A stretch of DNA of 64,000 nt, from positions 333 through 64,332 of the forward strand of contig JBBDJQ010000001.1 in NCBI GenBank assembly GCA_040879765.1. The letters run 5' to 3'. Position numbers and translations under genes: made by a program. Below are positions 1 to 64,000 of this stretch, piece by piece; the stretch's first letter is position 1; every line of letters begins with the position of its first letter. Source of the stretch: Candidatus Pacearchaeota archaeon (GTDB lineage Archaea > Nanobdellota > Nanobdellia > Pacearchaeales > GW2011-AR1). The notes below the pieces were generated by a model that saw only the letters and a list, made by a program, of their open reading frames with translations, was not told the origin of the DNA and made no database searches.

Positions 1-28
1 GACCCGCGTTCGACTCGCGGCAGGTCCA
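1..28 (+). tRNA. 3' part of a tRNA (T-arm and acceptor 3' strand), identity unknown, truncated by the window edge
   Basis: CCGCG-TTCGACT-CGCGG T-arm followed by CAGGTCC-A. Confidence 0.8.
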
Positions 29-91
29 TTTTTCTTGGACAAAAAAATAATCGAAATAAATCAATGGTAAATAAAAGAATGAAAATAGAAA

Positions 92-511
92 ATGAACCAG
101 ACCCGAGCTCAAAGAAAAGTATTAGCAGAGCATATTCGCAAAAACGAAAAAGTAGCAGAGCATGCAGGAATTCTAGAAGTTAAAGTCGAGGGTGAAAACA
201 CAAAACCATTCAGTGTTGAGAGAGTTATTAATGGAGGGATTCGTTATGAAATTTCTCCCAATGGAACTGAATTATCAGGTTATATTTCCGGTATTCTTTT
301 TCCAAATGAAAGTTTAATGAAATATCATGCAAAAATAGAAGCCGAAAAAATGTACCATGTTCCTTGGTACAAATTCACAATGAGACACCCAGAAATTAAT
401 GTTAATTTCAAAGAATCTCCTGGAACAGAAATAGCTCAAAAAAGATATGGTAAATGTAGAGCCGAAGCATTTCAAGAATATGGGAAAAAACAAAATGAAA
501 AATTTAATTGA
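92..511 (+). CDS. hypothetical protein
   Basis: 139-aa ORF downstream of the tRNA; no recognised motif. Confidence 0.6.
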   Translation: MNQTRAQRKVLAEHIRKNEKVAEHAGILEVKVEGENTKPFSVERVINGGIRYEISPNGTELSGYISGILFPNESLMKYHAKIEAEKMYHVPWYKFTMRHPEINVNFKESPGTEIAQKRYGKCRAEAFQEYGKKQNEKFN

Positions 512-842
512 TATAGTTAAAGAAAATACTGGGAATATTGTCGGAACGATAATTGGAGATAAAGCAAGAGTTGTTTATAGAGGTAGCGACGGAAAAAGAC
601 ATATTGAATATAATGATGTTAAAGCTATGAGATCTTCTGGGAGACAGAAAAAACTATATGATTTATGGAGAAATCATGCTGAAATTCTCGAAACGGAATT
701 AATTGAAATTTGGTCTGGAAGAAATATTTACCCTTCGCCATTGCAAACTTTCTTTGATTACAATCAGAAAATTACTGAAGAAAGGTATGGCAAGGAAAAA
801 ATTAGAAAAGGAATTCCTGTCAATAAAGGAGGGATTTGTTAA
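495..842 (+). CDS. hypothetical protein
   Basis: ORF; ATG at 495 overlapping the end of the previous ORF is the likely start. Confidence 0.55.
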   Translation: MKNLIDIVKENTGNIVGTIIGDKARVVYRGSDGKRHIEYNDVKAMRSSGRQKKLYDLWRNHAEILETELIEIWSGRNIYPSPLQTFFDYNQKITEERYGKEKIRKGIPVNKGGIC

Positions 843-1061
843 GCAAGACGTTTACAAGAAAAATTTAAAGAACCTAAATAAATCTCTTTCCAAACAGCAA
901 AAAGGTTTAAAAACACAAATCACGAAGAAAATTCATAAATAAACTAAAGACATCGTTATAAAATCGTAATCGCAAACAATTTCATAAATCATACTCAACA
1001 AATGAGAAATGGTGTGTTAAAATCTTTGGCATATCATGTTGAGAACATCACGTTCAATGAG

Positions 1062-1093
1062 ATAAGTACTAACGGAATATCTTTCAACAAACA
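1062..1093 (+). other. 5' arm of the 23S pre-rRNA processing stem
   Basis: ATAAGTACTAACGGAATAT (1062-1080) is the perfect reverse complement of 3948-3966; an imperfect extension has a bulge-helix-like interruption. Confidence 0.85.
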
Positions 1094-1096
1094 TTC

Positions 1097-3930
<2,834 letters not shown>

Positions 3931-3931
3931 T

Positions 3932-3966
3932 TGTTTGTAGAAACAAAATATTCCGTTAGTACTTAT
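3932..3966 (+). other. 3' arm of the 23S pre-rRNA processing stem
   Basis: complementary to 1062-1093. Confidence 0.85.
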
Positions 3967-4034
3967 TGAGAAAATTGTCAATAGAAAAACCAAGATAGAA
4001 TAATTCTTAAAAAGAAAAGGTTTTCTATTTTTAT

Positions 4035-4346
4035 ATGATTAGAATTAACTTTGAAAAAGGGATTCTTGAAGTTAGGAAAGGAAAATTACAATACCTTGAA
4101 CATGTTTTTGAAGACAATCAATTAAAATTTTCTTTAATAGGTATTGAAGGAATTAGAGCGGTCGGTATAGAAGAGCGTTGGAATCCACAAATTAGTGATT
4201 GCTCTAATAAAGATTTTCAAGAAGCTTATGGAAACATTCCTTACATAAGTGTTGAAGGTTTGAACGGAACAGATTTAACTTATGACGATTCAACAGAAAA
4301 AATTAAAGGTTATGAAATAGAAGGAACTAAGAATTTTAGTTGGTAA
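4035..4346 (+). CDS. hypothetical protein, paralog family A (copy 1, different C-terminus)
   Basis: shares GILEVRKGKLQY...YGNIP with 4641..4991. Confidence 0.7.
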   Translation: MIRINFEKGILEVRKGKLQYLEHVFEDNQLKFSLIGIEGIRAVGIEERWNPQISDCSNKDFQEAYGNIPYISVEGLNGTDLTYDDSTEKIKGYEIEGTKNFSW

Positions 4347-4842
4347 ATTAATTTAAAAAATTTTTATTAATATTAAAAATTTATTCCGCGTCTTTTAGTC
4401 TGGGATTAACTTTTTCTTTTGTTATAACTTTCCCAGTATTTTTATCACATCTTGCACAGAAATATGCTTTTTCATCTTCTGGCAAATTCGAACCCTTTTC
4501 AAAAATCTCTTTGCATTTCTTACATCTTACATTAATCATTTCTGCCATCTTTTTCATAGTAAATCAGATTACTTAATATTTTTGCTTCTTATAAAATCAA
4601 TCACAATAATTCTTAAGAAATGAAATTATTCTAATCTTACATGGATGAATTTAGAGATGGAATCTTAGAAGTAAGAAAAGGAAAATTACAATACCTTGAA
4701 CATGTTTTTGAAGACAATCAATTAAAATTTTCTTTAATAGGTATTGAAGGAATTAGAGCGGTCGGTATAGAAGAGCGTTGGAATCCACAAATTAGTGATT
4801 GCTCTAATAAAGATTTTCAAGAAGCTTATGGAAACATTCCTT
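4077..4842 (+). repeat. 166-bp exact direct repeat (4077-4242 = 4677-4842)
   Basis: base-for-base identity, 600-bp period. Confidence 0.95.
4381..4557 (-). CDS. small zinc-ribbon protein (58 aa, not in ORF track)
   Basis: MKKMAEMINVRCKKCKEIFEKGSNLPEDEKAYFCARCDKNTGK...; two CxxC pairs. Confidence 0.65.
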   Translation of the reverse strand: MKKMAEMINVRCKKCKEIFEKGSNLPEDEKAYFCARCDKNTGKVITKEKVNPRLKDAE

Positions 4843-4998
4843 CTAATCTTTTAAACAAAAAAGTTAGATTATATCAAGTAAGAAGAGGTAATGATTTATT
4901 TCAAATTTTAAAACAAGATAAAATTTTTGGGAGAGATAAAGAAATTTTTTCTGTAAGACAAAAAGATTATTTTTCAAATCAATCACAATAATTCTTAA
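4594..4998 (+). promoter_or_regulatory. repeated 23-bp promoter-like box AAATCAATCACAATAATTCTTAA (4594-4616, 4976-4998)
   Basis: each copy ends 25 nt before an ATG (4641, 5023); shorter versions at 3999-4010 and 10094-10106 have the same spacing. Confidence 0.7.
4641..4991 (+). CDS. hypothetical protein, paralog family A (copy 2)
   Basis: homologous along its length to 5023..5367. Confidence 0.75.
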   Translation: MDEFRDGILEVRKGKLQYLEHVFEDNQLKFSLIGIEGIRAVGIEERWNPQISDCSNKDFQEAYGNIPSNLLNKKVRLYQVRRGNDLFQILKQDKIFGRDKEIFSVRQKDYFSNQSQ

Positions 4999-5022
4999 AA
5001 ACGAAAATTTACCTTAGAAATT

Positions 5023-5367
5023 ATGTATGAATCTAAATTTGAAGATGGGACTATTGAGATTAGAGAAGGTAAATTAAGAGTTATTAGTTCTCATTTTGAG
5101 GATGGAAAATTTGCATATACGAATATGGGAATTGAGGGAACTGTCAGAATAGGTCAATCTTTGCAAGGATTCCCTGCAGATGAAAAAGAATCCCTTTCTG
5201 GAGAAACCCAAGAATTTTATGGAGCGGTTCCTTTAGAATTATACGGTGAAAGGATCAGGCTAGTTCAAGGAAGGTTCGGAAAGGGTTTAACGCAAGTTTT
5301 GTCTGGATTAAATAATCCCAACAAATTTAGAATATCCACAATGCAAGTAAATTACTTCTCAGATTAA
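5023..5367 (+). CDS. hypothetical protein, paralog family A (copy 3, diverged)
   Basis: FEDGTIEIREGKL...GIEG...QEFYGAVP aligns with copies 1 and 2. Confidence 0.75.
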   Translation: MYESKFEDGTIEIREGKLRVISSHFEDGKFAYTNMGIEGTVRIGQSLQGFPADEKESLSGETQEFYGAVPLELYGERIRLVQGRFGKGLTQVLSGLNNPNKFRISTMQVNYFSD

Positions 5368-5411
5368 TTTTCTAAAAGTTTTATAAGATCATTAATCTTT
5401 ATTCTTTGAAT

Positions 5412-5627
5412 ATGGCATTCAATATTGAAGCATTAATTTGGTATTTGCTTTTAATTGATAGTGTATTTGCGAATATATTTTCATGGTGCTGTTCCGTTAG
5501 TTACAAAAAGAAATTCAAAAAACTTACAAAAATTTTTCCAGCATCCAAAGGGTGGGCTTTACTCTATTTAGTATTAGTTCTATGGGTTGGAAGCGCATTG
5601 TGGAGACTGGGAATTCTTGGCTTTTAG
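5412..5627 (+). CDS. small two-TM membrane protein
   Basis: two hydrophobic segments; ATG at 5412. Confidence 0.7.
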   Translation: MAFNIEALIWYLLLIDSVFANIFSWCCSVSYKKKFKKLTKIFPASKGWALLYLVLVLWVGSALWRLGILGF

Positions 5628-5719
5628 TAAACTTTAAATACCTCTCTGAAGACTTATTTTTACTGTTAGAATGGTAGAAACTATTTCTAAGAGATATAAG
5701 TGTAAGGAGGAATTTAAGA

Positions 5720-6016
5720 ATGAAAGTATATGTAGGGAATTTGCCCTTTAGTGTTGATAGCGAAAAGTTGAAAGAGCTTTTTGGAAGCTATGGAGAAATC
5801 GAAGAAGCGACAGTTATAGTTGATAAGTTTTCCCAAAGATCCAAAGGTTTCGGTTTTGTAACTTTTAAGGAAGATGACAGTGCTAAAAAGGCAATTGAAG
5901 AAATGAACGACAAGGATATCGAAGGTCGAAAACTTAAGGTTAATGAAGCTAAGCCTTTTGACCCAGATGCTCCAAGAAAACCTAGAAGCAATTTCGGTGG
6001 TCCAAGAAGATTCTAG
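5720..6016 (+). CDS. RRM RNA-binding protein
   Basis: RNP2 VYVGNL and RNP1 KGFGFVTF; GGAGG SD upstream. Confidence 0.95.
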   Translation: MKVYVGNLPFSVDSEKLKELFGSYGEIEEATVIVDKFSQRSKGFGFVTFKEDDSAKKAIEEMNDKDIEGRKLKVNEAKPFDPDAPRKPRSNFGGPRRF

Positions 6017-6032
6017 TATTTAATAGAATCTA

Positions 6033-6058
6033 ATTTTATTTTTTATTTTTTATTTTAT
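6033..6058 (+). terminator. oligo-T archaeal terminator candidate
   Basis: T-rich tract just after the RRM stop codon. Confidence 0.5.
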
Positions 6059-6207
6059 TATGGGATTTTTAAAAGAGGTTATTTGCAAAACCTTTTTGCA
6101 ATTTAAGATTCATTCTAATTCACTTCTGGGAAGTATGGAACCTTTTGTTACCACTAGTAAATTATATCAATAGAAAAATTTATAAACTGCAAATTAATAG
6201 AATTTAC

Positions 6208-6666
6208 ATGGAAAAAACAGATAATGATTTTAAGGAAAGGAAATTAAGTAACTTAGTTGGAAGAATTAATAAATTTGGTAATGGAAATAGGGCGAGACAT
6301 TTAGTTCGTGTTCTAAATAAAGCATATGATTCTGGAAATCTTAATATTGATGTTTTAAGAAAAGATTCATTTGAAGGAATAGGCGCCTCTTTAAGTGGAA
6401 TCTCTCATACAATAGACTATTTAAATTCTGAGGATAAAGAAAGTTTTACTTTTGACCAGGATTCTGGAGGTTGGGGACTTTATGAAAAATTGACTTCTGG
6501 AATTCACTCTGGTGATTCTGCTTTGCATTTTGCAATAATTGGTGGAGATGCAGAGGTTAGTGGAGAAGACTCAGGATGGTATGGAATCTTTAAGGATAAG
6601 GCTCAGGCTAGTGGAGTAGGTTCGGGATGGAATGGAATCTTTAAGGATAAATCTAAGAGAATCTAA
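6208..6666 (+). CDS. hypothetical protein ending in 17-aa Gly/Ser repeats
   Basis: SGEDSGWYGIFKDKAQA / SGVGSGWNGIFKDKSKR; ATG at 6208 follows a TATA box. Confidence 0.65.
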   Translation: MEKTDNDFKERKLSNLVGRINKFGNGNRARHLVRVLNKAYDSGNLNIDVLRKDSFEGIGASLSGISHTIDYLNSEDKESFTFDQDSGGWGLYEKLTSGIHSGDSALHFAIIGGDAEVSGEDSGWYGIFKDKAQASGVGSGWNGIFKDKSKRI

Positions 6667-6712
6667 TTAATTAAATAAAAAAACTTAAAACCTCCCTCCT
6701 TCTATCGTAATT

Positions 6713-7172
6713 ATAGATAAGAAGAATCAATATATTTTAATTGGAATTTTAATTCTCATTGTTCTTCCGGTGGTTTGGTACCTTTCATCTCCGCTGTTTA
6801 TTGACAAGGTTGTTGATAAAGCAATCCTAAGTCTGAAATAGAAAATCAAGCGTTTAAATTCCCACAGAATATTTAGGAAACTTCATGAATGCTGATGCAG
6901 TTCACAAAGTTTCAGGAGAAGCGAAGGTAATTTCGCAAGACAATAAAAAATATTTGAGATTTGAAAATTTCCAATCGACAAATGGTCCTGACCTTTATGT
7001 TTATCTTTCAACAGACGAAGGAGCGGGCGATTTTGTTAATCTTGGAGAATTAAAAGGGAATTTTGAAAATCAGAATTATGAACTTCCAAAAGAGATAGGT
7101 TTAGAAAAATACGAGAACGTTTTAATTTGGTGTCAAGCGTTTAGCGTTTTATTTGGAAGCGCGGAAATATAA
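6713..7172 (+). pseudogene. DM13-domain membrane-anchored protein, N-terminus disrupted
   Basis: DM13-like motifs (NGPDLYVYLS, GELKGN, IWCQAFSVLFGSA) in 6885-7172; the anchor ...VVWYLSSPLFIDK starts at ATA 6713 in another frame, with stops in between. Confidence 0.7.
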
Positions 7173-7205
7173 AAGATTTAAAAGCCCGAATCACCTAAAC
7201 AGGCT

Positions 7206-7397
7206 ATGAAAGGTGATAAATGTTATTTGTGGATTTTTGTTGCAATAACTTCCATTGTTGCAGTTCTGCATTTAGTTAGAGCCATTTTAGGATGGAGCGT
7301 AACAATCCATAATTTTGCTGTTCCTGTTTGGTTCTCTTATGTTGTTTTTGTGGTTATTGGTTTCTTGAGTTACAAGCTATATAATCACATCAGATAA
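7206..7397 (+). CDS. small two-TM membrane protein
   Basis: hydrophobic LHLVRAILGW...PVWFSY pattern. Confidence 0.7.
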   Translation: MKGDKCYLWIFVAITSIVAVLHLVRAILGWSVTIHNFAVPVWFSYVVFVVIGFLSYKLYNHIR

Positions 7398-7798
7398 TGA
7401 AAAATTCTGAAGAATATTGGAGGAAAAAACTTTCTCCCGAACAATACCATGTTTTAAGAGAAAGAGGAACCGAGGCTCCTGGAACTGGAAAATTCTTACA
7501 CAATAAAAAAACAGGGATTTATGCTTGTGGAGCTTGCGGAAATGCGCTTTTTGATTCTAAAACAAAATTTGATTCTGAAACTGGTTGGCCTAGTTTTTAC
7601 GATGCCTTGTCTAAATCAGGAAAGTCTAGTGTTAAACTAAAAAAAGATTTTTCCATGATTCTTCCAAGGACTGAAGTGCTTTGTGCCAAATGTGGAAGTC
7701 ATCTTGGGCATATTTTTTCAGATGGTCCAAAAGAAAAAACTGGAAAAAGATATTGCATGAATTCAATTGCTTTAGATTTTAAAGAAAAGAAAAAATGA
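7397..7798 (+). CDS. msrB: peptide-methionine (R)-S-oxide reductase
   Basis: GTE, GWPSF, HLGHIF.DGP, RYCMNS; two CxxC. Confidence 0.97.
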   Translation: MKNSEEYWRKKLSPEQYHVLRERGTEAPGTGKFLHNKKTGIYACGACGNALFDSKTKFDSETGWPSFYDALSKSGKSSVKLKKDFSMILPRTEVLCAKCGSHLGHIFSDGPKEKTGKRYCMNSIALDFKEKKK

Positions 7799-8283
7799 AA
7801 ACAGAAAAAGCTACATTTGCATTAGGATGTTTCTGGAAGCCTGACAAAGTTTTTTCAAAAACCCCTGGAGTTGTAGAAACCACTGTCGGCTATATAGGGG
7901 GAAAAGTAGAAAGGCCATTTTATGAAAATGTTTATTCTGGAAATACTGGACATGTGGAATCAATTCAAATAGAATTTAATCCAAAAAAAATATCTTATGA
8001 AAAACTTTTAAATATTTTTTGGAGAATTCACAACCCAACAACAAAAAATAGGCAAGGTTTGGATGTTGGAACGCAATATAATTCTGTAATTTTTTACCAC
8101 AACAATAAACAAAAAGAAGAAGCAAAAAATTCTAAGAATGAAATACAAAAAAATTACAAGGAGAAAATTATTACTGAAATAAAAAAAGCTCCAAAGTTTT
8201 GGAAGGCTGAAAGGTATCACCAAAAATATTTTGAAAAGAAAAAAGAAAAACCTTTGCTTGAAAGATTTTTTGGCTTCCGTTGA
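7795..8283 (+). CDS. msrA: peptide-methionine (S)-S-oxide reductase
   Basis: GCFW, TGHVE, RQG.DVGTQY, AE.YHQKY. Confidence 0.96.
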   Translation: MKTEKATFALGCFWKPDKVFSKTPGVVETTVGYIGGKVERPFYENVYSGNTGHVESIQIEFNPKKISYEKLLNIFWRIHNPTTKNRQGLDVGTQYNSVIFYHNNKQKEEAKNSKNEIQKNYKEKIITEIKKAPKFWKAERYHQKYFEKKKEKPLLERFFGFR

Positions 8284-8334
8284 TAAGATTTTTAAACAAA
8301 AGAAATTTGATAATTAAAAGGAGGTAAAAAAATT

Positions 8335-8724
8335 ATGACATTCACACCCGTAGAGATTATTGCTCTTGTAATGATAATTGGTGCTGCAATAAAGATTTTG
8401 ATGCTTTTGATTAATCCTAAGACTTGGATGAATTTTACTAAAGATTTTTATTCAAATCCCGGGTTGGTTAGTTTTGGCTCTTTGATTTTAGCAGCCGTTG
8501 TTTTATACTATTTGTTGATGGAATTAACAATAGTTCAAATAGTTGCTACGACAAGTTTTGTTGCTTTATTAGTAATAGTTGGTATGGCTAGGTACATTCC
8601 AGACATAATGAAGAAGTTCGAAGACCAAATTAAGAAAGGAAATCTTTGGAAAGAAAACTTGCTTTACACAGTAATTTGGGTACTATTGTTAGTATGGGCG
8701 GCAAAAGAAATCTTTATGGTTTAA
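8335..8724 (+). CDS. membrane protein
   Basis: about four TM segments; GGAGGT SD. Confidence 0.75.
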   Translation: MTFTPVEIIALVMIIGAAIKILMLLINPKTWMNFTKDFYSNPGLVSFGSLILAAVVLYYLLMELTIVQIVATTSFVALLVIVGMARYIPDIMKKFEDQIKKGNLWKENLLYTVIWVLLLVWAAKEIFMV

Positions 8725-8889
8725 AACCAACCTTTATTTTTTATTTTTCTTAACATTTTTAAATAATTCTTTTTGATTCCAAACCATTAAAGCAACTGCC
8801 CCAATGATGAAAAGCCAGTCAACCAAGAAAGACAAGGCTAAAAAAATTAATGCCAAGAAGGATAAGAAAACAACTTTAGGATTTTTCAT

Positions 8890-9483
8890 TTATAAAACTC
8901 CTGATAAAATCATTGCGGAAACTATAAGCAATCCTATGAATGTGATTTCTTTTTTATATTGGAATTTGGAGACTTTCTCAGAGAAATAAATTATTATTCC
9001 AACTTCAACAAAGGTCATTGCAAAAATTCCTAAAATTGCATAAAATGTCGATATTGTAGTTCCAAGGAAAAGTGAAGAATAAGCTACAATATCATCAATT
9101 AAAGTCATGAATACAATTAAGAAACTTATCAATAATGGTTTTAATGATACATGTATTGGAAACTTGCTTATTTTTTTAGCGTGACTTTTTACTTTTTTCT
9201 TTGGCTCTTTCCCATCAAACCATTCAAAATAAATTGATAAAGCAATAAAGATAATTGCCCCTGCAAGAATTTCCCTGTGATTGGGAATTCCTTTTATGAA
9301 AGATGCTAGAACAAAGGAAAATAGAATTGCGAGCGTTATTGCTAAAATAACTCCAATTGAGAAAGCTATTCTACCAAACTTTGTATCAGAAGCATTTGCA
9401 GCAACTGGGACATGGATCATGACATCATCAAATGCCGTCACCGCTTTAATGAAAACTCCTGAAATGAAAGGTTTCCAAAACAT
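8890..9483 (-). CDS. multi-pass transporter, CadD/LysE-like
   Basis: duplicated DD motifs (TAFDD, TLIDD) in two 3-TM halves. Confidence 0.55.
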   Translation of the reverse strand: MFWKPFISGVFIKAVTAFDDVMIHVPVAANASDTKFGRIAFSIGVILAITLAILFSFVLASFIKGIPNHREILAGAIIFIALSIYFEWFDGKEPKKKVKSHAKKISKFPIHVSLKPLLISFLIVFMTLIDDIVAYSSLFLGTTISTFYAILGIFAMTFVEVGIIIYFSEKVSKFQYKKEITFIGLLIVSAMILSGVL

Positions 9484-9531
9484 AGAGTATTGAATGAAAA
9501 AGTTTTTAAAAAGCTACTTATTTGATTTATT

Positions 9532-10071
9532 ATGTTAGAAGGAAAAAAGGTTCCAGATGTTGTATTCAAGACAAGAGTTAGAGATGAATCTCTGGGCGGA
9601 GAAAACCCTTTCAAATGGCAAGATGTTAGCTCCAATGAAGTATTCAAAGGAAAGAGGATTGTGGTTTTTGCTTTGCCAGGAGCCTTTACACCTACATGTT
9701 CTTCAACACATTTGCCAGGTTATGAAAAGTTTTACGATGAAATAAAATCTCAAGGAATTGATGAAGTTTATTGTCTTTCTGTTAATGATGCATTTGTTAT
9801 GTATCAATGGGGAAAACACCAAGGAGCTGAAAAAATTAAGCTTCTTCCTGACGGAAATTGTGATTTTACAAAAGGGATAGGAATGCTTGTTAAGAAAGAA
9901 AATCTTGGATTTGGTCCAAGGTCTTGGAGATATTCAATGGTTGTTAACGATGGGATTGTGGAAAAAGCATTCATTGAAGAAGGATTTGGGAATAACTGTC
10001 CAACAGACCCTTTCGAAGTTTCCGATGCTGAGACAATGTTGAATTATTTGAGAGAGAATTCTGGGAAATAA
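9532..10071 (+). CDS. peroxiredoxin (Prx5-like)
   Basis: PGAFTPTCS...H.PG, SVND.FVM..W, RSWRYSM. Confidence 0.95.
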   Translation: MLEGKKVPDVVFKTRVRDESLGGENPFKWQDVSSNEVFKGKRIVVFALPGAFTPTCSSTHLPGYEKFYDEIKSQGIDEVYCLSVNDAFVMYQWGKHQGAEKIKLLPDGNCDFTKGIGMLVKKENLGFGPRSWRYSMVVNDGIVEKAFIEEGFGNNCPTDPFEVSDAETMLNYLRENSGK

Positions 10072-10131
10072 GAAAAGAGTAAATAATTGAGTGCAATAAT
10101 TCTTAAGAAATTTTTGAACTTCTTTCTAAGT

Positions 10132-10410
10132 ATGGAAGAAACAACATTTAGAAAATTAAATATTGAAGAAGTTAAAAACCTTCCAGTTCCTTTAGAAGAA
10201 AAGGTCACAGATGGCATCGTCTTGCTCCAAGAGGGATAGATCTAGCAATTTCAATGGTTAATTTAAAACACTCTGAAGATATGAGAGTACTAACAATTGC
10301 TATCTTTGATTTAACAGTGCTAAATATTTTTGCAGGAATAATTTTTGACTATCTTCTATCGTTTAGCAAAATCCTTTCCATAACGCTTTTAAATCCAAAA
10401 AATCTCTAAT
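10132..10410 (+). pseudogene. probable gene remnant (35-aa ORF plus an out-of-frame hydrophobic fragment)
   Basis: promoter box and ATG at 10132, early TAG, further fragment MVNLKHSEDMRVLTIAIF... Confidence 0.35.
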
Positions 10411-10414
10411 TTTC

Positions 10415-10730
10415 GTAAGTTGGGTAGTTAACTTCGGAACTTAGCTTTTAGATAAGCAAGAAGTCAGAAAATATGATTTCTAGTTCTGTGGAAGGTCCGC
10501 CCACCACAAAAGGTTATTCGCGAAAGCGTATTGTCGTGAGGCAAGGCTCTGTTACAGAAACGCCACAGCCTTTACTGAACTATGAAACATGCGTGGAGTT
10601 AAGATGTAAGGGATTTGATGAAACGATCATCCTGACCGGTGCAAGGCTATAAGCCGCTTAGTGGAATGTTAACAATTTCCGTTCGTCAAAGAAACGAGGA
10701 AATACAGAAGGTGGCCTATTCCCAACTTAC
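10415..10730 (+). ncRNA. rnpB: RNase P RNA (archaeal, compact)
   Basis: P1 GTAAGTTGGG/CCCAACTTAC; GGAAGGTCCGCCCACC; ACAGAAAC; TGAAAC; GGTGCAAG; ACAGAAGGTGGCCTAT. Confidence 0.92.
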
Positions 10731-10767
10731 AAACTTTTAAAAAACAGTTAGTTCTTTTTTCAAGTAA

Positions 10768-10839
10768 GGGAATATAGCTCAGCGGGAGAGCACATGACTG
10801 AAGCTCATGGTGTCCGAGGTTCGACTCCTCGTATTCCCA
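10768..10839 (+). tRNA. tRNA-Phe(GAA)
   Basis: cloverleaf GGGAATA...CATGA-CTGAAGC-TCATG...TTCGACT...TATTCCC-A. Confidence 0.96.
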
Positions 10840-10916
10840 TTGCGATTAGCCATACGCTTCGGCAAATTGTGCTAAAGCGAAATTGATTTCCTTTGCGATT
10901 AGCCATACGCTTCGGC
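10840..10916 (+). repeat. 24-bp direct repeat TTGCGATTAGCCATACGCTTCGGC x2 (10840-10863, 10893-10916)
   Basis: exact copies; degenerate copies at 16675, 33717 and 43340. Confidence 0.9.
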
Positions 10917-10946
10917 GGGAAATAGGTGATTAACCCAATCCTAAAA

Positions 10947-11756
10947 CTAGATTAAAGAAACTAATCCTGCAAGAATTGTCAAAATACCAAAACAAATTGC
11001 AAAGAATCCAAACTTAACTTTTCTTGAAAAATTCATAAGCAATTGAATTGTCACCAATCCAAAAAAGAAAGCGAAAATAAATCCAAAAAACATTTCTTTA
11101 ACGAAAACTATATCTGAAAGATTTAAAATTACATTTCCAATTAACACAATTGGGAGAGACATTATGAAACTTAATTTTAATGCAACGGTTTCATCAAAAT
11201 TTCTAAATAAAAAACCTGAAATAGTTAAACCTGACCTTGAAAGCCCAGGAAGAGCAGCAAACCCTTGCATCAATCCAAGAATTACTCCATCTTTATTATC
11301 TAAATGTAAAATTTTTCTATAACCTGCAGAACTTGTCTTTAATTGTAAGGAACCTGTAATTAATAAAAGAAAACCAACAATGAAATTAATGGTTGCATTT
11401 GTTAAGGGAATTTTTGTTATAGCAACTAATTCAAAAAAGTTCAAAATTGCCAGCCCAATGATCCCACTAATTAAGGTTGCTATGAAAAGGAATTTCAAAG
11501 TTTTTTTAGTTTCAGTATCTGCAGATTTGTAATTCCAAAGCCCCTTAGCCAAATCTCTGACTTCTTTTCTAAAATAAACCAAAGCTGAGAGAAAAGTTCC
11601 TAAATGCAAAAATAGGGCTTGACGAATAAATAAATTTAAATCCGTGCCTCCAAAAAAATTAGAATTTACAAGAAACAAAGCCCCTTCAGAACTTATAGGC
11701 AACCACTCTAAAACTCCTTGTAAAATTCCTAAGATTATTTGTTGAAATAATTCCAT
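10947..11756 (-). CDS. uppP: undecaprenyl-diphosphate phosphatase (BacA/UppP)
   Basis: QGVLEWLPISSEG, LHLGT, PGLSRSG.TI. Confidence 0.93.
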   Translation of the reverse strand: MELFQQIILGILQGVLEWLPISSEGALFLVNSNFFGGTDLNLFIRQALFLHLGTFLSALVYFRKEVRDLAKGLWNYKSADTETKKTLKFLFIATLISGIIGLAILNFFELVAITKIPLTNATINFIVGFLLLITGSLQLKTSSAGYRKILHLDNKDGVILGLMQGFAALPGLSRSGLTISGFLFRNFDETVALKLSFIMSLPIVLIGNVILNLSDIVFVKEMFFGFIFAFFFGLVTIQLLMNFSRKVKFGFFAICFGILTILAGLVSLI

Positions 11757-11839
11757 TCAATTAATACAATGTATCTAATTAAAAGTCTTTTGAATTAGAA
11801 ATATTTATAAAAGAAAACTGTTTAGCAAGAGTAAATCAA

Positions 11840-12139
11840 ATGAAAAAAGAAAAGAGGGCTAAAAAGAGTTTTGTTTGGAATGGTTTAAGAGTGGGTTTTT
11901 GGGTTATGATTGCTTCATTCTTCACAGGGTTCTTATTTGAAAATCAATCTATCTCAGTGTCAGCAGCCACAGTTACCCTTCTTTGGATTATTTCCAGTTT
12001 TTTTACATTTGTTGTTTCAATAATACATTTAACAAAATATAAAGAAAAGCCTTTTGCCATTACTGCTTTAACAATTTCATCTATAATGATTTTGTTTTTC
12101 TTTTTGAGCATAATCGTGGCTTTATCTAAATTAGATTAA
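11840..12139 (+). CDS. membrane protein
   Basis: three hydrophobic segments. Confidence 0.65.
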   Translation: MKKEKRAKKSFVWNGLRVGFWVMIASFFTGFLFENQSISVSAATVTLLWIISSFFTFVVSIIHLTKYKEKPFAITALTISSIMILFFFLSIIVALSKLD

Positions 12140-12148
12140 TCTTGCAAA

Positions 12149-12709
12149 ATGATTTCTATAAAAAACCAAAGAGCGCAACTACAGATGTCTGTGGGAACAA
12201 TTGTTACAATCGTTCTTCTTATGACTGTTTTAATTTTAGGCTTGGTTTTGACAAGAACTATTTTCACGAGTTCTGTTGAAAACATAAATTCCATAGACCA
12301 GTCTGTTAAGAATGAAATTAATAAGTTGTTCTCTGAAGATGATTCAAGGGAATTGATTATTTACCCCCCAACGAGAAATATTCAGGTTGAAAATGGAGAA
12401 CAGGGGGGTTTTGGCTTCTCTATAAGGAATATTGAAAGTTCAGATAGGATTTTTAATTATGATGTGACTCATAGCAGTAATTCTTGTGGAATTACTCCTT
12501 CGGCTGCACAGAATTTAATGGTCCTTGGACAAAGTGGAAGCGGAATAAACATTAGGTCTGGAAATTCTCTTGATAATCCAATCCTTGTAAGATTTGATAT
12601 TGGGCAAGCAGTTCCTGTTTGTAGTATAAGGTATAACCTTCAAGTAAGTGATCAAAGTGGATCAAACTTGGAAACTGTAAGTATTGATTTGAAAATAACT
12701 CCAAATTAA
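12149..12709 (+). CDS. pilin-like protein with class III signal peptide
   Basis: RAQLQMSVGTIVTIVLLMTVLILGL N-terminus; beta-rich domain with a Cys pair. Confidence 0.7.
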   Translation: MISIKNQRAQLQMSVGTIVTIVLLMTVLILGLVLTRTIFTSSVENINSIDQSVKNEINKLFSEDDSRELIIYPPTRNIQVENGEQGGFGFSIRNIESSDRIFNYDVTHSSNSCGITPSAAQNLMVLGQSGSGINIRSGNSLDNPILVRFDIGQAVPVCSIRYNLQVSDQSGSNLETVSIDLKITPN

Positions 12710-12741
12710 AAATTTAAAAAATCTTTTTTCTTTCGTTATTA

Positions 12742-14106
12742 ATGAATTTAAAAATCTATAATACTTTATCTAGAAAAAAAGAATCATTCAAACCCATAAA
12801 TAAAAACTCAGTTGGAATTTATTCTTGTGGCCCAACCGTTTACTGGTATCAACATATAGGGAATATGAGAACTTACATTATGAATGATGTTTTGAAAAGA
12901 ATTCTTTTGTATGGAGGTTATAGGGTAAAACATGTCATGAATTATACTGATGTTGGACACCTTACAAGTGATGCAGATGAAGGAGAGGATAAAATAGAAA
13001 AAGCTGCAAAGAAAGAAGGCAAAAATGCCAAAGACATTGCAGAATATTATAGGAAATTTTTTGAAAAAGAAGCTAAAGAATTGAACATAATCCGGCCAGA
13101 TGTTACGCCAAAAGCAACAGAACACATAAAAGAACAGATTAAACTTATAAAAATTCTTGAGAAAAAAGGGTTTGCATATAAGGCTTCTGATGGGATTTAT
13201 TTTGACAGTTCTAAAATAAAAAACTATGGGAAACTTGGGAGAATTAACAAAGAAGAAATAAAAGCTGGAAAAAGAATTGCTGTTAAAGAAAAAAAGAATA
13301 AGACAGATTTTGCTTTATGGAAATTCTCAGATTCAAAAGAAAAAAGACAGCAAGAATGGAAATCACCTTGGGGGATTGGATTTCCTGGATGGCACATAGA
13401 ATGCTCTGCCATGTCTATGAAATACCTTGGTTCCCATTTTGACATACATACAGGGGGAATGGACCATATCCCAGTCCATCATACAAATGAAATCGCTCAA
13501 TCAGAATCTGTAACTGGGAAAAAATTTGTAAATTATTGGATTCACGGGGCGATGTTGAACTTTAAGGGAGAAAAAATAAGTAAAAGCTCTGGTGGACTTT
13601 ACACAGTTACAGAATTAGAAAAAAAAGGATTTAACCCTTTGGATTTAAGGTATCTTTACCTAACTACACATTATAGGAAACCTTTAGAATTTAGTTTAGA
13701 AAATCTAGAATATGCAAAGAAATCTCTTGGCAGAATAAAAAATATAATTTCTAAATTAAAGGATGAAAAAGGGTCAAATAAGAGATATTTAAAAGAATTT
13801 GAAAAATCGATAAATGAAGATTTAAACATGCCAGAGGCTTTACAGGTTTTGTGGAGGCTTTTGAGAGATGAGGGAGCAAAAAGAAAATCCCATACAATAA
13901 AGGAAATGGACAAAGTTCTTGGATTGGATTTATTAAAAAATGATGAATTAAAGATTCCAGAGAAAATTAAAAAAATAGCTGAAAAAAGAAAGATTGTAAG
14001 AAAAGAAAAAGATTGGAAAGAATCTGATAAGTTAAGGGATGAAATTAATTCTTTGGGATATTTAATAGAAGATAATGGAGACAGTTATTTGTTGAAAACA
14101 AAATGA
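12742..14106 (+). CDS. cysS: cysteine--tRNA ligase
   Basis: CGPTVY, HIGN, PGWHIECSAM, HH.NE, KISKS. Confidence 0.98.
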   Translation: MNLKIYNTLSRKKESFKPINKNSVGIYSCGPTVYWYQHIGNMRTYIMNDVLKRILLYGGYRVKHVMNYTDVGHLTSDADEGEDKIEKAAKKEGKNAKDIAEYYRKFFEKEAKELNIIRPDVTPKATEHIKEQIKLIKILEKKGFAYKASDGIYFDSSKIKNYGKLGRINKEEIKAGKRIAVKEKKNKTDFALWKFSDSKEKRQQEWKSPWGIGFPGWHIECSAMSMKYLGSHFDIHTGGMDHIPVHHTNEIAQSESVTGKKFVNYWIHGAMLNFKGEKISKSSGGLYTVTELEKKGFNPLDLRYLYLTTHYRKPLEFSLENLEYAKKSLGRIKNIISKLKDEKGSNKRYLKEFEKSINEDLNMPEALQVLWRLLRDEGAKRKSHTIKEMDKVLGLDLLKNDELKIPEKIKKIAEKRKIVRKEKDWKESDKLRDEINSLGYLIEDNGDSYLLKTK

Positions 14107-14573
14107 TTTCTAGATACAGGAAATCAGTATTCATGGTTGCTTATGGAGAGAGCGAGAGTAAAATAAAATATTTGATTTTGAAAAGAAGATTTCATTGGAG
14201 AGGTTGGGAATTTCCAAAAGGAGGGGTTGATTTTCCAGAAAGCAAAAAACATGCTGTTAAAAGAGAAATAATGGAAGAAACAGGGCAAAAAACCCTGAAA
14301 GTAAAGGAGTTTAATTTCCATGGAAAATATAATTATAAAAGAAAGTTCCCAGATAGGAAAGATTTTCTAGGGCAGAAATTTTCACTATATGCAGTAGAAA
14401 TCCCATATGGAAAAATAAAAATAGATGAAAATGAGCATTCAAAGTATATTTGGCTAGAGTATGAAGAAGCTAGAAAAAAAATTACATTTAGGAATCAAAA
14501 AAAATGCTTAGAAATTGTGCATGACTGGTTAACTAAAGACAAAGGTTTATTTAATAAAAAGCTTAGAAAATAA
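14103..14573 (+). CDS. NUDIX hydrolase
   Basis: GGVDFPESKKHAVKREIMEETG Nudix box. Confidence 0.9.
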   Translation: MISRYRKSVFMVAYGESESKIKYLILKRRFHWRGWEFPKGGVDFPESKKHAVKREIMEETGQKTLKVKEFNFHGKYNYKRKFPDRKDFLGQKFSLYAVEIPYGKIKIDENEHSKYIWLEYEEARKKITFRNQKKCLEIVHDWLTKDKGLFNKKLRK

Positions 14574-14574
14574 A

Positions 14575-14949
14575 ATGAATTTTAGAAAAATTGAGTTAAA
14601 TGGTATTAGACTTTTTCTTGGAAGAAATGCTGAAAATAATGATGAATTGATGAGAAAATTCAAAGATAAGAAAAATACCATTCTTCATACTGAGGCTTCT
14701 GGAAGCCCTTTCTGTGTTATTGAAAAATTAAAACCTTCAAAAGAAGAGATTTATAGTGCGGGAAGTGTTTGTGCAAAGTATAGTCAAGATTGGAGAAATA
14801 GGAAATCAGATATAGAAGTTCATATTTTTACAGGAAAAGACATTTCCAAAAGATTTTGGATGAAAAAAGGAAGTTGGAGTGTTAAAAATCTAAAAAAGAT
14901 TAAAGTTAAAAAGCAGGATATTTTGAAATTTGAAAGGAGTTTAAAATGA
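14575..14949 (+). CDS. NFACT RNA-binding domain protein
   Basis: LGRNAENND, LHT...GSPFCVI, CAKYSQDW. Confidence 0.8.
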   Translation: MNFRKIELNGIRLFLGRNAENNDELMRKFKDKKNTILHTEASGSPFCVIEKLKPSKEEIYSAGSVCAKYSQDWRNRKSDIEVHIFTGKDISKRFWMKKGSWSVKNLKKIKVKKQDILKFERSLK

Positions 14950-15194
14950 CAAGAGTAGGAAATTTGCAGATTGGAAAAAATGGAATCACAGACACATTAA
15001 TCAAATCTCTAAAAGATGGTTTCAAAAATCATGATAGTATGAGGGTTTCTGTTTTGAAAAGCTTTACGAGAGATAGAGTTAAATTTAAAGAATCTTCGGA
15101 AGAGATTCTGGATAAATTAGGGAAAAATTACACTTGTAAAAAAATAGGATTTACAATAGTCATAAAAAAATGGCGGAAGGACAAGAGGGAATGA
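14946..15194 (+). CDS. YhbY/CRM RNA-binding protein
   Basis: LQIGKNGIT...IGFTIVI. Confidence 0.8.
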   Translation: MTRVGNLQIGKNGITDTLIKSLKDGFKNHDSMRVSVLKSFTRDRVKFKESSEEILDKLGKNYTCKKIGFTIVIKKWRKDKRE

Positions 15195-15961
15195 AATTAA
15201 TAACATTGAATACCTGGGGCGGAAGAGCAGGAAAAGAAAGAATTTTAGATTTTTTTAAAAAGAATAAAAAAATAGATATCTTTTGTCTACAAGAAGTTTG
15301 GTCTGCGCCACATACTCATCTAGACGGACACGACGCAGGCGGCGTTCCTATTGATCATAATAATATTATGACTCATGGAATGCAGGATATATCAGAAACA
15401 CTTTCAGAGCATGTTGGATATTTTCGTCCACATTTCGGTGACAATTATGGTTTAATGATGTTTGTACGGAAGGGGTTAGAAGTTGTTGCTGAAGGAGAAA
15501 TATTTGTTTACAAAGAAAAGGGCTATGTTCCTGATGGAGATATCGGAAATCATGCTCGTAATATTCAATATGTCACACTTCTCATAGATGATAAGCCTGT
15601 AACGATAATCAACTTCCATGGCCTTTGGAATGGTAAAGGTAAAACTGACACAGAAGATCGCCTCAATCAGTCAAAAAATATAATTAAATTCATAAACTCC
15701 TTAAATGGCGAATGTATTCTTTGTGGAGATTTTAATTTATTACCGACCACCAAAAGCATAGAGCTCTTTGAAGGCTCTGGTTTAATTAATTTAATTAGAG
15801 AATATGATATAAAATCAACAAGAACATCACATTATGAAAAACCAGAAAAGCATGCAGATTATATTTTTATATCAAAAAATGTTAAAGTGAAAAAATTTGA
15901 GGTTCTTCCAGATGAAGTTTCTGACCATGCTCCAATTTTATTAGAATTTGATCTTGAATAA
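15191..15961 (+). CDS. endonuclease/exonuclease/phosphatase family protein
   Basis: TLN.W, CLQEV, CGDFN, DYIF, SDH; ATG overlaps the yhbY-like stop (ATGA). Confidence 0.9.
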   Translation: MKLITLNTWGGRAGKERILDFFKKNKKIDIFCLQEVWSAPHTHLDGHDAGGVPIDHNNIMTHGMQDISETLSEHVGYFRPHFGDNYGLMMFVRKGLEVVAEGEIFVYKEKGYVPDGDIGNHARNIQYVTLLIDDKPVTIINFHGLWNGKGKTDTEDRLNQSKNIIKFINSLNGECILCGDFNLLPTTKSIELFEGSGLINLIREYDIKSTRTSHYEKPEKHADYIFISKNVKVKKFEVLPDEVSDHAPILLEFDLE

Positions 15962-15996
15962 ATGAAAGTTTTATAAACTCATTTTCTTCTTTATTC

Positions 15997-16045
15997 TAGG
16001 TTAATCGCTTCGAAAGAACGATTCTAATTCCGCAAGGAATGCCTA
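15997..16045 (+). promoter_or_regulatory. structured 5' leader of rps19e (candidate r-protein leader)
   Basis: TAGG/CCTA closing stem around two GNRA hairpins, downstream of TTTTATAAA. Confidence 0.55.
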
Positions 16046-16051
16046 AATAAG

Positions 16052-16480
16052 ATGAATATATATGATGAAAATCCAGGAGAGTATAATATTAAATTAGCTG
16101 AAGCTTTGAAGAATATCCAAGAGATTGAAGCTCCAGAATGGATTGGTTTTGTTAAATCTTCTCCAAGCAAGGAAAGGCCAATAGGAGATAAAGATTTTTG
16201 GCATAAAAGGACTGCAAGTATAATGAAGCAACTCCACAAGAGGAAAGTTGTCGGTGTTGGAAGACTTAGAGTTAAATATGGGAGTAAAAAATCAAGAGGA
16301 TACAAGCCAGAAGAATTTAGAAAATCTGGGGGAAAGATAATTAGATTAATTCTTCAACAACTTGATAAAGCGGGTTTCACTGAAACAACAAAACCAATAA
16401 AAGGACTTAGGGGTAAAACTGGAAGACAATTAACTGAGAAAGGCAAAAAATTCATGGAGGATTTATCAAATGGGAATTAA
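16052..16480 (+). CDS. rps19e: 30S ribosomal protein S19e
   Basis: PEW..FVKS...KERP, W..R.ASI, SGGKIIRLILQQL. Confidence 0.95.
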   Translation: MNIYDENPGEYNIKLAEALKNIQEIEAPEWIGFVKSSPSKERPIGDKDFWHKRTASIMKQLHKRKVVGVGRLRVKYGSKKSRGYKPEEFRKSGGKIIRLILQQLDKAGFTETTKPIKGLRGKTGRQLTEKGKKFMEDLSNGN

Positions 16481-16673
16481 AAATCCAGAGAAAAAAACAA
16501 AACTTGCAAATAAAGGAAAGCAGACTAAGTGGGCTCCTGTTTGGATTGTTCTTAAAAAATTTGGGGTTGGAAAAAGAATACATCCTTCCGCAGTTACAAA
16601 GAACAGAAGAAATTGGAGAAGAACAAAATTGCATATCAAACCTAGAAAACAAAGGAAATCACACTTCGGATAG
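16470..16673 (+). CDS. rpl39e: 50S ribosomal protein L39e (extended)
   Basis: KQ...APVW...K, RRNWRRTKL; position between S19e and L31e. Confidence 0.9.
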   Translation: MGIKNPEKKTKLANKGKQTKWAPVWIVLKKFGVGKRIHPSAVTKNRRNWRRTKLHIKPRKQRKSHFG

Positions 16674-16710
16674 AGATTAGCCATACGCCTCTCTACAAAT
16701 AGTAAACAAA

Positions 16711-17283
16711 ATGGTTGAAGAAAAGAAAGCAGAAAGATTTGAAAGAGAATATGTTATACCTCTTAGAGACAAATGGAAAAGAGTTCCAAGATATAAGAGA
16801 GCAAATAAAGCCATAAAGGCAATAAAAGAATTTTTAGCCAAACATATGAAGACAGAAAATAGGGATTTGAAATTGGTTAAGCTTGACAAATTCATAAACG
16901 AACAGGTTTGGTTCAGAGGAATAAAAAAACCTCCTGCAAGAATAAAAGTTAAAGTTATCAAGGAAAGTAATGGAGAAGTTAGAGCAGAGTTGGTTGATTA
17001 TCCTGAAAAGTTGAAATTCAAGAAAGCAAGAGAGGAAAAAAGAATTTCTCAAGCTAAAGAAACTGCCGAATCTAAAAAGGAGGCAAAGTCTTTAACAGAG
17101 CAAAAGGAAGAAAAGACTGAAGAGGAAAAAACTGAAGAAAAAATAGAAGAAATTGAAAAGAAATCAGCTGTTGTAGAATCTGGAAGGGATATGGGAAAAC
17201 AAATTGCAAAACAATCTAAACATCAAACTAAGGAAAAAGTAAAACAACCAAAAAGACAACAAAGAAAGGCTTTAGCTAAATAA
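16711..17283 (+). CDS. rpl31e: 50S ribosomal protein L31e with a charged C-terminal extension
   Basis: EREYVIPLR, RANKAIKAIKEF, INE.VW.RGIKKPP. Confidence 0.95.
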   Translation: MVEEKKAERFEREYVIPLRDKWKRVPRYKRANKAIKAIKEFLAKHMKTENRDLKLVKLDKFINEQVWFRGIKKPPARIKVKVIKESNGEVRAELVDYPEKLKFKKAREEKRISQAKETAESKKEAKSLTEQKEEKTEEEKTEEKIEEIEKKSAVVESGRDMGKQIAKQSKHQTKEKVKQPKRQQRKALAK

Positions 17284-17598
17284 TTACTTTTTATCAAACC
17301 TATCCTTATCTCTTCCGTAGCATTTATCCATCTTACCTTTCCAAGCTTTTTCCAAATCTATATTATTTGAATTTGCCATACAAGTTAAATTAAAAATTAT
17401 ATCTGCAATTTCTTCAGACATCTCATTAGTATCTTCAGGGGATTTTTTATTTCTTGGCCCAAATCGATTATTAATTTCTTTTGCAAGTTCTCCAACTTCT
17501 TCAGTTATTGCTGACATAATTTCAAGAGGTTTGAAGTACCCTAATTTATATTGGCTAACCCAACTTTCAACATCTTTTTGGACATCTTTTAGAGACAT
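17284..17598 (-). CDS. MazG-like nucleotide pyrophosphohydrolase
   Basis: EEVGELA...EEIAD motif, RDKDR C-terminus. Confidence 0.88.
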   Translation of the reverse strand: MSLKDVQKDVESWVSQYKLGYFKPLEIMSAITEEVGELAKEINNRFGPRNKKSPEDTNEMSEEIADIIFNLTCMANSNNIDLEKAWKGKMDKCYGRDKDRFDKK

Positions 17599-17616
17599 GC
17601 AATAAACAGGATTTCA

Positions 17617-18249
17617 CTATTTTAATATTTTTCCTGTTTCTTCATACCAAAGATATAAGTCTAATTCTCCAAGAGAAGTTTTAGTTTTTTCTGCTAATTC
17701 TTTTAAGATATTTTCAATTTCGATATATCTTTTAAGAGTTAGAGATTTATTTTTTGGTTTTTCTATTAAACCCTCTCTTGCGAGCAAATCAACTATGTGG
17801 AAATCTATGATTGCGACATTTTTGTATCCAATATTTCTTAGAAAGTGGCTTGCTTCCTTGAATCCAATTCCTTTTATATTTTCATTTATCCAATCTCTCA
17901 TTTGAGATTCATTTTCAAAAGAAGAAAGAGTTTCCTTTATGTTGTCTTTATGTTTTCTTGCTTCAAAAATAAATCCTGCGCGAGCATTTGGAAATCTATG
18001 CCCAAGCTCAGAGAGTTTTTTTGCCAAGTCTTCTTCTGAAAGGTGTAAAAATCCGTCACCTATTGCATTTTGAATCTTTATTCCTCCATGTGCAGAAAAA
18101 TTTGCTGTGAGAAAACAAAAACATAATTCTTTGAAAATTTCCTCGCTGTTTAAATTTCCTAAATCTTCAAATTCATGCATTCGAGAATCAACAATTTCTT
18201 TAATCTCTGAATTTCTCAGTTTTTCCACTAAATTTATTAGAGTTTTCAT
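17617..18249 (-). CDS. ogg: 8-oxoguanine DNA glycosylase/AP lyase (Ogg2 type)
   Basis: ELCFC.LTAN, HRFP, KGIGFKEASHFLRN, AIIDFH, LDLYLW...TGKILK; likely ATG at 18249. Confidence 0.93.
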   Translation of the reverse strand: MKTLINLVEKLRNSEIKEIVDSRMHEFEDLGNLNSEEIFKELCFCFLTANFSAHGGIKIQNAIGDGFLHLSEEDLAKKLSELGHRFPNARAGFIFEARKHKDNIKETLSSFENESQMRDWINENIKGIGFKEASHFLRNIGYKNVAIIDFHIVDLLAREGLIEKPKNKSLTLKRYIEIENILKELAEKTKTSLGELDLYLWYEETGKILK

Positions 18250-18857
18250 CTTATTTTGCTTATCTTCTTTAGAATTTCCTCTTTTTCTTTTCTGCTCGTA
18301 TAAGTTTTCCCAAATCTTACTAAATTTGAATTTACAAAATTCCAATTTCTTTTTGAAAATAAGCTCTTCAAATCTTTTTCTATTTTCCTTGGATTGCTGT
18401 TTTTCGTCCAATTTAGTTTTTGAGAAATTTGTGAAACATGGGTGTCCACACCAATTCCGGGGATCCCAGATTCAGATAAAAAAACATTGGCAGTTTTTCT
18501 TCCTACTCCTGGCAATATAATTAATTCTTCTATTGTTTCTGGAATTTTCCCCTTAAAATCAGAAATCAATTTTTTAGCGCAATTTACAACATTTTTCGAT
18601 TTAGTTTTATTGAAATTTATTGGCTTTATTATTTTCAATACTTCGCTTGATTTAGCTTTGGATAGGCTTTGTATTGAATTATATTTTGCAAAAAGTATTT
18701 TTGAGTTTGGTATGGTTACTTCATCCATTGTTTGTGCTGAAAGAACAGTTGCGATAAGTGTTTTCCAAGGTTTATCCCATGCTTCAGCTGCAAGTCTTAT
18801 GCTCTTGGTTCCTTTCTTCATAACTTTTATTTGTCTTATCGCTCTTGCTTCTTCCAT
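18246..18857 (-). CDS. nth: endonuclease III (HhH-GPD), lacking the Fe-S motif
   Basis: LSAQT.D, LPGVGRKTAN, VDTHV; no C-terminal Cys cluster. Confidence 0.9.
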   Translation of the reverse strand: MEEARAIRQIKVMKKGTKSIRLAAEAWDKPWKTLIATVLSAQTMDEVTIPNSKILFAKYNSIQSLSKAKSSEVLKIIKPINFNKTKSKNVVNCAKKLISDFKGKIPETIEELIILPGVGRKTANVFLSESGIPGIGVDTHVSQISQKLNWTKNSNPRKIEKDLKSLFSKRNWNFVNSNLVRFGKTYTSRKEKEEILKKISKIR

Positions 18858-18874
18858 GTTTTTCTAATCTGCAT

Positions 18875-19309
18875 TTAACTTAAATAGATTTTGTCTCCAA
18901 TTTTAATTTCTAATTCATCAACAAGCCATGAATTAATTTCAAGCACATATTTGGCTTCCGATTCTGGGATTATTGAAGTGCAGGTCTCAATTTCTGCACA
19001 GGGTTGTTGGTTTTTGGCAATGAAAACAACTTCGTAGTTTCCATCTATCCAAATAATATCTAAGGGAATTAACATATTTTTCATCCAAAAAGGATGGATT
19101 GATTCTTCAGGAAAAATAAAGAGCATTCCCTTGTTAGAATCTAATGAAGAGACTTCCATCAGACCACTTTGCCTTTCTTCACCATTATCTGCTATTTTTA
19201 TATCGAAGCAGTTTTTTTCAAAACAGGCTTGATTTTTGGACTCAGAAAGATTAAATGTAAATATTCCTGCAATCAACACAACCAATACTAAAGACAATTG
19301 CTTATACAT
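18875..19309 (-). CDS. DUF192 family protein
   Basis: GLM, GMLF.F, FWMKNM.IPLDIIW, YVLE. Confidence 0.9.
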   Translation of the reverse strand: MYKQLSLVLVVLIAGIFTFNLSESKNQACFEKNCFDIKIADNGEERQSGLMEVSSLDSNKGMLFIFPEESIHPFWMKNMLIPLDIIWIDGNYEVVFIAKNQQPCAEIETCTSIIPESEAKYVLEINSWLVDELEIKIGDKIYLS

Positions 19310-19343
19310 AACCTATAAAAACTGGATGCCTATAAATATTTTT

Positions 19344-20231
19344 ATGGTAGATTTAAATAAAATAAAACATGGAAAAAGTGTCTCTGAATTGTTAGAGTTT
19401 TGCATAATAAATATAGACAAGCCTCAAAAGCCTACAAGTTTTTCTGTTTCCGATTTAGTCAGAAAAATGTTAAAAGAATTAGGAGTTAGAAAGACCAGCC
19501 ATTTTGGGACTCTTGATCCCAAAGTTACAGGAGTTCTTCCAATTGCAATTAATCGTGCTTGTAAGCTTACCGGTTTTTTCATAGGAGAGGACAAGGAATA
19601 TGTTGGAGTTATGAGAGTTCATGAAGATCTTTCAATTAAAGAAATTCAGGAAAAGATAGATAAGAAATTTCTTGGAAAAATTAAGCAAACCCCGCCAGTT
19701 AAATCACGTGTTAAAAGACAAGAAAGGGAAAGAGAAATTAAGAGTTTTAAATTAATTGAAAAGGAAGGCAAGGATTTTCTTTTCCATGCTGAAGTCCAAG
19801 GTGGAACCTATATAAGAAAATTAATTGATGATTTAGGAAAGGATTTAGGAGTTGGGGCACACATGCTTGAGCTTAGAAGGGTTAGGGCTGGAATTTTCAA
19901 AGAAGATGATAAAATATTTCCATCAGTAAACTTATATGATTTTGAAAAAGCAGTTGAAGAAGCAAAGAAAGGAAATGAGGAATTATTGAGAGAGATTGTA
20001 ATTCCTGGAGAGATTGTATCTCAGGTTTATCCTCTAGTTTTTGTTAAAAATGAAATTGTGGAAAAACTTCTTACAGGAAAAGTTATTTTGAAAGAATATT
20101 TGAAAAATGAAAAAGAAAAGTTTGAAAAAGATTCAATTGTTTGCGTTTTTAATGAAAATAAATTCATTGAGATGGCAAAAGTAATGGATGAAAAATATGT
20201 TTTTGCTAAGCCTCTTTTTGTTTTGAATTAG
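19344..20231 (+). CDS. cbf5: pseudouridine synthase Cbf5/TruB
   Basis: IDKP, HFGTLDPKVTGVLP, Q.PP..S.VKR, GTYIRKL. Confidence 0.93.
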   Translation: MVDLNKIKHGKSVSELLEFCIINIDKPQKPTSFSVSDLVRKMLKELGVRKTSHFGTLDPKVTGVLPIAINRACKLTGFFIGEDKEYVGVMRVHEDLSIKEIQEKIDKKFLGKIKQTPPVKSRVKRQEREREIKSFKLIEKEGKDFLFHAEVQGGTYIRKLIDDLGKDLGVGAHMLELRRVRAGIFKEDDKIFPSVNLYDFEKAVEEAKKGNEELLREIVIPGEIVSQVYPLVFVKNEIVEKLLTGKVILKEYLKNEKEKFEKDSIVCVFNENKFIEMAKVMDEKYVFAKPLFVLN

Positions 20232-20629
20232 TTCGATGCATCTTCTCCAAATCTTTTGTAAAATTCATTTCCAAGATATTCAAATCCCAAGGCATCTGGA
20301 ATTCGTTTTAAAACCCCTCTATAGATTCCTTCATTTTTGTTAAAGTGATACTTTGTAAAGAAGACTCCAAATTCGAAATCCATACATGCCCGAGAAACAA
20401 GATTTGTGAGAGCTTGAGACATGTCTGGGGAAGCAAATCCAAAAGGGGTGTCAAAGAATTTTATATCCCCTAAAATTAAAGGAAAGTTTCCAGATTCTTG
20501 ATGATCAAAGAAAAAATCAAAAAATTGGTCTCCATCAAATAACAAAGAGGGTTTTTCATTTTGAGAATTGTAAAGCACTCCTATCAAAACATCCTCACAT
20601 CTTCTAGCAGCCTCCATATCATTTTTCAT
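20228..20629 (-). CDS. hypothetical protein
   Basis: ORF; likely ATG at 20629. Confidence 0.55.
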   Translation of the reverse strand: MKNDMEAARRCEDVLIGVLYNSQNEKPSLLFDGDQFFDFFFDHQESGNFPLILGDIKFFDTPFGFASPDMSQALTNLVSRACMDFEFGVFFTKYHFNKNEGIYRGVLKRIPDALGFEYLGNEFYKRFGEDASN

Positions 20630-20686
20630 AAATTTTATGATTCTTTTTCTTATAAAAGGATTTATATAATTTTTACTCCAATCTAG

Positions 20687-21274
20687 ATGATGAGACACAT
20701 AGTTTATTTTTCAAAAACAGCCTCTACTTCAGGTAAAGCATTATCTCAAGGAAATTTAATGAAAGCTGGAAGAATGGACATAGCCATTCATTCGATTATC
20801 TCAGGTTTATTTTTATCTCATGATTTCAGAAAAGATACAAAAATTCATTTAATTTTTTATGGGCAACCAGACCCTCCAAGACATATAGAAATTGAAATGA
20901 ATGAAGAATTGCATCTGAGTAAAAAAGATGTTGGAGGTTTGATTAAAAAAATTCTTTATAAATATAAGGAAGGAGAAAAAACTGAGGTGTTCAAAGGTTG
21001 TTTTATTGAAAAGAAAAGTTTTCTTAAGGTCCTTGAAGAATTAGATAAAAAAGATGGTCAAATTTTCATACTTGATAAAAAGGGGGAGGATATAAGGAAA
21101 GCAGAAATAAAAGATGGTTGTGTTTTTGTTCTGGGAGACCATGAAGGTTTGCCTAAAAAAGAAATAAAGAGATTAAAAGGAATTTCCGAAAAAGTTTCTG
21201 TTGGTCCAAAAACTTATTTTGCAAGTCAAACAATTTCCATAGTAAATAATGAATTAGATAGGAGAGGGATTTAA
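20687..21274 (+). CDS. trmY: tRNA (pseudouridine-54-N1) methyltransferase (SPOUT)
   Basis: GRMD, FLSH..R.D, G.PDPP, FVLGDH.G, SVGP. Confidence 0.88.
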   Translation: MMRHIVYFSKTASTSGKALSQGNLMKAGRMDIAIHSIISGLFLSHDFRKDTKIHLIFYGQPDPPRHIEIEMNEELHLSKKDVGGLIKKILYKYKEGEKTEVFKGCFIEKKSFLKVLEELDKKDGQIFILDKKGEDIRKAEIKDGCVFVLGDHEGLPKKEIKRLKGISEKVSVGPKTYFASQTISIVNNELDRRGI

Positions 21275-21304
21275 CCCCTCCTACCTGGAAGAAGTTTTAA
21301 AGAA

Positions 21305-21544
21305 TTAGCATTCCTTACAAAAAGACCAATAATCTTTTCTAGAAATCATGCCCTGGTATGAAAATAATCCTTCTTCTATTTTTTTCATGAAATAAAAATC
21401 AGGAAATTCCTCGTTCGTTCTTTCAGATTGTGTTAGGGGCCTTGAATAAGCAACAAATTTTTGGCCCTCTGATTCTGTCTCTCCAACTTTTGCAAGTTCT
21501 CCCAAATCTTTATCCTTGACTAACTGCCCTCTTTCCAAATCCAT
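21305..21544 (-). CDS. hypothetical protein
   Basis: ORF; likely ATG at 21544. Confidence 0.5.
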   Translation of the reverse strand: MDLERGQLVKDKDLGELAKVGETESEGQKFVAYSRPLTQSERTNEEFPDFYFMKKIEEGLFSYQGMISRKDYWSFCKEC

Positions 21545-21707
21545 CTTTTTTGTAAATATAAACTCCTCAGGTTTAAGAGGAGACAATGTTATTAGATTAA
21601 TTATTTCACGAATTCCTATTATAAAGCGATTATGAAAAAACATACCAGACGTGGAATATGGAAAATTGTTTCATAAGCTTTTTAAACAAAACTCGTTTTC
21701 TCGAGGA

Positions 21708-22415
21708 ATGAAGATAGTCTTCACCCCTGATTGGTTTCTAAATAATGATATTTTAATTGATGTAATTAGTTTTTTTATACTCTTTGTATTTTTTTTATTT
21801 GCAGTTAAAGGATTTAAAATGACTAATAAAAAAAGTATTCTTTATCTTGGTTTTGGATTTTTATTAATTGCAGTGGGAGAACTTTCAACTATATTGACTA
21901 AACTGGTTCTTTACTATGATACAAGCATAACTAGAGAGATTGGCAGGGCAGTAATTAATTCAAATCTAGTTCCTACAGTAGACATCTTTTATTACGCTGG
22001 ATTTTTCTTTACAAAATTCCTGACTCTTCTTGGAATGTATGTGATTTTCAAAATCCCGCATATTAAAAAATTATCCAGCGAATTTCTTCTGATAATTTAC
22101 TTGCTTTTTATGGTTGCGCTATTTAGCCAAGGAATTCCATTCATTTATGATTTAACTGCCTTAACTCTTCTTACATTAATAGTTAGAAATTATTCTATAA
22201 TTTACAGAGAAAATGAATCAAGAAACACTTTAATTTTAATTTCTGTGTTCTCCCTATTGTGGATAAGCCACTTAATTTTTATATTTTCAAATATCGGTTC
22301 ATTATATATCATTGCTCAAAGCCTTCAATTAGTAAGCTATATAACCATGCTTTTTTTAATAATAAGGATTCTTAAAAATGGAAAAGAAGAGAAACCGAAC
22401 AGACATTCTAAATGA
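21708..22415 (+). CDS. polytopic (about 7 TM) membrane protein
   Basis: about seven hydrophobic segments; overlaps the downstream wHTH gene. Confidence 0.8.
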   Translation: MKIVFTPDWFLNNDILIDVISFFILFVFFLFAVKGFKMTNKKSILYLGFGFLLIAVGELSTILTKLVLYYDTSITREIGRAVINSNLVPTVDIFYYAGFFFTKFLTLLGMYVIFKIPHIKKLSSEFLLIIYLLFMVALFSQGIPFIYDLTALTLLTLIVRNYSIIYRENESRNTLILISVFSLLWISHLIFIFSNIGSLYIIAQSLQLVSYITMLFLIIRILKNGKEEKPNRHSK

Positions 22416-22650
22416 TATGTTGAGGATTCTTAAGGATAGTCGTGGAAAAATTAAGAGAACTCATCTTATGTATAAAGCAAATTTATCCCATAAGCAATTA
22501 AAATTATATTTATACGAATTGCAAAGAAATAAGCTTGTAGAAGATAGGAAAGAGGGTAAGACTAGTTTTATAGCCATAACAAAGAAAGGAATGGAATTCA
22601 TAATACAATATTCCCAGATGAAAGAATTTGAAAAGACTTTTGGATTGTAA
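22378..22650 (+). CDS. winged-helix transcriptional regulator
   Basis: R.R.DI...IL, KRTHLMYKANLS, ITKKG.EF. Confidence 0.88.
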   Translation: MEKKRNRTDILNDMLRILKDSRGKIKRTHLMYKANLSHKQLKLYLYELQRNKLVEDRKEGKTSFIAITKKGMEFIIQYSQMKEFEKTFGL

Positions 22651-22687
22651 TTGAAAAATATAAAAAGTCCAATTTATTATGTTTATT

Positions 22688-22963
22688 ATGAAGAAGGCAA
22701 TTAGACTTTATCTTGAGGGGATTGTTCAAGGAGTTTTTTTTAGAAATTTTGTTAAAGAAAAAGCTGAAGAAAACAATGTTAAGGGTTTTATAAGAAATTT
22801 GGAAAATGGAAGGATAGAAATTTTTATTGAAGGGGATTTAAAAGACGTTGATAGAATGGTTCAAATATGCAAGGACGGCCAAAAGCATTCTCAGATAAAA
22901 AAAGTTGAAGAAAAACCAGAAAGATTTCAAGATTTAAAGAATTTCAAAATTCTACATATTTGA
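22688..22963 (+). CDS. acyP: acylphosphatase
   Basis: G.VQGVFFR, GFIRN..NG.IE. Confidence 0.92.
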   Translation: MKKAIRLYLEGIVQGVFFRNFVKEKAEENNVKGFIRNLENGRIEIFIEGDLKDVDRMVQICKDGQKHSQIKKVEEKPERFQDLKNFKILHI

Positions 22964-23079
22964 GGAAAATATTTTTTTAATTCGACTTAACATCTGGATT
23001 TGATGAAATCGCTAAAGGTTAAAGTCTGCAAGACATGACAAAATCTGATAGATTTTGAGTTCGGGATATTGATTATTTT

Positions 23080-23302
23080 TTATGTTATTTTGTAAACTTT
23101 ATTTTTTAGTCATAAGTTATCTCTTCTCCAACCACTTCATCTTTTTTAAAATACTTTAAAAATTTGGGGTTCTATCTTTACGATACCATCTCCCATAACC
23201 TTCAGATTTACCATCTTATTTTTCCTTTTGAAAAATACTTTTTCAATTTGCATGACATTTAATAATCATGCCCTTTTTTACTTTAGTTTTTTTGGTTTCC
23301 AT
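23080..23302 (-). pseudogene. decayed MORN-variant/YwqK-like repeat gene
   Basis: METKKTKVKKGMIIKCHAN*...DGKSEGYGRWYRKD...EVVGEEITYD* with stops and frameshifts. Confidence 0.5.
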
Positions 23303-23431
23303 ATGTATTTTTCACATATAAAATATATAAAAAAACTTTGAGATTCTATATAGGGTAAAAAATTCATATATAATTTAAAATTCAAATCTAATTATATCAA
23401 AATATAAAAAGTCTTTTTCTTAATTCTTAAC

Positions 23432-23833
23432 ATGATTTATACAAATTCTGATGGAGGTTCAAGAGGTAATCCTGGTGAGGGAGCCATAGGGGCTCTTGTA
23501 AGGAAAGATGATAGTATTTTAGCCATGCATGGAGAAAGAGTTGGAAGAGTTACAAATAATGTTGCAGAATATATAGGACTTATAAGGGCTTTACAATTAG
23601 CATCAACTTTTACAAAAGATGAAGTGACATGCATACTTGATTCTGAGTTAATAGTAAAACAACTTCTTGGAGAGTATAGAGTGAAAAGCGAAACCTTGAT
23701 GAAGTTGTTTTTGAAAGTTCAAGAGCTTCAGGAAAACTTTAGAAAGATAAAATACATCCATGTTAGAAGAGATAACGAATTTCAAAGGATAGTTGATGCA
23801 ATATTAAATATGGAGTTGGATAAAGAAGAATGA
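23432..23833 (+). CDS. rnhA: ribonuclease HI
   Basis: DGGSRGNPG, TNNVAEY, DSELIVKQ. Confidence 0.93.
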   Translation: MIYTNSDGGSRGNPGEGAIGALVRKDDSILAMHGERVGRVTNNVAEYIGLIRALQLASTFTKDEVTCILDSELIVKQLLGEYRVKSETLMKLFLKVQELQENFRKIKYIHVRRDNEFQRIVDAILNMELDKEE

Positions 23834-25338
23834 AAGACAAATTTTTTTGGGCAGACCAAATTGCAGATGAAATAATAAAAGAAAACAAAGGGAAAAAGGA
23901 ATTTGTTTGTGCATCAGGAATTACTCCTTCTGGAATTGTTCATATTGGAAATTTTAGAGAAGTTATAACTACAGATTTAGTTGTTAGATCTTTGAAAGAT
24001 AAAGGGAAAAAAGTCAGATTTATTTATTCCTGGGATGATTTTGATAGATTTAGAAAGGTTCCATCAAATATTCCTAAAAGTATGATTAAAGAATATGAAA
24101 ACTATATTGGGATGCCGGTTAGTGAAATTCCTTCTCCTTTTGTAAAGGGCAAAAGTTATGCCCAGTATTTTGAAGAAGTTTTTGAAAAAGAAATTAAGCA
24201 GGTTGGAATAAAACCAGAATTCATAAGACAAAATATTATGAATAAGAAACATAAATATTCAGAGCTAATAAAAAAAGCCGTTGATGGAAGAAAAGAAATA
24301 ATAAAAATTCTTAATAAATATAGAAAAGAAGATTTGAAGAAAGATTGGATGCCTTTCAATGTTTATTGTCAAAAGTGCAAAAAGGATTCCACAAAGATTA
24401 TTGGGGTGGAAGGATATTTTATAGAATATGAATGTCCACCATGCAGGGAAAAAGATAAGATAGACTATAGGAAAGAAGGCTTGGTTAAATTAGTTTGGAG
24501 GGTTGATTGGCCTGCTCGTTGGTCCTATGAGGGGGTTGAGTTTGAGCCGGGAGGAATAGACCATAGCGCCGATGGAGGTTCTTTTACAACTTCAAAAGAA
24601 GTTGTAAAAAAGATTTATGACTTCAAGGTTCCAAAATATACCTTCTATGAATGGGTTAGGATAAAGGGAGGAACTGAGTTTTCAAGTTCAACAGGAAATG
24701 CCCTTAGCCTTGGAGAGGTTTCAGAAATTTATGAGCCAGAAGTTTTAAGATATTTATTTGTTGGGACAAGACCAAATAAGGGATTTGCAATAAGCTTTGA
24801 TAATGATGTAATAAAAATTTATGATGATTTTGATGATTTAGAAAGAAGATATTTTGATAAGAAAGTAAATCCTCAAGAAAAAAGAATTTATGAATTGTCG
24901 GTTTTAAAATTAGGAAAAAAGAGAAAAGAGAAAACTAGTTTTAGGCATTTGACTACCTTGGTTCAAATAGGTAAAATGGAGGGGTTAAGTAAAGAAGATA
25001 AAATTCGTGCAAAGAAGGTCAAGAACTGGTTAGAAAAATATGCTCCTGATGAAATGAAATTTGAATTTCAAGAAAAAATAAAAATTGAATTAACAGATAA
25101 AGAAAAACTTTCTCTAAATTTACTTAAAGATTCTTTAAAGAAGAAGAAATTAAAAACTCCAGACGATTTACTCAATGAGTTTTACAATATTTCTCAAGAG
25201 GCAGAAATACAAACTAAGGAATTTTTTCAAACCGCATACCAAGTTTTGATTGGTAAAACTCGAGGACCAAGATTAGCCGATTTAATTCTTTTTATTGGAA
25301 AGGAAAAAATTATTAAACTTCTAGAATTAATTAAGTAG
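23830..25338 (+). CDS. lysS: lysine--tRNA ligase, class I
   Basis: FWAD, GITPSG.VHIGN, WRVDWP.RW, FEP.G.DH, GPRL. Confidence 0.97.
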   Translation: MKDKFFWADQIADEIIKENKGKKEFVCASGITPSGIVHIGNFREVITTDLVVRSLKDKGKKVRFIYSWDDFDRFRKVPSNIPKSMIKEYENYIGMPVSEIPSPFVKGKSYAQYFEEVFEKEIKQVGIKPEFIRQNIMNKKHKYSELIKKAVDGRKEIIKILNKYRKEDLKKDWMPFNVYCQKCKKDSTKIIGVEGYFIEYECPPCREKDKIDYRKEGLVKLVWRVDWPARWSYEGVEFEPGGIDHSADGGSFTTSKEVVKKIYDFKVPKYTFYEWVRIKGGTEFSSSTGNALSLGEVSEIYEPEVLRYLFVGTRPNKGFAISFDNDVIKIYDDFDDLERRYFDKKVNPQEKRIYELSVLKLGKKRKEKTSFRHLTTLVQIGKMEGLSKEDKIRAKKVKNWLEKYAPDEMKFEFQEKIKIELTDKEKLSLNLLKDSLKKKKLKTPDDLLNEFYNISQEAEIQTKEFFQTAYQVLIGKTRGPRLADLILFIGKEKIIKLLELIK

Positions 25339-25788
25339 ATGGCGAAAAAGAGAGTTCTAAGCAAAGCTGCGAGATTACTTGAGAATGCTAGAGAATCTGC
25401 TAAAAGAGCTAGGGAAAGTGGAAATGAAACTGATGCACCTTTGAAACTATATGGGGGGGCAGTTAAAGAATATAGAATAAGAGGAAATGATCCTTTGGCT
25501 GATAAAATTGCAAGAGAATCTATTGCGTATGCAAGAGAGATGCATCAAAGAAATGAGAAAGATGAAGCAGATTCCAATTATGAGGGAAGGTTTGAAAGGA
25601 AGGCAAGTTATGCTTTTGTTATTTTAGGAATATTTACTGGATTATTTTTCTTGCACCCAAATATAACTGGGAGCGCAATAGCAGGATTATCTGAAGAAGC
25701 TTCGAATTCTATTGGAGGGTTTTTAGTTCTTTTTGGAATTCTTGGAGCTTTTTTGTTTTATGTAAGGAAGAAAAAAGTGAAGAAATAA
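25339..25788 (+). CDS. hypothetical membrane protein with an ITGxAI motif
   Basis: two C-terminal TM helices flanking NITGSAIA. Confidence 0.7.
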   Translation: MAKKRVLSKAARLLENARESAKRARESGNETDAPLKLYGGAVKEYRIRGNDPLADKIARESIAYAREMHQRNEKDEADSNYEGRFERKASYAFVILGIFTGLFFLHPNITGSAIAGLSEEASNSIGGFLVLFGILGAFLFYVRKKKVKK

Positions 25789-25792
25789 TAAA

Positions 25793-25978
25793 ATGTCAAT
25801 AGTTGTTAAATCAAATATAAAAAAAGTCGTGAAAGAATTAGACAAAGAAGATTCTGTTTCTAGTGTTGCAGAAGAAGTAGGAACGGCTTTGGAAAGAAAG
25901 GTAGAAGAAATTTTAGACGATGCCATAAAGCGGACAAAGGCAAATGGTAGAAGGACTTTACAAGCAAGAGATCTTTAG
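25793..25978 (+). CDS. small histone-fold protein (DUF1931-like)
   Basis: AIKRTKANGRRTLQARDL histone-fold C-terminal signature. Confidence 0.8.
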   Translation: MSIVVKSNIKKVVKELDKEDSVSSVAEEVGTALERKVEEILDDAIKRTKANGRRTLQARDL

Positions 25979-25979
25979 A

Positions 25980-26573
25980 ATGGAATTAAAAAAAGGACAA
26001 CTAGCAATACTTCTCATAAATTTATTTTTAGTTACAATATTTAGTTTTCTTGCTTTTAAGAAAAGTAATTACGAATTCATATTCTATATCCTCATAATAA
26101 TCATTTTGCTTATTTTGGTTTTAGTGACTAATAAAAAAAATAACTTGAGTAATTTTGTTTTATGGGGTTTAACTGGTTGGGCATTTTTACATATGTTCGG
26201 AGGAATTATAAGAATTGATGGAGTAATAGTTTACGGGCATGTTTTATTAAAGATAATTGAAACCCAAAATTTCACAATACTTCGATACGACCAGCTCGTT
26301 CACGCATATGGCTTTGGAATTGCCACAATTGTTGGATATGGTTTACTGAAACCAAACCTTAAACAAAAAGTTAACTGGAAAGTCCTTTCATTCATGCTTG
26401 TTTTTATAGGGATGGGTTTAGGAGTTGTGAATGAGCTTGTAGAATTTATGGCAGTTCTTGCTCTTCCAGAAACAGGAGTGGGCGGATACTATAATACTTT
26501 GTTTGATTTAACATTCAATACAATAGGTTCAATCATTGCAGTAATTATCATAAATCTAAAAAAAGACCTGTAA
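25980..26573 (+). CDS. DUF2238-like membrane protein
   Basis: NYEF, LH..GG, YDQLVH.YGF, NELVEF, DL.FN. Confidence 0.75.
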   Translation: MELKKGQLAILLINLFLVTIFSFLAFKKSNYEFIFYILIIIILLILVLVTNKKNNLSNFVLWGLTGWAFLHMFGGIIRIDGVIVYGHVLLKIIETQNFTILRYDQLVHAYGFGIATIVGYGLLKPNLKQKVNWKVLSFMLVFIGMGLGVVNELVEFMAVLALPETGVGGYYNTLFDLTFNTIGSIIAVIIINLKKDL

Positions 26574-26607
26574 AAAACTTTTTATACTCCCTAATTTCTG
26601 AATATAT

Positions 26608-26964
26608 ATGGTAGAGAATAATAATGCAGAAAAATCTAATGTGGTTGCCTTACATAGAGAAGATTCTGCAAATTCCAGTGTGGAAAATTTAAATATCTAT
26701 GAAAGGCTTGGAGAAACAGATAAAGAAAAAGAATCTGCTCTTACAAAAATTGTTCAAAGTTCAACTCCCATCTCAAGAAGGTTATTTGATAAGTCATTCA
26801 GGGTAAACACCTATAGGGCTTTCATGCAAAGTAATTTTAATTTAGAAGAATTGGGAGATAGCCATGCAAGAGAATATGAATATGGAAATTTGGAATTTAG
26901 AAAGAAAAGACCCCTGTTCAGAAAGGTTAGAAAAATTTTAAAAAGAGAATACAACATAGAATGA
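26608..26964 (+). CDS. hypothetical protein
   Basis: ORF with an upstream TATA box. Confidence 0.55.
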   Translation: MVENNNAEKSNVVALHREDSANSSVENLNIYERLGETDKEKESALTKIVQSSTPISRRLFDKSFRVNTYRAFMQSNFNLEELGDSHAREYEYGNLEFRKKRPLFRKVRKILKREYNIE

Positions 26965-26993
26965 TTTATAATTCTTGAGTTCTAAAACTAATT

Positions 26994-27395
26994 ATGCCTA
27001 AGAACAAAGCAAAGGGGAGTAAAATTGAGCGGGAGTTATTTCAAAAATTTATTGATTCTAAAGTTTATAGAGTTGTAAGAGTTGCTGGAAGCGGGATGAT
27101 GGAAAATGCTGATTGTGATTTAATTGCTGGAAGAGTTGGAAAGATGAGAAAAAAATATGCGATAGAGGTCAAATCTTCTAAAAGTCCTGTAAAGTATATT
27201 AGCAAAGATCAAATAGAAAGATTTATTATTTTTTCTTCTATTTTTGAATTAAAACCGGTGATAGCTCTGAGATTCAATAGGGAAGGTTGGCTTTTTATAC
27301 ACCCAAAAGAATTAGAAGATTCTGGGAAGAATTGGAAGATTACTTTAGAAAAAGCCAAGGAAAGAGGAAAAAAATTTTCACAATACTTTGGATAG
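26994..27395 (+). CDS. hjc: Holliday junction resolvase
   Basis: KG...ERE, VVR.AGSG, DLIA, IEVK. Confidence 0.92.
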   Translation: MPKNKAKGSKIERELFQKFIDSKVYRVVRVAGSGMMENADCDLIAGRVGKMRKKYAIEVKSSKSPVKYISKDQIERFIIFSSIFELKPVIALRFNREGWLFIHPKELEDSGKNWKITLEKAKERGKKFSQYFG

Positions 27396-27439
27396 TCAAG
27401 AATAATAATTTTTATAATGATAAGATTACTTTTTAATTT

Positions 27440-27946
27440 ATGAAATCCTTTGTTTTGCTAGCATTTATGTTAGTATTATTTCCAGCTATTTTGGCAGGTT
27501 GTGAAAAAAATCAGATAGATATAAATTCTGCCTCACTTTCTGAATTAGATGATCTTTATGGAATTGGCGAAGTTAAGGCTCAAGCGATAATTGATTCAAG
27601 ATATTTTGATTCTGTTGATGACTTAATTGAAGTTTATGGTATTGGTGAAAAAACTCTTGAGCAAATTAAATCACAAGGATTAGCCTGCGTGGATGATGAG
27701 AATAATTCAGAAGAAACTAAGGAAGAAGAAATTGAGGAAATAAAAACAGAAAATTTAAAATCTAATAAAGAAGAAATTCCAAAGACTCCCGAGGTTATTT
27801 TACTAAACCCAAAAGATATAAAAACTGAAGATAATGTAAAATTGGATAAGAATGATTATGCTTTTTATGGGCTTGTAGGCTTCTGTATTTTTATAGCATT
27901 TTTATTTTTTATGAGAAAGGATAAATTCAAAAATGAGTTCGGATGA
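27440..27946 (+). CDS. ComEA-like helix-hairpin-helix DNA-binding membrane protein
   Basis: IDINSAS..ELDDL.GIG..KAQAII...V.GIGEKTL; signal peptide and C-terminal TM. Confidence 0.85.
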   Translation: MKSFVLLAFMLVLFPAILAGCEKNQIDINSASLSELDDLYGIGEVKAQAIIDSRYFDSVDDLIEVYGIGEKTLEQIKSQGLACVDDENNSEETKEEEIEEIKTENLKSNKEEIPKTPEVILLNPKDIKTEDNVKLDKNDYAFYGLVGFCIFIAFLFFMRKDKFKNEFG

Positions 27947-28406
27947 AGAAACAAAAGGGATAAGTGCTTTGTTAATAGTGGAAGTTATAGGAAAACCTCC
28001 AGAACATTTGATTCAAACCTTGGAAGACATTTCAAAGAAGATTGATGACGAAAAAGGGGTCAAAGTTATTTCTAAGAAAATAAACGAACCCAAATTAATG
28101 AAAGATCAAAAAGATTTTTACACCACTTTTGCTGAAATTGAAGTTGAAACTGAAGAGATTTTTGATTTGGTAATACTAATGTTCAAATATATGCCTGCCC
28201 ATATTGAAATTCTTTCTCCAGAAGTTATTGCTTTAACAAATAATGGATGGAATGAAGTTTTGAACGAAGTTACAAGGAGGCTTCATAGTTATGATGAAAT
28301 TGCAAGAATAATTCAAACAGAAAAAGGAATTCTTGAAAAGAAGCTTAAAGAATTAATGGGATCTCAAGGGGCTCCTAAAGCTTCTTCAAAATCTAAAAAG
28401 AAATAG
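27933..28406 (+). CDS. hypothetical protein
   Basis: 157-aa ORF, translationally coupled; IVEVIGKP...YMPAHIEI. Confidence 0.75.
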   Translation: MSSDEETKGISALLIVEVIGKPPEHLIQTLEDISKKIDDEKGVKVISKKINEPKLMKDQKDFYTTFAEIEVETEEIFDLVILMFKYMPAHIEILSPEVIALTNNGWNEVLNEVTRRLHSYDEIARIIQTEKGILEKKLKELMGSQGAPKASSKSKKK

Positions 28407-29699
28407 TTATCTTTTCTTTTTTCCAAATTTAAAGAAATCAACAGATTTTAATTGTCTATTATATCTCTTAAAGTAAAACCAAACCACCCCGATGATGATT
28501 AAAGTTATAATGGCCCATCCGATAATCTTTCCAGAATTGCTCTCCTTTGTTTCTTCGCAGATTCCTAAACAGCAAATTCCATCTTTAGCTATGTTTCTCT
28601 CTCCAGAACAAGTTTGACCTTCAGAACAAACCAATCCACCTAAATCCTCGCAAAGCTCTGAAGATTTGTCCGGAATATTTTCTATTGGTTCTCCATTTTC
28701 ATCAAGAGGGATGAATTCTGGAATGAAATCCAAGAAAACAATCGCATTGGTTGAAAACTCTGCGTTCTTTGAGATGGCAACAATTTCCCCATTTATTTTT
28801 AAGGGTTCATCTCCAGAAGCAACATATACAAAAATAAGTTTAGAAGAGTTTGCCGGAATTTCATCAATTTCATAAGTAGATAATTCGATGAAAGGTTCTA
28901 GATTACTTGAAACTAAAAGGGAGATATTTTGTACACTTGTTTTTCCAGGATTTTTTAATTTAATTAGCCTTTCTGTTTCTGAATTTGTGGAAATAGAAAC
29001 ATCTATTACAGAATTATCAAAGCTAATTTGTTTGGTTTCTGGCAAAACTCCTTTAACCAAAACATAAGCTGGAATTTCATAAGAAAAATTTCCATAATCA
29101 GAAGTGCTAAATTTTATATAAGTTAAGTTAATTGATTCATATTCTTTTATCTCAAAATCTATTTTTCTTACATTATTTCCTTCTAAGTTAAATGAATAAA
29201 CTTCTGGAAGAACTAAATTTTCGAATCCTACTTCAAGTTGAATTTTAATTTCCAAATCTAAACTTACAAAGCTTTCTAATTCTAAAGAAAAATCTTCAGC
29301 TGTATAAACGAATCCTGGATCTATTGTAAATGGGGCTTGCTCTGATGAAATTGTAAAATTTTTTATTATATCTTCTTCAACCAATTCTTTTGATTCATAA
29401 AACCTAGCGTCTTCAATTAACAAAGAATAATTTCCAGGTTCTTTACCTTTAAGTTGGGCGTAAACAAAGAAATCATCATCTATTTCCATAATCGTATATG
29501 GGATTGAGGTTACAACGTGCCCTCTTGTCAAGAAAGTTATGTCTCCTTGAGAAACAGTTTCATAAAAATCTCCAGAGATTACAGCGATTAAAGTTTCATC
29601 CTGTCTAAATTCGGATTTCATATTTACATCTACTGATGAAATAAAAGGCATCAAAAATATAAAAGAAGCTAAAATTAAAAATATAAATAAATTCCTCAT
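28407..29699 (-). CDS. surface protein, beta-rich with a Cys-rich module and C-terminal TM
   Basis: signal peptide; CEDLGGLVC...C...CC...C; TM with basic tail. Confidence 0.8.
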   Translation of the reverse strand: MRNLFIFLILASFIFLMPFISSVDVNMKSEFRQDETLIAVISGDFYETVSQGDITFLTRGHVVTSIPYTIMEIDDDFFVYAQLKGKEPGNYSLLIEDARFYESKELVEEDIIKNFTISSEQAPFTIDPGFVYTAEDFSLELESFVSLDLEIKIQLEVGFENLVLPEVYSFNLEGNNVRKIDFEIKEYESINLTYIKFSTSDYGNFSYEIPAYVLVKGVLPETKQISFDNSVIDVSISTNSETERLIKLKNPGKTSVQNISLLVSSNLEPFIELSTYEIDEIPANSSKLIFVYVASGDEPLKINGEIVAISKNAEFSTNAIVFLDFIPEFIPLDENGEPIENIPDKSSELCEDLGGLVCSEGQTCSGERNIAKDGICCLGICEETKESNSGKIIGWAIITLIIIGVVWFYFKRYNRQLKSVDFFKFGKKKR

Positions 29700-29743
29700 C
29701 CTTGCATTAAGAAAAATTAGTTAATAAGTTTTTTTATGCAAAA

Positions 29744-31594
29744 TTATTTTCCAATTTCTTTAAGTCTCTTTAGAACATCGTCTAATTCTCCTCTTGGTTT
29801 TTGTGGAGATGTCCTTGGAGGATTTGGTCTTGTTGCAGGGAGTATTGGTGCTTTTTGGACATTTCTTCTTATTGGTCTCCTTAATAATCTGGAAGGTCTT
29901 GACATTGGCCTTTGAAAAGGTCCTTTTTTGTCTTTTGAAAATTTAGATTTCATTCTAAAAAATAAAACTTTTAAATTCTCTCTGAAAATTATTGCCAATA
30001 CAACCAAGATTATCAAAATGAGCAACACCAAAATCCAAACTAATGAACTTCCCCCAGAACTTGAATCAGATTCAGGTAAACAGCAAGCATCGGAACTAAA
30101 AGAACAACTTAGACTAAAAGATTCTTCTTCTCCTACCTGGCATCCATTGACTCTGCATTCTCCTCCTGAGGATTCACAAGCTCCTTCACTGCCCGAGGGA
30201 GGCGCTTGACAAGAACCTGAAACACAGCAACTTTGTCCGAAAGACAATCCTGAAGCTGGAACTTCGGCAGAACCTATACCGACGCAAACCTGACTCTGGG
30301 AGCAAACATTTCCTCCTTGGTCAGAACATGTTTCAATTGGGGTTTGTTGGGAACAACACACAAAACTTCCAGAGCAAGAATAACCTGGAAGTATATCTCC
30401 ATTGCAATTTATGCTGGAAGAACAAAAGTATCCTGAATTTTGACAATTAAGATTTGGAACGTCACTCCCATTACCTATTCCTCCAGAACCATTTCCTTGG
30501 AAGAATGAATCTCTTGGCCAAAGAGAATTCAAGATGAATGCTGTGTTTCTTATATTTCCAGAATCCCAACATCCATCCGGGTTTTGTGCTTCGTTCAAAA
30601 GCCAATCTTCCGAATCTTTTTTTTGTAAAACTTCTTCAAATTGAAGTGGAAAAAGTGCAAGAGCAGTTCCATAAAATCTATCATTGAGAGAAGTCCACCA
30701 TTTATTATTAATTTGTTTTGCCAAAAGTTGATTTCTGTAGGTTGTATCTCCAGTTATAAAATAAAGGAAAGCTTCTGGAAGAAGATTTTGATTATCTTCT
30801 GCAGACGCCGTTAGGTATTGTAAATAATTTGAAGTTTCCTCTCCAGCAATGCTCAATGCCATTGAGGCCCAGAGACTTCCTTCATAATTACAAGAACCAA
30901 CAGATGTTGAAAAGCAAAGCGAATTTATTTTTTCTGTTGTCACTCCTCCTGCAGATGCTGAAGAGGTTTGTTCAGAAACATAAATAGTTTCTGAATCTTG
31001 AGTTTGATAAAGTAAGGTTGTGATAAAAGATTGGTCACAAGAAATTGTAAAGTTTGCGTCGTAACAAGTAGGATTTATTTCCATCCAATATCCCCCAGAA
31101 TCTATTGAAAGACAGCCTCCACCAATTAAAGAGTCTATTGATTTGTCTTCGTTAATTTCAATAGTATTTGAATTTACTGAGATCACTTCACAAGCAGTTG
31201 CCTCTTGAGAATCTATTTCTAAAAACCAATCCAATCCTTCAGAAGGCCTTTCCTGGTCTAAAATCCAATCTCTGGCTTCATCCGAATCTGAACGAGAATT
31301 TCCTAATCCGATTAAAATTTGGGAAGTATATTTTAAATCTCCAAGGTATCTTGGATTGTCTAGAGCTTCATCTCGGCATTGTCCTATCGCTAAAAAAGAA
31401 AAAGTCAACTCCTCTGGAGAAAGATTTTCACATTCTCTTTCTTCGATTTCATCATTCAAACAAGAGTAAGCAGCATTAATTTTACAATTCTCATCTTCAT
31501 CCCCACATCCTTCTGCCTGGGCATTAATTAATGAGAGAGCTAAAACAGATACAAACAAAACTAATGTAATCAATAAAAGCCTCTTTTTTACCAT
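29744..31594 (-). CDS. surface protein: alpha/alpha-toroid-like domain, three Cys-rich repeats, TM
   Basis: WLLNEAQNPDGCW (QW-like motif); CxxxG(G)xC...CC repeats; Pro/Arg-rich cytoplasmic tail. Confidence 0.8.
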   Translation of the reverse strand: MVKKRLLLITLVLFVSVLALSLINAQAEGCGDEDENCKINAAYSCLNDEIEERECENLSPEELTFSFLAIGQCRDEALDNPRYLGDLKYTSQILIGLGNSRSDSDEARDWILDQERPSEGLDWFLEIDSQEATACEVISVNSNTIEINEDKSIDSLIGGGCLSIDSGGYWMEINPTCYDANFTISCDQSFITTLLYQTQDSETIYVSEQTSSASAGGVTTEKINSLCFSTSVGSCNYEGSLWASMALSIAGEETSNYLQYLTASAEDNQNLLPEAFLYFITGDTTYRNQLLAKQINNKWWTSLNDRFYGTALALFPLQFEEVLQKKDSEDWLLNEAQNPDGCWDSGNIRNTAFILNSLWPRDSFFQGNGSGGIGNGSDVPNLNCQNSGYFCSSSINCNGDILPGYSCSGSFVCCSQQTPIETCSDQGGNVCSQSQVCVGIGSAEVPASGLSFGQSCCVSGSCQAPPSGSEGACESSGGECRVNGCQVGEEESFSLSCSFSSDACCLPESDSSSGGSSLVWILVLLILIILVVLAIIFRENLKVLFFRMKSKFSKDKKGPFQRPMSRPSRLLRRPIRRNVQKAPILPATRPNPPRTSPQKPRGELDDVLKRLKEIGK

Positions 31595-31628
31595 TAGTTA
31601 AACAGAGTAATCTAGTTTTTAAAATTTC

Positions 31629-32882
31629 TCATGAACCTTTTCCAAGATTTTTTTTCACAATATAGTTTACAGGATTTTTGTAACGCATTTCTTCCTCGGT
31701 TGGATTTATTCCAATGCCTTTGTAATAATCTTTGTCAAAATTTGGGGGGAGTACTGTTTTATTTCTATAGCCCCAGGACAATTGCGCTTTAAGATAGCCC
31801 TCTTTAAGAGGCACGGAATTTTTTTTATTCCAATCTTCAATTCTTTTTTCTAATTCCTCTCTTTCCATTCCAATAGAACGAAATAAATTCAACAGGATAA
31901 ATAACGCCCTTTTTCTTCCATCAACAACTCCATTCAAAATTTTTTGAATGCTTGGTGGAAACATTTTATCAGATAGATTTTCGATTTTTATTGGCTTGTA
32001 ATCTTTTTTTGAAGTTTTTTCTTTTTCCTCTTTTTCATTTGGTTTATTTTCTGAATGCCAATCCAAAGCCTGAAGCAAGAGTTCTCGGGCTTCCCCTTCT
32101 TTGCAATCTGGAGTAAACTCTCTTGGTTCTGAAACTTTTAATGGGCTTGCATCTTTTGGTTGGAAATTTTCTATCTCTGACAAATAAAGTACTATGCTTG
32201 CCAAGGCTGTTTTTTCATGTAAAGAATAAGGCATCCTAAATAAGTGTCTTGGAGAAACCAAAATTATGTCCGGCATAACTTCCTTTGTTACTTCAAAATC
32301 CCTTATGTATTTGTTTCCCACCGTTAGTGCAGAAACTTCTTTTATTAGGAGGGGTTTTGTTTTTTCAGAAATATAGTGTGTTAAAATTCTTGGCCACTCT
32401 GGAAACATATCTGAGGTCTTAACAGAATTTATTTCCTTAGGGAAAGCCTTCCAAGGGATTATCATATGAAATCCCTTGCTTCCTGAGAATTTGATTCCTA
32501 CATTTTTTACGCCATGGAAATCTAAAACTTTCATAATTTGTTGAACAAGAACTTTACTATAATCTAGATATTTGCTATCTATATCAATAAGGAGGTCCCA
32601 GCCAGTTCTTAATTCATTTAGCTCTTCTTTTGACATGTCTGTGGAAATATTTAAGGGATTTGCCCAGATTTCTTGAGAGCAATGGAAGCTTGTTGTTCCT
32701 TTTTTAACCATTTCAAAGATGTCTCCCAAATATTGAAAGCTGTCTGGTCTTTTCCCAAAAGAATCAAAATATCTTGCAGAAATTTCACGACTTTTGGAAA
32801 AATTAAATATGGTTTCCTGGACTTTTGGGTTTGAATAATACAAAGAAGTCAACTTCCTAACCCTCTCTTCTTTGGTATCCAT
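31629..32882 (-). CDS. fused archaeo-eukaryotic primase (PriS plus PriL C-terminal-like domain)
   Basis: WDLLIDID, KFSGSKGFH, R.PYSLH; C-terminal FPP, DGRKR.LF.L, PPN, KNPVNY. Confidence 0.9.
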   Translation of the reverse strand: MDTKEERVRKLTSLYYSNPKVQETIFNFSKSREISARYFDSFGKRPDSFQYLGDIFEMVKKGTTSFHCSQEIWANPLNISTDMSKEELNELRTGWDLLIDIDSKYLDYSKVLVQQIMKVLDFHGVKNVGIKFSGSKGFHMIIPWKAFPKEINSVKTSDMFPEWPRILTHYISEKTKPLLIKEVSALTVGNKYIRDFEVTKEVMPDIILVSPRHLFRMPYSLHEKTALASIVLYLSEIENFQPKDASPLKVSEPREFTPDCKEGEARELLLQALDWHSENKPNEKEEKEKTSKKDYKPIKIENLSDKMFPPSIQKILNGVVDGRKRALFILLNLFRSIGMEREELEKRIEDWNKKNSVPLKEGYLKAQLSWGYRNKTVLPPNFDKDYYKGIGINPTEEEMRYKNPVNYIVKKNLGKGS

Positions 32883-32985
32883 TTTTAAAGATAAGCTGAA
32901 GACTTTAAATTAATTATGTTGAACCGAAATAATCTCCATACTCCAGCATAAAAATACTTAAAAGAGGGCAGGTTATCTATAAATC

Positions 32986-33717
32986 ATGCTAGTTAAATTA
33001 GATAATCCTTTAGCCTTTACAAGAGTTGTTGAAATTATTTCGGACTTAGTAACTGAGGTTAGGATAAAGTTTAATGAATACGGTATGAGTATTGTTGCTA
33101 TGGATCCTGCAAATATTTCTATGGTTATTTTCAAGTTGCCGAAGAGTTCGTTTTCGCAATTTGAGGTTTTAGAGGAAGAAACCTTGGGAATTAATTTGAT
33201 TAATTTGAAACAGGTTTTAAGAAGATGTTCGTCAAGTTCTTCATTAGTTCTTGAGAAAAAAGAAAACTTTCTTGCCCTAGATATACATGATAGAATAAGA
33301 AGAAATTTCAACCTTAATTTAATAGAGGTTGAGGGAGAAGAAAGAGAAGTTCCTTCTAGTTTTGAATTTGTTGCCAAGGTTGAGATTAATTCAGTTGATT
33401 TGGTTAACTCCGTGGATGATTGTGCCATTGTTGCAGATGCATGTTCTTTTGAAATAAAATCTGGGAAATTCATAATTGAAGCCAAATCTCTTAATTCTGC
33501 AATGTCTGAATTTTCTGGAGATGAAGCTGCAATTCAGGCAGAAGATTGTAAATCGAAATATAGCCTAGAATATTTGCAGAAATTCATGAAGGGCGCAAAA
33601 CTTTGTGAAAAAACTAATCTAAGTTTTGCGGGAGACCACCCACTTAGGATGGATTTCAAAACTCCAGAAATGGAATTAAGTTTTATTCTTGCTCCAAGAG
33701 TTGAGACTGAAGACTAG
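32986..33717 (+). CDS. pcn: PCNA sliding clamp
   Basis: AMDPANISMV, SKYSLEYL.K, FILAPRVE. Confidence 0.96.
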   Translation: MLVKLDNPLAFTRVVEIISDLVTEVRIKFNEYGMSIVAMDPANISMVIFKLPKSSFSQFEVLEEETLGINLINLKQVLRRCSSSSSLVLEKKENFLALDIHDRIRRNFNLNLIEVEGEEREVPSSFEFVAKVEINSVDLVNSVDDCAIVADACSFEIKSGKFIIEAKSLNSAMSEFSGDEAAIQAEDCKSKYSLEYLQKFMKGAKLCEKTNLSFAGDHPLRMDFKTPEMELSFILAPRVETED

Positions 33718-33808
33718 CGATTAGTCATACACTTTGCCAGAGAATAAAAGAGATATCCTTATGAGGATTATTCCCAAGATTTATAAATAATATTTCTGTA
33801 ATCTAACC

Positions 33809-34561
33809 ATGGAAAAAAGAGGGCAGGTTACCATCTTCATAATTATTGCTATAGTTGTTGTTTCTTTGGGTGGTTTGGCTTATTTTGTTTTCCCTCAAAT
33901 TCAAACAAACATATCTGGAGAAGATAATAATCCAGTTTCATTTATAGAAAATTGCTTAGAAGAGGATTTGGAAGAAACAATAGAATCTGTTTCTCTTCAG
34001 GGAGGAAAGTTGGAGCCTGTGAATTCTTTCTTATATGAAGATGTGGAAATTGAATACCTTTGTTATATTTGGGAAAGCTATCAACCCTGTGTTGTTCAGA
34101 ATCCTTTATTGAGACAAAGTGTGGAGGGTGAAATCAAAAAAGGAATTGAAACAAAGGTTGAAAGCTGTTTTGCCGAGATGAAAAATAATTTTGAATCTCA
34201 AGGATATTCTGTCCAATATCAACCAGGAGGATTGGATGTAACACTTTTGCCTCAAAGAATAGTTACAAGCATGAACAAAGATTTAACTTTGAGTAGAGAT
34301 GAAACTGAAACTTATGAAAAAATAGAAATTGTTGTGAACAATAATCTTTATGAACTTGTGGGAATTGCAGGTAGTATTATAGAAAGTGAATCAAAATATG
34401 GTAACGCGGAGACAACTATTTACATGGATTATTACAAGAATCTAAAGGTTGAAAAGCATACTCAAGAAGGTGGAACTAAAATTTATATTTTAACAAACAG
34501 AGATGGCGGAGAAAAATTCCAGTTTGCTTCAAGGTCTATTGTCTTCCCACCAGGAATATAA
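33809..34561 (+). CDS. pilin-like protein with class III signal peptide
   Basis: MEKRG/QVTIFIIIAIVVV. Confidence 0.8.
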   Translation: MEKRGQVTIFIIIAIVVVSLGGLAYFVFPQIQTNISGEDNNPVSFIENCLEEDLEETIESVSLQGGKLEPVNSFLYEDVEIEYLCYIWESYQPCVVQNPLLRQSVEGEIKKGIETKVESCFAEMKNNFESQGYSVQYQPGGLDVTLLPQRIVTSMNKDLTLSRDETETYEKIEIVVNNNLYELVGIAGSIIESESKYGNAETTIYMDYYKNLKVEKHTQEGGTKIYILTNRDGGEKFQFASRSIVFPPGI

Positions 34562-34562
34562 A

Positions 34563-36140
34563 ATGAAAAAAGAAAAAAACCAAAATGAAAATTTGAGATT
34601 ATTATTTGGAATTTTGACTTTTATTTTTATTTTTGCTTTTAGTGTTAATTTTATTTCAAGTCAATCAACTGTGAGTTATTGTGCTGAAAGAACTTTAGAT
34701 GGTGCATGGTGTCAAAACGTTCCTCAATCCCAAGTAGATGAAAATTATAGATCTGCTCCGACCTCTTGCCAATCAACTGCTTTCTGTAAATTGGGAACTT
34801 GTGTGAATAGTCAGGAAGGAACTTGTTTTGATAACACTCCTCAAATAATCTGTGAGCAACCAGAAGGAGAGATTACTGGAGGTGTTTGGTTTGATGCAGA
34901 AAAAGAATCTTTACCTCAGTGTTCTTTGGGATGTTGTCTTCTTGGAAATGAAGCTTCTTTCGTTACACAGGCAAGATGTAATCAACTTTCTTCTGATTAT
35001 GGTTTAGACATAAATTATAGGCCAGATATAAATTCCGAAGTTGCTTGCATAGCTACTGCAGTTTCTGATAAGAAAGGAGCTTGCGTTTTTGAAAGAAATT
35101 TTGAAAGGACTTGTCAAGCCACAACTGGAGCAAAATGTCAAGAATTAGCCCTTACTGAAGAAAATGTTGAGTTTCATCAAGGATTATTATGTTCTGCTGA
35201 GGAACTTGCAACAAATTGTGGCCCAAGCGAAAATACAATTTTGGTTGATGGGAGAGATGAAGTTTTCTTTAGAGATACTTGCGGAAACGTTGCAAATATT
35301 TATGATTCTTCAAGACAAGATGATGCAAACTATTGGAGGGATATTTTTGAAAAAAGTGAGAGTTGTGGGTTTTTGGATTCAAGAGGAAATGCTGGTTCTA
35401 AAAGTTGTGGAAATTGTGATTACTTCCTTGGTTCAACTGGAAAAACTTATGACAGGTCTGTGGATCCTCAAAGCCCAGATTTTGGAGATTATATTTGTAG
35501 AGATTTAGGTTGTGAATACCAGGGAGAAGATTTCCAGCACGGAGAAACTTGGTGTTCTTCAAACTCTAAGAATGGTGAAAGTTTGCCTGGAGAAAGACTT
35601 TCTAGGTTGGTCTGCTATAATGGGGAAGTCACAACTGAAAGTTGTTCTGGATTTAGGCAGGAAATTTGTGTGGAAGGTGAGATTAATGGTTTTTCAGCAG
35701 CCGCATGCCGAGTGAATAAATGGCAGGATTGTATGGTCCAAGGAACACAAAAAACTTGCGAGGATTCAACTTTAAGGGCTTGTCAATGGATAGAAGGGCA
35801 AAGATTTGATAGAGATACAACCCAGGAAGAGGAGCAAGGCTCATGTGTTCCAAAATATCCTCCAGGGTTTGATTTTTGGAATCCTAACACTGATGCAGCT
35901 TCTTTATGTTCTTTAGCAAATAATGACTGTGTCGTAAGATGGGAAAAATCAGGAACAGATATTTTAACAGGAGGAGGTTATGATTGTGTAGAAAACTGCC
36001 ATTGTCTCGAGGATTCTTGGGGGGAATTGCAAAATAATATTTGTTTAGCTCTTGGGGATTGTGGAGCAACCCTTAATTACATTGGTGGAAAAGGAGCCAA
36101 TGAATTAGATGATTTGGTAGTAATAGGTCCTAGAGATTAA
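34563..36140 (+). CDS. secreted Cys-rich protein
   Basis: signal/anchor followed by a densely Cys-rich domain (C.LG.C, GCC); likely ATG at 34563. Confidence 0.85.
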   Translation: MKKEKNQNENLRLLFGILTFIFIFAFSVNFISSQSTVSYCAERTLDGAWCQNVPQSQVDENYRSAPTSCQSTAFCKLGTCVNSQEGTCFDNTPQIICEQPEGEITGGVWFDAEKESLPQCSLGCCLLGNEASFVTQARCNQLSSDYGLDINYRPDINSEVACIATAVSDKKGACVFERNFERTCQATTGAKCQELALTEENVEFHQGLLCSAEELATNCGPSENTILVDGRDEVFFRDTCGNVANIYDSSRQDDANYWRDIFEKSESCGFLDSRGNAGSKSCGNCDYFLGSTGKTYDRSVDPQSPDFGDYICRDLGCEYQGEDFQHGETWCSSNSKNGESLPGERLSRLVCYNGEVTTESCSGFRQEICVEGEINGFSAAACRVNKWQDCMVQGTQKTCEDSTLRACQWIEGQRFDRDTTQEEEQGSCVPKYPPGFDFWNPNTDAASLCSLANNDCVVRWEKSGTDILTGGGYDCVENCHCLEDSWGELQNNICLALGDCGATLNYIGGKGANELDDLVVIGPRD

Positions 36141-36147
36141 ATCAATT

Positions 36148-36663
36148 TTACTCACAAGTTTGTTTATATCTTGTAACCTCAATAGATTCTGCACCACAAC
36201 TACTTCCAGCAAACTCAAAATAATGAATGTCTCCTTGAGGGGAGCATTCTCCTGAAAGCTCATCATTTCCTATATATTGCCCAATATCACAACCTGAAAA
36301 ATCAAGTACAGGGTCGCTCCACACATATTTTGGTGGACAATTATCTCCATTGCTTCTGCAGAATTGATCTATATTTACGCCTTGGAAGGTTTGTGCACTG
36401 TCTGCCGAATCTGAGTTTGTTGCTGTTGTTGCCGTTGTTGCAGAATCTGCGGTTATTGCATGTGCTGCATTATCAATTATTCCATCTGAATTTGCATCAA
36501 TTGAAGCAGAACCTGTTTCGTCTGTTGTAACTTGTTGTAATGGATGCCAACCAATATTTGAACTAAAAGGAGTCACTGCAAAAACTGTTAGAATTCCAAA
36601 AGTTAAAAAAATAGCTGTTAAAAAATAAAAGTATTTTTTTTCTATATTTATTTTTATTTTCAC
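36148..36663 (-). CDS. secreted/anchored fibre-like protein, tandem copy 1
   Basis: signal peptide; AxxAxxAD-like repeats; FCRSNGDNCP; GTG start. Confidence 0.75.
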   Translation of the reverse strand: MKIKINIEKKYFYFLTAIFLTFGILTVFAVTPFSSNIGWHPLQQVTTDETGSASIDANSDGIIDNAAHAITADSATTATTATNSDSADSAQTFQGVNIDQFCRSNGDNCPPKYVWSDPVLDFSGCDIGQYIGNDELSGECSPQGDIHYFEFAGSSCGAESIEVTRYKQTCE

Positions 36664-37120
36664 TTTAGTTACTCACAAGTTTGTTTATATCTTGTAACCT
36701 CAATAGATTCTGCACCACAACTACTTCCAGCAAACTCAAAATAATGAATGTCTCCTTGAGGGGAGCATTCTCCTGAAAGCTCATCATTTCCTATATATTG
36801 CCCAATATCACAACCTGAAAAATCAAGTACAGGGTCGCTCCACACATATTTTGGTGGACAATTATCTCCATTGCTTCTGCAGAATTGATCTATATTTACG
36901 CCTTGGAAGGTTTGTGCACTGTCTGCCGAATCTGAGTTTGTTGCTGTTGTTGCCGTTGTTGCAGAATCTGCGGTTATTGCATGTGCTGCATTATCAATTA
37001 TTCCATCTGAATTTGCATCAATTGAAGCAGAACCTGTTTCGTCTGTTGTAACTTGTTGTAATGGATGCCAACCAATATTTGAACTAAAAGGAGTTGCTGC
37101 AAAAACTGTTAGAATTCCAA
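36148..37120. repeat. about 450-bp tandem duplication, period 521 bp
   Basis: 36148-36573 identical to 36669-37094; near-identical to 36599/37120. Confidence 0.95.
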
Positions 37121-37184
37121 GTATTGATATAAATATTGCTAAGAAAAAAACGCTCCTCTTTTTCAAATCTATTTCGATTTGCAT
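36669..37184 (-). CDS. secreted/anchored fibre-like protein, tandem copy 2
   Basis: identical to copy 1 after about residue 30. Confidence 0.8.
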   Translation of the reverse strand: MQIEIDLKKRSVFFLAIFISILGILTVFAATPFSSNIGWHPLQQVTTDETGSASIDANSDGIIDNAAHAITADSATTATTATNSDSADSAQTFQGVNIDQFCRSNGDNCPPKYVWSDPVLDFSGCDIGQYIGNDELSGECSPQGDIHYFEFAGSSCGAESIEVTRYKQTCE

Positions 37185-37276
37185 ATTTTTTATTAAGCTT
37201 TAGGGCTTTTAAATTTTGCTGTTTAAGAAAACTTTGGAAAAGAAAAACTTAAATAGTTTTTTCTTATCTTCTATCC

Positions 37277-37990
37277 ATGAATAGATTTAGAAACCTTACA
37301 AATTATGGATTGATTTCAGTTAGCGCATTTCTTGGAGGATGTGAATCTGGAGGAATAAATTTGGAAGTTGTGGAAAAAATCATAAGAGATGTTGGGCCAA
37401 CTGCCGTGGCGACTATTCTAAAAAAAGATGCTATTTCAAAGGGAGATGTGAATGAAGCCATCATTTTTGACACGGTTGAAGATTATAGTCGTACAAAAAT
37501 GATTGAAAGGGCCAGAGAAAATGAAATACTAGAAAGGAAGGTAAGAGTGACGCATGTTGTGGAAAGGGAGCCTTACGAGACTGTGGAAAGGGAGCCTACA
37601 GAAAGAGTTGCCTTTGTTAATGAAGGCAGAAGTTTCCAAGGAAGACCAATTAATTCTTATCAGGGACATGTGAAACAAGGAGGAGGGAACGGATTTGATA
37701 TTAATCAAGGGACATTATCGATTTTTAATGAAGGAATTTATTGGTTTGATAAAGGGGGGAGAAGCAGGGGAATAGAGTATGGCCAAATCTCAGACATCTC
37801 ATCAATAGGAAGTCAATCTGTGCTCCAAATAGAAACATCAGATGGAAAATTCTCAAAAATCTATTTTGATTCAGATACAAATGTTTCTGACATAGAAATG
37901 AAAATAGAATCAGCGCAAAAAAAATATTTTTCGGGTAGAAGAAAAACAGATTTTGAAAGTTTGAAGAGTTTAGAAATCTTTGAGAAATAA
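37277..37990 (+). CDS. hypothetical lipoprotein-like protein
   Basis: FLGGC lipobox-like motif; VEREP repeated twice. Confidence 0.65.
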   Translation: MNRFRNLTNYGLISVSAFLGGCESGGINLEVVEKIIRDVGPTAVATILKKDAISKGDVNEAIIFDTVEDYSRTKMIERARENEILERKVRVTHVVEREPYETVEREPTERVAFVNEGRSFQGRPINSYQGHVKQGGGNGFDINQGTLSIFNEGIYWFDKGGRSRGIEYGQISDISSIGSQSVLQIETSDGKFSKIYFDSDTNVSDIEMKIESAQKKYFSGRRKTDFESLKSLEIFEK

Positions 37991-38037
37991 TTTGAAAGTT
38001 CAAGAATATTTATAAATAACATTTCTGTATCTAGTTT

Positions 38038-40422
38038 ATGAAAAAGGGGAGTGATTATCTTAAATTTATTTCATTATTCCAGATTATTTTAATGATTAGT
38101 TTGACTTTTTCTTTTTCTTTTATTCTTTCATCTACTTTTGTTGGTGCTGCGGAAAGTATAGCGCCCACACAAACCGCACAGGGTTCTTATACTGTTGAAT
38201 TTGGAGATACTTTAAGTGAGATTGCAGCACGATACAGCACCACTCCCAACACAATCCTTGCTCTGAATAGTTTTTTAATAAGTGAAGATAGACCGAGTTG
38301 TTTTGATAGTCTACAGGGGGTAGATTGTATTTTTCCAGGAGATAAATTAACTATACCAATTTCTACTACGACTCAAGATTCTCAAGCAACAGAAGAAAGG
38401 GTTGGAAATTTTATCACCAAACTTACTGGTAAAGCTGAAGATCTGGGTATAACCCCAACCCCCACTACAAATCCTGTTTCTTTTGATTGTAAGGGGGACA
38501 TATGTCAAATTCCTGGAAGTGAATTATCATACGATTTGGGAAATAGCACTGGGCCTGAAGGTGAAGGGTTTTGTGGAGGAGCTGCAGGAACTGGATTTTC
38601 AAATTGTAGTTTTTTTGGTATTGAAGGTGGCTGGGGTTATTTTGCAGCAACAGCAGTTTATGCATATGCTATATATACAGGAATCCAATGGGTAGGAAGT
38701 GCTTTGGGAATAGATGATTCAACTACTGATGCAATAGCAAATGGGGCAACTGCAGCATATCTGGTAACACAAATTGCTAGAGTTCTTGCTCAAGAATCGC
38801 TTCTTGGATCAACAGTGGGAGCATGGGCTGCTTCTTTTTTGGCGATTCCTGGCATAGGGTGGATTGTTTTTGCCGTGGTAGCTGTTCTTTCATTCAAGAA
38901 AGAAAAAGAACAAACAGTTACATTTACTTGCTTGCCCTGGCAGGCTGAATCAGGAGGAGATAATTGTAAATTATGTAATAATCAAGATGTTCCTTGTAGT
39001 GAATATCAATGTAGAAGTCTTGGAAAGGGATGTGAATTAGTTAACAAGGGAACAAGTGCTCAAATGTGCGACTACATATATGATGGAGATGTTATCCCTC
39101 CAGAAATTGAGCCGTTGGAAAGCGCTTTGTTGGATGGATATATTTATACACCAGATGGAGCAGTTTCTCCACCAGATAGGGGAGTAAAGATAATAAATCA
39201 AAACTCTCCCGAAAATTGTGCTCCCGCATATACTCCTTTAAGTTTTGGAATCCAAACTAATGAACCAGCAGCATGTAAGATAGATGTTTTAAGAAAAAGT
39301 AATTTTGAAGATATGAGAGCATTCTTGAGTGCAGGATTGTTAAGATATAATCACACCTATTCATTCAGTCTTCCAAGTCCCGAGGCTCTTGCTGCAGAAA
39401 ATATTACTTTAGAAAATGGGGGAGATTTCCAAATATATATGAGATGTGAAGATGCTAATGGAAATTCAAATCCTGCAAATTTCCAATTTAGATATTGTGT
39501 TGAAGAAGGACCAGATACAACCCCACCTTTCATTGTTACAACAAGTATAATAGATGGCTCGCCTATAGCCCATCAACAAAAATCAGCCGATATTTTACTT
39601 TATGTAAATGAGCCAGCAGAATGCAAGTGGGATCACCAAGATAGAAGCTATGATTTAATGTCAAATTCTCTTAGCTGCCAAACTGAAGTTGCAAGTTTTA
39701 ACTCTCAGGCAGTCTATACCTGTGACACTACCTTGGATGGTTTGAAAGATGAATTTAGTAACGAATTCTATTTCAGATGCAAGGATAAACCAGGATTCCC
39801 AGAAAATGAAAGAAATACTAATGAGGAATCTCACAAGCTTACTTTGATGGGAACTAGACCGTTGTTAATAAGCTCTGCATCTCCAAACAACGAAGTAGTT
39901 AGTGATTCCGCAAACGCTGTGAGCGTTCAATTAGAAGTTGAAACTTCCCAAGGATTCAAAGATGGAGAAGCACTTTGTAAATTTAGCGATACTGGAAATA
40001 GTGATGATTATTTACAATTCTTTGAAACAAACTCGCATTTGCATTCACAAGAACTATCCCTTGCAGAAGGCTCATATAATTATTTCATAATGTGCAATGA
40101 TTTAGGGGGAAATACAGACAATGTTGAAATTAATTTCGAAGTTGAAACAGATACTGATTCACCAAGCGTTGTAAGAGTATACAAGGAAGATAATTTCTTG
40201 AAGATTATAACAGATGAAGAATCCTTTTGTGTATATGTAGAAGAAATTGGATGTAGTTATCCATTTAAAGAAGGAACCAGTCTCACAACTACGAATAATT
40301 TTAATCACTTTTTGCGATGGAATCCTTCTGGTTCAGATTTGTATATAAAGTGTGAAGATAGTTTTGGAAATCAACCAGCCCCAAATCAATGTAACATTGT
40401 TGTTAAAGCAAGTCAATTTTAG
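38038..40422 (+). CDS. large secreted protein: LysM, Gly/Ala hydrophobic region, Cys-rich Ig-like repeats
   Basis: YTVEFGDTLSEIAARY...I.PGD.L.IP (LysM); IPGIGW region; repeated TNEPA.C, C.D..GN, D..PP modules. Confidence 0.85.
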   Translation: MKKGSDYLKFISLFQIILMISLTFSFSFILSSTFVGAAESIAPTQTAQGSYTVEFGDTLSEIAARYSTTPNTILALNSFLISEDRPSCFDSLQGVDCIFPGDKLTIPISTTTQDSQATEERVGNFITKLTGKAEDLGITPTPTTNPVSFDCKGDICQIPGSELSYDLGNSTGPEGEGFCGGAAGTGFSNCSFFGIEGGWGYFAATAVYAYAIYTGIQWVGSALGIDDSTTDAIANGATAAYLVTQIARVLAQESLLGSTVGAWAASFLAIPGIGWIVFAVVAVLSFKKEKEQTVTFTCLPWQAESGGDNCKLCNNQDVPCSEYQCRSLGKGCELVNKGTSAQMCDYIYDGDVIPPEIEPLESALLDGYIYTPDGAVSPPDRGVKIINQNSPENCAPAYTPLSFGIQTNEPAACKIDVLRKSNFEDMRAFLSAGLLRYNHTYSFSLPSPEALAAENITLENGGDFQIYMRCEDANGNSNPANFQFRYCVEEGPDTTPPFIVTTSIIDGSPIAHQQKSADILLYVNEPAECKWDHQDRSYDLMSNSLSCQTEVASFNSQAVYTCDTTLDGLKDEFSNEFYFRCKDKPGFPENERNTNEESHKLTLMGTRPLLISSASPNNEVVSDSANAVSVQLEVETSQGFKDGEALCKFSDTGNSDDYLQFFETNSHLHSQELSLAEGSYNYFIMCNDLGGNTDNVEINFEVETDTDSPSVVRVYKEDNFLKIITDEESFCVYVEEIGCSYPFKEGTSLTTTNNFNHFLRWNPSGSDLYIKCEDSFGNQPAPNQCNIVVKASQF

Positions 40423-40495
40423 AATAGGGATTTCTTTGCTTAACCTTTTTTAAGATAGCGGATAATTTTATAAGTTCTTTTCTTCTAAACTTCAC

Positions 40496-41002
40496 ATGAG
40501 GAGATTAAATCAAAAAGGGCAATTAAAAATATCATTCGGAACTATTTTCTCAATTATTTTAATAGTGATTTTTATTTCATTTGCATTTTACACAATTCAA
40601 AAATTTTTAGGTGTAAAGAATTCCATTCAACTTGGAAAATTCTCGGAAGATTTCCAAGAGGATGTTAACAGAGTTTGGAATAGTGCTCAAGGCTCTGAAA
40701 AAAAATCCTACTTCATTCCAAATGGGGTTAGGTTGGTTTGTTTTGCAGATTATCTTTCAAACGAGAGAGGGGAAAACAGCAACCTCTATGATGAATTTAT
40801 ACTTTCTTTCTATAATGAAGAAAATTTGTTTTTTTACCCCCGGGAATCTGCAGAAGGATTTGATTCTATTGAAATAAGAAATCTTAATTTGGACAAAATT
40901 ACTGAAATTAATAATCCTTATTGTATTGAAAATAAAAATGGCGTTGTAATTTTAACAATAAAAAAAGATTTCAACGAAAATTTAGTCACAATAACCGAAT
41001 AA
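40496..41002 (+). CDS. pilin-like protein with class III signal peptide
   Basis: QKG/QLKISFGTIFSIILIVIF. Confidence 0.8.
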   Translation: MRRLNQKGQLKISFGTIFSIILIVIFISFAFYTIQKFLGVKNSIQLGKFSEDFQEDVNRVWNSAQGSEKKSYFIPNGVRLVCFADYLSNERGENSNLYDEFILSFYNEENLFFYPRESAEGFDSIEIRNLNLDKITEINNPYCIENKNGVVILTIKKDFNENLVTITE

Positions 41003-41003
41003 A

Positions 41004-42002
41004 ATGAAAGGTAAAAAATTAAAAATTTTTAGCCATCATTTTTCTAAAACATGGGGGGAAGTGAAAGATAAAAAGGGGTTTCTTCAGATTTCTTTTGCTT
41101 GGCTTTTTGGAATAATTGTTGGAGGGTTTATTTTGTTCCTAGCTATTTATGCTTCTACTAAGATAATAGATGTACAAGAAACTAAAATTGACGCTCAAAC
41201 TTCGGAAGAAATTGGGGTGCTTTTAAATCCTTTAGAAACTGGTTTTGAAACTGGGAGGACTTCTTCCATAAACTTCCCCTCGGAAACAAGAATTCACAAT
41301 CGTTGCAGTAATGAGAGTTATTTTGGAAAACAAACAATAAAGGTTTCGCAAAAAATCTTTGATGATTGGACAGAGACAGATATAGAAGCTAATTTTAGAA
41401 ATAAACATATTTTTTCTAAGGGAAATGTTGAAGGAAAGAAATTTTTGCTTTTCTCAAAACCATTTGAATTTCCATACAAGGTTGCCGATGTTATTTACTT
41501 AACATCATCTGAAACTAATTATTGTTTCATGGATGCTCCGGAAGAAATTGAAGAAGAGCTTGAAAATTTAGGTCAAGAAAATATTTTTATTGGAGGTAAT
41601 TGCCCTGATTTGAGTCTTAAAGTTTGCTTTTCATCTGGGATAAATTGTGATATTGAAGTTAATTATGGTAAAAGTGGAGAGGTTCAAAAATCTGGAGAGA
41701 CCCTTTATTTTTATGAAGATTCTTTGATGTATGGTGCAATTTTTTCAGAGCCGGAAATTTATGAATGTCAAACCGAAAGACTTATTCAAAGAGCTGCAGA
41801 GTTGAACGATTTGTACTTAGAAAAATCTAATTTCCTTTCAATAAATGGCCCACAATGTTCAAATAATATTGGTCAGGATTTACTTGATTTGAAAAATATA
41901 GAAAACTCTTTTGATCATTCTTCAGATTTAAATGCTTTGATTATAAGTTTGGTTCGGCAAATTGATATCAAAAATGATTTGCAGGAGTGTGAATTATGGT
42001 AA
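41004..42002 (+). CDS. pilin-like protein with class III-like signal peptide
   Basis: KKG/FLQISFAWLFGIIVGGFIL. Confidence 0.75.
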   Translation: MKGKKLKIFSHHFSKTWGEVKDKKGFLQISFAWLFGIIVGGFILFLAIYASTKIIDVQETKIDAQTSEEIGVLLNPLETGFETGRTSSINFPSETRIHNRCSNESYFGKQTIKVSQKIFDDWTETDIEANFRNKHIFSKGNVEGKKFLLFSKPFEFPYKVADVIYLTSSETNYCFMDAPEEIEEELENLGQENIFIGGNCPDLSLKVCFSSGINCDIEVNYGKSGEVQKSGETLYFYEDSLMYGAIFSEPEIYECQTERLIQRAAELNDLYLEKSNFLSINGPQCSNNIGQDLLDLKNIENSFDHSSDLNALIISLVRQIDIKNDLQECELW

Positions 42003-42013
42003 TCATATTACGA

Positions 42014-42532
42014 ATGAAAAATAAAAAAGGGCAGTTGAAAATTCAGCAAATGGCATTTATGTTATTAGCGGTTACTTTGTTTTTTGCATTGGTTGGATTG
42101 TTGGTTTTATCTTTCCAGATTTCTAATTTAAGGGATACTGCAGGAACCTTGGAAGAAAGGAATGCTCTTTTGCTTGTAACTAAACTTTCAAATTCTCCAG
42201 AATTTTCCTGTGGAAGAGCTTTTGGAAATGCGAGAACAAATTGCATAGATGCTGATAAGGCAATGATTTTGAAATCTCAAATTTCGAAATATGATAGGTT
42301 CTGGGATGTAGAAGAAATAGAAATAAGAAAGATTTATCCTCCGCAAACAATTGATGAAGGATGTTCGTTTGAGAATTATCCAAATTGTAATTTGATAAAA
42401 GTTCTTGAAGGTTCAGGGAATAGCGTGGGATATTCCAATTTTGTTTCTTTATGTAGAAAGGAAAGAGTAAATGAAGAGATTCGAGATAAATGTGAATTAG
42501 CTAAATTGATAGTGAGTTATAATGCAGAATAA
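42014..42532 (+). CDS. pilin-like protein with class III signal peptide
   Basis: MKNKKG/QLKIQQMAFMLLAV. Confidence 0.8.
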   Translation: MKNKKGQLKIQQMAFMLLAVTLFFALVGLLVLSFQISNLRDTAGTLEERNALLLVTKLSNSPEFSCGRAFGNARTNCIDADKAMILKSQISKYDRFWDVEEIEIRKIYPPQTIDEGCSFENYPNCNLIKVLEGSGNSVGYSNFVSLCRKERVNEEIRDKCELAKLIVSYNAE

Positions 42533-42992
42533 AAAAGGGCAGGAAGAAATGGTTGGGTTTGCACTAATAATAATAGTTGTGTCTGTGATAATTCTTGCTT
42601 TTTTAGGATTGTCTTTGAGCGATGGAGAAAAAGAATCGGTTGAAAGTTATGAGGTAGAAAGCTTCATACAATCCTTTTTGCAATACTCTTCTAGTTGTGA
42701 AATTAATTCAAAAGTTTTGGAAATTGATGATTTAGTTAAAGAATGTTCGAGAGGAATTAATTGTGATTCTGGAGAAAATGCTTGTGAAATTCTTGAAGAA
42801 ACTATTGGGGAAATAAGTGAAGCAAGCTGGAGAGTTGAAAATGGAAGTTCGATTAGAGGTTATGAGTTGTTGATCAATTCTGCAAGTGAAAACCTTGTAA
42901 ACATTACAAAAGGAATTCAAACAGGCAATTCAAAGGGGGCAATACAATTCCTTCCAGATGGGATTGAAATTACATTTAAATCCTATTACTAA
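42522..42992 (+). CDS. pilin-like protein with class III signal peptide
   Basis: MQNKKG/QEEMVGFALIIIVV. Confidence 0.8.
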   Translation: MQNKKGQEEMVGFALIIIVVSVIILAFLGLSLSDGEKESVESYEVESFIQSFLQYSSSCEINSKVLEIDDLVKECSRGINCDSGENACEILEETIGEISEASWRVENGSSIRGYELLINSASENLVNITKGIQTGNSKGAIQFLPDGIEITFKSYY

Positions 42993-43339
42993 ATTTTTAC
43001 TGTGATTAAAACAGAATCTACAACAATTTCTGGCCGGTATCTTGTTCGATTTTTAGTTTTTTCGGAAATCAAATCTATGAATCCGAATCTTTCAAGCAAT
43101 TTTATGTCATCATTTACTGATTTAAATCCTCTTCCAAGAATTTTTGCCAATTCGTAGATTGAAGCAGGTTTTTTTGTCTTTATTACATGCAAAATTCTTG
43201 CTTTTTCATTGCTTAGAAGTTGCCTTAAAGCCAAAATTCCTGAAAAATCATAATCTTTCTTGGAGAAATTAGATTTTTTAAATACAGAAAAGTTACCTTC
43301 TTTCTCGGTTATTGTGATTTCTCTTGTTTTTGTGGTCAT
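42989..43339 (-). CDS. HTH transcriptional regulator
   Basis: LLSNEKARIL..IK...P.SIYELAK.LGR.FKSV..D.K.LE.FG; likely ATG at 43339. Confidence 0.85.
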   Translation of the reverse strand: MTTKTREITITEKEGNFSVFKKSNFSKKDYDFSGILALRQLLSNEKARILHVIKTKKPASIYELAKILGRGFKSVNDDIKLLERFGFIDLISEKTKNRTRYRPEIVVDSVLITVKI

Positions 43340-43629
43340 GTGATTAGCCATATATTTTGGCAATTACTTCCAAAAAGCTTATGGGGTTTATTTTTAAATA
43401 TATATCTATAATCTATATTTTATATATATGGTATTGATTAAAATATATACTAAATCTAAATACCATATATTAATAAATCTTCCTATTGATAAAAAGTGGT
43501 AGATTGTAATCTTGTTTTAGTAACACCAAAAGCTTTATAAATAAAGTTTATAAAACGGGCTATTTTAGAGAAATATTGTGATTTTATACAATAAGCTTTT
43601 TAAAGTAATATTGGTTCGGTTTTTTATTC

Positions 43630-43757
43630 ATGGAATATCTAATAGGGTGTTATCATAGTCATTCAAAAAGACAGTTCTACCCTATGACTGTCGGCTTGAG
43701 TGGAGTTGCCTTAGGCAACATGATTATAGAGCTGAAAGGAGGTTTAAAATAAAAACA
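43630..43757 (+). promoter_or_regulatory. long structured 5' leader of the S-layer gene, containing a 40-codon uORF and AAGGAGGT SD
   Basis: TTTTTAAAG box near 43596; several complementary segments; ATG at 43630 to TAA at 43752. Confidence 0.5.
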
Positions 43758-46160
43758 ATGTTAAATTTTAGAAAAATATCGGCTATTGGAGTTAGTGCGC
43801 TTATGTTCGGATTGACTGCTGGAACCGCTGCTGCTGCAAATTACCCATCACCTTTTGTTGTTGGTGGAAATGCAGATGTAGCCATTGTTTATGGTACCGG
43901 AACTGGAGTTTCAGTTCTTGACGCTGTTGAAGCAGGTAATATACAAAGCAACCTGCAATCTTTCACGACTGGAACAGGATCCGGTGGTACTTCATCAATT
44001 GAAGGAGATGGAATACAGCTTCAAAGAAGCACAGATAAATTCAATCTTGGAGACAATATGAGTGCGTTCTACAGTACCCTTGATAGTGAAGAATTGACAG
44101 TAGTTCTAAAAGATGGAGTATACTACAATGACGCAAATGAGGATTTTGAGTATGAACAAGAGCTAACACTCCCAACGACTACTCAGATGACACACTTTAG
44201 GCACAGAGACTACAATGACTACGAGCCTACAATAGGCTTCCAGTTTGCAAGAGGTGATGCCATCCTTAACTACACTTTGGAGTTCACTCCAAATGATGCA
44301 GAAGGAAGTGCTGACCTTTCCGACTTTTCAAGCACATTTGTGGAAATTCTTGGAAAAGAATATTTCATATCTACTGTGACTGCAAGCGGAGATGAATGGA
44401 CCATGACCTTACTTGACTCAGCTTCTAAGACTACTCTTAACCAAGGAGAATCTACAACAGTAACTGTTGATGGAACTGCTTATACTATAAGTATACAAGC
44501 TATCTCTTCTACGGGAGCAATCTTAGTGGTTAATGGAGAAACCACAAATAGGCTTAATTCTGGAGATACACAAAAACTATCTGGAGGAACAGGACACATC
44601 GGTGTTACTGACTTTCAAGCTGCAGCATTCCAAGGAGATACTGCTTTTGTTGAATTTAGCTTAGGAACAGGTGAAATAGTTCTTGAAGATGGCACCGAAG
44701 TTGAAATAAACGGAGATGCTGTAAGTCAAATAGACAGATTCGACGATTTCAAACTTAATTCCTATATAGTTAATGCCACAACAAACATAGAGTCAATAAC
44801 TCTTGAATGGTTGGCTGACGATGATGTATTCTTGACGTCTGGAAACGATTTGGTTATGCCTGGATTTGGAGGTGTTAAACTTAGTATGAATGACTTTGTT
44901 GTAAATACTAGAGAAACAGTTACCTTCAACGCGGGAGATCCATTTAGTTTGACTACAAATGTTAAAAACGGGCCTGTTACATTAGATTTATTCTATTTGA
45001 ACAGTACTGAAAATGGATTTGGATCAAATCTTGGTACAAGTGCTACACAACATCTAATAACTAACGAGACTGGAGGACCAAATTCAGTTGTTGCACTTAG
45101 TTTGGTAAACGAAACTTATTTCGTTGCTTCCTGGATTTCAGGAAGAGACTCAGAAACTTATGTTTATGAGTTAACTAACCTTAAGAACAATAACGGTAAG
45201 AACGAGACAACTTTGACAAGCCTTTCTGGCGGTTCAAATATTGTCTTCAGTGAAGTTACAGACAACAAAGACGTTGGAAGATTAAGGTTAACCCTTGACG
45301 CTGCTAACGTAATTGATGAGACTGCAACTGTTAGAGTAACTCCTGTAAGTGGTGGAGATGTCTACACAGACAGAGTATTCACGGCTGAAGGTTTGCAATT
45401 CAAACTTCCAGTAAGTGTTACAAATTCTTCATCCTTAGAAAATGGAGTATGGCTAGGTAATTCAAGTTCGCCAACAGCTGCAAACACAACTTTCTCTTTC
45501 AACTTTACAGAAGAAGATAGAGATGGAAATGTTGCTTCAGGAAGCTCATTCCAGATTGGAGTCAGTATAGATTCTGACGACGGAATTGAGGGAGATGTTG
45601 AGCCAGTTGAAGTAACTATGCTTCAAATTGGTAGGACTGGAGATGCCTATGTTGGCTATGTCCAATCTGATCTTGCATCAATGGTTGAATGGACAAAAGA
45701 TTCCAGTGGACTTGATGCAATGCGGGTTACATACCATGGAAGCGAAGCTTCCGCAGCTGTGTTTGTAGGTGAATTAGATGCCACATTATCTGGAGGTTCT
45801 TCAGGAGGTTCTGCCTCACTTGGAGAAGTTTTAGTTAAAGACACAGAAGTCAGCTCAGTTAGTTCAAAGAACTTAATTGTGGTTGGTGGAAGTTGTATAA
45901 ACTCAGTTGCTGCAAGAGTGCTTGGATCTGGATGTGGAGCAAGCTTCACTCAAACTACAGGAGTTGGTTCAGGCCAATTCTTGATACAAAGTGTTGGTGA
46001 TGTTTACTCAACTGGAAAAGTTGCGCTAGTTGTTGCTGGTTACGAAGTTGCTGATACCGCTAATGCGGCTAAATATCTAAGGACACAATCCATAGATACT
46101 GCTGCTGGTAAAAAATACATCGGAACAACTTCAACAAGTGCCGAACTTCAAGTTGCTTAA
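43758..46160 (+). CDS. S-layer protein
   Basis: signal peptide; NYP.PFV...IVYG; C-terminal NLIVVGG..INSVA and LVVAGY...DT; many N-x-S/T sites; strong SD. Confidence 0.88.
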   Translation: MLNFRKISAIGVSALMFGLTAGTAAAANYPSPFVVGGNADVAIVYGTGTGVSVLDAVEAGNIQSNLQSFTTGTGSGGTSSIEGDGIQLQRSTDKFNLGDNMSAFYSTLDSEELTVVLKDGVYYNDANEDFEYEQELTLPTTTQMTHFRHRDYNDYEPTIGFQFARGDAILNYTLEFTPNDAEGSADLSDFSSTFVEILGKEYFISTVTASGDEWTMTLLDSASKTTLNQGESTTVTVDGTAYTISIQAISSTGAILVVNGETTNRLNSGDTQKLSGGTGHIGVTDFQAAAFQGDTAFVEFSLGTGEIVLEDGTEVEINGDAVSQIDRFDDFKLNSYIVNATTNIESITLEWLADDDVFLTSGNDLVMPGFGGVKLSMNDFVVNTRETVTFNAGDPFSLTTNVKNGPVTLDLFYLNSTENGFGSNLGTSATQHLITNETGGPNSVVALSLVNETYFVASWISGRDSETYVYELTNLKNNNGKNETTLTSLSGGSNIVFSEVTDNKDVGRLRLTLDAANVIDETATVRVTPVSGGDVYTDRVFTAEGLQFKLPVSVTNSSSLENGVWLGNSSSPTAANTTFSFNFTEEDRDGNVASGSSFQIGVSIDSDDGIEGDVEPVEVTMLQIGRTGDAYVGYVQSDLASMVEWTKDSSGLDAMRVTYHGSEASAAVFVGELDATLSGGSSGGSASLGEVLVKDTEVSSVSSKNLIVVGGSCINSVAARVLGSGCGASFTQTTGVGSGQFLIQSVGDVYSTGKVALVVAGYEVADTANAAKYLRTQSIDTAAGKKYIGTTSTSAELQVA

Positions 46161-46176
46161 GTAGTAAGTCAAAAAC

Positions 46177-46208
46177 TTTTAATTTCTTTTTTTATTTTTT
46201 CATTTTTT
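46177..46208 (+). terminator. oligo-T terminator candidate
   Basis: long T tracts after the S-layer stop codon. Confidence 0.55.
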
Positions 46209-46263
46209 AGAGCATACTGTTAAGTGTGCAAAAATTTTTATACCAATTAAGCCAAAAACTTAA

Positions 46264-46854
46264 ATGAGAAAACTAATTTCCAAAGAAGCTGAAGCAAAAA
46301 AGAAAAAGAAGAACCAAATTACTGTGGGTGTGGTTTTGATATTCCTTATGCTGTTTAGTACATTAGGTTATGCGTTTCAATTTATAGGAGACAATGATGG
46401 GACAGGAATTTTACCAGATTCTGAAACTTTTAATTATAATGGTTTTGAATTTAGGGAACAAAGTGGTTTTTTTATATTAAGCAAAGATGGTAAAAATTTT
46501 ATATTTAGAAATCATCCTGCAAATGTTCCAAATTTTAATTTAGAATTGAATTCTTTTGAAAGTTATTTAGATAGACCTCTTTACATAAACTCCGAAAGTC
46601 CTGGAGCTTCTTCAGAAATAAGAACAAATCTAATTCAATTTGTAGATGGTTTGAAAGAAGGTTGTTTTAAAGATAATTGTAAAGAAGAGTTTGAAAAAAT
46701 CACTTGTGAAGACAACTTCATCCAAATAAGAATTAACGAAAACGGAGAAAATTTAATGACTAAAGAAGGGAATTGTGTATTTATAGAAGGCAAGGAAGAA
46801 GATTTGGATTTGCTTGCTGATTCTTTCCTGTTTGAAATAATTGGTGTGAGTTAA
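46264..46854 (+). CDS. membrane-anchored hypothetical protein
   Basis: N-terminal TM; Cys-containing domain resembling the next gene's C-terminus. Confidence 0.75.
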   Translation: MRKLISKEAEAKKKKKNQITVGVVLIFLMLFSTLGYAFQFIGDNDGTGILPDSETFNYNGFEFREQSGFFILSKDGKNFIFRNHPANVPNFNLELNSFESYLDRPLYINSESPGASSEIRTNLIQFVDGLKEGCFKDNCKEEFEKITCEDNFIQIRINENGENLMTKEGNCVFIEGKEEDLDLLADSFLFEIIGVS

Positions 46855-46884
46855 GTTTAAAAATTAAATTCATCTAAAATTCAA

Positions 46885-47490
46885 ATGGCATCACAAAAAA
46901 CAAAACAGATTAATGCTGAAAACAAAATCTTAAGGAATTTCTTCATTTCTATTTTTGTTTTTATTCTCTTTATTTTAGCCGCTTATCTTTTCATAGATAA
47001 TTTAAGACACTTCGAATATGAAGGAGTAGAATTCCAAACAGTAAGTTTCTGTGATGCCGAACCATGTTTAGTTTTATATAAAACCACCTTTCCAGTAATT
47101 ACAGGGGAAGGAAGAACGGCAGATATGTATCTTAGAAATGACCCTCGAGAATTGAAAGATATAGAATTTAATGGAAGTATGAACCTTTTCGGGGAATTTA
47201 TTCTTGATTCTACAAATGATTTTAATTGTGAAGGGGATGGAGTTATTGCAATTGCGAATATGGTTCAATTCTATGAACTCTTTGGAGTAAATATTTTCAA
47301 GAATGATTCAATTTCTTGTGATGAAACTTCAGAGCATACTTATGTAAGAATAACTGAAGGCAATGAGACAAGAGTTCAACAAACTGGATTATCTTGTTAT
47401 GATATAGAAATAAAAAATTGTGAAATTCTTGAAGGTACTGAAAGATTCTTGTTAGAATCTTTTGTTAAGGTTAACAAATTATTTTTTTGA
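46885..47490 (+). CDS. membrane-anchored hypothetical protein
   Basis: N-terminal TM; RNDPR; Cys pairs. Confidence 0.75.
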   Translation: MASQKTKQINAENKILRNFFISIFVFILFILAAYLFIDNLRHFEYEGVEFQTVSFCDAEPCLVLYKTTFPVITGEGRTADMYLRNDPRELKDIEFNGSMNLFGEFILDSTNDFNCEGDGVIAIANMVQFYELFGVNIFKNDSISCDETSEHTYVRITEGNETRVQQTGLSCYDIEIKNCEILEGTERFLLESFVKVNKLFF

Positions 47491-48027
47491 GCTTCTTTTT
47501 CTCGAATGTTTGAATAAATATTTTAAATCTGAGTAGAATGGAATTTCTTTTATCTTGAAATATTTTACTTGGGCAAACCAAATTACAACAACAAATACAG
47601 TACTCATAGAATACCAGAAAAATTCATGAGCCAATATGAAAAGTGAGGCTCCTTCAAATAAGATGAAAATTAACACAACTATTCTAATTATGTTTATTGT
47701 TAGTAAAGCCACAAACGAAACTAAGACTATCTTTATTCTTTTCTGTAAACTGATTCCAGGAGTCGCCAGATTTAAAATAAGTAAAAGAAAGTATGCTGAG
47801 CCAGCAATACATGCTTTTATAAATTCTATAGCTATTCCATCGACTAAAATTATATCTCCGAATATTTTTGTTTCAAAAAATAAACTCATTATGACAAAAA
47901 CAGGGATAACTGTCAAAGGCGTAAAAATAAGATAAAAAATAAATAAACTATTAAGAGAAACTATAATTAAAAAGAAATATCTTGAGAAGATTTCTAATAT
48001 TTTTTTAGATTCATCACTAAATTTCAT
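47479..48027 (-). CDS. exosortase/archaeosortase-family protein (pacearchaeosortase-like)
   Basis: multi-TM with Cys (KACIAG), Arg (NIIRI) and His (LAHEF) at sortase triad-like positions. Confidence 0.8.
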   Translation of the reverse strand: MKFSDESKKILEIFSRYFFLIIVSLNSLFIFYLIFTPLTVIPVFVIMSLFFETKIFGDIILVDGIAIEFIKACIAGSAYFLLLILNLATPGISLQKRIKIVLVSFVALLTINIIRIVVLIFILFEGASLFILAHEFFWYSMSTVFVVVIWFAQVKYFKIKEIPFYSDLKYLFKHSRKRSSKK

Positions 48028-48065
48028 TAAGGATGAATGAAAAATCACTTTAAATAATTTAAGAA

Positions 48066-49814
48066 TTATCTTCTAAGAATTCTTATGGCAACAATGATTA
48101 TTGCTACCACAATTATTAGATTAAGAATTGCAAATCCCCACAAATAATTTACTCCAATTGCTCCCCCTGTAAAAAATCCAGATTTTCCTTCAATCAAAAC
48201 TGATACTGGTTGGCTCACAACTAGAGTGTTTTCAGATATAACTTCAATATTGAAAGTTTTTTGTCCTGAAACATCTTTATTTACCTCTAAAGTTAAAATA
48301 ACATCTCTTGAACTCCCTGGACTTAATATGAGGCTTGAAGGGACAGCATTTGCTGAGTTTGCCCATTCTCCGAATCCTGCTGGATTAATCAAAAACTCTG
48401 CCTGTTCATTTCCCGTGTTTGTTATAACTGCTCTTACAACAAGTTCATCTCCTGCTCTTCCTCCAGATTCAAGGTTAGCTGAAACGGTTGCTGTTCCCCC
48501 AGAATTACAATTTCCTTCCACTTGTAAATACACGAAGAATTCTTCGTCTGAGGTTTCATCGTAATTATCATCATCTTCATCGTAGCCGTAAAAGGTATTC
48601 ATTATCAAAATATATTGCTTTTCTTCTGCATCTTGAGGCACATTAAATGCGAAATTGACTGTTCCGTCATCTCCAGCATCAAAATCTCCTAAAAGAACTT
48701 CCTCTTGATTGACTCCAAGTTCTTGGTTTCTAAGAACAACTGCAATTTGGTCTTCAAAATCTTCGTCTCCTATGTTCCAAACATCTGCTGAGAATGAAAC
48801 TTGAGAACCACAGAAAGCCTGGATTGGTATTGGATAACTTTCTCTATCTACAATAACCATCTTTTCTTCATCATTTTCAGCTTCTACTGCAATGTCTGTG
48901 TAAGTGTTTTCTCCTCCAGAGAATGAACTTGTTCCTTCTTCAAAATCGCTTGAAAAATCAATACATCCTTCTTCATCATCTTCACTGAAAGTTCCTTCAG
49001 CCTTAACCATTACTCTATAGCTGTCAGTTTTGAAAGCTTCACTTGGGTCTACTCTAAATTTAAATATGTGTTCTCTTTCTTCATTTTCATCAACATCTCC
49101 CAAATCATATTGCTCATCTTCTTCAGATACCCAAATCATATCATCAGAAACATCTTTTCCATTTTCATCAAATAAAGCTAATGTAATTTCTACATCTTCG
49201 AAAGCATCGTCATCCCTGTCATTTTCAACTTCAACTTCAATTTCTATTGTGTCAAGAGGCAACCATTCTTCTTCATCTCCTTCGCCTCTGTTATTAATAT
49301 CAACATTCAAAGTCAAACCATTTGCATTAAATGCTCCAGCTCCATCAGCACAAAATTGTGTTGGGCTTGGATTTGAAGATTCTGTTATTGTGGTTGAGAA
49401 GTCAAATGTTGAATTTTGGGCCAACCCTTCTGGATGAGCCAAAACTGTTCCATTTATTTCTCCGTCAAAATTAGTATTAAAATTTATTGTGGCTGTTACA
49501 GATATTTTGCTGCCACTACTAATTGTCGTTCCGCTATCAGGAGAGAATGAAATTGATGAACTTCCGCCATTGACGGTTGAATCGCTCCAATTAATATCAT
49601 GTCCTCCTAAGCCAACATCTTCAAGATCAAAGGTAATTTCGAAACTCCCAACAGTCTGAGAAATTGTATTTGGAGCATTAATATTACTAATATTAAAAAC
49701 TCCATTATTATCTAAATTAGAAAATCCCGCACTTGTAAAACTAACAAATACAGCAACGAGAAACATGCTCAAAACAAACAATCCTGGTGTTTTTGTTTTC
49801 ATTTTTGTAATCAT
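48066..49814 (-). CDS. acidic S-layer-like surface protein with C-terminal TM
   Basis: signal peptide; Ig-like acidic repeats; GFFTGGAI followed by TM and RR. Confidence 0.8.
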   Translation of the reverse strand: MITKMKTKTPGLFVLSMFLVAVFVSFTSAGFSNLDNNGVFNISNINAPNTISQTVGSFEITFDLEDVGLGGHDINWSDSTVNGGSSSISFSPDSGTTISSGSKISVTATINFNTNFDGEINGTVLAHPEGLAQNSTFDFSTTITESSNPSPTQFCADGAGAFNANGLTLNVDINNRGEGDEEEWLPLDTIEIEVEVENDRDDDAFEDVEITLALFDENGKDVSDDMIWVSEEDEQYDLGDVDENEEREHIFKFRVDPSEAFKTDSYRVMVKAEGTFSEDDEEGCIDFSSDFEEGTSSFSGGENTYTDIAVEAENDEEKMVIVDRESYPIPIQAFCGSQVSFSADVWNIGDEDFEDQIAVVLRNQELGVNQEEVLLGDFDAGDDGTVNFAFNVPQDAEEKQYILIMNTFYGYDEDDDNYDETSDEEFFVYLQVEGNCNSGGTATVSANLESGGRAGDELVVRAVITNTGNEQAEFLINPAGFGEWANSANAVPSSLILSPGSSRDVILTLEVNKDVSGQKTFNIEVISENTLVVSQPVSVLIEGKSGFFTGGAIGVNYLWGFAILNLIIVVAIIIVAIRILRR

Positions 49815-49899
49815 TCTGGAGTTACTATGGTTTATAAAGATTTCTATTTTGAAAAATATATTTCAAAAAGTTTATATACATTCTGGTTTTAATTTTAAT

Positions 49900-50283
49900 A
49901 TGACTTTGAGATCTCATGAAAATTATGTAGGCGCTTGGGCTTTCCTCATAGGAGTTGTGCTTGCCGTCTTGATTGGGCTTTCAACAAGCCTTGCAATATC
50001 CTTTCTAATAACATATAGTAAACAGATTTACGCCATACTGGTCTTGCTTGGAGTCATTGTAGGTTTCCTCGGAGTTACGGGAAAAGACTCACAAACATTC
50101 CTCATTGCAGCCGCAGTATTGGTCATAGTAAGTGGTTTGAGCGCAGAAAGTATTAGAGGTTCATTAATTGGGATTGGGATTGGGGATGCTGTAAATAACA
50201 TCTTCAGTGCATTAATTGCCCTTTTTGCCCCTGCAGCAATAATTGTATCTTTAAAGACTGTGTTTAGCATTGCTAAAGTTTAA
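49900..50283 (+). CDS. four-TM membrane protein
   Basis: GAWAFLIGVVLAV...LG..VGF...PAA..V.LK; ATG at 49900. Confidence 0.75.
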   Translation: MTLRSHENYVGAWAFLIGVVLAVLIGLSTSLAISFLITYSKQIYAILVLLGVIVGFLGVTGKDSQTFLIAAAVLVIVSGLSAESIRGSLIGIGIGDAVNNIFSALIALFAPAAIIVSLKTVFSIAKV

Positions 50284-50424
50284 ATGGAAAAAAGAAATCT
50301 AAAATGTCTGTTTGGGAGACATGATTGGGAAAAATTTATGGGTCCGCGAAGTGTTGGAGGTGGAAAGTTTTCTCAAAAGTATGTTTGTAAAAGATGTAGA
50401 AAAATGAAAGAAGTTTCAGGCTAG
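50284..50424 (+). CDS. small Zn-binding protein (46 aa, DUF1660-like; not in ORF track)
   Basis: MEKRNLKCLFGRHDW...YVCKRCRK; abuts the upstream stop. Confidence 0.65.
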   Translation: MEKRNLKCLFGRHDWEKFMGPRSVGGGKFSQKYVCKRCRKMKEVSG

Positions 50425-50723
50425 AATCCAACTGCTTCCTTGTCTAGAGATTCTTCAAAATCTTCATTAAAGTAAAGCTTTCTTTCTGCAGGATTCAAAA
50501 TTAATGCCCTCCCAGAATAATCTTGTTTATCGAAACTTTTTATGGTAGATTTGTATTTCCTATTAGCACTTATTTTTATATTCTCGCCATCAGAAGTTTC
50601 AAAAAAATAATCCAACCCCCCTCGCTCATTCACTACGGGAGGTAAAACCTTCCCTTCAATAAATTTATTCTCTGATACTGCAGTAATAAGTTTATTAACC
50701 AGTCGCCTCATCTGCTTAACCAT
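50421..50723 (-). CDS. hypothetical protein
   Basis: ORF downstream of sepF. Confidence 0.55.
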   Translation of the reverse strand: MVKQMRRLVNKLITAVSENKFIEGKVLPPVVNERGGLDYFFETSDGENIKISANRKYKSTIKSFDKQDYSGRALILNPAERKLYFNEDFEESLDKEAVGF

Positions 50724-50734
50724 CTTAGAAATAA

Positions 50735-51103
50735 TTATTCTTTTTTTTCAATTTCTTCCTTGTGTATCTTTGCGAAAGAAGGAGTTGCTATAACTAAGTT
50801 TTCTCCGAATCCTGCGATACTCCCTTCAAGAACATCAATTGTTTTCTTTACTTTTGAAATTGCCCTCTTAAGTTCTATTGAGTCCCTTTGTTTCAATGAT
50901 TTTATATCCATAACTACAATTGTGTAGCCCTCTCTTAAAGAATTTAGAACTTGATTAACATCTTCGTATTGCTTCATAACGAAAAGTTTTACGGAAATTT
51001 TCTTATTATCTTTTTCGTTGTTCAAATCTATTTCGAGATATTCGTCCCCGTCTATATTTTCTGGAGAATCTGAAAATGCTCTTCTTATCCTATCAAAAAC
51101 CAT
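50735..51103 (-). CDS. sepF: cell division protein SepF
   Basis: EYLEID, LREG..IV..D, ELKR, G.I...G....IATP. Confidence 0.9.
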   Translation of the reverse strand: MVFDRIRRAFSDSPENIDGDEYLEIDLNNEKDNKKISVKLFVMKQYEDVNQVLNSLREGYTIVVMDIKSLKQRDSIELKRAISKVKKTIDVLEGSIAGFGENLVIATPSFAKIHKEEIEKKE

Positions 51104-51153
51104 AGTAAATTTACAGGCAAGATATTTATAAAGATTTCGTAACTTTTTGTCGA

Positions 51154-51462
51154 CTATTTCTCTGAAAGTTCAGCCCTCATGTTTTCTAGTTTTTCCATAA
51201 GAGAACTTTCCTGTTTAGAAAGAGAATCTAACCTCATCTCCAAAATCTTAACTTTATTTGAAAGTTCTTCAATAACTTTCTTTCTGTCAGTTTTTACCAT
51301 GAGTTGCCCAATAATTTTAAAGGCGTCTTCATCAGAGGATTTCAATTCTTCCAAACCTGCTTGAGTTTCAGACAATTCCATTTCAAAAGATTGTCTTTGC
51401 ATAAATGAGTTTTGAAGATTCTGTTCAAGAATTTGCATTTCCTGGAGTTTTTGTTGATCCAT
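51154..51462 (-). CDS. pfdB: prefoldin beta subunit
   Basis: coiled coils around FKIIGQLMV. Confidence 0.9.
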   Translation of the reverse strand: MDQQKLQEMQILEQNLQNSFMQRQSFEMELSETQAGLEELKSSDEDAFKIIGQLMVKTDRKKVIEELSNKVKILEMRLDSLSKQESSLMEKLENMRAELSEK

Positions 51463-51600
51463 CTATATTGCCTTAACCTTTTTTGCTTTTGTTCTAGGTT
51501 TGTAGAAAATTTTGCTTCCACAATGTGTGCATGTAAATCTTTTTTCTAGATTTTTATGAATTATTTTTTTCTCACACTTAAAACATTTGTATGTTACCAT
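51463..51600 (-). CDS. rpoP: RNA polymerase subunit Rpo12/P (not in ORF track)
   Basis: MVTYKCFKC...CTHCGSKIFYKPR; lies between rpl37ae and pfdB. Confidence 0.9.
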   Translation of the reverse strand: MVTYKCFKCEKKIIHKNLEKRFTCTHCGSKIFYKPRTKAKKVKAI

Positions 51601-51624
51601 TTTATTATTTATTACTTAGACTTT

Positions 51625-51855
51625 TTATTCTTTGCCCAAGTAGTAAGCTCCTCCTGCGAATTTCTTTGAACATTTTTTCCTTGTACATTGCCAAATCCCA
51701 CTTGATACTCTTTTAACTCCTTCTTTTGCGCAGAAAGGGCATTTTTGTTTTACCCTTTGCTTTGTTTCTACCTTTACAAGTTTGTCTTTTATTTTCTTTC
51801 CATACCTAGCGCCGAATCTTCCAGCCGATTTTGATTTTTTTGATTTTGCTGTCAT
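51625..51855 (-). CDS. rpl37ae: 50S ribosomal protein L37ae
   Basis: GRFGARYG, CPFC, GIWQC..C...FAGGAY. Confidence 0.96.
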   Translation of the reverse strand: MTAKSKKSKSAGRFGARYGKKIKDKLVKVETKQRVKQKCPFCAKEGVKRVSSGIWQCTRKKCSKKFAGGAYYLGKE

Positions 51856-51904
51856 TTTTATAAGATAATAATTAAAAATTAGTTTTTAAAATGTTTGGAG
51901 AAAA

Positions 51905-51977
51905 TGGGGCTGCCCGGATTCGAACCGGGGTCGTCAAGTCCCAAACCTGAAAGCTTACCAGACTGGCCCACAGCCCC
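51905..51977 (-). tRNA. tRNA-Pro(TGG)
   Basis: GGGGCTG...TCAGG-TTTGGGA-CTTGA...TTCGAAT...CAGCCCC-A. Confidence 0.95.
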
Positions 51978-52010
51978 TTAAAATAAGAAAGCTGGAGTGA
52001 ATTTATAAAA

Positions 52011-52670
52011 CTATTTTTTTTCTTCCGGTTTCTTTTCCGCAGTTTCAGTTGCAGGTTTTTCCTCAGTTTTTTCTGCTTCTTTTTCTGCCTCGGCTTCCTT
52101 AGCTGCTTGTTCTTGCTTAATCAAGATATCTTGCTTAGATTTTAGTTTCGAGATGAAATCCTCAAGTTCTGCTTTTTTATCTGCAGGAGTTTCTGTAATT
52201 TCTTCATTGATTTGTTTATCATATTTCCCTTCATCAATTTCTTTCTGAACATCTGTTGATTCTTTGCTTTCTATCAGGACTCCAAGGCTTCCACAAGTTC
52301 CAACAACAGATTTTGTTGCTGCTCTCAAATCCTTAGAAAGCAAATTTGGTAATTTTGTTTTTGCAACTGAAATGATTTGCTCTATTGAAGCATTTGCAAC
52401 TTTAACTTTTTCTTGAGCTCCAGAAGCTTTCTCAATTTTTAGTTCTTTTTTTAATAATTCTGAAACCGGAGGAGAAAAAACATTCACTTCTATGTTGTTA
52501 TCAGTATCTATTTCTAATTCTACAGGGACCTTAAGTCCTTTGAATTCTTGTGTGGCTTCGTTAACTTTTTGAATTAATTGCCCCACATTTAATCCAAGAG
52601 GTCCAATCTTTTGACTAAGTCCAGGATTGGGAGTTAAGTTTCCACCTTCAACCAACAATTTAATCTGCAT
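52011..52670 (-). CDS. rpl11: 50S ribosomal protein L11 with an acidic extension
   Basis: EGG...P.P...GPLG.N, F.G..VPV, PPVSEL, GTC.SLG. Confidence 0.93.
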   Translation of the reverse strand: MQIKLLVEGGNLTPNPGLSQKIGPLGLNVGQLIQKVNEATQEFKGLKVPVELEIDTDNNIEVNVFSPPVSELLKKELKIEKASGAQEKVKVANASIEQIISVAKTKLPNLLSKDLRAATKSVVGTCGSLGVLIESKESTDVQKEIDEGKYDKQINEEITETPADKKAELEDFISKLKSKQDILIKQEQAAKEAEAEKEAEKTEEKPATETAEKKPEEKK

Positions 52671-52929
52671 AGTCTTCTCCTTGAAGTTTAGTTCTTAAAT
52701 TTTCCCTTTCTCTTATTAAACTCCCACTAACACTTTGAGCAATTAATAATTCATTTTTATATTCGCTTGCATTATTACTTTTGAAGTTTGCCACATGAAT
52801 TTCTCTTTCAAAATTTTCCATAGCTCCTTCAAGTCCAGAAATTCTATGATTAAGAACCCCTATTTTAGATTTATAGATAATCTTTCTAACCTCATTAGCC
52901 AAATTTTTTAACTTATTCGTCGTCATCAT
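52660..52929 (-). CDS. hypothetical coiled-coil protein between spt5 and rpl11
   Basis: ORF overlapping both neighbours. Confidence 0.55.
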   Translation of the reverse strand: MMTTNKLKNLANEVRKIIYKSKIGVLNHRISGLEGAMENFEREIHVANFKSNNASEYKNELLIAQSVSGSLIRERENLRTKLQGEDYAD

Positions 52930-53389
52930 CGTCTCCTTCCTCTCTTCTTATAACTTTTATATTGTCTAATTTAACAGTTACCGGAAATTGGACAACTGCC
53001 CCAAATAAACTCACAACCACTTCCTCTTTTTGAGGGTCTATTCTCAAAACCTTTGCTTTTTCTCCTTTGAAAGTTTGCCCAATTATTTCTACAACATCTC
53101 CTTCTTTTATTATTATATTTTCCACTGAAGGCTCAACCATGCTTTGTATTTCTTCGTAGCTGATTGTCTTTCCAATTATTCCTTTTATATAGGGTAAATT
53201 GAATGCAGCTTCTTCTGCCGATTCTCTGTCTTCGGCTTCTAAAAGAACATATCCCCTTAACCCATGAGGCCTTGAAACTGAAAAAATATTCAAACCTTTT
53301 TTCTCGGCTCGAGCTGAGATTAAATCTATAGCTCTTTCTTCTTTGTTTGTCGTAACTTTTATTATAAAAATCATTTTTGTTTGTTCCAC
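52913..53389 (-). CDS. spt5: transcription elongation factor Spt5/NusG (alternative ATG at 53374)
   Basis: NGN domain LRGYV.LE; KOW GD.VEII...FKGE.AKV. Confidence 0.93.
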   Translation of the reverse strand: MEQTKMIFIIKVTTNKEERAIDLISARAEKKGLNIFSVSRPHGLRGYVLLEAEDRESAEEAAFNLPYIKGIIGKTISYEEIQSMVEPSVENIIIKEGDVVEIIGQTFKGEKAKVLRIDPQKEEVVVSLFGAVVQFPVTVKLDNIKVIRREEGDDDDDE

Positions 53390-53452
53390 TAGCCTTAGAT
53401 AAATAAGGAATAGTAATACTAGTTAAAAATTATCGTTTATAAGTTTTGGGGT

Positions 53453-55537
53453 TTAGTCTTTGAGGCAGCGGACTGAGGCACTAACTCCTTCGGGATTGCC
53501 ATAGGCTAAACTACCCCCAGATGAACTTGATTGGTAACTCAAAGAATGCATGAAAGCATAAGGGGATGTGTCTGACCAAAAATAAGCTTCTTCGTTTTTG
53601 TCCATGTAGGATCCATCTTCTTTCAATCCACCAGGTAATGCGGAGAATCCACTTTCATTGTTGGCTCCTGAATTAGGTTCTTTCCATAACCCCTTCCCAT
53701 TTTCTAAAGTTCCGGTTGATTTCATTTTTCCTCCAGCAGTTAAAGAACTGCCCAAAAAATCAAATAGAGAATCCCAGTCTGATTCTGATGGAAGATGCCA
53801 CCCTCCAGGGCATGATTCTTTTGAGCTTTCAAAATCATACAATCTCCCATAAATCTCACAATTAGAGAACAAGTCGTTGTAACAAGAATCTCCTTCTGAT
53901 GAATTATAATTTAAATTTTTAGCCATCCAAGTTTGAGAACCTATTGTAACTATTCCATATGATTTTCCATCTCTCGGGTCAACAAAAATTTCTTGGTCTT
54001 CTGGAATCTCACCATCGTAATCATCATCCCCACTCCCAGGATTTTCAAGCCCTTCAACTCCCACTTCATACAAAAGTTTATTTGATCTTATCAAAGTTCT
54101 TGGAGAGAAATCCCCTATGGCAGAACTCAAAACTCCTGTATCCATCCCAATCTGTGCCTCCAATCCACCATAAAGACTTAAATGAGAAAAGCTCGTTTTA
54201 AATTCAAAGCCTCCACCAACTCCTACAAAAGGTCCTGCAATCCCATAGAATAAAAAACTCATTCTTAAATCCAACCCAGTTTCAAAAGATTGTGCTCTTG
54301 AATTAGATAGGTCGAGATCAAAATCATTTGAAAAATTGTGGGTTGTGCCCCATTGCCCCCCAGTATATTCTAGTCCTGCAGATAAATTGGCTTCCTGTTT
54401 TACCAATATTGAAAGAGGAGAAAGGGTGCCATGCATGTTCACATAAATTCCTATCTCTGGGGAAATCACTATTGGAATTATCCCTGCATACGCAGCTATA
54501 AATGGACTGAAATCTATATCCCCTATCTTCACTTCTTTTTCTAAAACTAAATCTTGCAAATAGCTTTCTTTCTCAACCCTCAATTCTGAGGTTTCATTAA
54601 GATTTAATTCAAATAACAAACGTTCTATTCTTCCATCTTCTTTCTTTATTTCGAATCTATATCCAGGGTCAAAAATAATCTTTCCAGAGACTCTAATTTG
54701 ATCATTTGTTGTCAATGGGTTTTTATCAAAATCATAGATTATGAAATCGTTGAAGGATAATCTAAGTTTTTGATTGTTAGAATCATCTACAGAAACTAGT
54801 GCCCTTAATGCTAAATCTTCTCTGTAAGATTGATGAAGCTGTTCATTTTCAAAACTCACAATAGCTCCTTGTGTAGACAACTCTCCACTAGCGATATATC
54901 CTCCATCCCCAATTGCTTCTTCAAGGGTGGTTTGAGTTGTAAAAGCCGCTTTCTTGTCCGAGGATAAGCTCTCAACTTTTTTAAGAAAACCATTTGGAGC
55001 TTCTTGACTTGGCGCAGAGACAACAATGGTTCCTCCTCCATAATTAACTGGCTCAGAGAAATAGATAACATCATTTTCATGTGAGAAAAATTCTACATTT
55101 TCCATTTCTTTTTGAGAAAAAACTTTTACCTCCTGTTCTTTCACACTTATATTGTAGGTTGTATCTTTAAAAGCGCCGTGAGGATCTGTGCAAACTGCTT
55201 TAACACTCGATGTTCCAATTTTTTCTATGACTATTTCTTCATCCAATGAACTTGACTTCGGCCCAGATATGAGAAACCCATCTAAATAAAGGGCATAGTT
55301 CAAATCACTTCCTTCAGGATCTGAGCAAGAATATCTTAAAGAAACGGCCAAAGGGGAATCTCCTTCCAAAGGTGATGCTGATTGGGTTCGAATTATTGGG
55401 GCTCTATTTGAATTTTGAAGTGGTTGAGAGGTTTCATTACTGCCCGAACCCCCACCACTGCATGCGGCAAGTGAAGAACATAAAAGAATTTCTAAAATTC
55501 CTTTTCCAAGTTTGCTCCTTGATTTTTCAGAAAACAT
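53453..55537 (-). CDS. lipoprotein with a C-terminal FISUMP (Fib_succ_major) domain
   Basis: LAAC lipobox; DPRDG..Y..V.IG.Q.WMA.NL, YGRLY, CP.GWHLP, GF.ALPGG, SVRC. Confidence 0.88.
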   Translation of the reverse strand: MFSEKSRSKLGKGILEILLCSSLAACSGGGSGSNETSQPLQNSNRAPIIRTQSASPLEGDSPLAVSLRYSCSDPEGSDLNYALYLDGFLISGPKSSSLDEEIVIEKIGTSSVKAVCTDPHGAFKDTTYNISVKEQEVKVFSQKEMENVEFFSHENDVIYFSEPVNYGGGTIVVSAPSQEAPNGFLKKVESLSSDKKAAFTTQTTLEEAIGDGGYIASGELSTQGAIVSFENEQLHQSYREDLALRALVSVDDSNNQKLRLSFNDFIIYDFDKNPLTTNDQIRVSGKIIFDPGYRFEIKKEDGRIERLLFELNLNETSELRVEKESYLQDLVLEKEVKIGDIDFSPFIAAYAGIIPIVISPEIGIYVNMHGTLSPLSILVKQEANLSAGLEYTGGQWGTTHNFSNDFDLDLSNSRAQSFETGLDLRMSFLFYGIAGPFVGVGGGFEFKTSFSHLSLYGGLEAQIGMDTGVLSSAIGDFSPRTLIRSNKLLYEVGVEGLENPGSGDDDYDGEIPEDQEIFVDPRDGKSYGIVTIGSQTWMAKNLNYNSSEGDSCYNDLFSNCEIYGRLYDFESSKESCPGGWHLPSESDWDSLFDFLGSSLTAGGKMKSTGTLENGKGLWKEPNSGANNESGFSALPGGLKEDGSYMDKNEEAYFWSDTSPYAFMHSLSYQSSSSGGSLAYGNPEGVSASVRCLKD

Positions 55538-55538
55538 C

Positions 55539-55718
55539 TTAAGTAAAAATTCCCATAATAATAGAAATTGTAAAACCTACTAAACCAATTGCTAAAATTC
55601 CAACTGCAGAAATCTTGGTAACCATTTCGAACTCTTTCATCGTCGGTTTTCTCAAAACATACCAAACTCTTCTACACTTCATTGCAAAAGCTTTTAGGTT
55701 GTCTAATTTTTCATTCAT
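55539..55718 (-). CDS. secE: protein translocase SecE/Sec61-gamma
   Basis: RVW....KP...EF....K....G....G..GF. Confidence 0.92.
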   Translation of the reverse strand: MNEKLDNLKAFAMKCRRVWYVLRKPTMKEFEMVTKISAVGILAIGLVGFTISIIMGIFT

Positions 55719-55959
55719 AAGAAACAAAGAGATACTTCATTTTTAAGATTTGCTGGAATAATTATTTCTAAAATTTGATGGTTTTGATAAAACAGCATTA
55801 ACCTTTGATTTATAAAGCAAAGGTTCGTAGATTAAGAAGATTTATATCATCTAATTCTTTCATCGCAGAATCAATTTGCTCTTCAGCTTTCCAGTAATCC
55901 TCTTGAGTATACCTTGTGTCTATTCCAGAAACTCCATAAATTCTATCTTTTGTGTATTT

Positions 55960-57066
55960 TTACTCAAAGAACTCTATCCCCAATTCATCTTCGATTTCTT
56001 GGTGTTTCCTTTCATCAAGGCTTTCCCTGTGTCCAAAAATCTGAGAACTTTTTACACCTGTGGCTATGATTAAGACCCTTATGGTTTTGTCCATGTCTTG
56101 AGATATTTTTGCTCCTCCAATAAGTTTTGCTTCTGGGCTTAGTTTATTCCCAATATATTCTATGATTGCCTTATATTCATCAAGACTCATATCGTTTCCA
56201 CCAATCACATTTACTAAGGCTCCTGTCGCGCCAGAGATATCTGCATCTAGTAAAGGGTTATGGGTTGCTTTCTCAACAGCTTCGATGGCTCTGTCTCCGG
56301 TGTCTGATTCACCCATTCCAATTAGTGAAACTCCTCCATCCGTCATAACTGCTCTGATGTCTGCAAAATCCAAATTAACCAAACCAGAAGAAGTCACCAA
56401 TTCAGTTACTCCCTTCACGGCATTCGTTAATATTTCGTCAGAAATTTTAAAAGCAGTTTGTAAGGGCAAGTCTGGAGCTAATTCAAGAAGTTTGTCATTT
56501 GGGATTACAATTAAGGTATCCACAATTGACTCCATTTTTTCCAAACCATTCATGGCATTCTCGATTCTTTTCTTCCCTTCAATTGTAAAAGGCAAGGTCA
56601 CTATTCCAATAGTTAATGCTCCTTGTTTTTTTGCTAAACTTGCAACAACGGGCGCAGCACCAGTACCTGTTCCACCTCCAAGACCACAGGTTATGAAAAC
56701 CATGTCCGCTCCGTAAAGTTTCTTCTTTATGTCAGATTCTGATTCCCTTGCAGCCTCTTCACCAACGCTGGGATTGCTTCCCGCTCCAAGTCCATGAGTT
56801 AATTCCCTTCCAATTAGAATTTTTTGATCTGCGTTTGCATAAAGCAAATCTTGGGCATCAGTATTAAGAGCTATCAACTCTCCTCCTTTTATTCCTATTT
56901 CCTTCATCCTATTCAAAGAATTATTTCCTCCACCACCAATACCAAAAACTTTTATCTTTGTTGTTTGTTTCTTAATCAACTCTTCTAATTCCTGGTCTAT
57001 TCCCATTACCTCTGAAGCCAAATTGTCAGAATTATTAGAATTCTGACTTGAGTAAAATTCATCCAT
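55960..57066 (-). CDS. ftsZ: cell division protein FtsZ
   Basis: GGGGNN, GGGTGTG, NLDFAD; likely ATG at 57066. Confidence 0.98.
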   Translation of the reverse strand: MDEFYSSQNSNNSDNLASEVMGIDQELEELIKKQTTKIKVFGIGGGGNNSLNRMKEIGIKGGELIALNTDAQDLLYANADQKILIGRELTHGLGAGSNPSVGEEAARESESDIKKKLYGADMVFITCGLGGGTGTGAAPVVASLAKKQGALTIGIVTLPFTIEGKKRIENAMNGLEKMESIVDTLIVIPNDKLLELAPDLPLQTAFKISDEILTNAVKGVTELVTSSGLVNLDFADIRAVMTDGGVSLIGMGESDTGDRAIEAVEKATHNPLLDADISGATGALVNVIGGNDMSLDEYKAIIEYIGNKLSPEAKLIGGAKISQDMDKTIRVLIIATGVKSSQIFGHRESLDERKHQEIEDELGIEFFE

Positions 57067-57097
57067 GGTAAATTCAAAGTCAAGAAGTTTATAAGAA

Positions 57098-57781
57098 TTA
57101 TTGTGATTTTTTCTCAATGTTCTCTTGAAGATTTGCTTCCTTCTTTTCCTCTTTTTTCTCTTCAACCACTAAATCTAAATCAAGCATATCTTTTATCTTA
57201 TCCTTAAATAATTCTGAAAATTTTTTGAATTTTTCATCAACCTTCAAGATTAATTTTTTGCCCTTTATTTCAAATTCAATTTCTTTTCTAAAAATAAATT
57301 CTAAAAAAGCCTTGGCTTTTTCATTAATGTCTTCCAATTTCCTCAAAACATTAACCTCATATACAACCGTTTTTCCTGCGACAGGATTATTGAAATCCAC
57401 AGTTATTCTTCCCCCAGAGACTGAAAGCACTTTTCCAACTTGCCCGTCAAAATTGAACAAAACACCAGGAATTGGTTGAAGATTTTGCTCTTTGAAAACT
57501 CTCAAAGGAACTAATTTTATCAATTTACTTTCCCTATTTCCAAAAGCTTTTTCTGGTTCTAATTCAATTTCATATCTCCCAATTTCTTTGCCTTCAAGGA
57601 AATCCTCGACGCCATTCAGGAACATCCCCTCCCCTAAGGAAAGTATAAATGGTTTTGGCTGGGTGTTCTGATGGAGGTGCTCTTTCTCTAAAATCTCTTT
57701 TATATTTGAGTCAAAAATTTCCCCGTCTTTCACTTTTCCCACAAATTCGATTTCAATAAAATCCTTTTTCTTAAAAGCCAT
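57098..57781 (-). CDS. FKBP-type peptidyl-prolyl isomerase (long archaeal type)
   Basis: GEIFDS, PEKAFG.R, VDFNNP.AGK. Confidence 0.9.
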   Translation of the reverse strand: MAFKKKDFIEIEFVGKVKDGEIFDSNIKEILEKEHLHQNTQPKPFILSLGEGMFLNGVEDFLEGKEIGRYEIELEPEKAFGNRESKLIKLVPLRVFKEQNLQPIPGVLFNFDGQVGKVLSVSGGRITVDFNNPVAGKTVVYEVNVLRKLEDINEKAKAFLEFIFRKEIEFEIKGKKLILKVDEKFKKFSELFKDKIKDMLDLDLVVEEKKEEKKEANLQENIEKKSQ

Positions 57782-57831
57782 GAAAAAACACAATTAAAAA
57801 TCTTTATAAATATATTTACTCTAAAATTTTA

Positions 57832-58221
57832 ATGGTTTCAAAAATAATTGATGCGACTCAAGCAAGAGTTGGGAATAACATAATGGTTGATGGTACTCCT
57901 TGCATTGTTAAAAGTATTGATGTAAGTAAAACTGGAAAACACGGGCATTCCAAGGCAAGAATAGAGGCTATTGGAATAGCTAATGGACAGAAAAAAGTTT
58001 TTGTTGTTCCAGGGCACGATAAATTAGAGATCCCATTTGTGGACAAAAGAAGGGCTCAGGTTCTTTCAATTGAAGGAGATAAGGTCACTGTTATGGATTC
58101 TGAAAATTTTGAAAGTTTTGAGATTCCAATAAATGATGAAATAAAGAAAGAGATTGAAGAAAATTCAAATATAGAATATTGGGATGTTGAAGGTGAAAAA
58201 ATAGTAAGGAGGAAGGTATAA
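57832..58221 (+). CDS. eif5a: translation factor aIF5A
   Basis: SKTGKHG hypusine loop. Confidence 0.96.
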   Translation: MVSKIIDATQARVGNNIMVDGTPCIVKSIDVSKTGKHGHSKARIEAIGIANGQKKVFVVPGHDKLEIPFVDKRRAQVLSIEGDKVTVMDSENFESFEIPINDEIKKEIEENSNIEYWDVEGEKIVRRKV

Positions 58222-58382
58222 TGGCAAAAATCTTAGAGGCTCAAAATAGACTTTTCAAAAATGTTTTCGTTTGTAAAAAATGTCAAACAAAAGTTAAGGC
58301 TACTCCTGTGAGAATTCTTGAAGGGAAGGTCAAATGTAGAAAATGTAAAAAAGCGGCTTTCAGACCGATAAAGAAGAAGTAA
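58221..58382 (+). CDS. rpl40e: 50S ribosomal protein L40e (not in ORF track)
   Basis: EA..R.F...VCKKC...KCRKC....RP.KK. Confidence 0.85.
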   Translation: MAKILEAQNRLFKNVFVCKKCQTKVKATPVRILEGKVKCRKCKKAAFRPIKKK

Positions 58383-58383
58383 G

Positions 58384-59850
58384 ATGGCCATAAGCATTTT
58401 CGAAGTATTTGACATCTTATTTTTGATTGTGCTACTTGGCTCGTTGATTTGGTTCTTGAAAAAAAATAAAAAGAATTTGGTTAAGGAAGGTGGTTTATAT
58501 TTGTATAAAACTTCTTGGGGGATAAAATTAATAGAAAAGATTGGAGGAAAATATAAAAGAACTTTGAGTTTTTTATCTTATGTTTCGATAGCCACAGGAT
58601 ATGTTTTAATGGTGGGAATCTTATATCTTTTAGGAAATACAACTTTCCAATATCTTACAAACCCACTAATAGTTGAAACAATAAGGGCACCTCCAATAGC
58701 CCCAGTAATCCCCTACTTCCCGCAGTTATTTGGACTTTCTGAATTTTTTCCGCCTCTTTATGCGGTTTACTTTATAATTTCGATTTTAATTGTTGCTACA
58801 ATCCATGAATTCTCTCATGGAGTTTTTGCAAAAAGATGGGGGATAAAAATTAAAACGACAGGCTTCGCATTCCTGAGTTTCTTCCCGGTTTTCTTCGGAG
58901 CTTTTGTTGAGCAAGACGATAACCAAATGACAAAAACCAGCAAGTTTAAACAAATGTCCATTTTATCTGCAGGTGTTTTTGCTAATATAATTACAGGTTT
59001 AATTTTCTTCATACTCTTAATTTTATTCTTCCAATTTGCATTTTCCCCTTCAGGAGTTGTATTTGATTCCTATGCTTATGAAGAAGGAATTTCACTCTCA
59101 AATATTTCGTTAGTAAATGGTCTTGCTTTTTCAAGCTCAAATTATTCTGAGTTGGTTGCATTATCAAACGAAGAGGGATTTAATAAAATAGAAGCCAACA
59201 ACATAAACTATCTAATAACTCAGGAAAGTTTACAGAGGCAACACAGATTCGTTGGTCAACAAAGTGTTTCTCTTTATTATGACTCTCCAGCCATAAATTC
59301 TAATCTTGAAAGAGCAATTTTTGAAATTAATGGAATCTCCGTTTCAAATCTTCAAGATTTGCAAAATGAATTATCTAAACATTCTCCAGGAGAGACAATT
59401 ACACTTAATGTGCTTGGAGAAGATGGGCAAAATTTTGATAGAGAAATAACTCTTGGAGGAAGCCCTTTAGACTCAGAAGATGCTTGGTTGGGAGTTGCCT
59501 TTTCAAATAGAGAAAATGGATTCATAAAAAGTCAACTTGTTCATTTCTTAAATTCTTTTAGACCAGACAACTTAGGTTTTATTGACAACACATATCATGA
59601 GCCACTTCTTGGAAATTTTTCGGTTTTCATATATTATTTGCTCTGGTGGATAGTTTTGATAAATTTCTTAGTCGCACTTTTCAACATGCTTCCAGTAAGC
59701 ATCCTTGACGGGGGAAGGTTCTTTTACCTAACGCTTCTTGGGATTACAAAATCAGAAAAAATATCCAAATTTATTTATGGAATAATGGGTTATTTTATAT
59801 TAATGATATTTATCTTATTGATGTTAAGGTGGGTTGTTAGTTTCATATAA
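58384..59850 (+). CDS. site-2 protease (M50) with a PDZ-like insert
   Basis: HEFSH, GAFVE, AG..AN, NMLP...LDGG. Confidence 0.93.
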   Translation: MAISIFEVFDILFLIVLLGSLIWFLKKNKKNLVKEGGLYLYKTSWGIKLIEKIGGKYKRTLSFLSYVSIATGYVLMVGILYLLGNTTFQYLTNPLIVETIRAPPIAPVIPYFPQLFGLSEFFPPLYAVYFIISILIVATIHEFSHGVFAKRWGIKIKTTGFAFLSFFPVFFGAFVEQDDNQMTKTSKFKQMSILSAGVFANIITGLIFFILLILFFQFAFSPSGVVFDSYAYEEGISLSNISLVNGLAFSSSNYSELVALSNEEGFNKIEANNINYLITQESLQRQHRFVGQQSVSLYYDSPAINSNLERAIFEINGISVSNLQDLQNELSKHSPGETITLNVLGEDGQNFDREITLGGSPLDSEDAWLGVAFSNRENGFIKSQLVHFLNSFRPDNLGFIDNTYHEPLLGNFSVFIYYLLWWIVLINFLVALFNMLPVSILDGGRFFYLTLLGITKSEKISKFIYGIMGYFILMIFILLMLRWVVSFI

Positions 59851-59911
59851 CCCCAAAAAGATATTTAAACTCCGCAACATTAAAAGTGTAAATAAAAAAA
59901 GAGGTTTTAAA

Positions 59912-59983
59912 ATGGCTAAGAAAAAAGCTGCTAAGACAACAAAGAAAGCTGCAAAGAAGACAACTAAAAAAAAGAAAAAATAG
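59912..59983 (+). CDS. 23-aa Lys/Ala/Thr-rich micropeptide
   Basis: MAKKKAAKTTKKAAKKTTKKKKK; GAGGT SD and an upstream ATTTAAA box. Confidence 0.65.
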   Translation: MAKKKAAKTTKKAAKKTTKKKKK

Positions 59984-60011
59984 CTAGTCTGTAAAAAATT
60001 ATTTTTTATTT

Positions 60012-60362
60012 TTATAAATCTATTATTCCTTCCTTTGTCAAGGCTGCAAATCTTATTCCAACTGGAAGATTTATCAAAGCAGAAATAAGGGCCATGTGCT
60101 CTTTGCCATCTCCAGAAGCCAAGCTTAACGCTACTTCAGTTCCTTTTATTTTTCCCTTTAATCCCTTAGATAATTCTTCTTTCAAATCTTTTATTTTTTT
60201 ATCTAAATCTACTTTTACAAATTCGAATTTTTTTTCAGAGGTGAATTTTTTTGCAAATTCATCTCCAAGAACAATTATCTTTTCCCATTCCCCATATTTA
60301 ATCAATCCAGAAACCTGTGCCCAAGTTCCTTTTCCCGTAGATAGTAAAACCACTAACTCCAT
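60012..60362 (-). CDS. hypothetical protein, possibly CARF-like Rossmann fold
   Basis: LLSTGKGT and ALSLASGDGKEHMALISA motifs. Confidence 0.75.
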   Translation of the reverse strand: MELVVLLSTGKGTWAQVSGLIKYGEWEKIIVLGDEFAKKFTSEKKFEFVKVDLDKKIKDLKEELSKGLKGKIKGTEVALSLASGDGKEHMALISALINLPVGIRFAALTKEGIIDL

Positions 60363-60431
60363 TATACTGGTGATTTAGGCAGATTTATAAGAATTGTTGT
60401 TCAAAAGTTTTATAAACCAAAATCTTCTGTC

Positions 60432-60498
60432 TTTCCTACCGATAAACTACATCATCAGGAAATACATTCTAGGTTTCTGGTGCATAGGTAGGAGGAAA
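60432..60498 (+). promoter_or_regulatory. structured 5' leader of the rpl1-rpl10-rpl12 operon
   Basis: CCTACC/GGTAGG stem overlaps the SD; inner CATCAGGAA/TTTCTGGTG stem. Confidence 0.55.
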
Positions 60499-61131
60499 AT
60501 GGAATTTGAAAACGAACTAAAAGAAGCTTTGAAAGAACTAAGAAAAGAAGAAAATAAACGGAAGTTTAATCAGACTGTTGATTTAATAATTAATCTTCAG
60601 AAGTATGATCATAAAAGAAACCCGGTCAACTTGTTCATTTCTTTGCCTCACAAAATAAAAGATAAAAAAATTTGTGGATTTCTTGAAGTTAAAAATGATA
60701 AAATTGACACAATTACAAAAAATGATTTTAAGAAATATTCCGATAAAAAAGAATTGAAGAAGCTGGTTAAGAAATATGATTTCTTTATTGCTCAAGGAAG
60801 TTTAATGGCGAATGTTGCAACAACTTTTGGTAAAGTCTTGGGACCTGCAGGAAAAATGCCTTCTCCTCAATTAGGAATTCTAATGAATGTTGACGAAAAA
60901 GAAATAAGCAATCTCAAAGAAAGAATAAACAACAGCATAAAATTAAGAACAAAAGAAGCTAGTGTTAAACTTGCAATAGGTAAAGAAGATATGAAAGATG
61001 AAGAAATAATTGAAAATATTTCTCAAGTTTATGGATCTCTTACCAAGGCTTTGCAAAGAGGAAAAGACAATGTAAAAAATCTTGAAGTAAAATTCACGAT
61101 GACTAAACCTGTTAAAATAAAATTAAGATGA
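60499..61131 (+). CDS. rpl1: 50S ribosomal protein L1
   Basis: RKFNQTVDLIINL, GKVLGP.GKMP, TMTKP; ATG at 60499 after GGAGG. Confidence 0.95.
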   Translation: MEFENELKEALKELRKEENKRKFNQTVDLIINLQKYDHKRNPVNLFISLPHKIKDKKICGFLEVKNDKIDTITKNDFKKYSDKKELKKLVKKYDFFIAQGSLMANVATTFGKVLGPAGKMPSPQLGILMNVDEKEISNLKERINNSIKLRTKEASVKLAIGKEDMKDEEIIENISQVYGSLTKALQRGKDNVKNLEVKFTMTKPVKIKLR

Positions 61132-62030
61132 ATGCCGAAATAAAAGCTAGTGTTTCTGAAAAGAAAGTTCAGGAAGTTAAAGAATTATCAAACTTACTTG
61201 GAAGTAAAAAAACAATTTTGATTGCCTCAATAAAAAATCTTCCAGCTTCGCAATTTCAAGAAATTTCAAAGAAGCTTAGAGGGAAGGCAATAATAAAAGT
61301 TCCAAAGAAAAATTTAATTTTTAGAGCAATAGATGAATCAGGTAAAGAATATTTGAAAGAGTTCAAAGAAAAGATAGTGGATAATTCTGTTATTTTATTC
61401 TCAGATATTGATTCTTTTGAACTTGCTTCGGAATTGTTAGATAGTAAAAGGCCTGCCAAGGCGAAGGCAGGACAAGAATCTCCAGAAGATATTTCAGTCC
61501 CGGAGGGGCCAACTGATTTGGTTTCAGGGCCAGTAATAAGTGATTTTGGCGCTTTAGGAATTCAAATTCAAATTGACAAAGGGAAGATAACTATAAAGAA
61601 ATCAAAGGTCATTGCCAAAGAGGGTAAAAAAATTTCTGGAAGTGCTGCAAGCATGATGGATAAGCTAGACATAAGGCCTTTTTCAATAGGTTTTGTCCCT
61701 TTGGCTGCTGCAGATAACGAAGCTAAAATAATTTATTTGGAAATAAAAATAGATAAAGAAGCTACACTTAAAGAACTTAAGACCTCTTTTTCTAGAGCTC
61801 TTGTATTTGCTGTTGAGATAAATCATCCAACTGAAGAAACAATAAGTTTTATGATTTCAAAAGCGGCAATGAATGAAAAAGCATTATCAAATTTATTAGA
61901 AAAAGAAACTGAAAACGTTGAAGAAGAACTTAGTGAAGAAAAGGAAGAAGGAAGTAAAAAAATATTAGAGGAATCAAAATCCGAAGAGGATGATCAAACT
62001 TTAGAAGAAAATTCTAAGGAGGAAAACTAA
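61128..62030 (+). CDS. rpl10: 50S ribosomal protein L10/P0
   Basis: Q..R..LRG, AKAG..P.DI.V..GPT, L.I.P. Confidence 0.93.
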   Translation: MNAEIKASVSEKKVQEVKELSNLLGSKKTILIASIKNLPASQFQEISKKLRGKAIIKVPKKNLIFRAIDESGKEYLKEFKEKIVDNSVILFSDIDSFELASELLDSKRPAKAKAGQESPEDISVPEGPTDLVSGPVISDFGALGIQIQIDKGKITIKKSKVIAKEGKKISGSAASMMDKLDIRPFSIGFVPLAAADNEAKIIYLEIKIDKEATLKELKTSFSRALVFAVEINHPTEETISFMISKAAMNEKALSNLLEKETENVEEELSEEKEEGSKKILEESKSEEDDQTLEENSKEEN

Positions 62031-62339
62031 ATGGAATACATGTATGGAGCACTTTTGTTGCACAAGCTTGGAAAAGAAGTTAGTGAAGATAATTTGAAGA
62101 GTGTTGTTGCTTCGGCTGTTGGCGATGATGGTATTGACGATGCAAAGATTAAGTCTTTGGTCGCAAGCTTGAAAAATGTCGACATAGACAAAGAACTTGA
62201 AAGCGCTTCCTTAGTTTCAGCTGCACCAGCTGCAGGAGCAAGTCCTGGAGAAGGAGCACAAGAAGAAGCTAAAGAAGAAAAGCCTAAAGAAGAGAAAAAG
62301 GAAGCTGCAGCTGAAGGTTTGTCTGCCTTATTTGGATAA
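62031..62339 (+). CDS. rpl12: 50S ribosomal protein L12/P1
   Basis: MEY.YGALLLH...GL.ALFG. Confidence 0.96.
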   Translation: MEYMYGALLLHKLGKEVSEDNLKSVVASAVGDDGIDDAKIKSLVASLKNVDIDKELESASLVSAAPAAGASPGEGAQEEAKEEKPKEEKKEAAAEGLSALFG

Positions 62340-62420
62340 TTTTATTTTTATTAAAGTGGGCAAATCTCTTCACTACTTAGGTGAAGCTAGATTAATCTAA
62401 AATTTTTAATATAATTCAAA

Positions 62421-62561
62421 ATGGAAAGAAAGGAGATTCTGGGAATTTTGTCAATCATTTCATTTGGATCCATATTATTTACTCCAACAGATTCGAATCT
62501 TTGGTTTTGGTTCTTTATTTTTGGGGTTCTCTTTGGAGTTGGATGGTTTAAAACTAAATAA
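62421..62561 (+). CDS. small two-TM protein (46 aa, not in ORF track)
   Basis: MERKEILGILSIISFGSILF...WFWFFIFGVLFGVGWFKTK. Confidence 0.5.
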   Translation: MERKEILGILSIISFGSILFTPTDSNLWFWFFIFGVLFGVGWFKTK

Positions 62562-62605
62562 TCTAATTACATAAATCTTAAATAAAACTCCCAAGTTATT
62601 TTATT

Positions 62606-62764
62606 ATGGATGAAAGGGATTTTTTGAGGTTGTGTACAATGGTTACTTTTTCACCCATAATTTTTCTTTCAATATATTCTTGGGTTGGACTTCTCTTTAT
62701 TATTTTTGGATTGTTTTTTATAACTGGGTGGGTAATTTTTAAACCAAGAACCTTAGAAAAATAA
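62606..62764 (+). CDS. small two-TM protein (52 aa, not in ORF track)
   Basis: MDERDFLRLCTMVTFSPIIFL...FFITGWVIFKPRTLEK; ends 2 nt before tRNA-Thr. Confidence 0.5.
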   Translation: MDERDFLRLCTMVTFSPIIFLSIYSWVGLLFIIFGLFFITGWVIFKPRTLEK

Positions 62765-62766
62765 AG

Positions 62767-62838
62767 GCCTGCATAGCTCAGTGGTAGAGCGTTTGCTTCG
62801 TAAGCAAAAAGTCGGGGGTTCAAATCCCTCTGCAGGCT
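62767..62838 (+). tRNA. tRNA-Thr(CGT)
   Basis: GCCTGCA...TTTGC-TTCGTAA-GCAAA...TTCAAAT...TGCAGGC-T. Confidence 0.95.
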
Positions 62839-63036
62839 TTTTGAAAAATAGAAAACGGAGAGATTATACATGAACAATAAGTTAAAGAAAGATCCACATA
62901 TTAGTTTAACTCCTGATTATGAAACTTTAGAAACCCTAAGGAAGTTCTTAAAAGAGAATTTCCAAAGAAAAATTTAGGAGAATTATTAAAATTTAAATGA
63001 GATTTATTATTCAACGGTTTTGAGAGAGAAGACTAA

Positions 63037-63495
63037 TTACAAACAATCCCTGTATTTTAACATGCTAGAATATTTTAATAATAAAGTAGCCTTATTTTTA
63101 TCTGTATAATATTCTAAATCTCCGTTTTGATTTGCAGTTTTAACAATTTCACAAAGATTCTTTGAATTCATTTCACTGATGTATTTTGAATGTATCATTA
63201 CTTGAATCAAAGGCTCCCCTTCACCAGTTACTATGGGCTGTCTCCAAATTCTTTGTCCATTTTCAAAATCATAAAAAAAAATTTGTAAGGGAGCATTATT
63301 AGGGATATCTTCTAGAATTCCACTCCCTTGAATTGCTGCATTAAATGTTTCAATTTGCACTTGACTTAAGGGATATGTTTGAACCTGTGTTGAATTAGAA
63401 ACGGCCTTTCCAGTTGAAGGTAAATTAAAAAAAACTAAAATCGAAATTATGATGAACACTCCAGCAACTATCAAAATCTCTTTTTTATTTTTCAT
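63037..63495 (-). CDS. membrane-anchored hypothetical protein with a TGxAV motif
   Basis: N-terminal TM followed by STGKAV. Confidence 0.7.
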   Translation of the reverse strand: MKNKKEILIVAGVFIIISILVFFNLPSTGKAVSNSTQVQTYPLSQVQIETFNAAIQGSGILEDIPNNAPLQIFFYDFENGQRIWRQPIVTGEGEPLIQVMIHSKYISEMNSKNLCEIVKTANQNGDLEYYTDKNKATLLLKYSSMLKYRDCL

Positions 63496-63506
63496 TTTAA
63501 CATAAA

Positions 63507-63645
63507 CGCCGTCACCAGGAATCGAACCTGGACGTCCATAAGGACCCTGGGTATTTGGCAGATTGTAAATGGTCGCAGGAGGTGCGGAACCTCACTGGTG
63601 ATTCTGCGCTCAAACCAGGTGGAATACCATTCTCCGCATGACGGC
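63507..63645 (-). tRNA. tRNA-Ser(TGA) with a 57-nt intron at 37/38 (63552-63608)
   Basis: GCCGTCA acceptor; long variable arm; BHB with TTTG/CAAA central helix, 3-nt bulges and GCAGA/TCTGC outer helix. Confidence 0.92.
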
Positions 63646-63681
63646 ATGGAAATTATTAGAAATAGAGAATTAAAAGAGTTT

Positions 63682-63978
63682 CTATGAGAACAAATCTTTC
63701 AAAAACCTAGCAAAGGATTTTCGAGGTTTACGTGTCTCAATTTTTATGGGTTTATTATCTTCTCCATAAAGTTCATATTTTATTTTTGGCTTATCCCTAT
63801 TTTTAGCATTCAACTTTCTTTCTTCTTCCTTTTGTCTTTCTAATTTTTCTAATGCTCTAGAAATATCTGTTCTAGAATAGCCTTGTTGAACAAGAGACCA
63901 TTTAAGGGATTCCTCTGTGTATCCTTTGGATAAATTTTTCCTAAAGTATTCAACGAGCTTTGCCCTTCTATCCTCCAT
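63682..63978 (-). CDS. hypothetical protein
   Basis: LVEY...NL.KGY....LK..L..QGY helical motif. Confidence 0.7.
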   Translation of the reverse strand: MEDRRAKLVEYFRKNLSKGYTEESLKWSLVQQGYSRTDISRALEKLERQKEEERKLNAKNRDKPKIKYELYGEDNKPIKIETRKPRKSFARFLKDLFS

Positions 63979-64000
63979 ATAAAAAGCAGAAGAATGAACT

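Follow-up and report, generated by a model that had tools for sequence, protein, structure and literature searches.

An ancient, deeply conserved envelope gene cluster of Pacearchaeota-type archaea, without an established name and not a local oddity, is present in the genome of a tiny, symbiont-type Candidatus Pacearchaeota archaeon (GenBank assembly GCA_040879765.1, contig JBBDJQ010000001.1). The cluster lies in the 64,000-nucleotide stretch analysed here, henceforth the window, and comprises a 250-aa pilin-like protein, a Cys-rich giant (here split into proteins of 525 aa and 794 aa) and four small pilin-like proteins, followed by an S-layer gene. It most likely functions as a cell-surface contact device. 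The more specific reading, in which a pilin-based stem holds a membrane-anchored, disulfide-rich adhesin, is given a probability of about one half. Feature coordinates are collected in Table 1.

Table 1 Features of the cluster and its neighbours in the window. A slash marks the putative class III cleavage position.
Feature	Position	Strand	Description
pil250	33809-34561	+	250 aa; class III site MEKRG/Q; 4 Cys; helix 3-27, flexible linker 29-38, then novel alpha/beta globular domain
cys525	34563-36140	+	525 aa; Sec signal, secreted; 39 Cys (7.4%)
Two tandem 171-aa genes	36148-36663 and 36669-37184	-	Local insertion
237-aa protein gene	37277-37990	+	Local insertion; lipobox-like LGGC near N-terminus
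794-aa protein	38038-40422	+	27 Cys; signal or anchor helix (residues 1-37), variable head, hydrophobic segment, Ig-like core
LysM domain of 794-aa protein	38179-38358	+	Residues 48-107; inserted Cys loop
Gly/Ala-rich hydrophobic segment of 794-aa protein	38629-38901	+	Residues 198-288
Conserved core of 794-aa protein	38929-40422	+	Residues 298-794; 21 Cys; small Cys knot and ~5 Ig-like beta-sandwich domains
pil168	40496-41002	+	168 aa; class III site QKG/Q; 2 Cys
pil332	41004-42002	+	332 aa, largest pilin-like protein; KKG/F; 8 Cys; predicted pil172 binder
pil172	42014-42532	+	172 aa; KKG/Q; 6 Cys; predicted partner pil332
pil156	42522-42992	+	156 aa; KKG/Q (G/QEEMVGF); 4 Cys; 11-nt overlap with pil172
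HTH regulator	42989-43363	-	Pfam HVO_A0114, 58 bits; conserved neighbour within the order
S-layer-family protein gene	43758-46160	+	PF05124
p196 and p201	46264-47490	+	Pair of conserved proteins anchored in the membrane (4 and 6 Cys); downstream of S-layer gene; KKKKNQ at the N-terminus does not make a canonical class III site

The five co-oriented class III-type N-termini named in a first-pass annotation of this DNA were all found at the positions given, on the + strand and with canonical motifs, each followed by ~20 hydrophobic residues. A regular-expression scan of the whole genome (526 kb) returned 19 class III-type matches, four of them in the main pilus locus described below and six within a 9.2-kb stretch holding the five pilin-like genes and the 794-aa protein. 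Because six of the 19 genome-wide matches fall within 9.2 kb and the motif is kept in orthologues (position -1 is always Gly, Ala or Ser and position +1 mostly Gln), the clustering goes beyond chance. Cysteine counts are even in all five proteins. None of the five matched the curated pilin HMMs or, by sequence, the solved pilins, and a fold search with the globular domain of pil250 gave no clear match, the best being a gp25-like protein (Z 6.0) with pilins at only Z ~4.3. The identification of the five proteins as pilin-like is supported, and their signals are presumably cleaved.

The pilin genes are separated by 1-2 nt or overlap, an operon-like layout. Association of the four small pilins was predicted from their globular parts only, using four chains and author-made alignments. 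A score of 0.82 was obtained in three runs, compared to 0.02 for the best of three controls, with contact agreement between runs of at least 62% and partner pLDDT of at least 81. Among solved complexes 116 of 157 reach the score mark, compared with 2 of 215 mismatched pairs; the counts are approximate because of the own alignments and the four chains. The confident interface joins pil332 with pil172 and was abolished when pil172 was replaced, whereas no confident contact was predicted for pil168 or pil156. Mutual binding is predicted for at least two of the four small pilins.

Both Cys-rich secreted proteins of the first-pass annotation were confirmed. The cys525 protein matched no Pfam family; it is the counterpart of the N-terminal "head" domain in fused ~1,250-aa giants (paralogues and other families), and the 794-aa protein is the C-terminal half. 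In 9/9 long paralogues examined, a single chain contains the Ig core, the hydrophobic segment and a domain resembling cys525, which makes the 525-aa and 794-aa proteins two halves of a single unit. The N-terminus of the 794-aa protein also fits the loose class III expression but ends V-G-A/A, an A-x-A-like site, which makes an ordinary Sec signal the likelier assignment. Its repeated Cys-rich modules were borne out by AlphaFold, in which residues ~300-794 form ~5 Cys-rich, Ig-like beta-sandwich domains (pLDDT 80-93). Family members share on average 53% identity in the core but 17% in the head, which is hypervariable.

The 794-aa family was detected in 137 of the 151 genomes of the order, including 67 of 69 high-quality genomes. 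Synteny is also strongly conserved: of 20 loci examined, 16 keep all seven genes in one and the same arrangement. The arrangement recurs in other families of the class, where the two Cys-rich genes are fused to encode one ~1,250-aa protein with the 250-aa pilin-like gene upstream and the pilin quartet and S-layer gene downstream; among 12 such loci, pil250 and the fused giant stand beside at least three of the four pilins in eight. The observation that pilin-like genes bracket the two Cys-rich genes holds, with the correction that the three genes between the latter (36148-37990), absent from the relatives' loci examined, are a local insertion. The tandem 171-aa pair, with 154 of 171 residues identical and 300 nt at 100% identity, lies outside the conserved system.

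In the preferred reading, the sole A24 peptidase of the genome would cut the five class III signals, and the processed proteins would join, by way of their hydrophobic N-terminal helices and globular domains, into a short pilin-type stem, possibly assembled by the only pilus ATPase and platform of the genome, ~97 kb away. The giant would be exported by Sec, held in the archaeon's own membrane by a Gly/Ala-rich helical hairpin and contacted by the pilins. It would project a disulfide-bonded stalk of ~5 Ig-like domains, the 525-aa Cys-rich domain and the fast-evolving N-terminal head. The head would determine the adhesion target and, given the LysM head of the present lineage, the ligand would probably be a GlcNAc-containing glycan.

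The near-universal presence of the family, its strongly conserved core and its linkage to the only S-layer gene are equally compatible with a housekeeping role in the envelope and with adhesion. The pilin-like proteins and the giant could form a constitutive S-layer tether or spacer rather than an adhesin, an alternative that is possible although unlikely, with the giant corresponding to a SlaB-type stalk and the pilin-like proteins to ArlF/ArlG. The cluster lies directly upstream of the only PF05124 match in the genome. Most loci of the order have the S-layer gene after the pilin quartet, and in other families that place is taken by an S-layer-like or similarly large protein. At its C-terminus the S-layer protein shows no strongly hydrophobic anchor; a weak segment (KD 1.47, residues 706-724) was all that was found. 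SlaB of the Sulfolobales and ArlF/ArlG of the archaellum are stalk or tether proteins reaching the S-layer by membrane-anchored beta-sandwich stalks or class III-like N-terminal helices. The cluster has comparable predicted features and adjoins an S-layer gene, but its proteins have no sequence match to SlaB or ArlF/ArlG, and the anchor of the giant is internal rather than C-terminal. A hypervariable head with an occasional LysM domain is unexpected for a pure scaffold, and the tandem paralogous giants present in many genomes suggest a diversified binding function; neither the variable head nor the paralogue expansion is a feature of the SlaB and ArlF/ArlG tethers.

S-layer-like proteins are also reported to be regular members of archaeal type IV pilus loci (Makarova et al. 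2016, PMC4858521), a further point for the scaffold. By that account, such loci combine class III-signal proteins interpreted as minor pilins with a large "adhesin" bearing a signal peptide, an S-layer-like protein and numerous conserved cysteines; their machinery comprises an ATPase, a TadC-like platform and a FlaK/PibD-type peptidase. The present cluster is alike in its putative minor-pilin set, large putative adhesin, S-layer-like protein and Cys richness. It differs in that its proteins match no curated family, its putative adhesin has a probable hydrophobic hairpin within the chain and occurs split or fused depending on the lineage, and its pilin and adhesin genes are remote from the machinery. 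A text search of that census for DPANN and Pacearchaeota returned 0 occurrences. As the first-pass annotation reported, no pilus ATPase, platform protein or peptidase is encoded in the window, and its suggestion that these would act in trans agrees with their presence elsewhere in the genome. The ATPase, a candidate platform protein, the A24 prepilin peptidase and seven further pilin-like genes were located ~97 kb from the cluster (main pilus locus, G000:C1:131.5-140.8 kb). The T2SSE ATPase is the only one in the genome and adjoins the candidate platform, a polytopic 722-aa protein with eight hydrophobic segments; A24 is present in 148 of the 151 genomes of the order. The seven pilin-like genes of the main locus show no sequence similarity to those of the cluster, and with seven of its own the main locus may do without the latter.

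The first-pass annotation placed the minor pilins at the tip of a long type IV pilus, displaying a LysM protein that attaches to a GlcNAc-coated, possibly bacterial, partner, with insertion of the hairpin into the partner membrane. This is improbable, although the class III signals and the machinery in trans are compatible with it and the LysM domain is real. PF01476 scored 35.7 bits (cut-off 20.9, E 8.5e-9) over residues 51-77 of the 794-aa protein, the first 27 of 43 profile positions, a partial match because an ~18-aa Cys-containing loop interrupts the domain, and AlphaFold modelled a beta-alpha-alpha-beta fold over residues 48-107. The domain sits in the swappable, hypervariable head but was found in only 3 of 120 family members scanned; LysM is a rare, lineage-specific local add-on, and GlcNAc binding does not hold as a conserved function.

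The Gly/Ala-rich hydrophobic stretch was likewise confirmed, with 34% Gly+Ala in residues 175-288 versus 15% for the whole protein, FLAIPGIGWIV beginning at residue 267, and three modelled helices (198-222, 227-253 and 258-285) at low pLDDT of 41-73. Small-xxx-small motifs within it would suit insertion. The segment is no peculiarity of this protein, however, as it occurs family-wide, fused forms included. Lys+Arg per 100 aa is 6.5 both ahead of the segment and within the loop, and 15.8 beyond the last helix (Asp+Glu 15.3 there), a charge distribution that favours neither orientation. Among 93 heads, 53 lack Cys and 36 of the 40 that contain it have an even number (89 of 93 even overall), and Cys density per 100 aa is 4.2 in the core versus 0.16 in the segment. 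From these pairing statistics, the head and the Ig array both look extracellular, as predicted by an ordinary two-pass anchor, and the segment is probably a hairpin in the archaeon's own membrane. A protein so held cannot ride the tip of a long pilus, which leaves the insertion of a tip complex into a partner membrane as the weakest element of the earlier proposal. The Sec-type N-terminus of the giant also stands against it, as does the fold search with the 794-aa protein, which returned generic Ig arrays only and no translocator-like fold.

Bacterial minor-pilin tip or priming complexes associated with a non-pilin adhesin provide a further comparison, namely FimU/PilVWX with PilY1, GspHIJK and ComGD-G. 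As in those, four small pilins appear co-transcribed (here from the operon-like layout), one is much larger (332 aa), a heteromeric globular-domain contact is predicted, which favours the tip proposal, and a large Sec-exported partner is encoded alongside. There is no sequence or fold match between the systems, and the giant has no vWA or beta-propeller domain but Ig-like domains and a membrane segment, which makes its carriage on a filament tip unlikely. In the accounts of the Streptococcus sanguinis modular pilins PilB and PilC (PMC8179133, PMC9934059), a grafted binding module on a pilus-associated protein similarly sets ligand specificity, but there the module is fused to a true pilin, whereas LysM is carried by a Sec-exported, putatively membrane-anchored partner in the few members that have it. 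Enrichment of Pacearchaeota in the >2.5 um fraction has been taken as host attachment (He et al., bioRxiv 10.1101/2020.05.14.094862), a point for the tip proposal, and type IV pili are thought or shown to mediate host attachment in episymbiotic Saccharibacteria (PMC9894109, PMC11623550). The latter are likewise ultrasmall, host-dependent cells with a reduced genome and a retained pilus system, but they are bacterial and are not known to have a counterpart of the Cys-rich giant.

A pseudopilus is quite improbable. In this alternative the four to five pilin-like proteins would form a T2SS-like or competence-like piston for export of the Cys-rich proteins or for DNA uptake. Four small pilins without a clear major pilin resemble GspH-K or ComGD-G sets, one ATPase is shared, and genes next to those of the pilins encode secreted Cys-rich proteins that resemble cargo. 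Those Cys-rich proteins carry their own Sec-type signals, however, an archaeon without an outer membrane needs no type II secretion piston, and the genome, which is 93% complete, yielded no ComEC (PF03772).

In these tiny genomes even unrelated neighbours keep their order: PCNA, primase and further unrelated genes hold position next to the cluster throughout the order, and PCNA does so throughout the class. Synteny alone therefore overstates functional linkage. That the pilin-like and Cys-rich genes are mere neighbours in such a frozen order is nevertheless very improbable, since start and stop codons abut or overlap, one pil250-type gene precedes each giant in most relatives' loci, second modules included (loci L028 and L039 each hold one giant without such a neighbour), and the pilin quartet remains beside the giant despite inserted genes or giant duplication.

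The stretch at 33809-42992 contains nine genes on the + strand and two on the - strand (ORF listing), among them those for five pilin-like proteins, namely pil250 and the downstream quartet of pil168, pil332, pil172 and pil156, for a 525-aa Cys-rich secreted protein (cys525) and for a 794-aa protein composed of a head, a hydrophobic segment and an Ig-like core. At least 209 database relatives of the 794-aa protein were found at E <= 0.001, with 45-55% identity over the C-terminal ~75%, and the family occurs in 137 of the 151 genomes of the order, including 67 of the 69 high-quality ones. Twenty loci of 20 kb each, taken around matches to this family, were compared. All seven genes were present in the same order (pil250, cys525, 794-type, pil168, pil332, pil172, pil156) in 16 of them, the partial loci being L024, L029, L030 and L031. 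The first-pass annotation had made its proposal of a host-attachment apparatus depend on synteny across Pacearchaeota, and this synteny was found. The seven-gene set is usually followed on its 3' side by an HTH gene, an S-layer gene and two small membrane proteins.

Coordinates of the genes and loci discussed (window coordinates unless prefixed; G000:C1 is the contig carrying the window; a slash marks the class III-type cleavage position)
Feature	Coordinates	Strand	Remarks
LSU rRNA gene	1090-3935	+	archaeal, complete
RNase P RNA	10452-10730		archaeal
616-aa protein	29744-31594	-	signal peptide, 30 Cys, strong C-terminal membrane anchor
417-aa primase	31629-32882	-	small-subunit family match, 32 bits
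PCNA gene	32986-33717	+	directly upstream of the cluster
pil250	33809-34561	+	class III-type N-terminus MEKRG/Q
cys525	34563-36140
Two tandem 171-aa genes	36148-37184	-	separate the two halves of the giant; no further copies in the genome
237-aa protein	37277-37990	+	lipobox-like LGGC near N-terminus, no family match; in local insertion
794-aa protein	38038-40422
pil168	40496-41002	+	class III-type N-terminus QKG/Q
pil332	41004-42002	+	class III-type N-terminus KKG/F
pil172	42014-42532	+	class III-type N-terminus KKG/Q
pil156	42522-42992	+	class III-type N-terminus KKG/Q
p196 and p201	46264-47490	+	conserved, membrane-anchored; 4 and 6 Cys here; 3' of the S-layer gene
Main pilus locus	G000:C1:131538-140825		outside the window; ATPase, 722-aa protein, seven small proteins, peptidase

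In many genomes there is a second module, in which a pil250-type gene precedes the gene for a protein of 1,200-1,350 aa. In all nine of the long proteins examined, a cys525-like domain is N-terminal and is followed by hydrophobic segments and then by the Ig core. On this domain arrangement, cys525 and the 794-aa protein are the halves of one protein, and the fused form of ~1,250 aa is referred to here as the giant. Of the 1,629 members of the cys525 family, none has a name or falls in a Pfam family. A profile of the 794-aa family matched 148 of the 301 genomes of the phylum sample, including a weak match in one unpublished genome (G387). Strong matches outside the order are almost exclusively of the long form, frequently as tandem sets of two or three. 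Twelve loci from other families showed the order PCNA, (giant), pil250, giant, pil168, pil332, pil172, pil156, followed by an S-layer-like or similarly large protein and then by a p196-like protein. In eight of these twelve loci the giant adjoins three or more of the four quartet pilins, and a ninth locus is cut off after pil332. By these sequence comparisons, the cluster is of ancient origin and has been conserved. The three genes at 36148-37990, which separate the two halves in the window, had no counterpart in the 20 compared loci and are read as a local insertion. The two tandem 171-aa genes of this insertion are 100% identical over their 3' 300 nt, encode 6 Cys each and share 154 of 171 residues, the differences being confined to the N-terminal membrane helix.

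Conservation is unevenly distributed along the 794-aa protein. Mean identity of family members to it is 53% for the core, 22% for the hydrophobic segment and 17% for the head, and head length varies from about 20 to about 310 residues across the family. The LysM-like domain that had been noticed in the head, which spans residues 38-197, was borne out by a PF01476 match above cut-off (35.7 bits versus 20.9, E 8.5e-9), which spans profile positions 1-27 of 43 and is partial because a Cys-containing loop is inserted in the domain, and by a beta-alpha-alpha-beta model (strand 48-52, helices 59-65 and 70-81, strand 103-107; pLDDT about 75). Among the best 120 family members, a Pfam scan identified LysM in 3, Big_13 in 66 and DUF4625 in 25, and no other head domain. 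Residues 300-794 were modelled as about five beta-sandwich domains (pLDDT 80-93), whereas residues 175-288, with 34% Gly+Ala, gave three low-confidence helices (pLDDT 41-73). Foldseek searches with the 794-aa model returned only generic eukaryotic tandem Ig/FN3 arrays, which are uninformative on function.

The hydrophobic segment, at residues 198-288 of the 794-aa protein, is found family-wide. Using a 19-residue Kyte-Doolittle mean of at least 1.5 as the criterion, members with two internal segments (48) or one (47) prevailed over those with none (16) or three (7). Positive-inside charge bias gives no orientation for the family. More can be learned about topology from the cysteines, of which there are 27 in the 794-aa protein and 39 in cys525. 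Of 93 heads, 89 have an even number of Cys, including 53 heads with none; the segment is nearly free of Cys (0.16 per 100 aa) and the core is rich in them (4.2 per 100 aa), 90 of 96 members having 21 core Cys. From this distribution we infer that head and core both face the oxidising outside, in which case the segment would be an anchor that crosses the archaeon's own membrane twice, its middle helix forming a cytoplasmic or interfacial loop. The proposal that the segment is a hairpin inserting into a partner's membrane was unsupported, since the structural matches were limited to Ig/FN3 arrays and the segment lies, family-wide, between two apparently extracellular parts.

The five class III-type N-termini reported for the pilin-like genes were all recovered at the coordinates in the table. 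Each of the five carries a [K/R]-[G/A/S] cleavage motif with a hydrophobic helix, about 20 residues long, immediately after it, and the motif is kept in the orthologues (16-27 per family), in which position -1 is only G, A or S and position +1 is mostly Q. Substitution among G, A and S at -1 is the pattern expected of prepilin peptidase sites. A loose class III regular expression applied to all ORFs of the genome gave 19 matches, 6 of them in the cluster stretch and 4 in the main pilus locus. The 794-aa protein passed this loose expression as a potential sixth class III protein, but the N-termini of its family end in A-x-A-like sites; such sites being typical of Sec signals, its N-terminus is treated as a putative Sec signal. 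No cluster protein matched a pilin or archaellin profile at E <= 0.1 (Pfam, NCBIfam), and homology to GspHIJK, FimU-PilVWX or ComGD-G gave no Pfam, NCBIfam or PDB sequence match. Profile searches of PDB sequences likewise returned nothing significant (no match for pil332, best E 0.25 for pil250 and 5.8 for cys525).

The genome encodes one T2SSE ATPase (762 aa; PF00437 at 56.6 bits) and one A24 prepilin peptidase (283 aa; PF01478 at 54.5 bits; G000:C1:140010), the latter family being present in 148 of the 151 genomes of the order. In the main pilus locus, genes for a 722-aa protein and seven small proteins with KKGQ-type N-termini lie after the ATPase gene, and the peptidase gene comes last. 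The platform family PF00482 had no match in the genome; the 722-aa protein adjoining the ATPase has eight hydrophobic segments and no Pfam family, and is a candidate platform. Standard platform and pilin models mostly miss this locus. No phmmer match at E <= 10 was obtained between the pilin-like proteins of the cluster and those of the main locus.

The pil250 model is confident (pLDDT 91.6, pTM 0.80) and consists of a helix at residues 3-27 that a disordered linker of 10 residues joins to an alpha/beta domain. Foldseek found no match to it at E <= 0.001, and a wide VIA-align search gave no clear relative, the best hit being a gp25-like protein with a Z of 6.0. Compared with the pilins 4d40, 2ret and 7b7p, Z values of 4.2-4.4 were obtained over residues 147-247, the last subdomain (VIA-align). 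An MltG-like lytic transglycosylase had been considered for pil250 on the basis of a weak TIGR00247 match (E 0.037) and an invariant Glu194; this was dropped because the confident model matched no such folds by Foldseek or VIA-align. The globular parts of the small pilins were also submitted to complex prediction as four chains. The prediction scored 0.82 in three runs versus 0.02 for the best control. In calibration, 116 of 157 solved complexes attained the score mark, as against 2 of 215 mismatched pairs, figures that apply only approximately to this prediction. Runs shared at least 62% of contacts, with partner pLDDT of at least 81. The only confident predicted interface is that of pil332 with pil172, which was gone when pil172 was replaced, and the prediction supports binding of these two proteins to each other. 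No confident contacts were predicted in the four-chain run for pil168 or pil156, which is not evidence against their binding.

The best-supported reading of the cluster is a pilin-based stem combined with an anchored stalk protein that has a variable head. Pil250 and the quartet would form the stem, working with a membrane-anchored, disulfide-rich stalk protein, and the stalk would carry a fast-evolving head, which in this lineage is a LysM module. A conserved stalk with a variable head, together with tandem paralogues, points to a binding function. A structural role in the envelope is kept as a serious rival, since the cluster is tightly linked to the genome's only S-layer gene and the family is nearly universal. 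The stem-and-stalk reading could be extended to a host-contact machine, so far unrecognised, that Pacearchaeota- and Woesearchaeota-type archaea would share across the class and in which the pilin stem would push the giant disulfide-rich Ig stalk through the S-layer, the hypervariable head would select a partner cell, and glycine-zipper-like helices would leave the archaeon's own membrane to open or fuse that of the partner. We regard this extension as improbable; if true, it would fill a gap by providing the physical connection for the theft of nutrients by these archaea.

The genomes of Pacearchaeota-type archaea are among the smallest known, and a host-attached life is presumed for these organisms; to our knowledge, no attachment structure has been assigned to them so far. 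Although gene loss has been extreme, nearly all genomes of the order keep the cluster, which is thus probably central to holding the envelope together or to holding on to a partner. Type IV filaments are described as widespread except in Asgard and DPANN archaea (PMC13705601), and DPANN genomes are described as being without pilus components and Pacearchaeota as enriched in the large size fraction (He et al., bioRxiv 10.1101/2020.05.14.094862). In contrast to this reported absence or rarity, the present 526-kb genome retains a pilus ATPase, an A24 peptidase and about twelve pilin-like genes, as well as the seven-gene cluster, whose proteins match no curated family. Makarova et al. 2016 (PMC4858521) have described archaeal pilus loci in which minor pilins and adhesins occur together with S-layer-like proteins and conserved cysteines; their text makes no mention of DPANN. 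No publication on the cluster was found in a full-text literature search, the supplements of PMC13705601 (figure S10 and tables, for DPANN loci) lying outside its scope. Testable targets provided by the cluster are the five cleavage sites, the predicted heterodimer, the split/fused protein pair and the swappable head.

The genome of 525,751 bp is assembled in two contigs and is 93% complete. The window bears archaeal LSU rRNA and archaeal RNase P RNA, and the source records for close homologues of its proteins carry the labels Candidatus Pacearchaeota or Nanoarchaeota. SSU rRNA had no match anywhere within the 64-kb window, and the rRNA genes thus appear to be unlinked. Downstream of the cluster, p196 has a conserved KKKKNQ motif ahead of its helix, and this motif differs from canonical class III sites; in other families, too, p196-like genes are located 3' of an S-layer-like gene. 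On the upstream side, the C-terminal half of the 417-aa primase shows weak matches to large-subunit and PriCT families, which suggests a fused primase. The 616-aa Cys-rich surface protein is kept beside the primase gene in several relatives. In most of the order's loci, and also in several families elsewhere in the class, PCNA is the immediate 5' neighbour of the cluster (loci L016-L047), an unexpectedly stable pairing of a replication gene with envelope genes.
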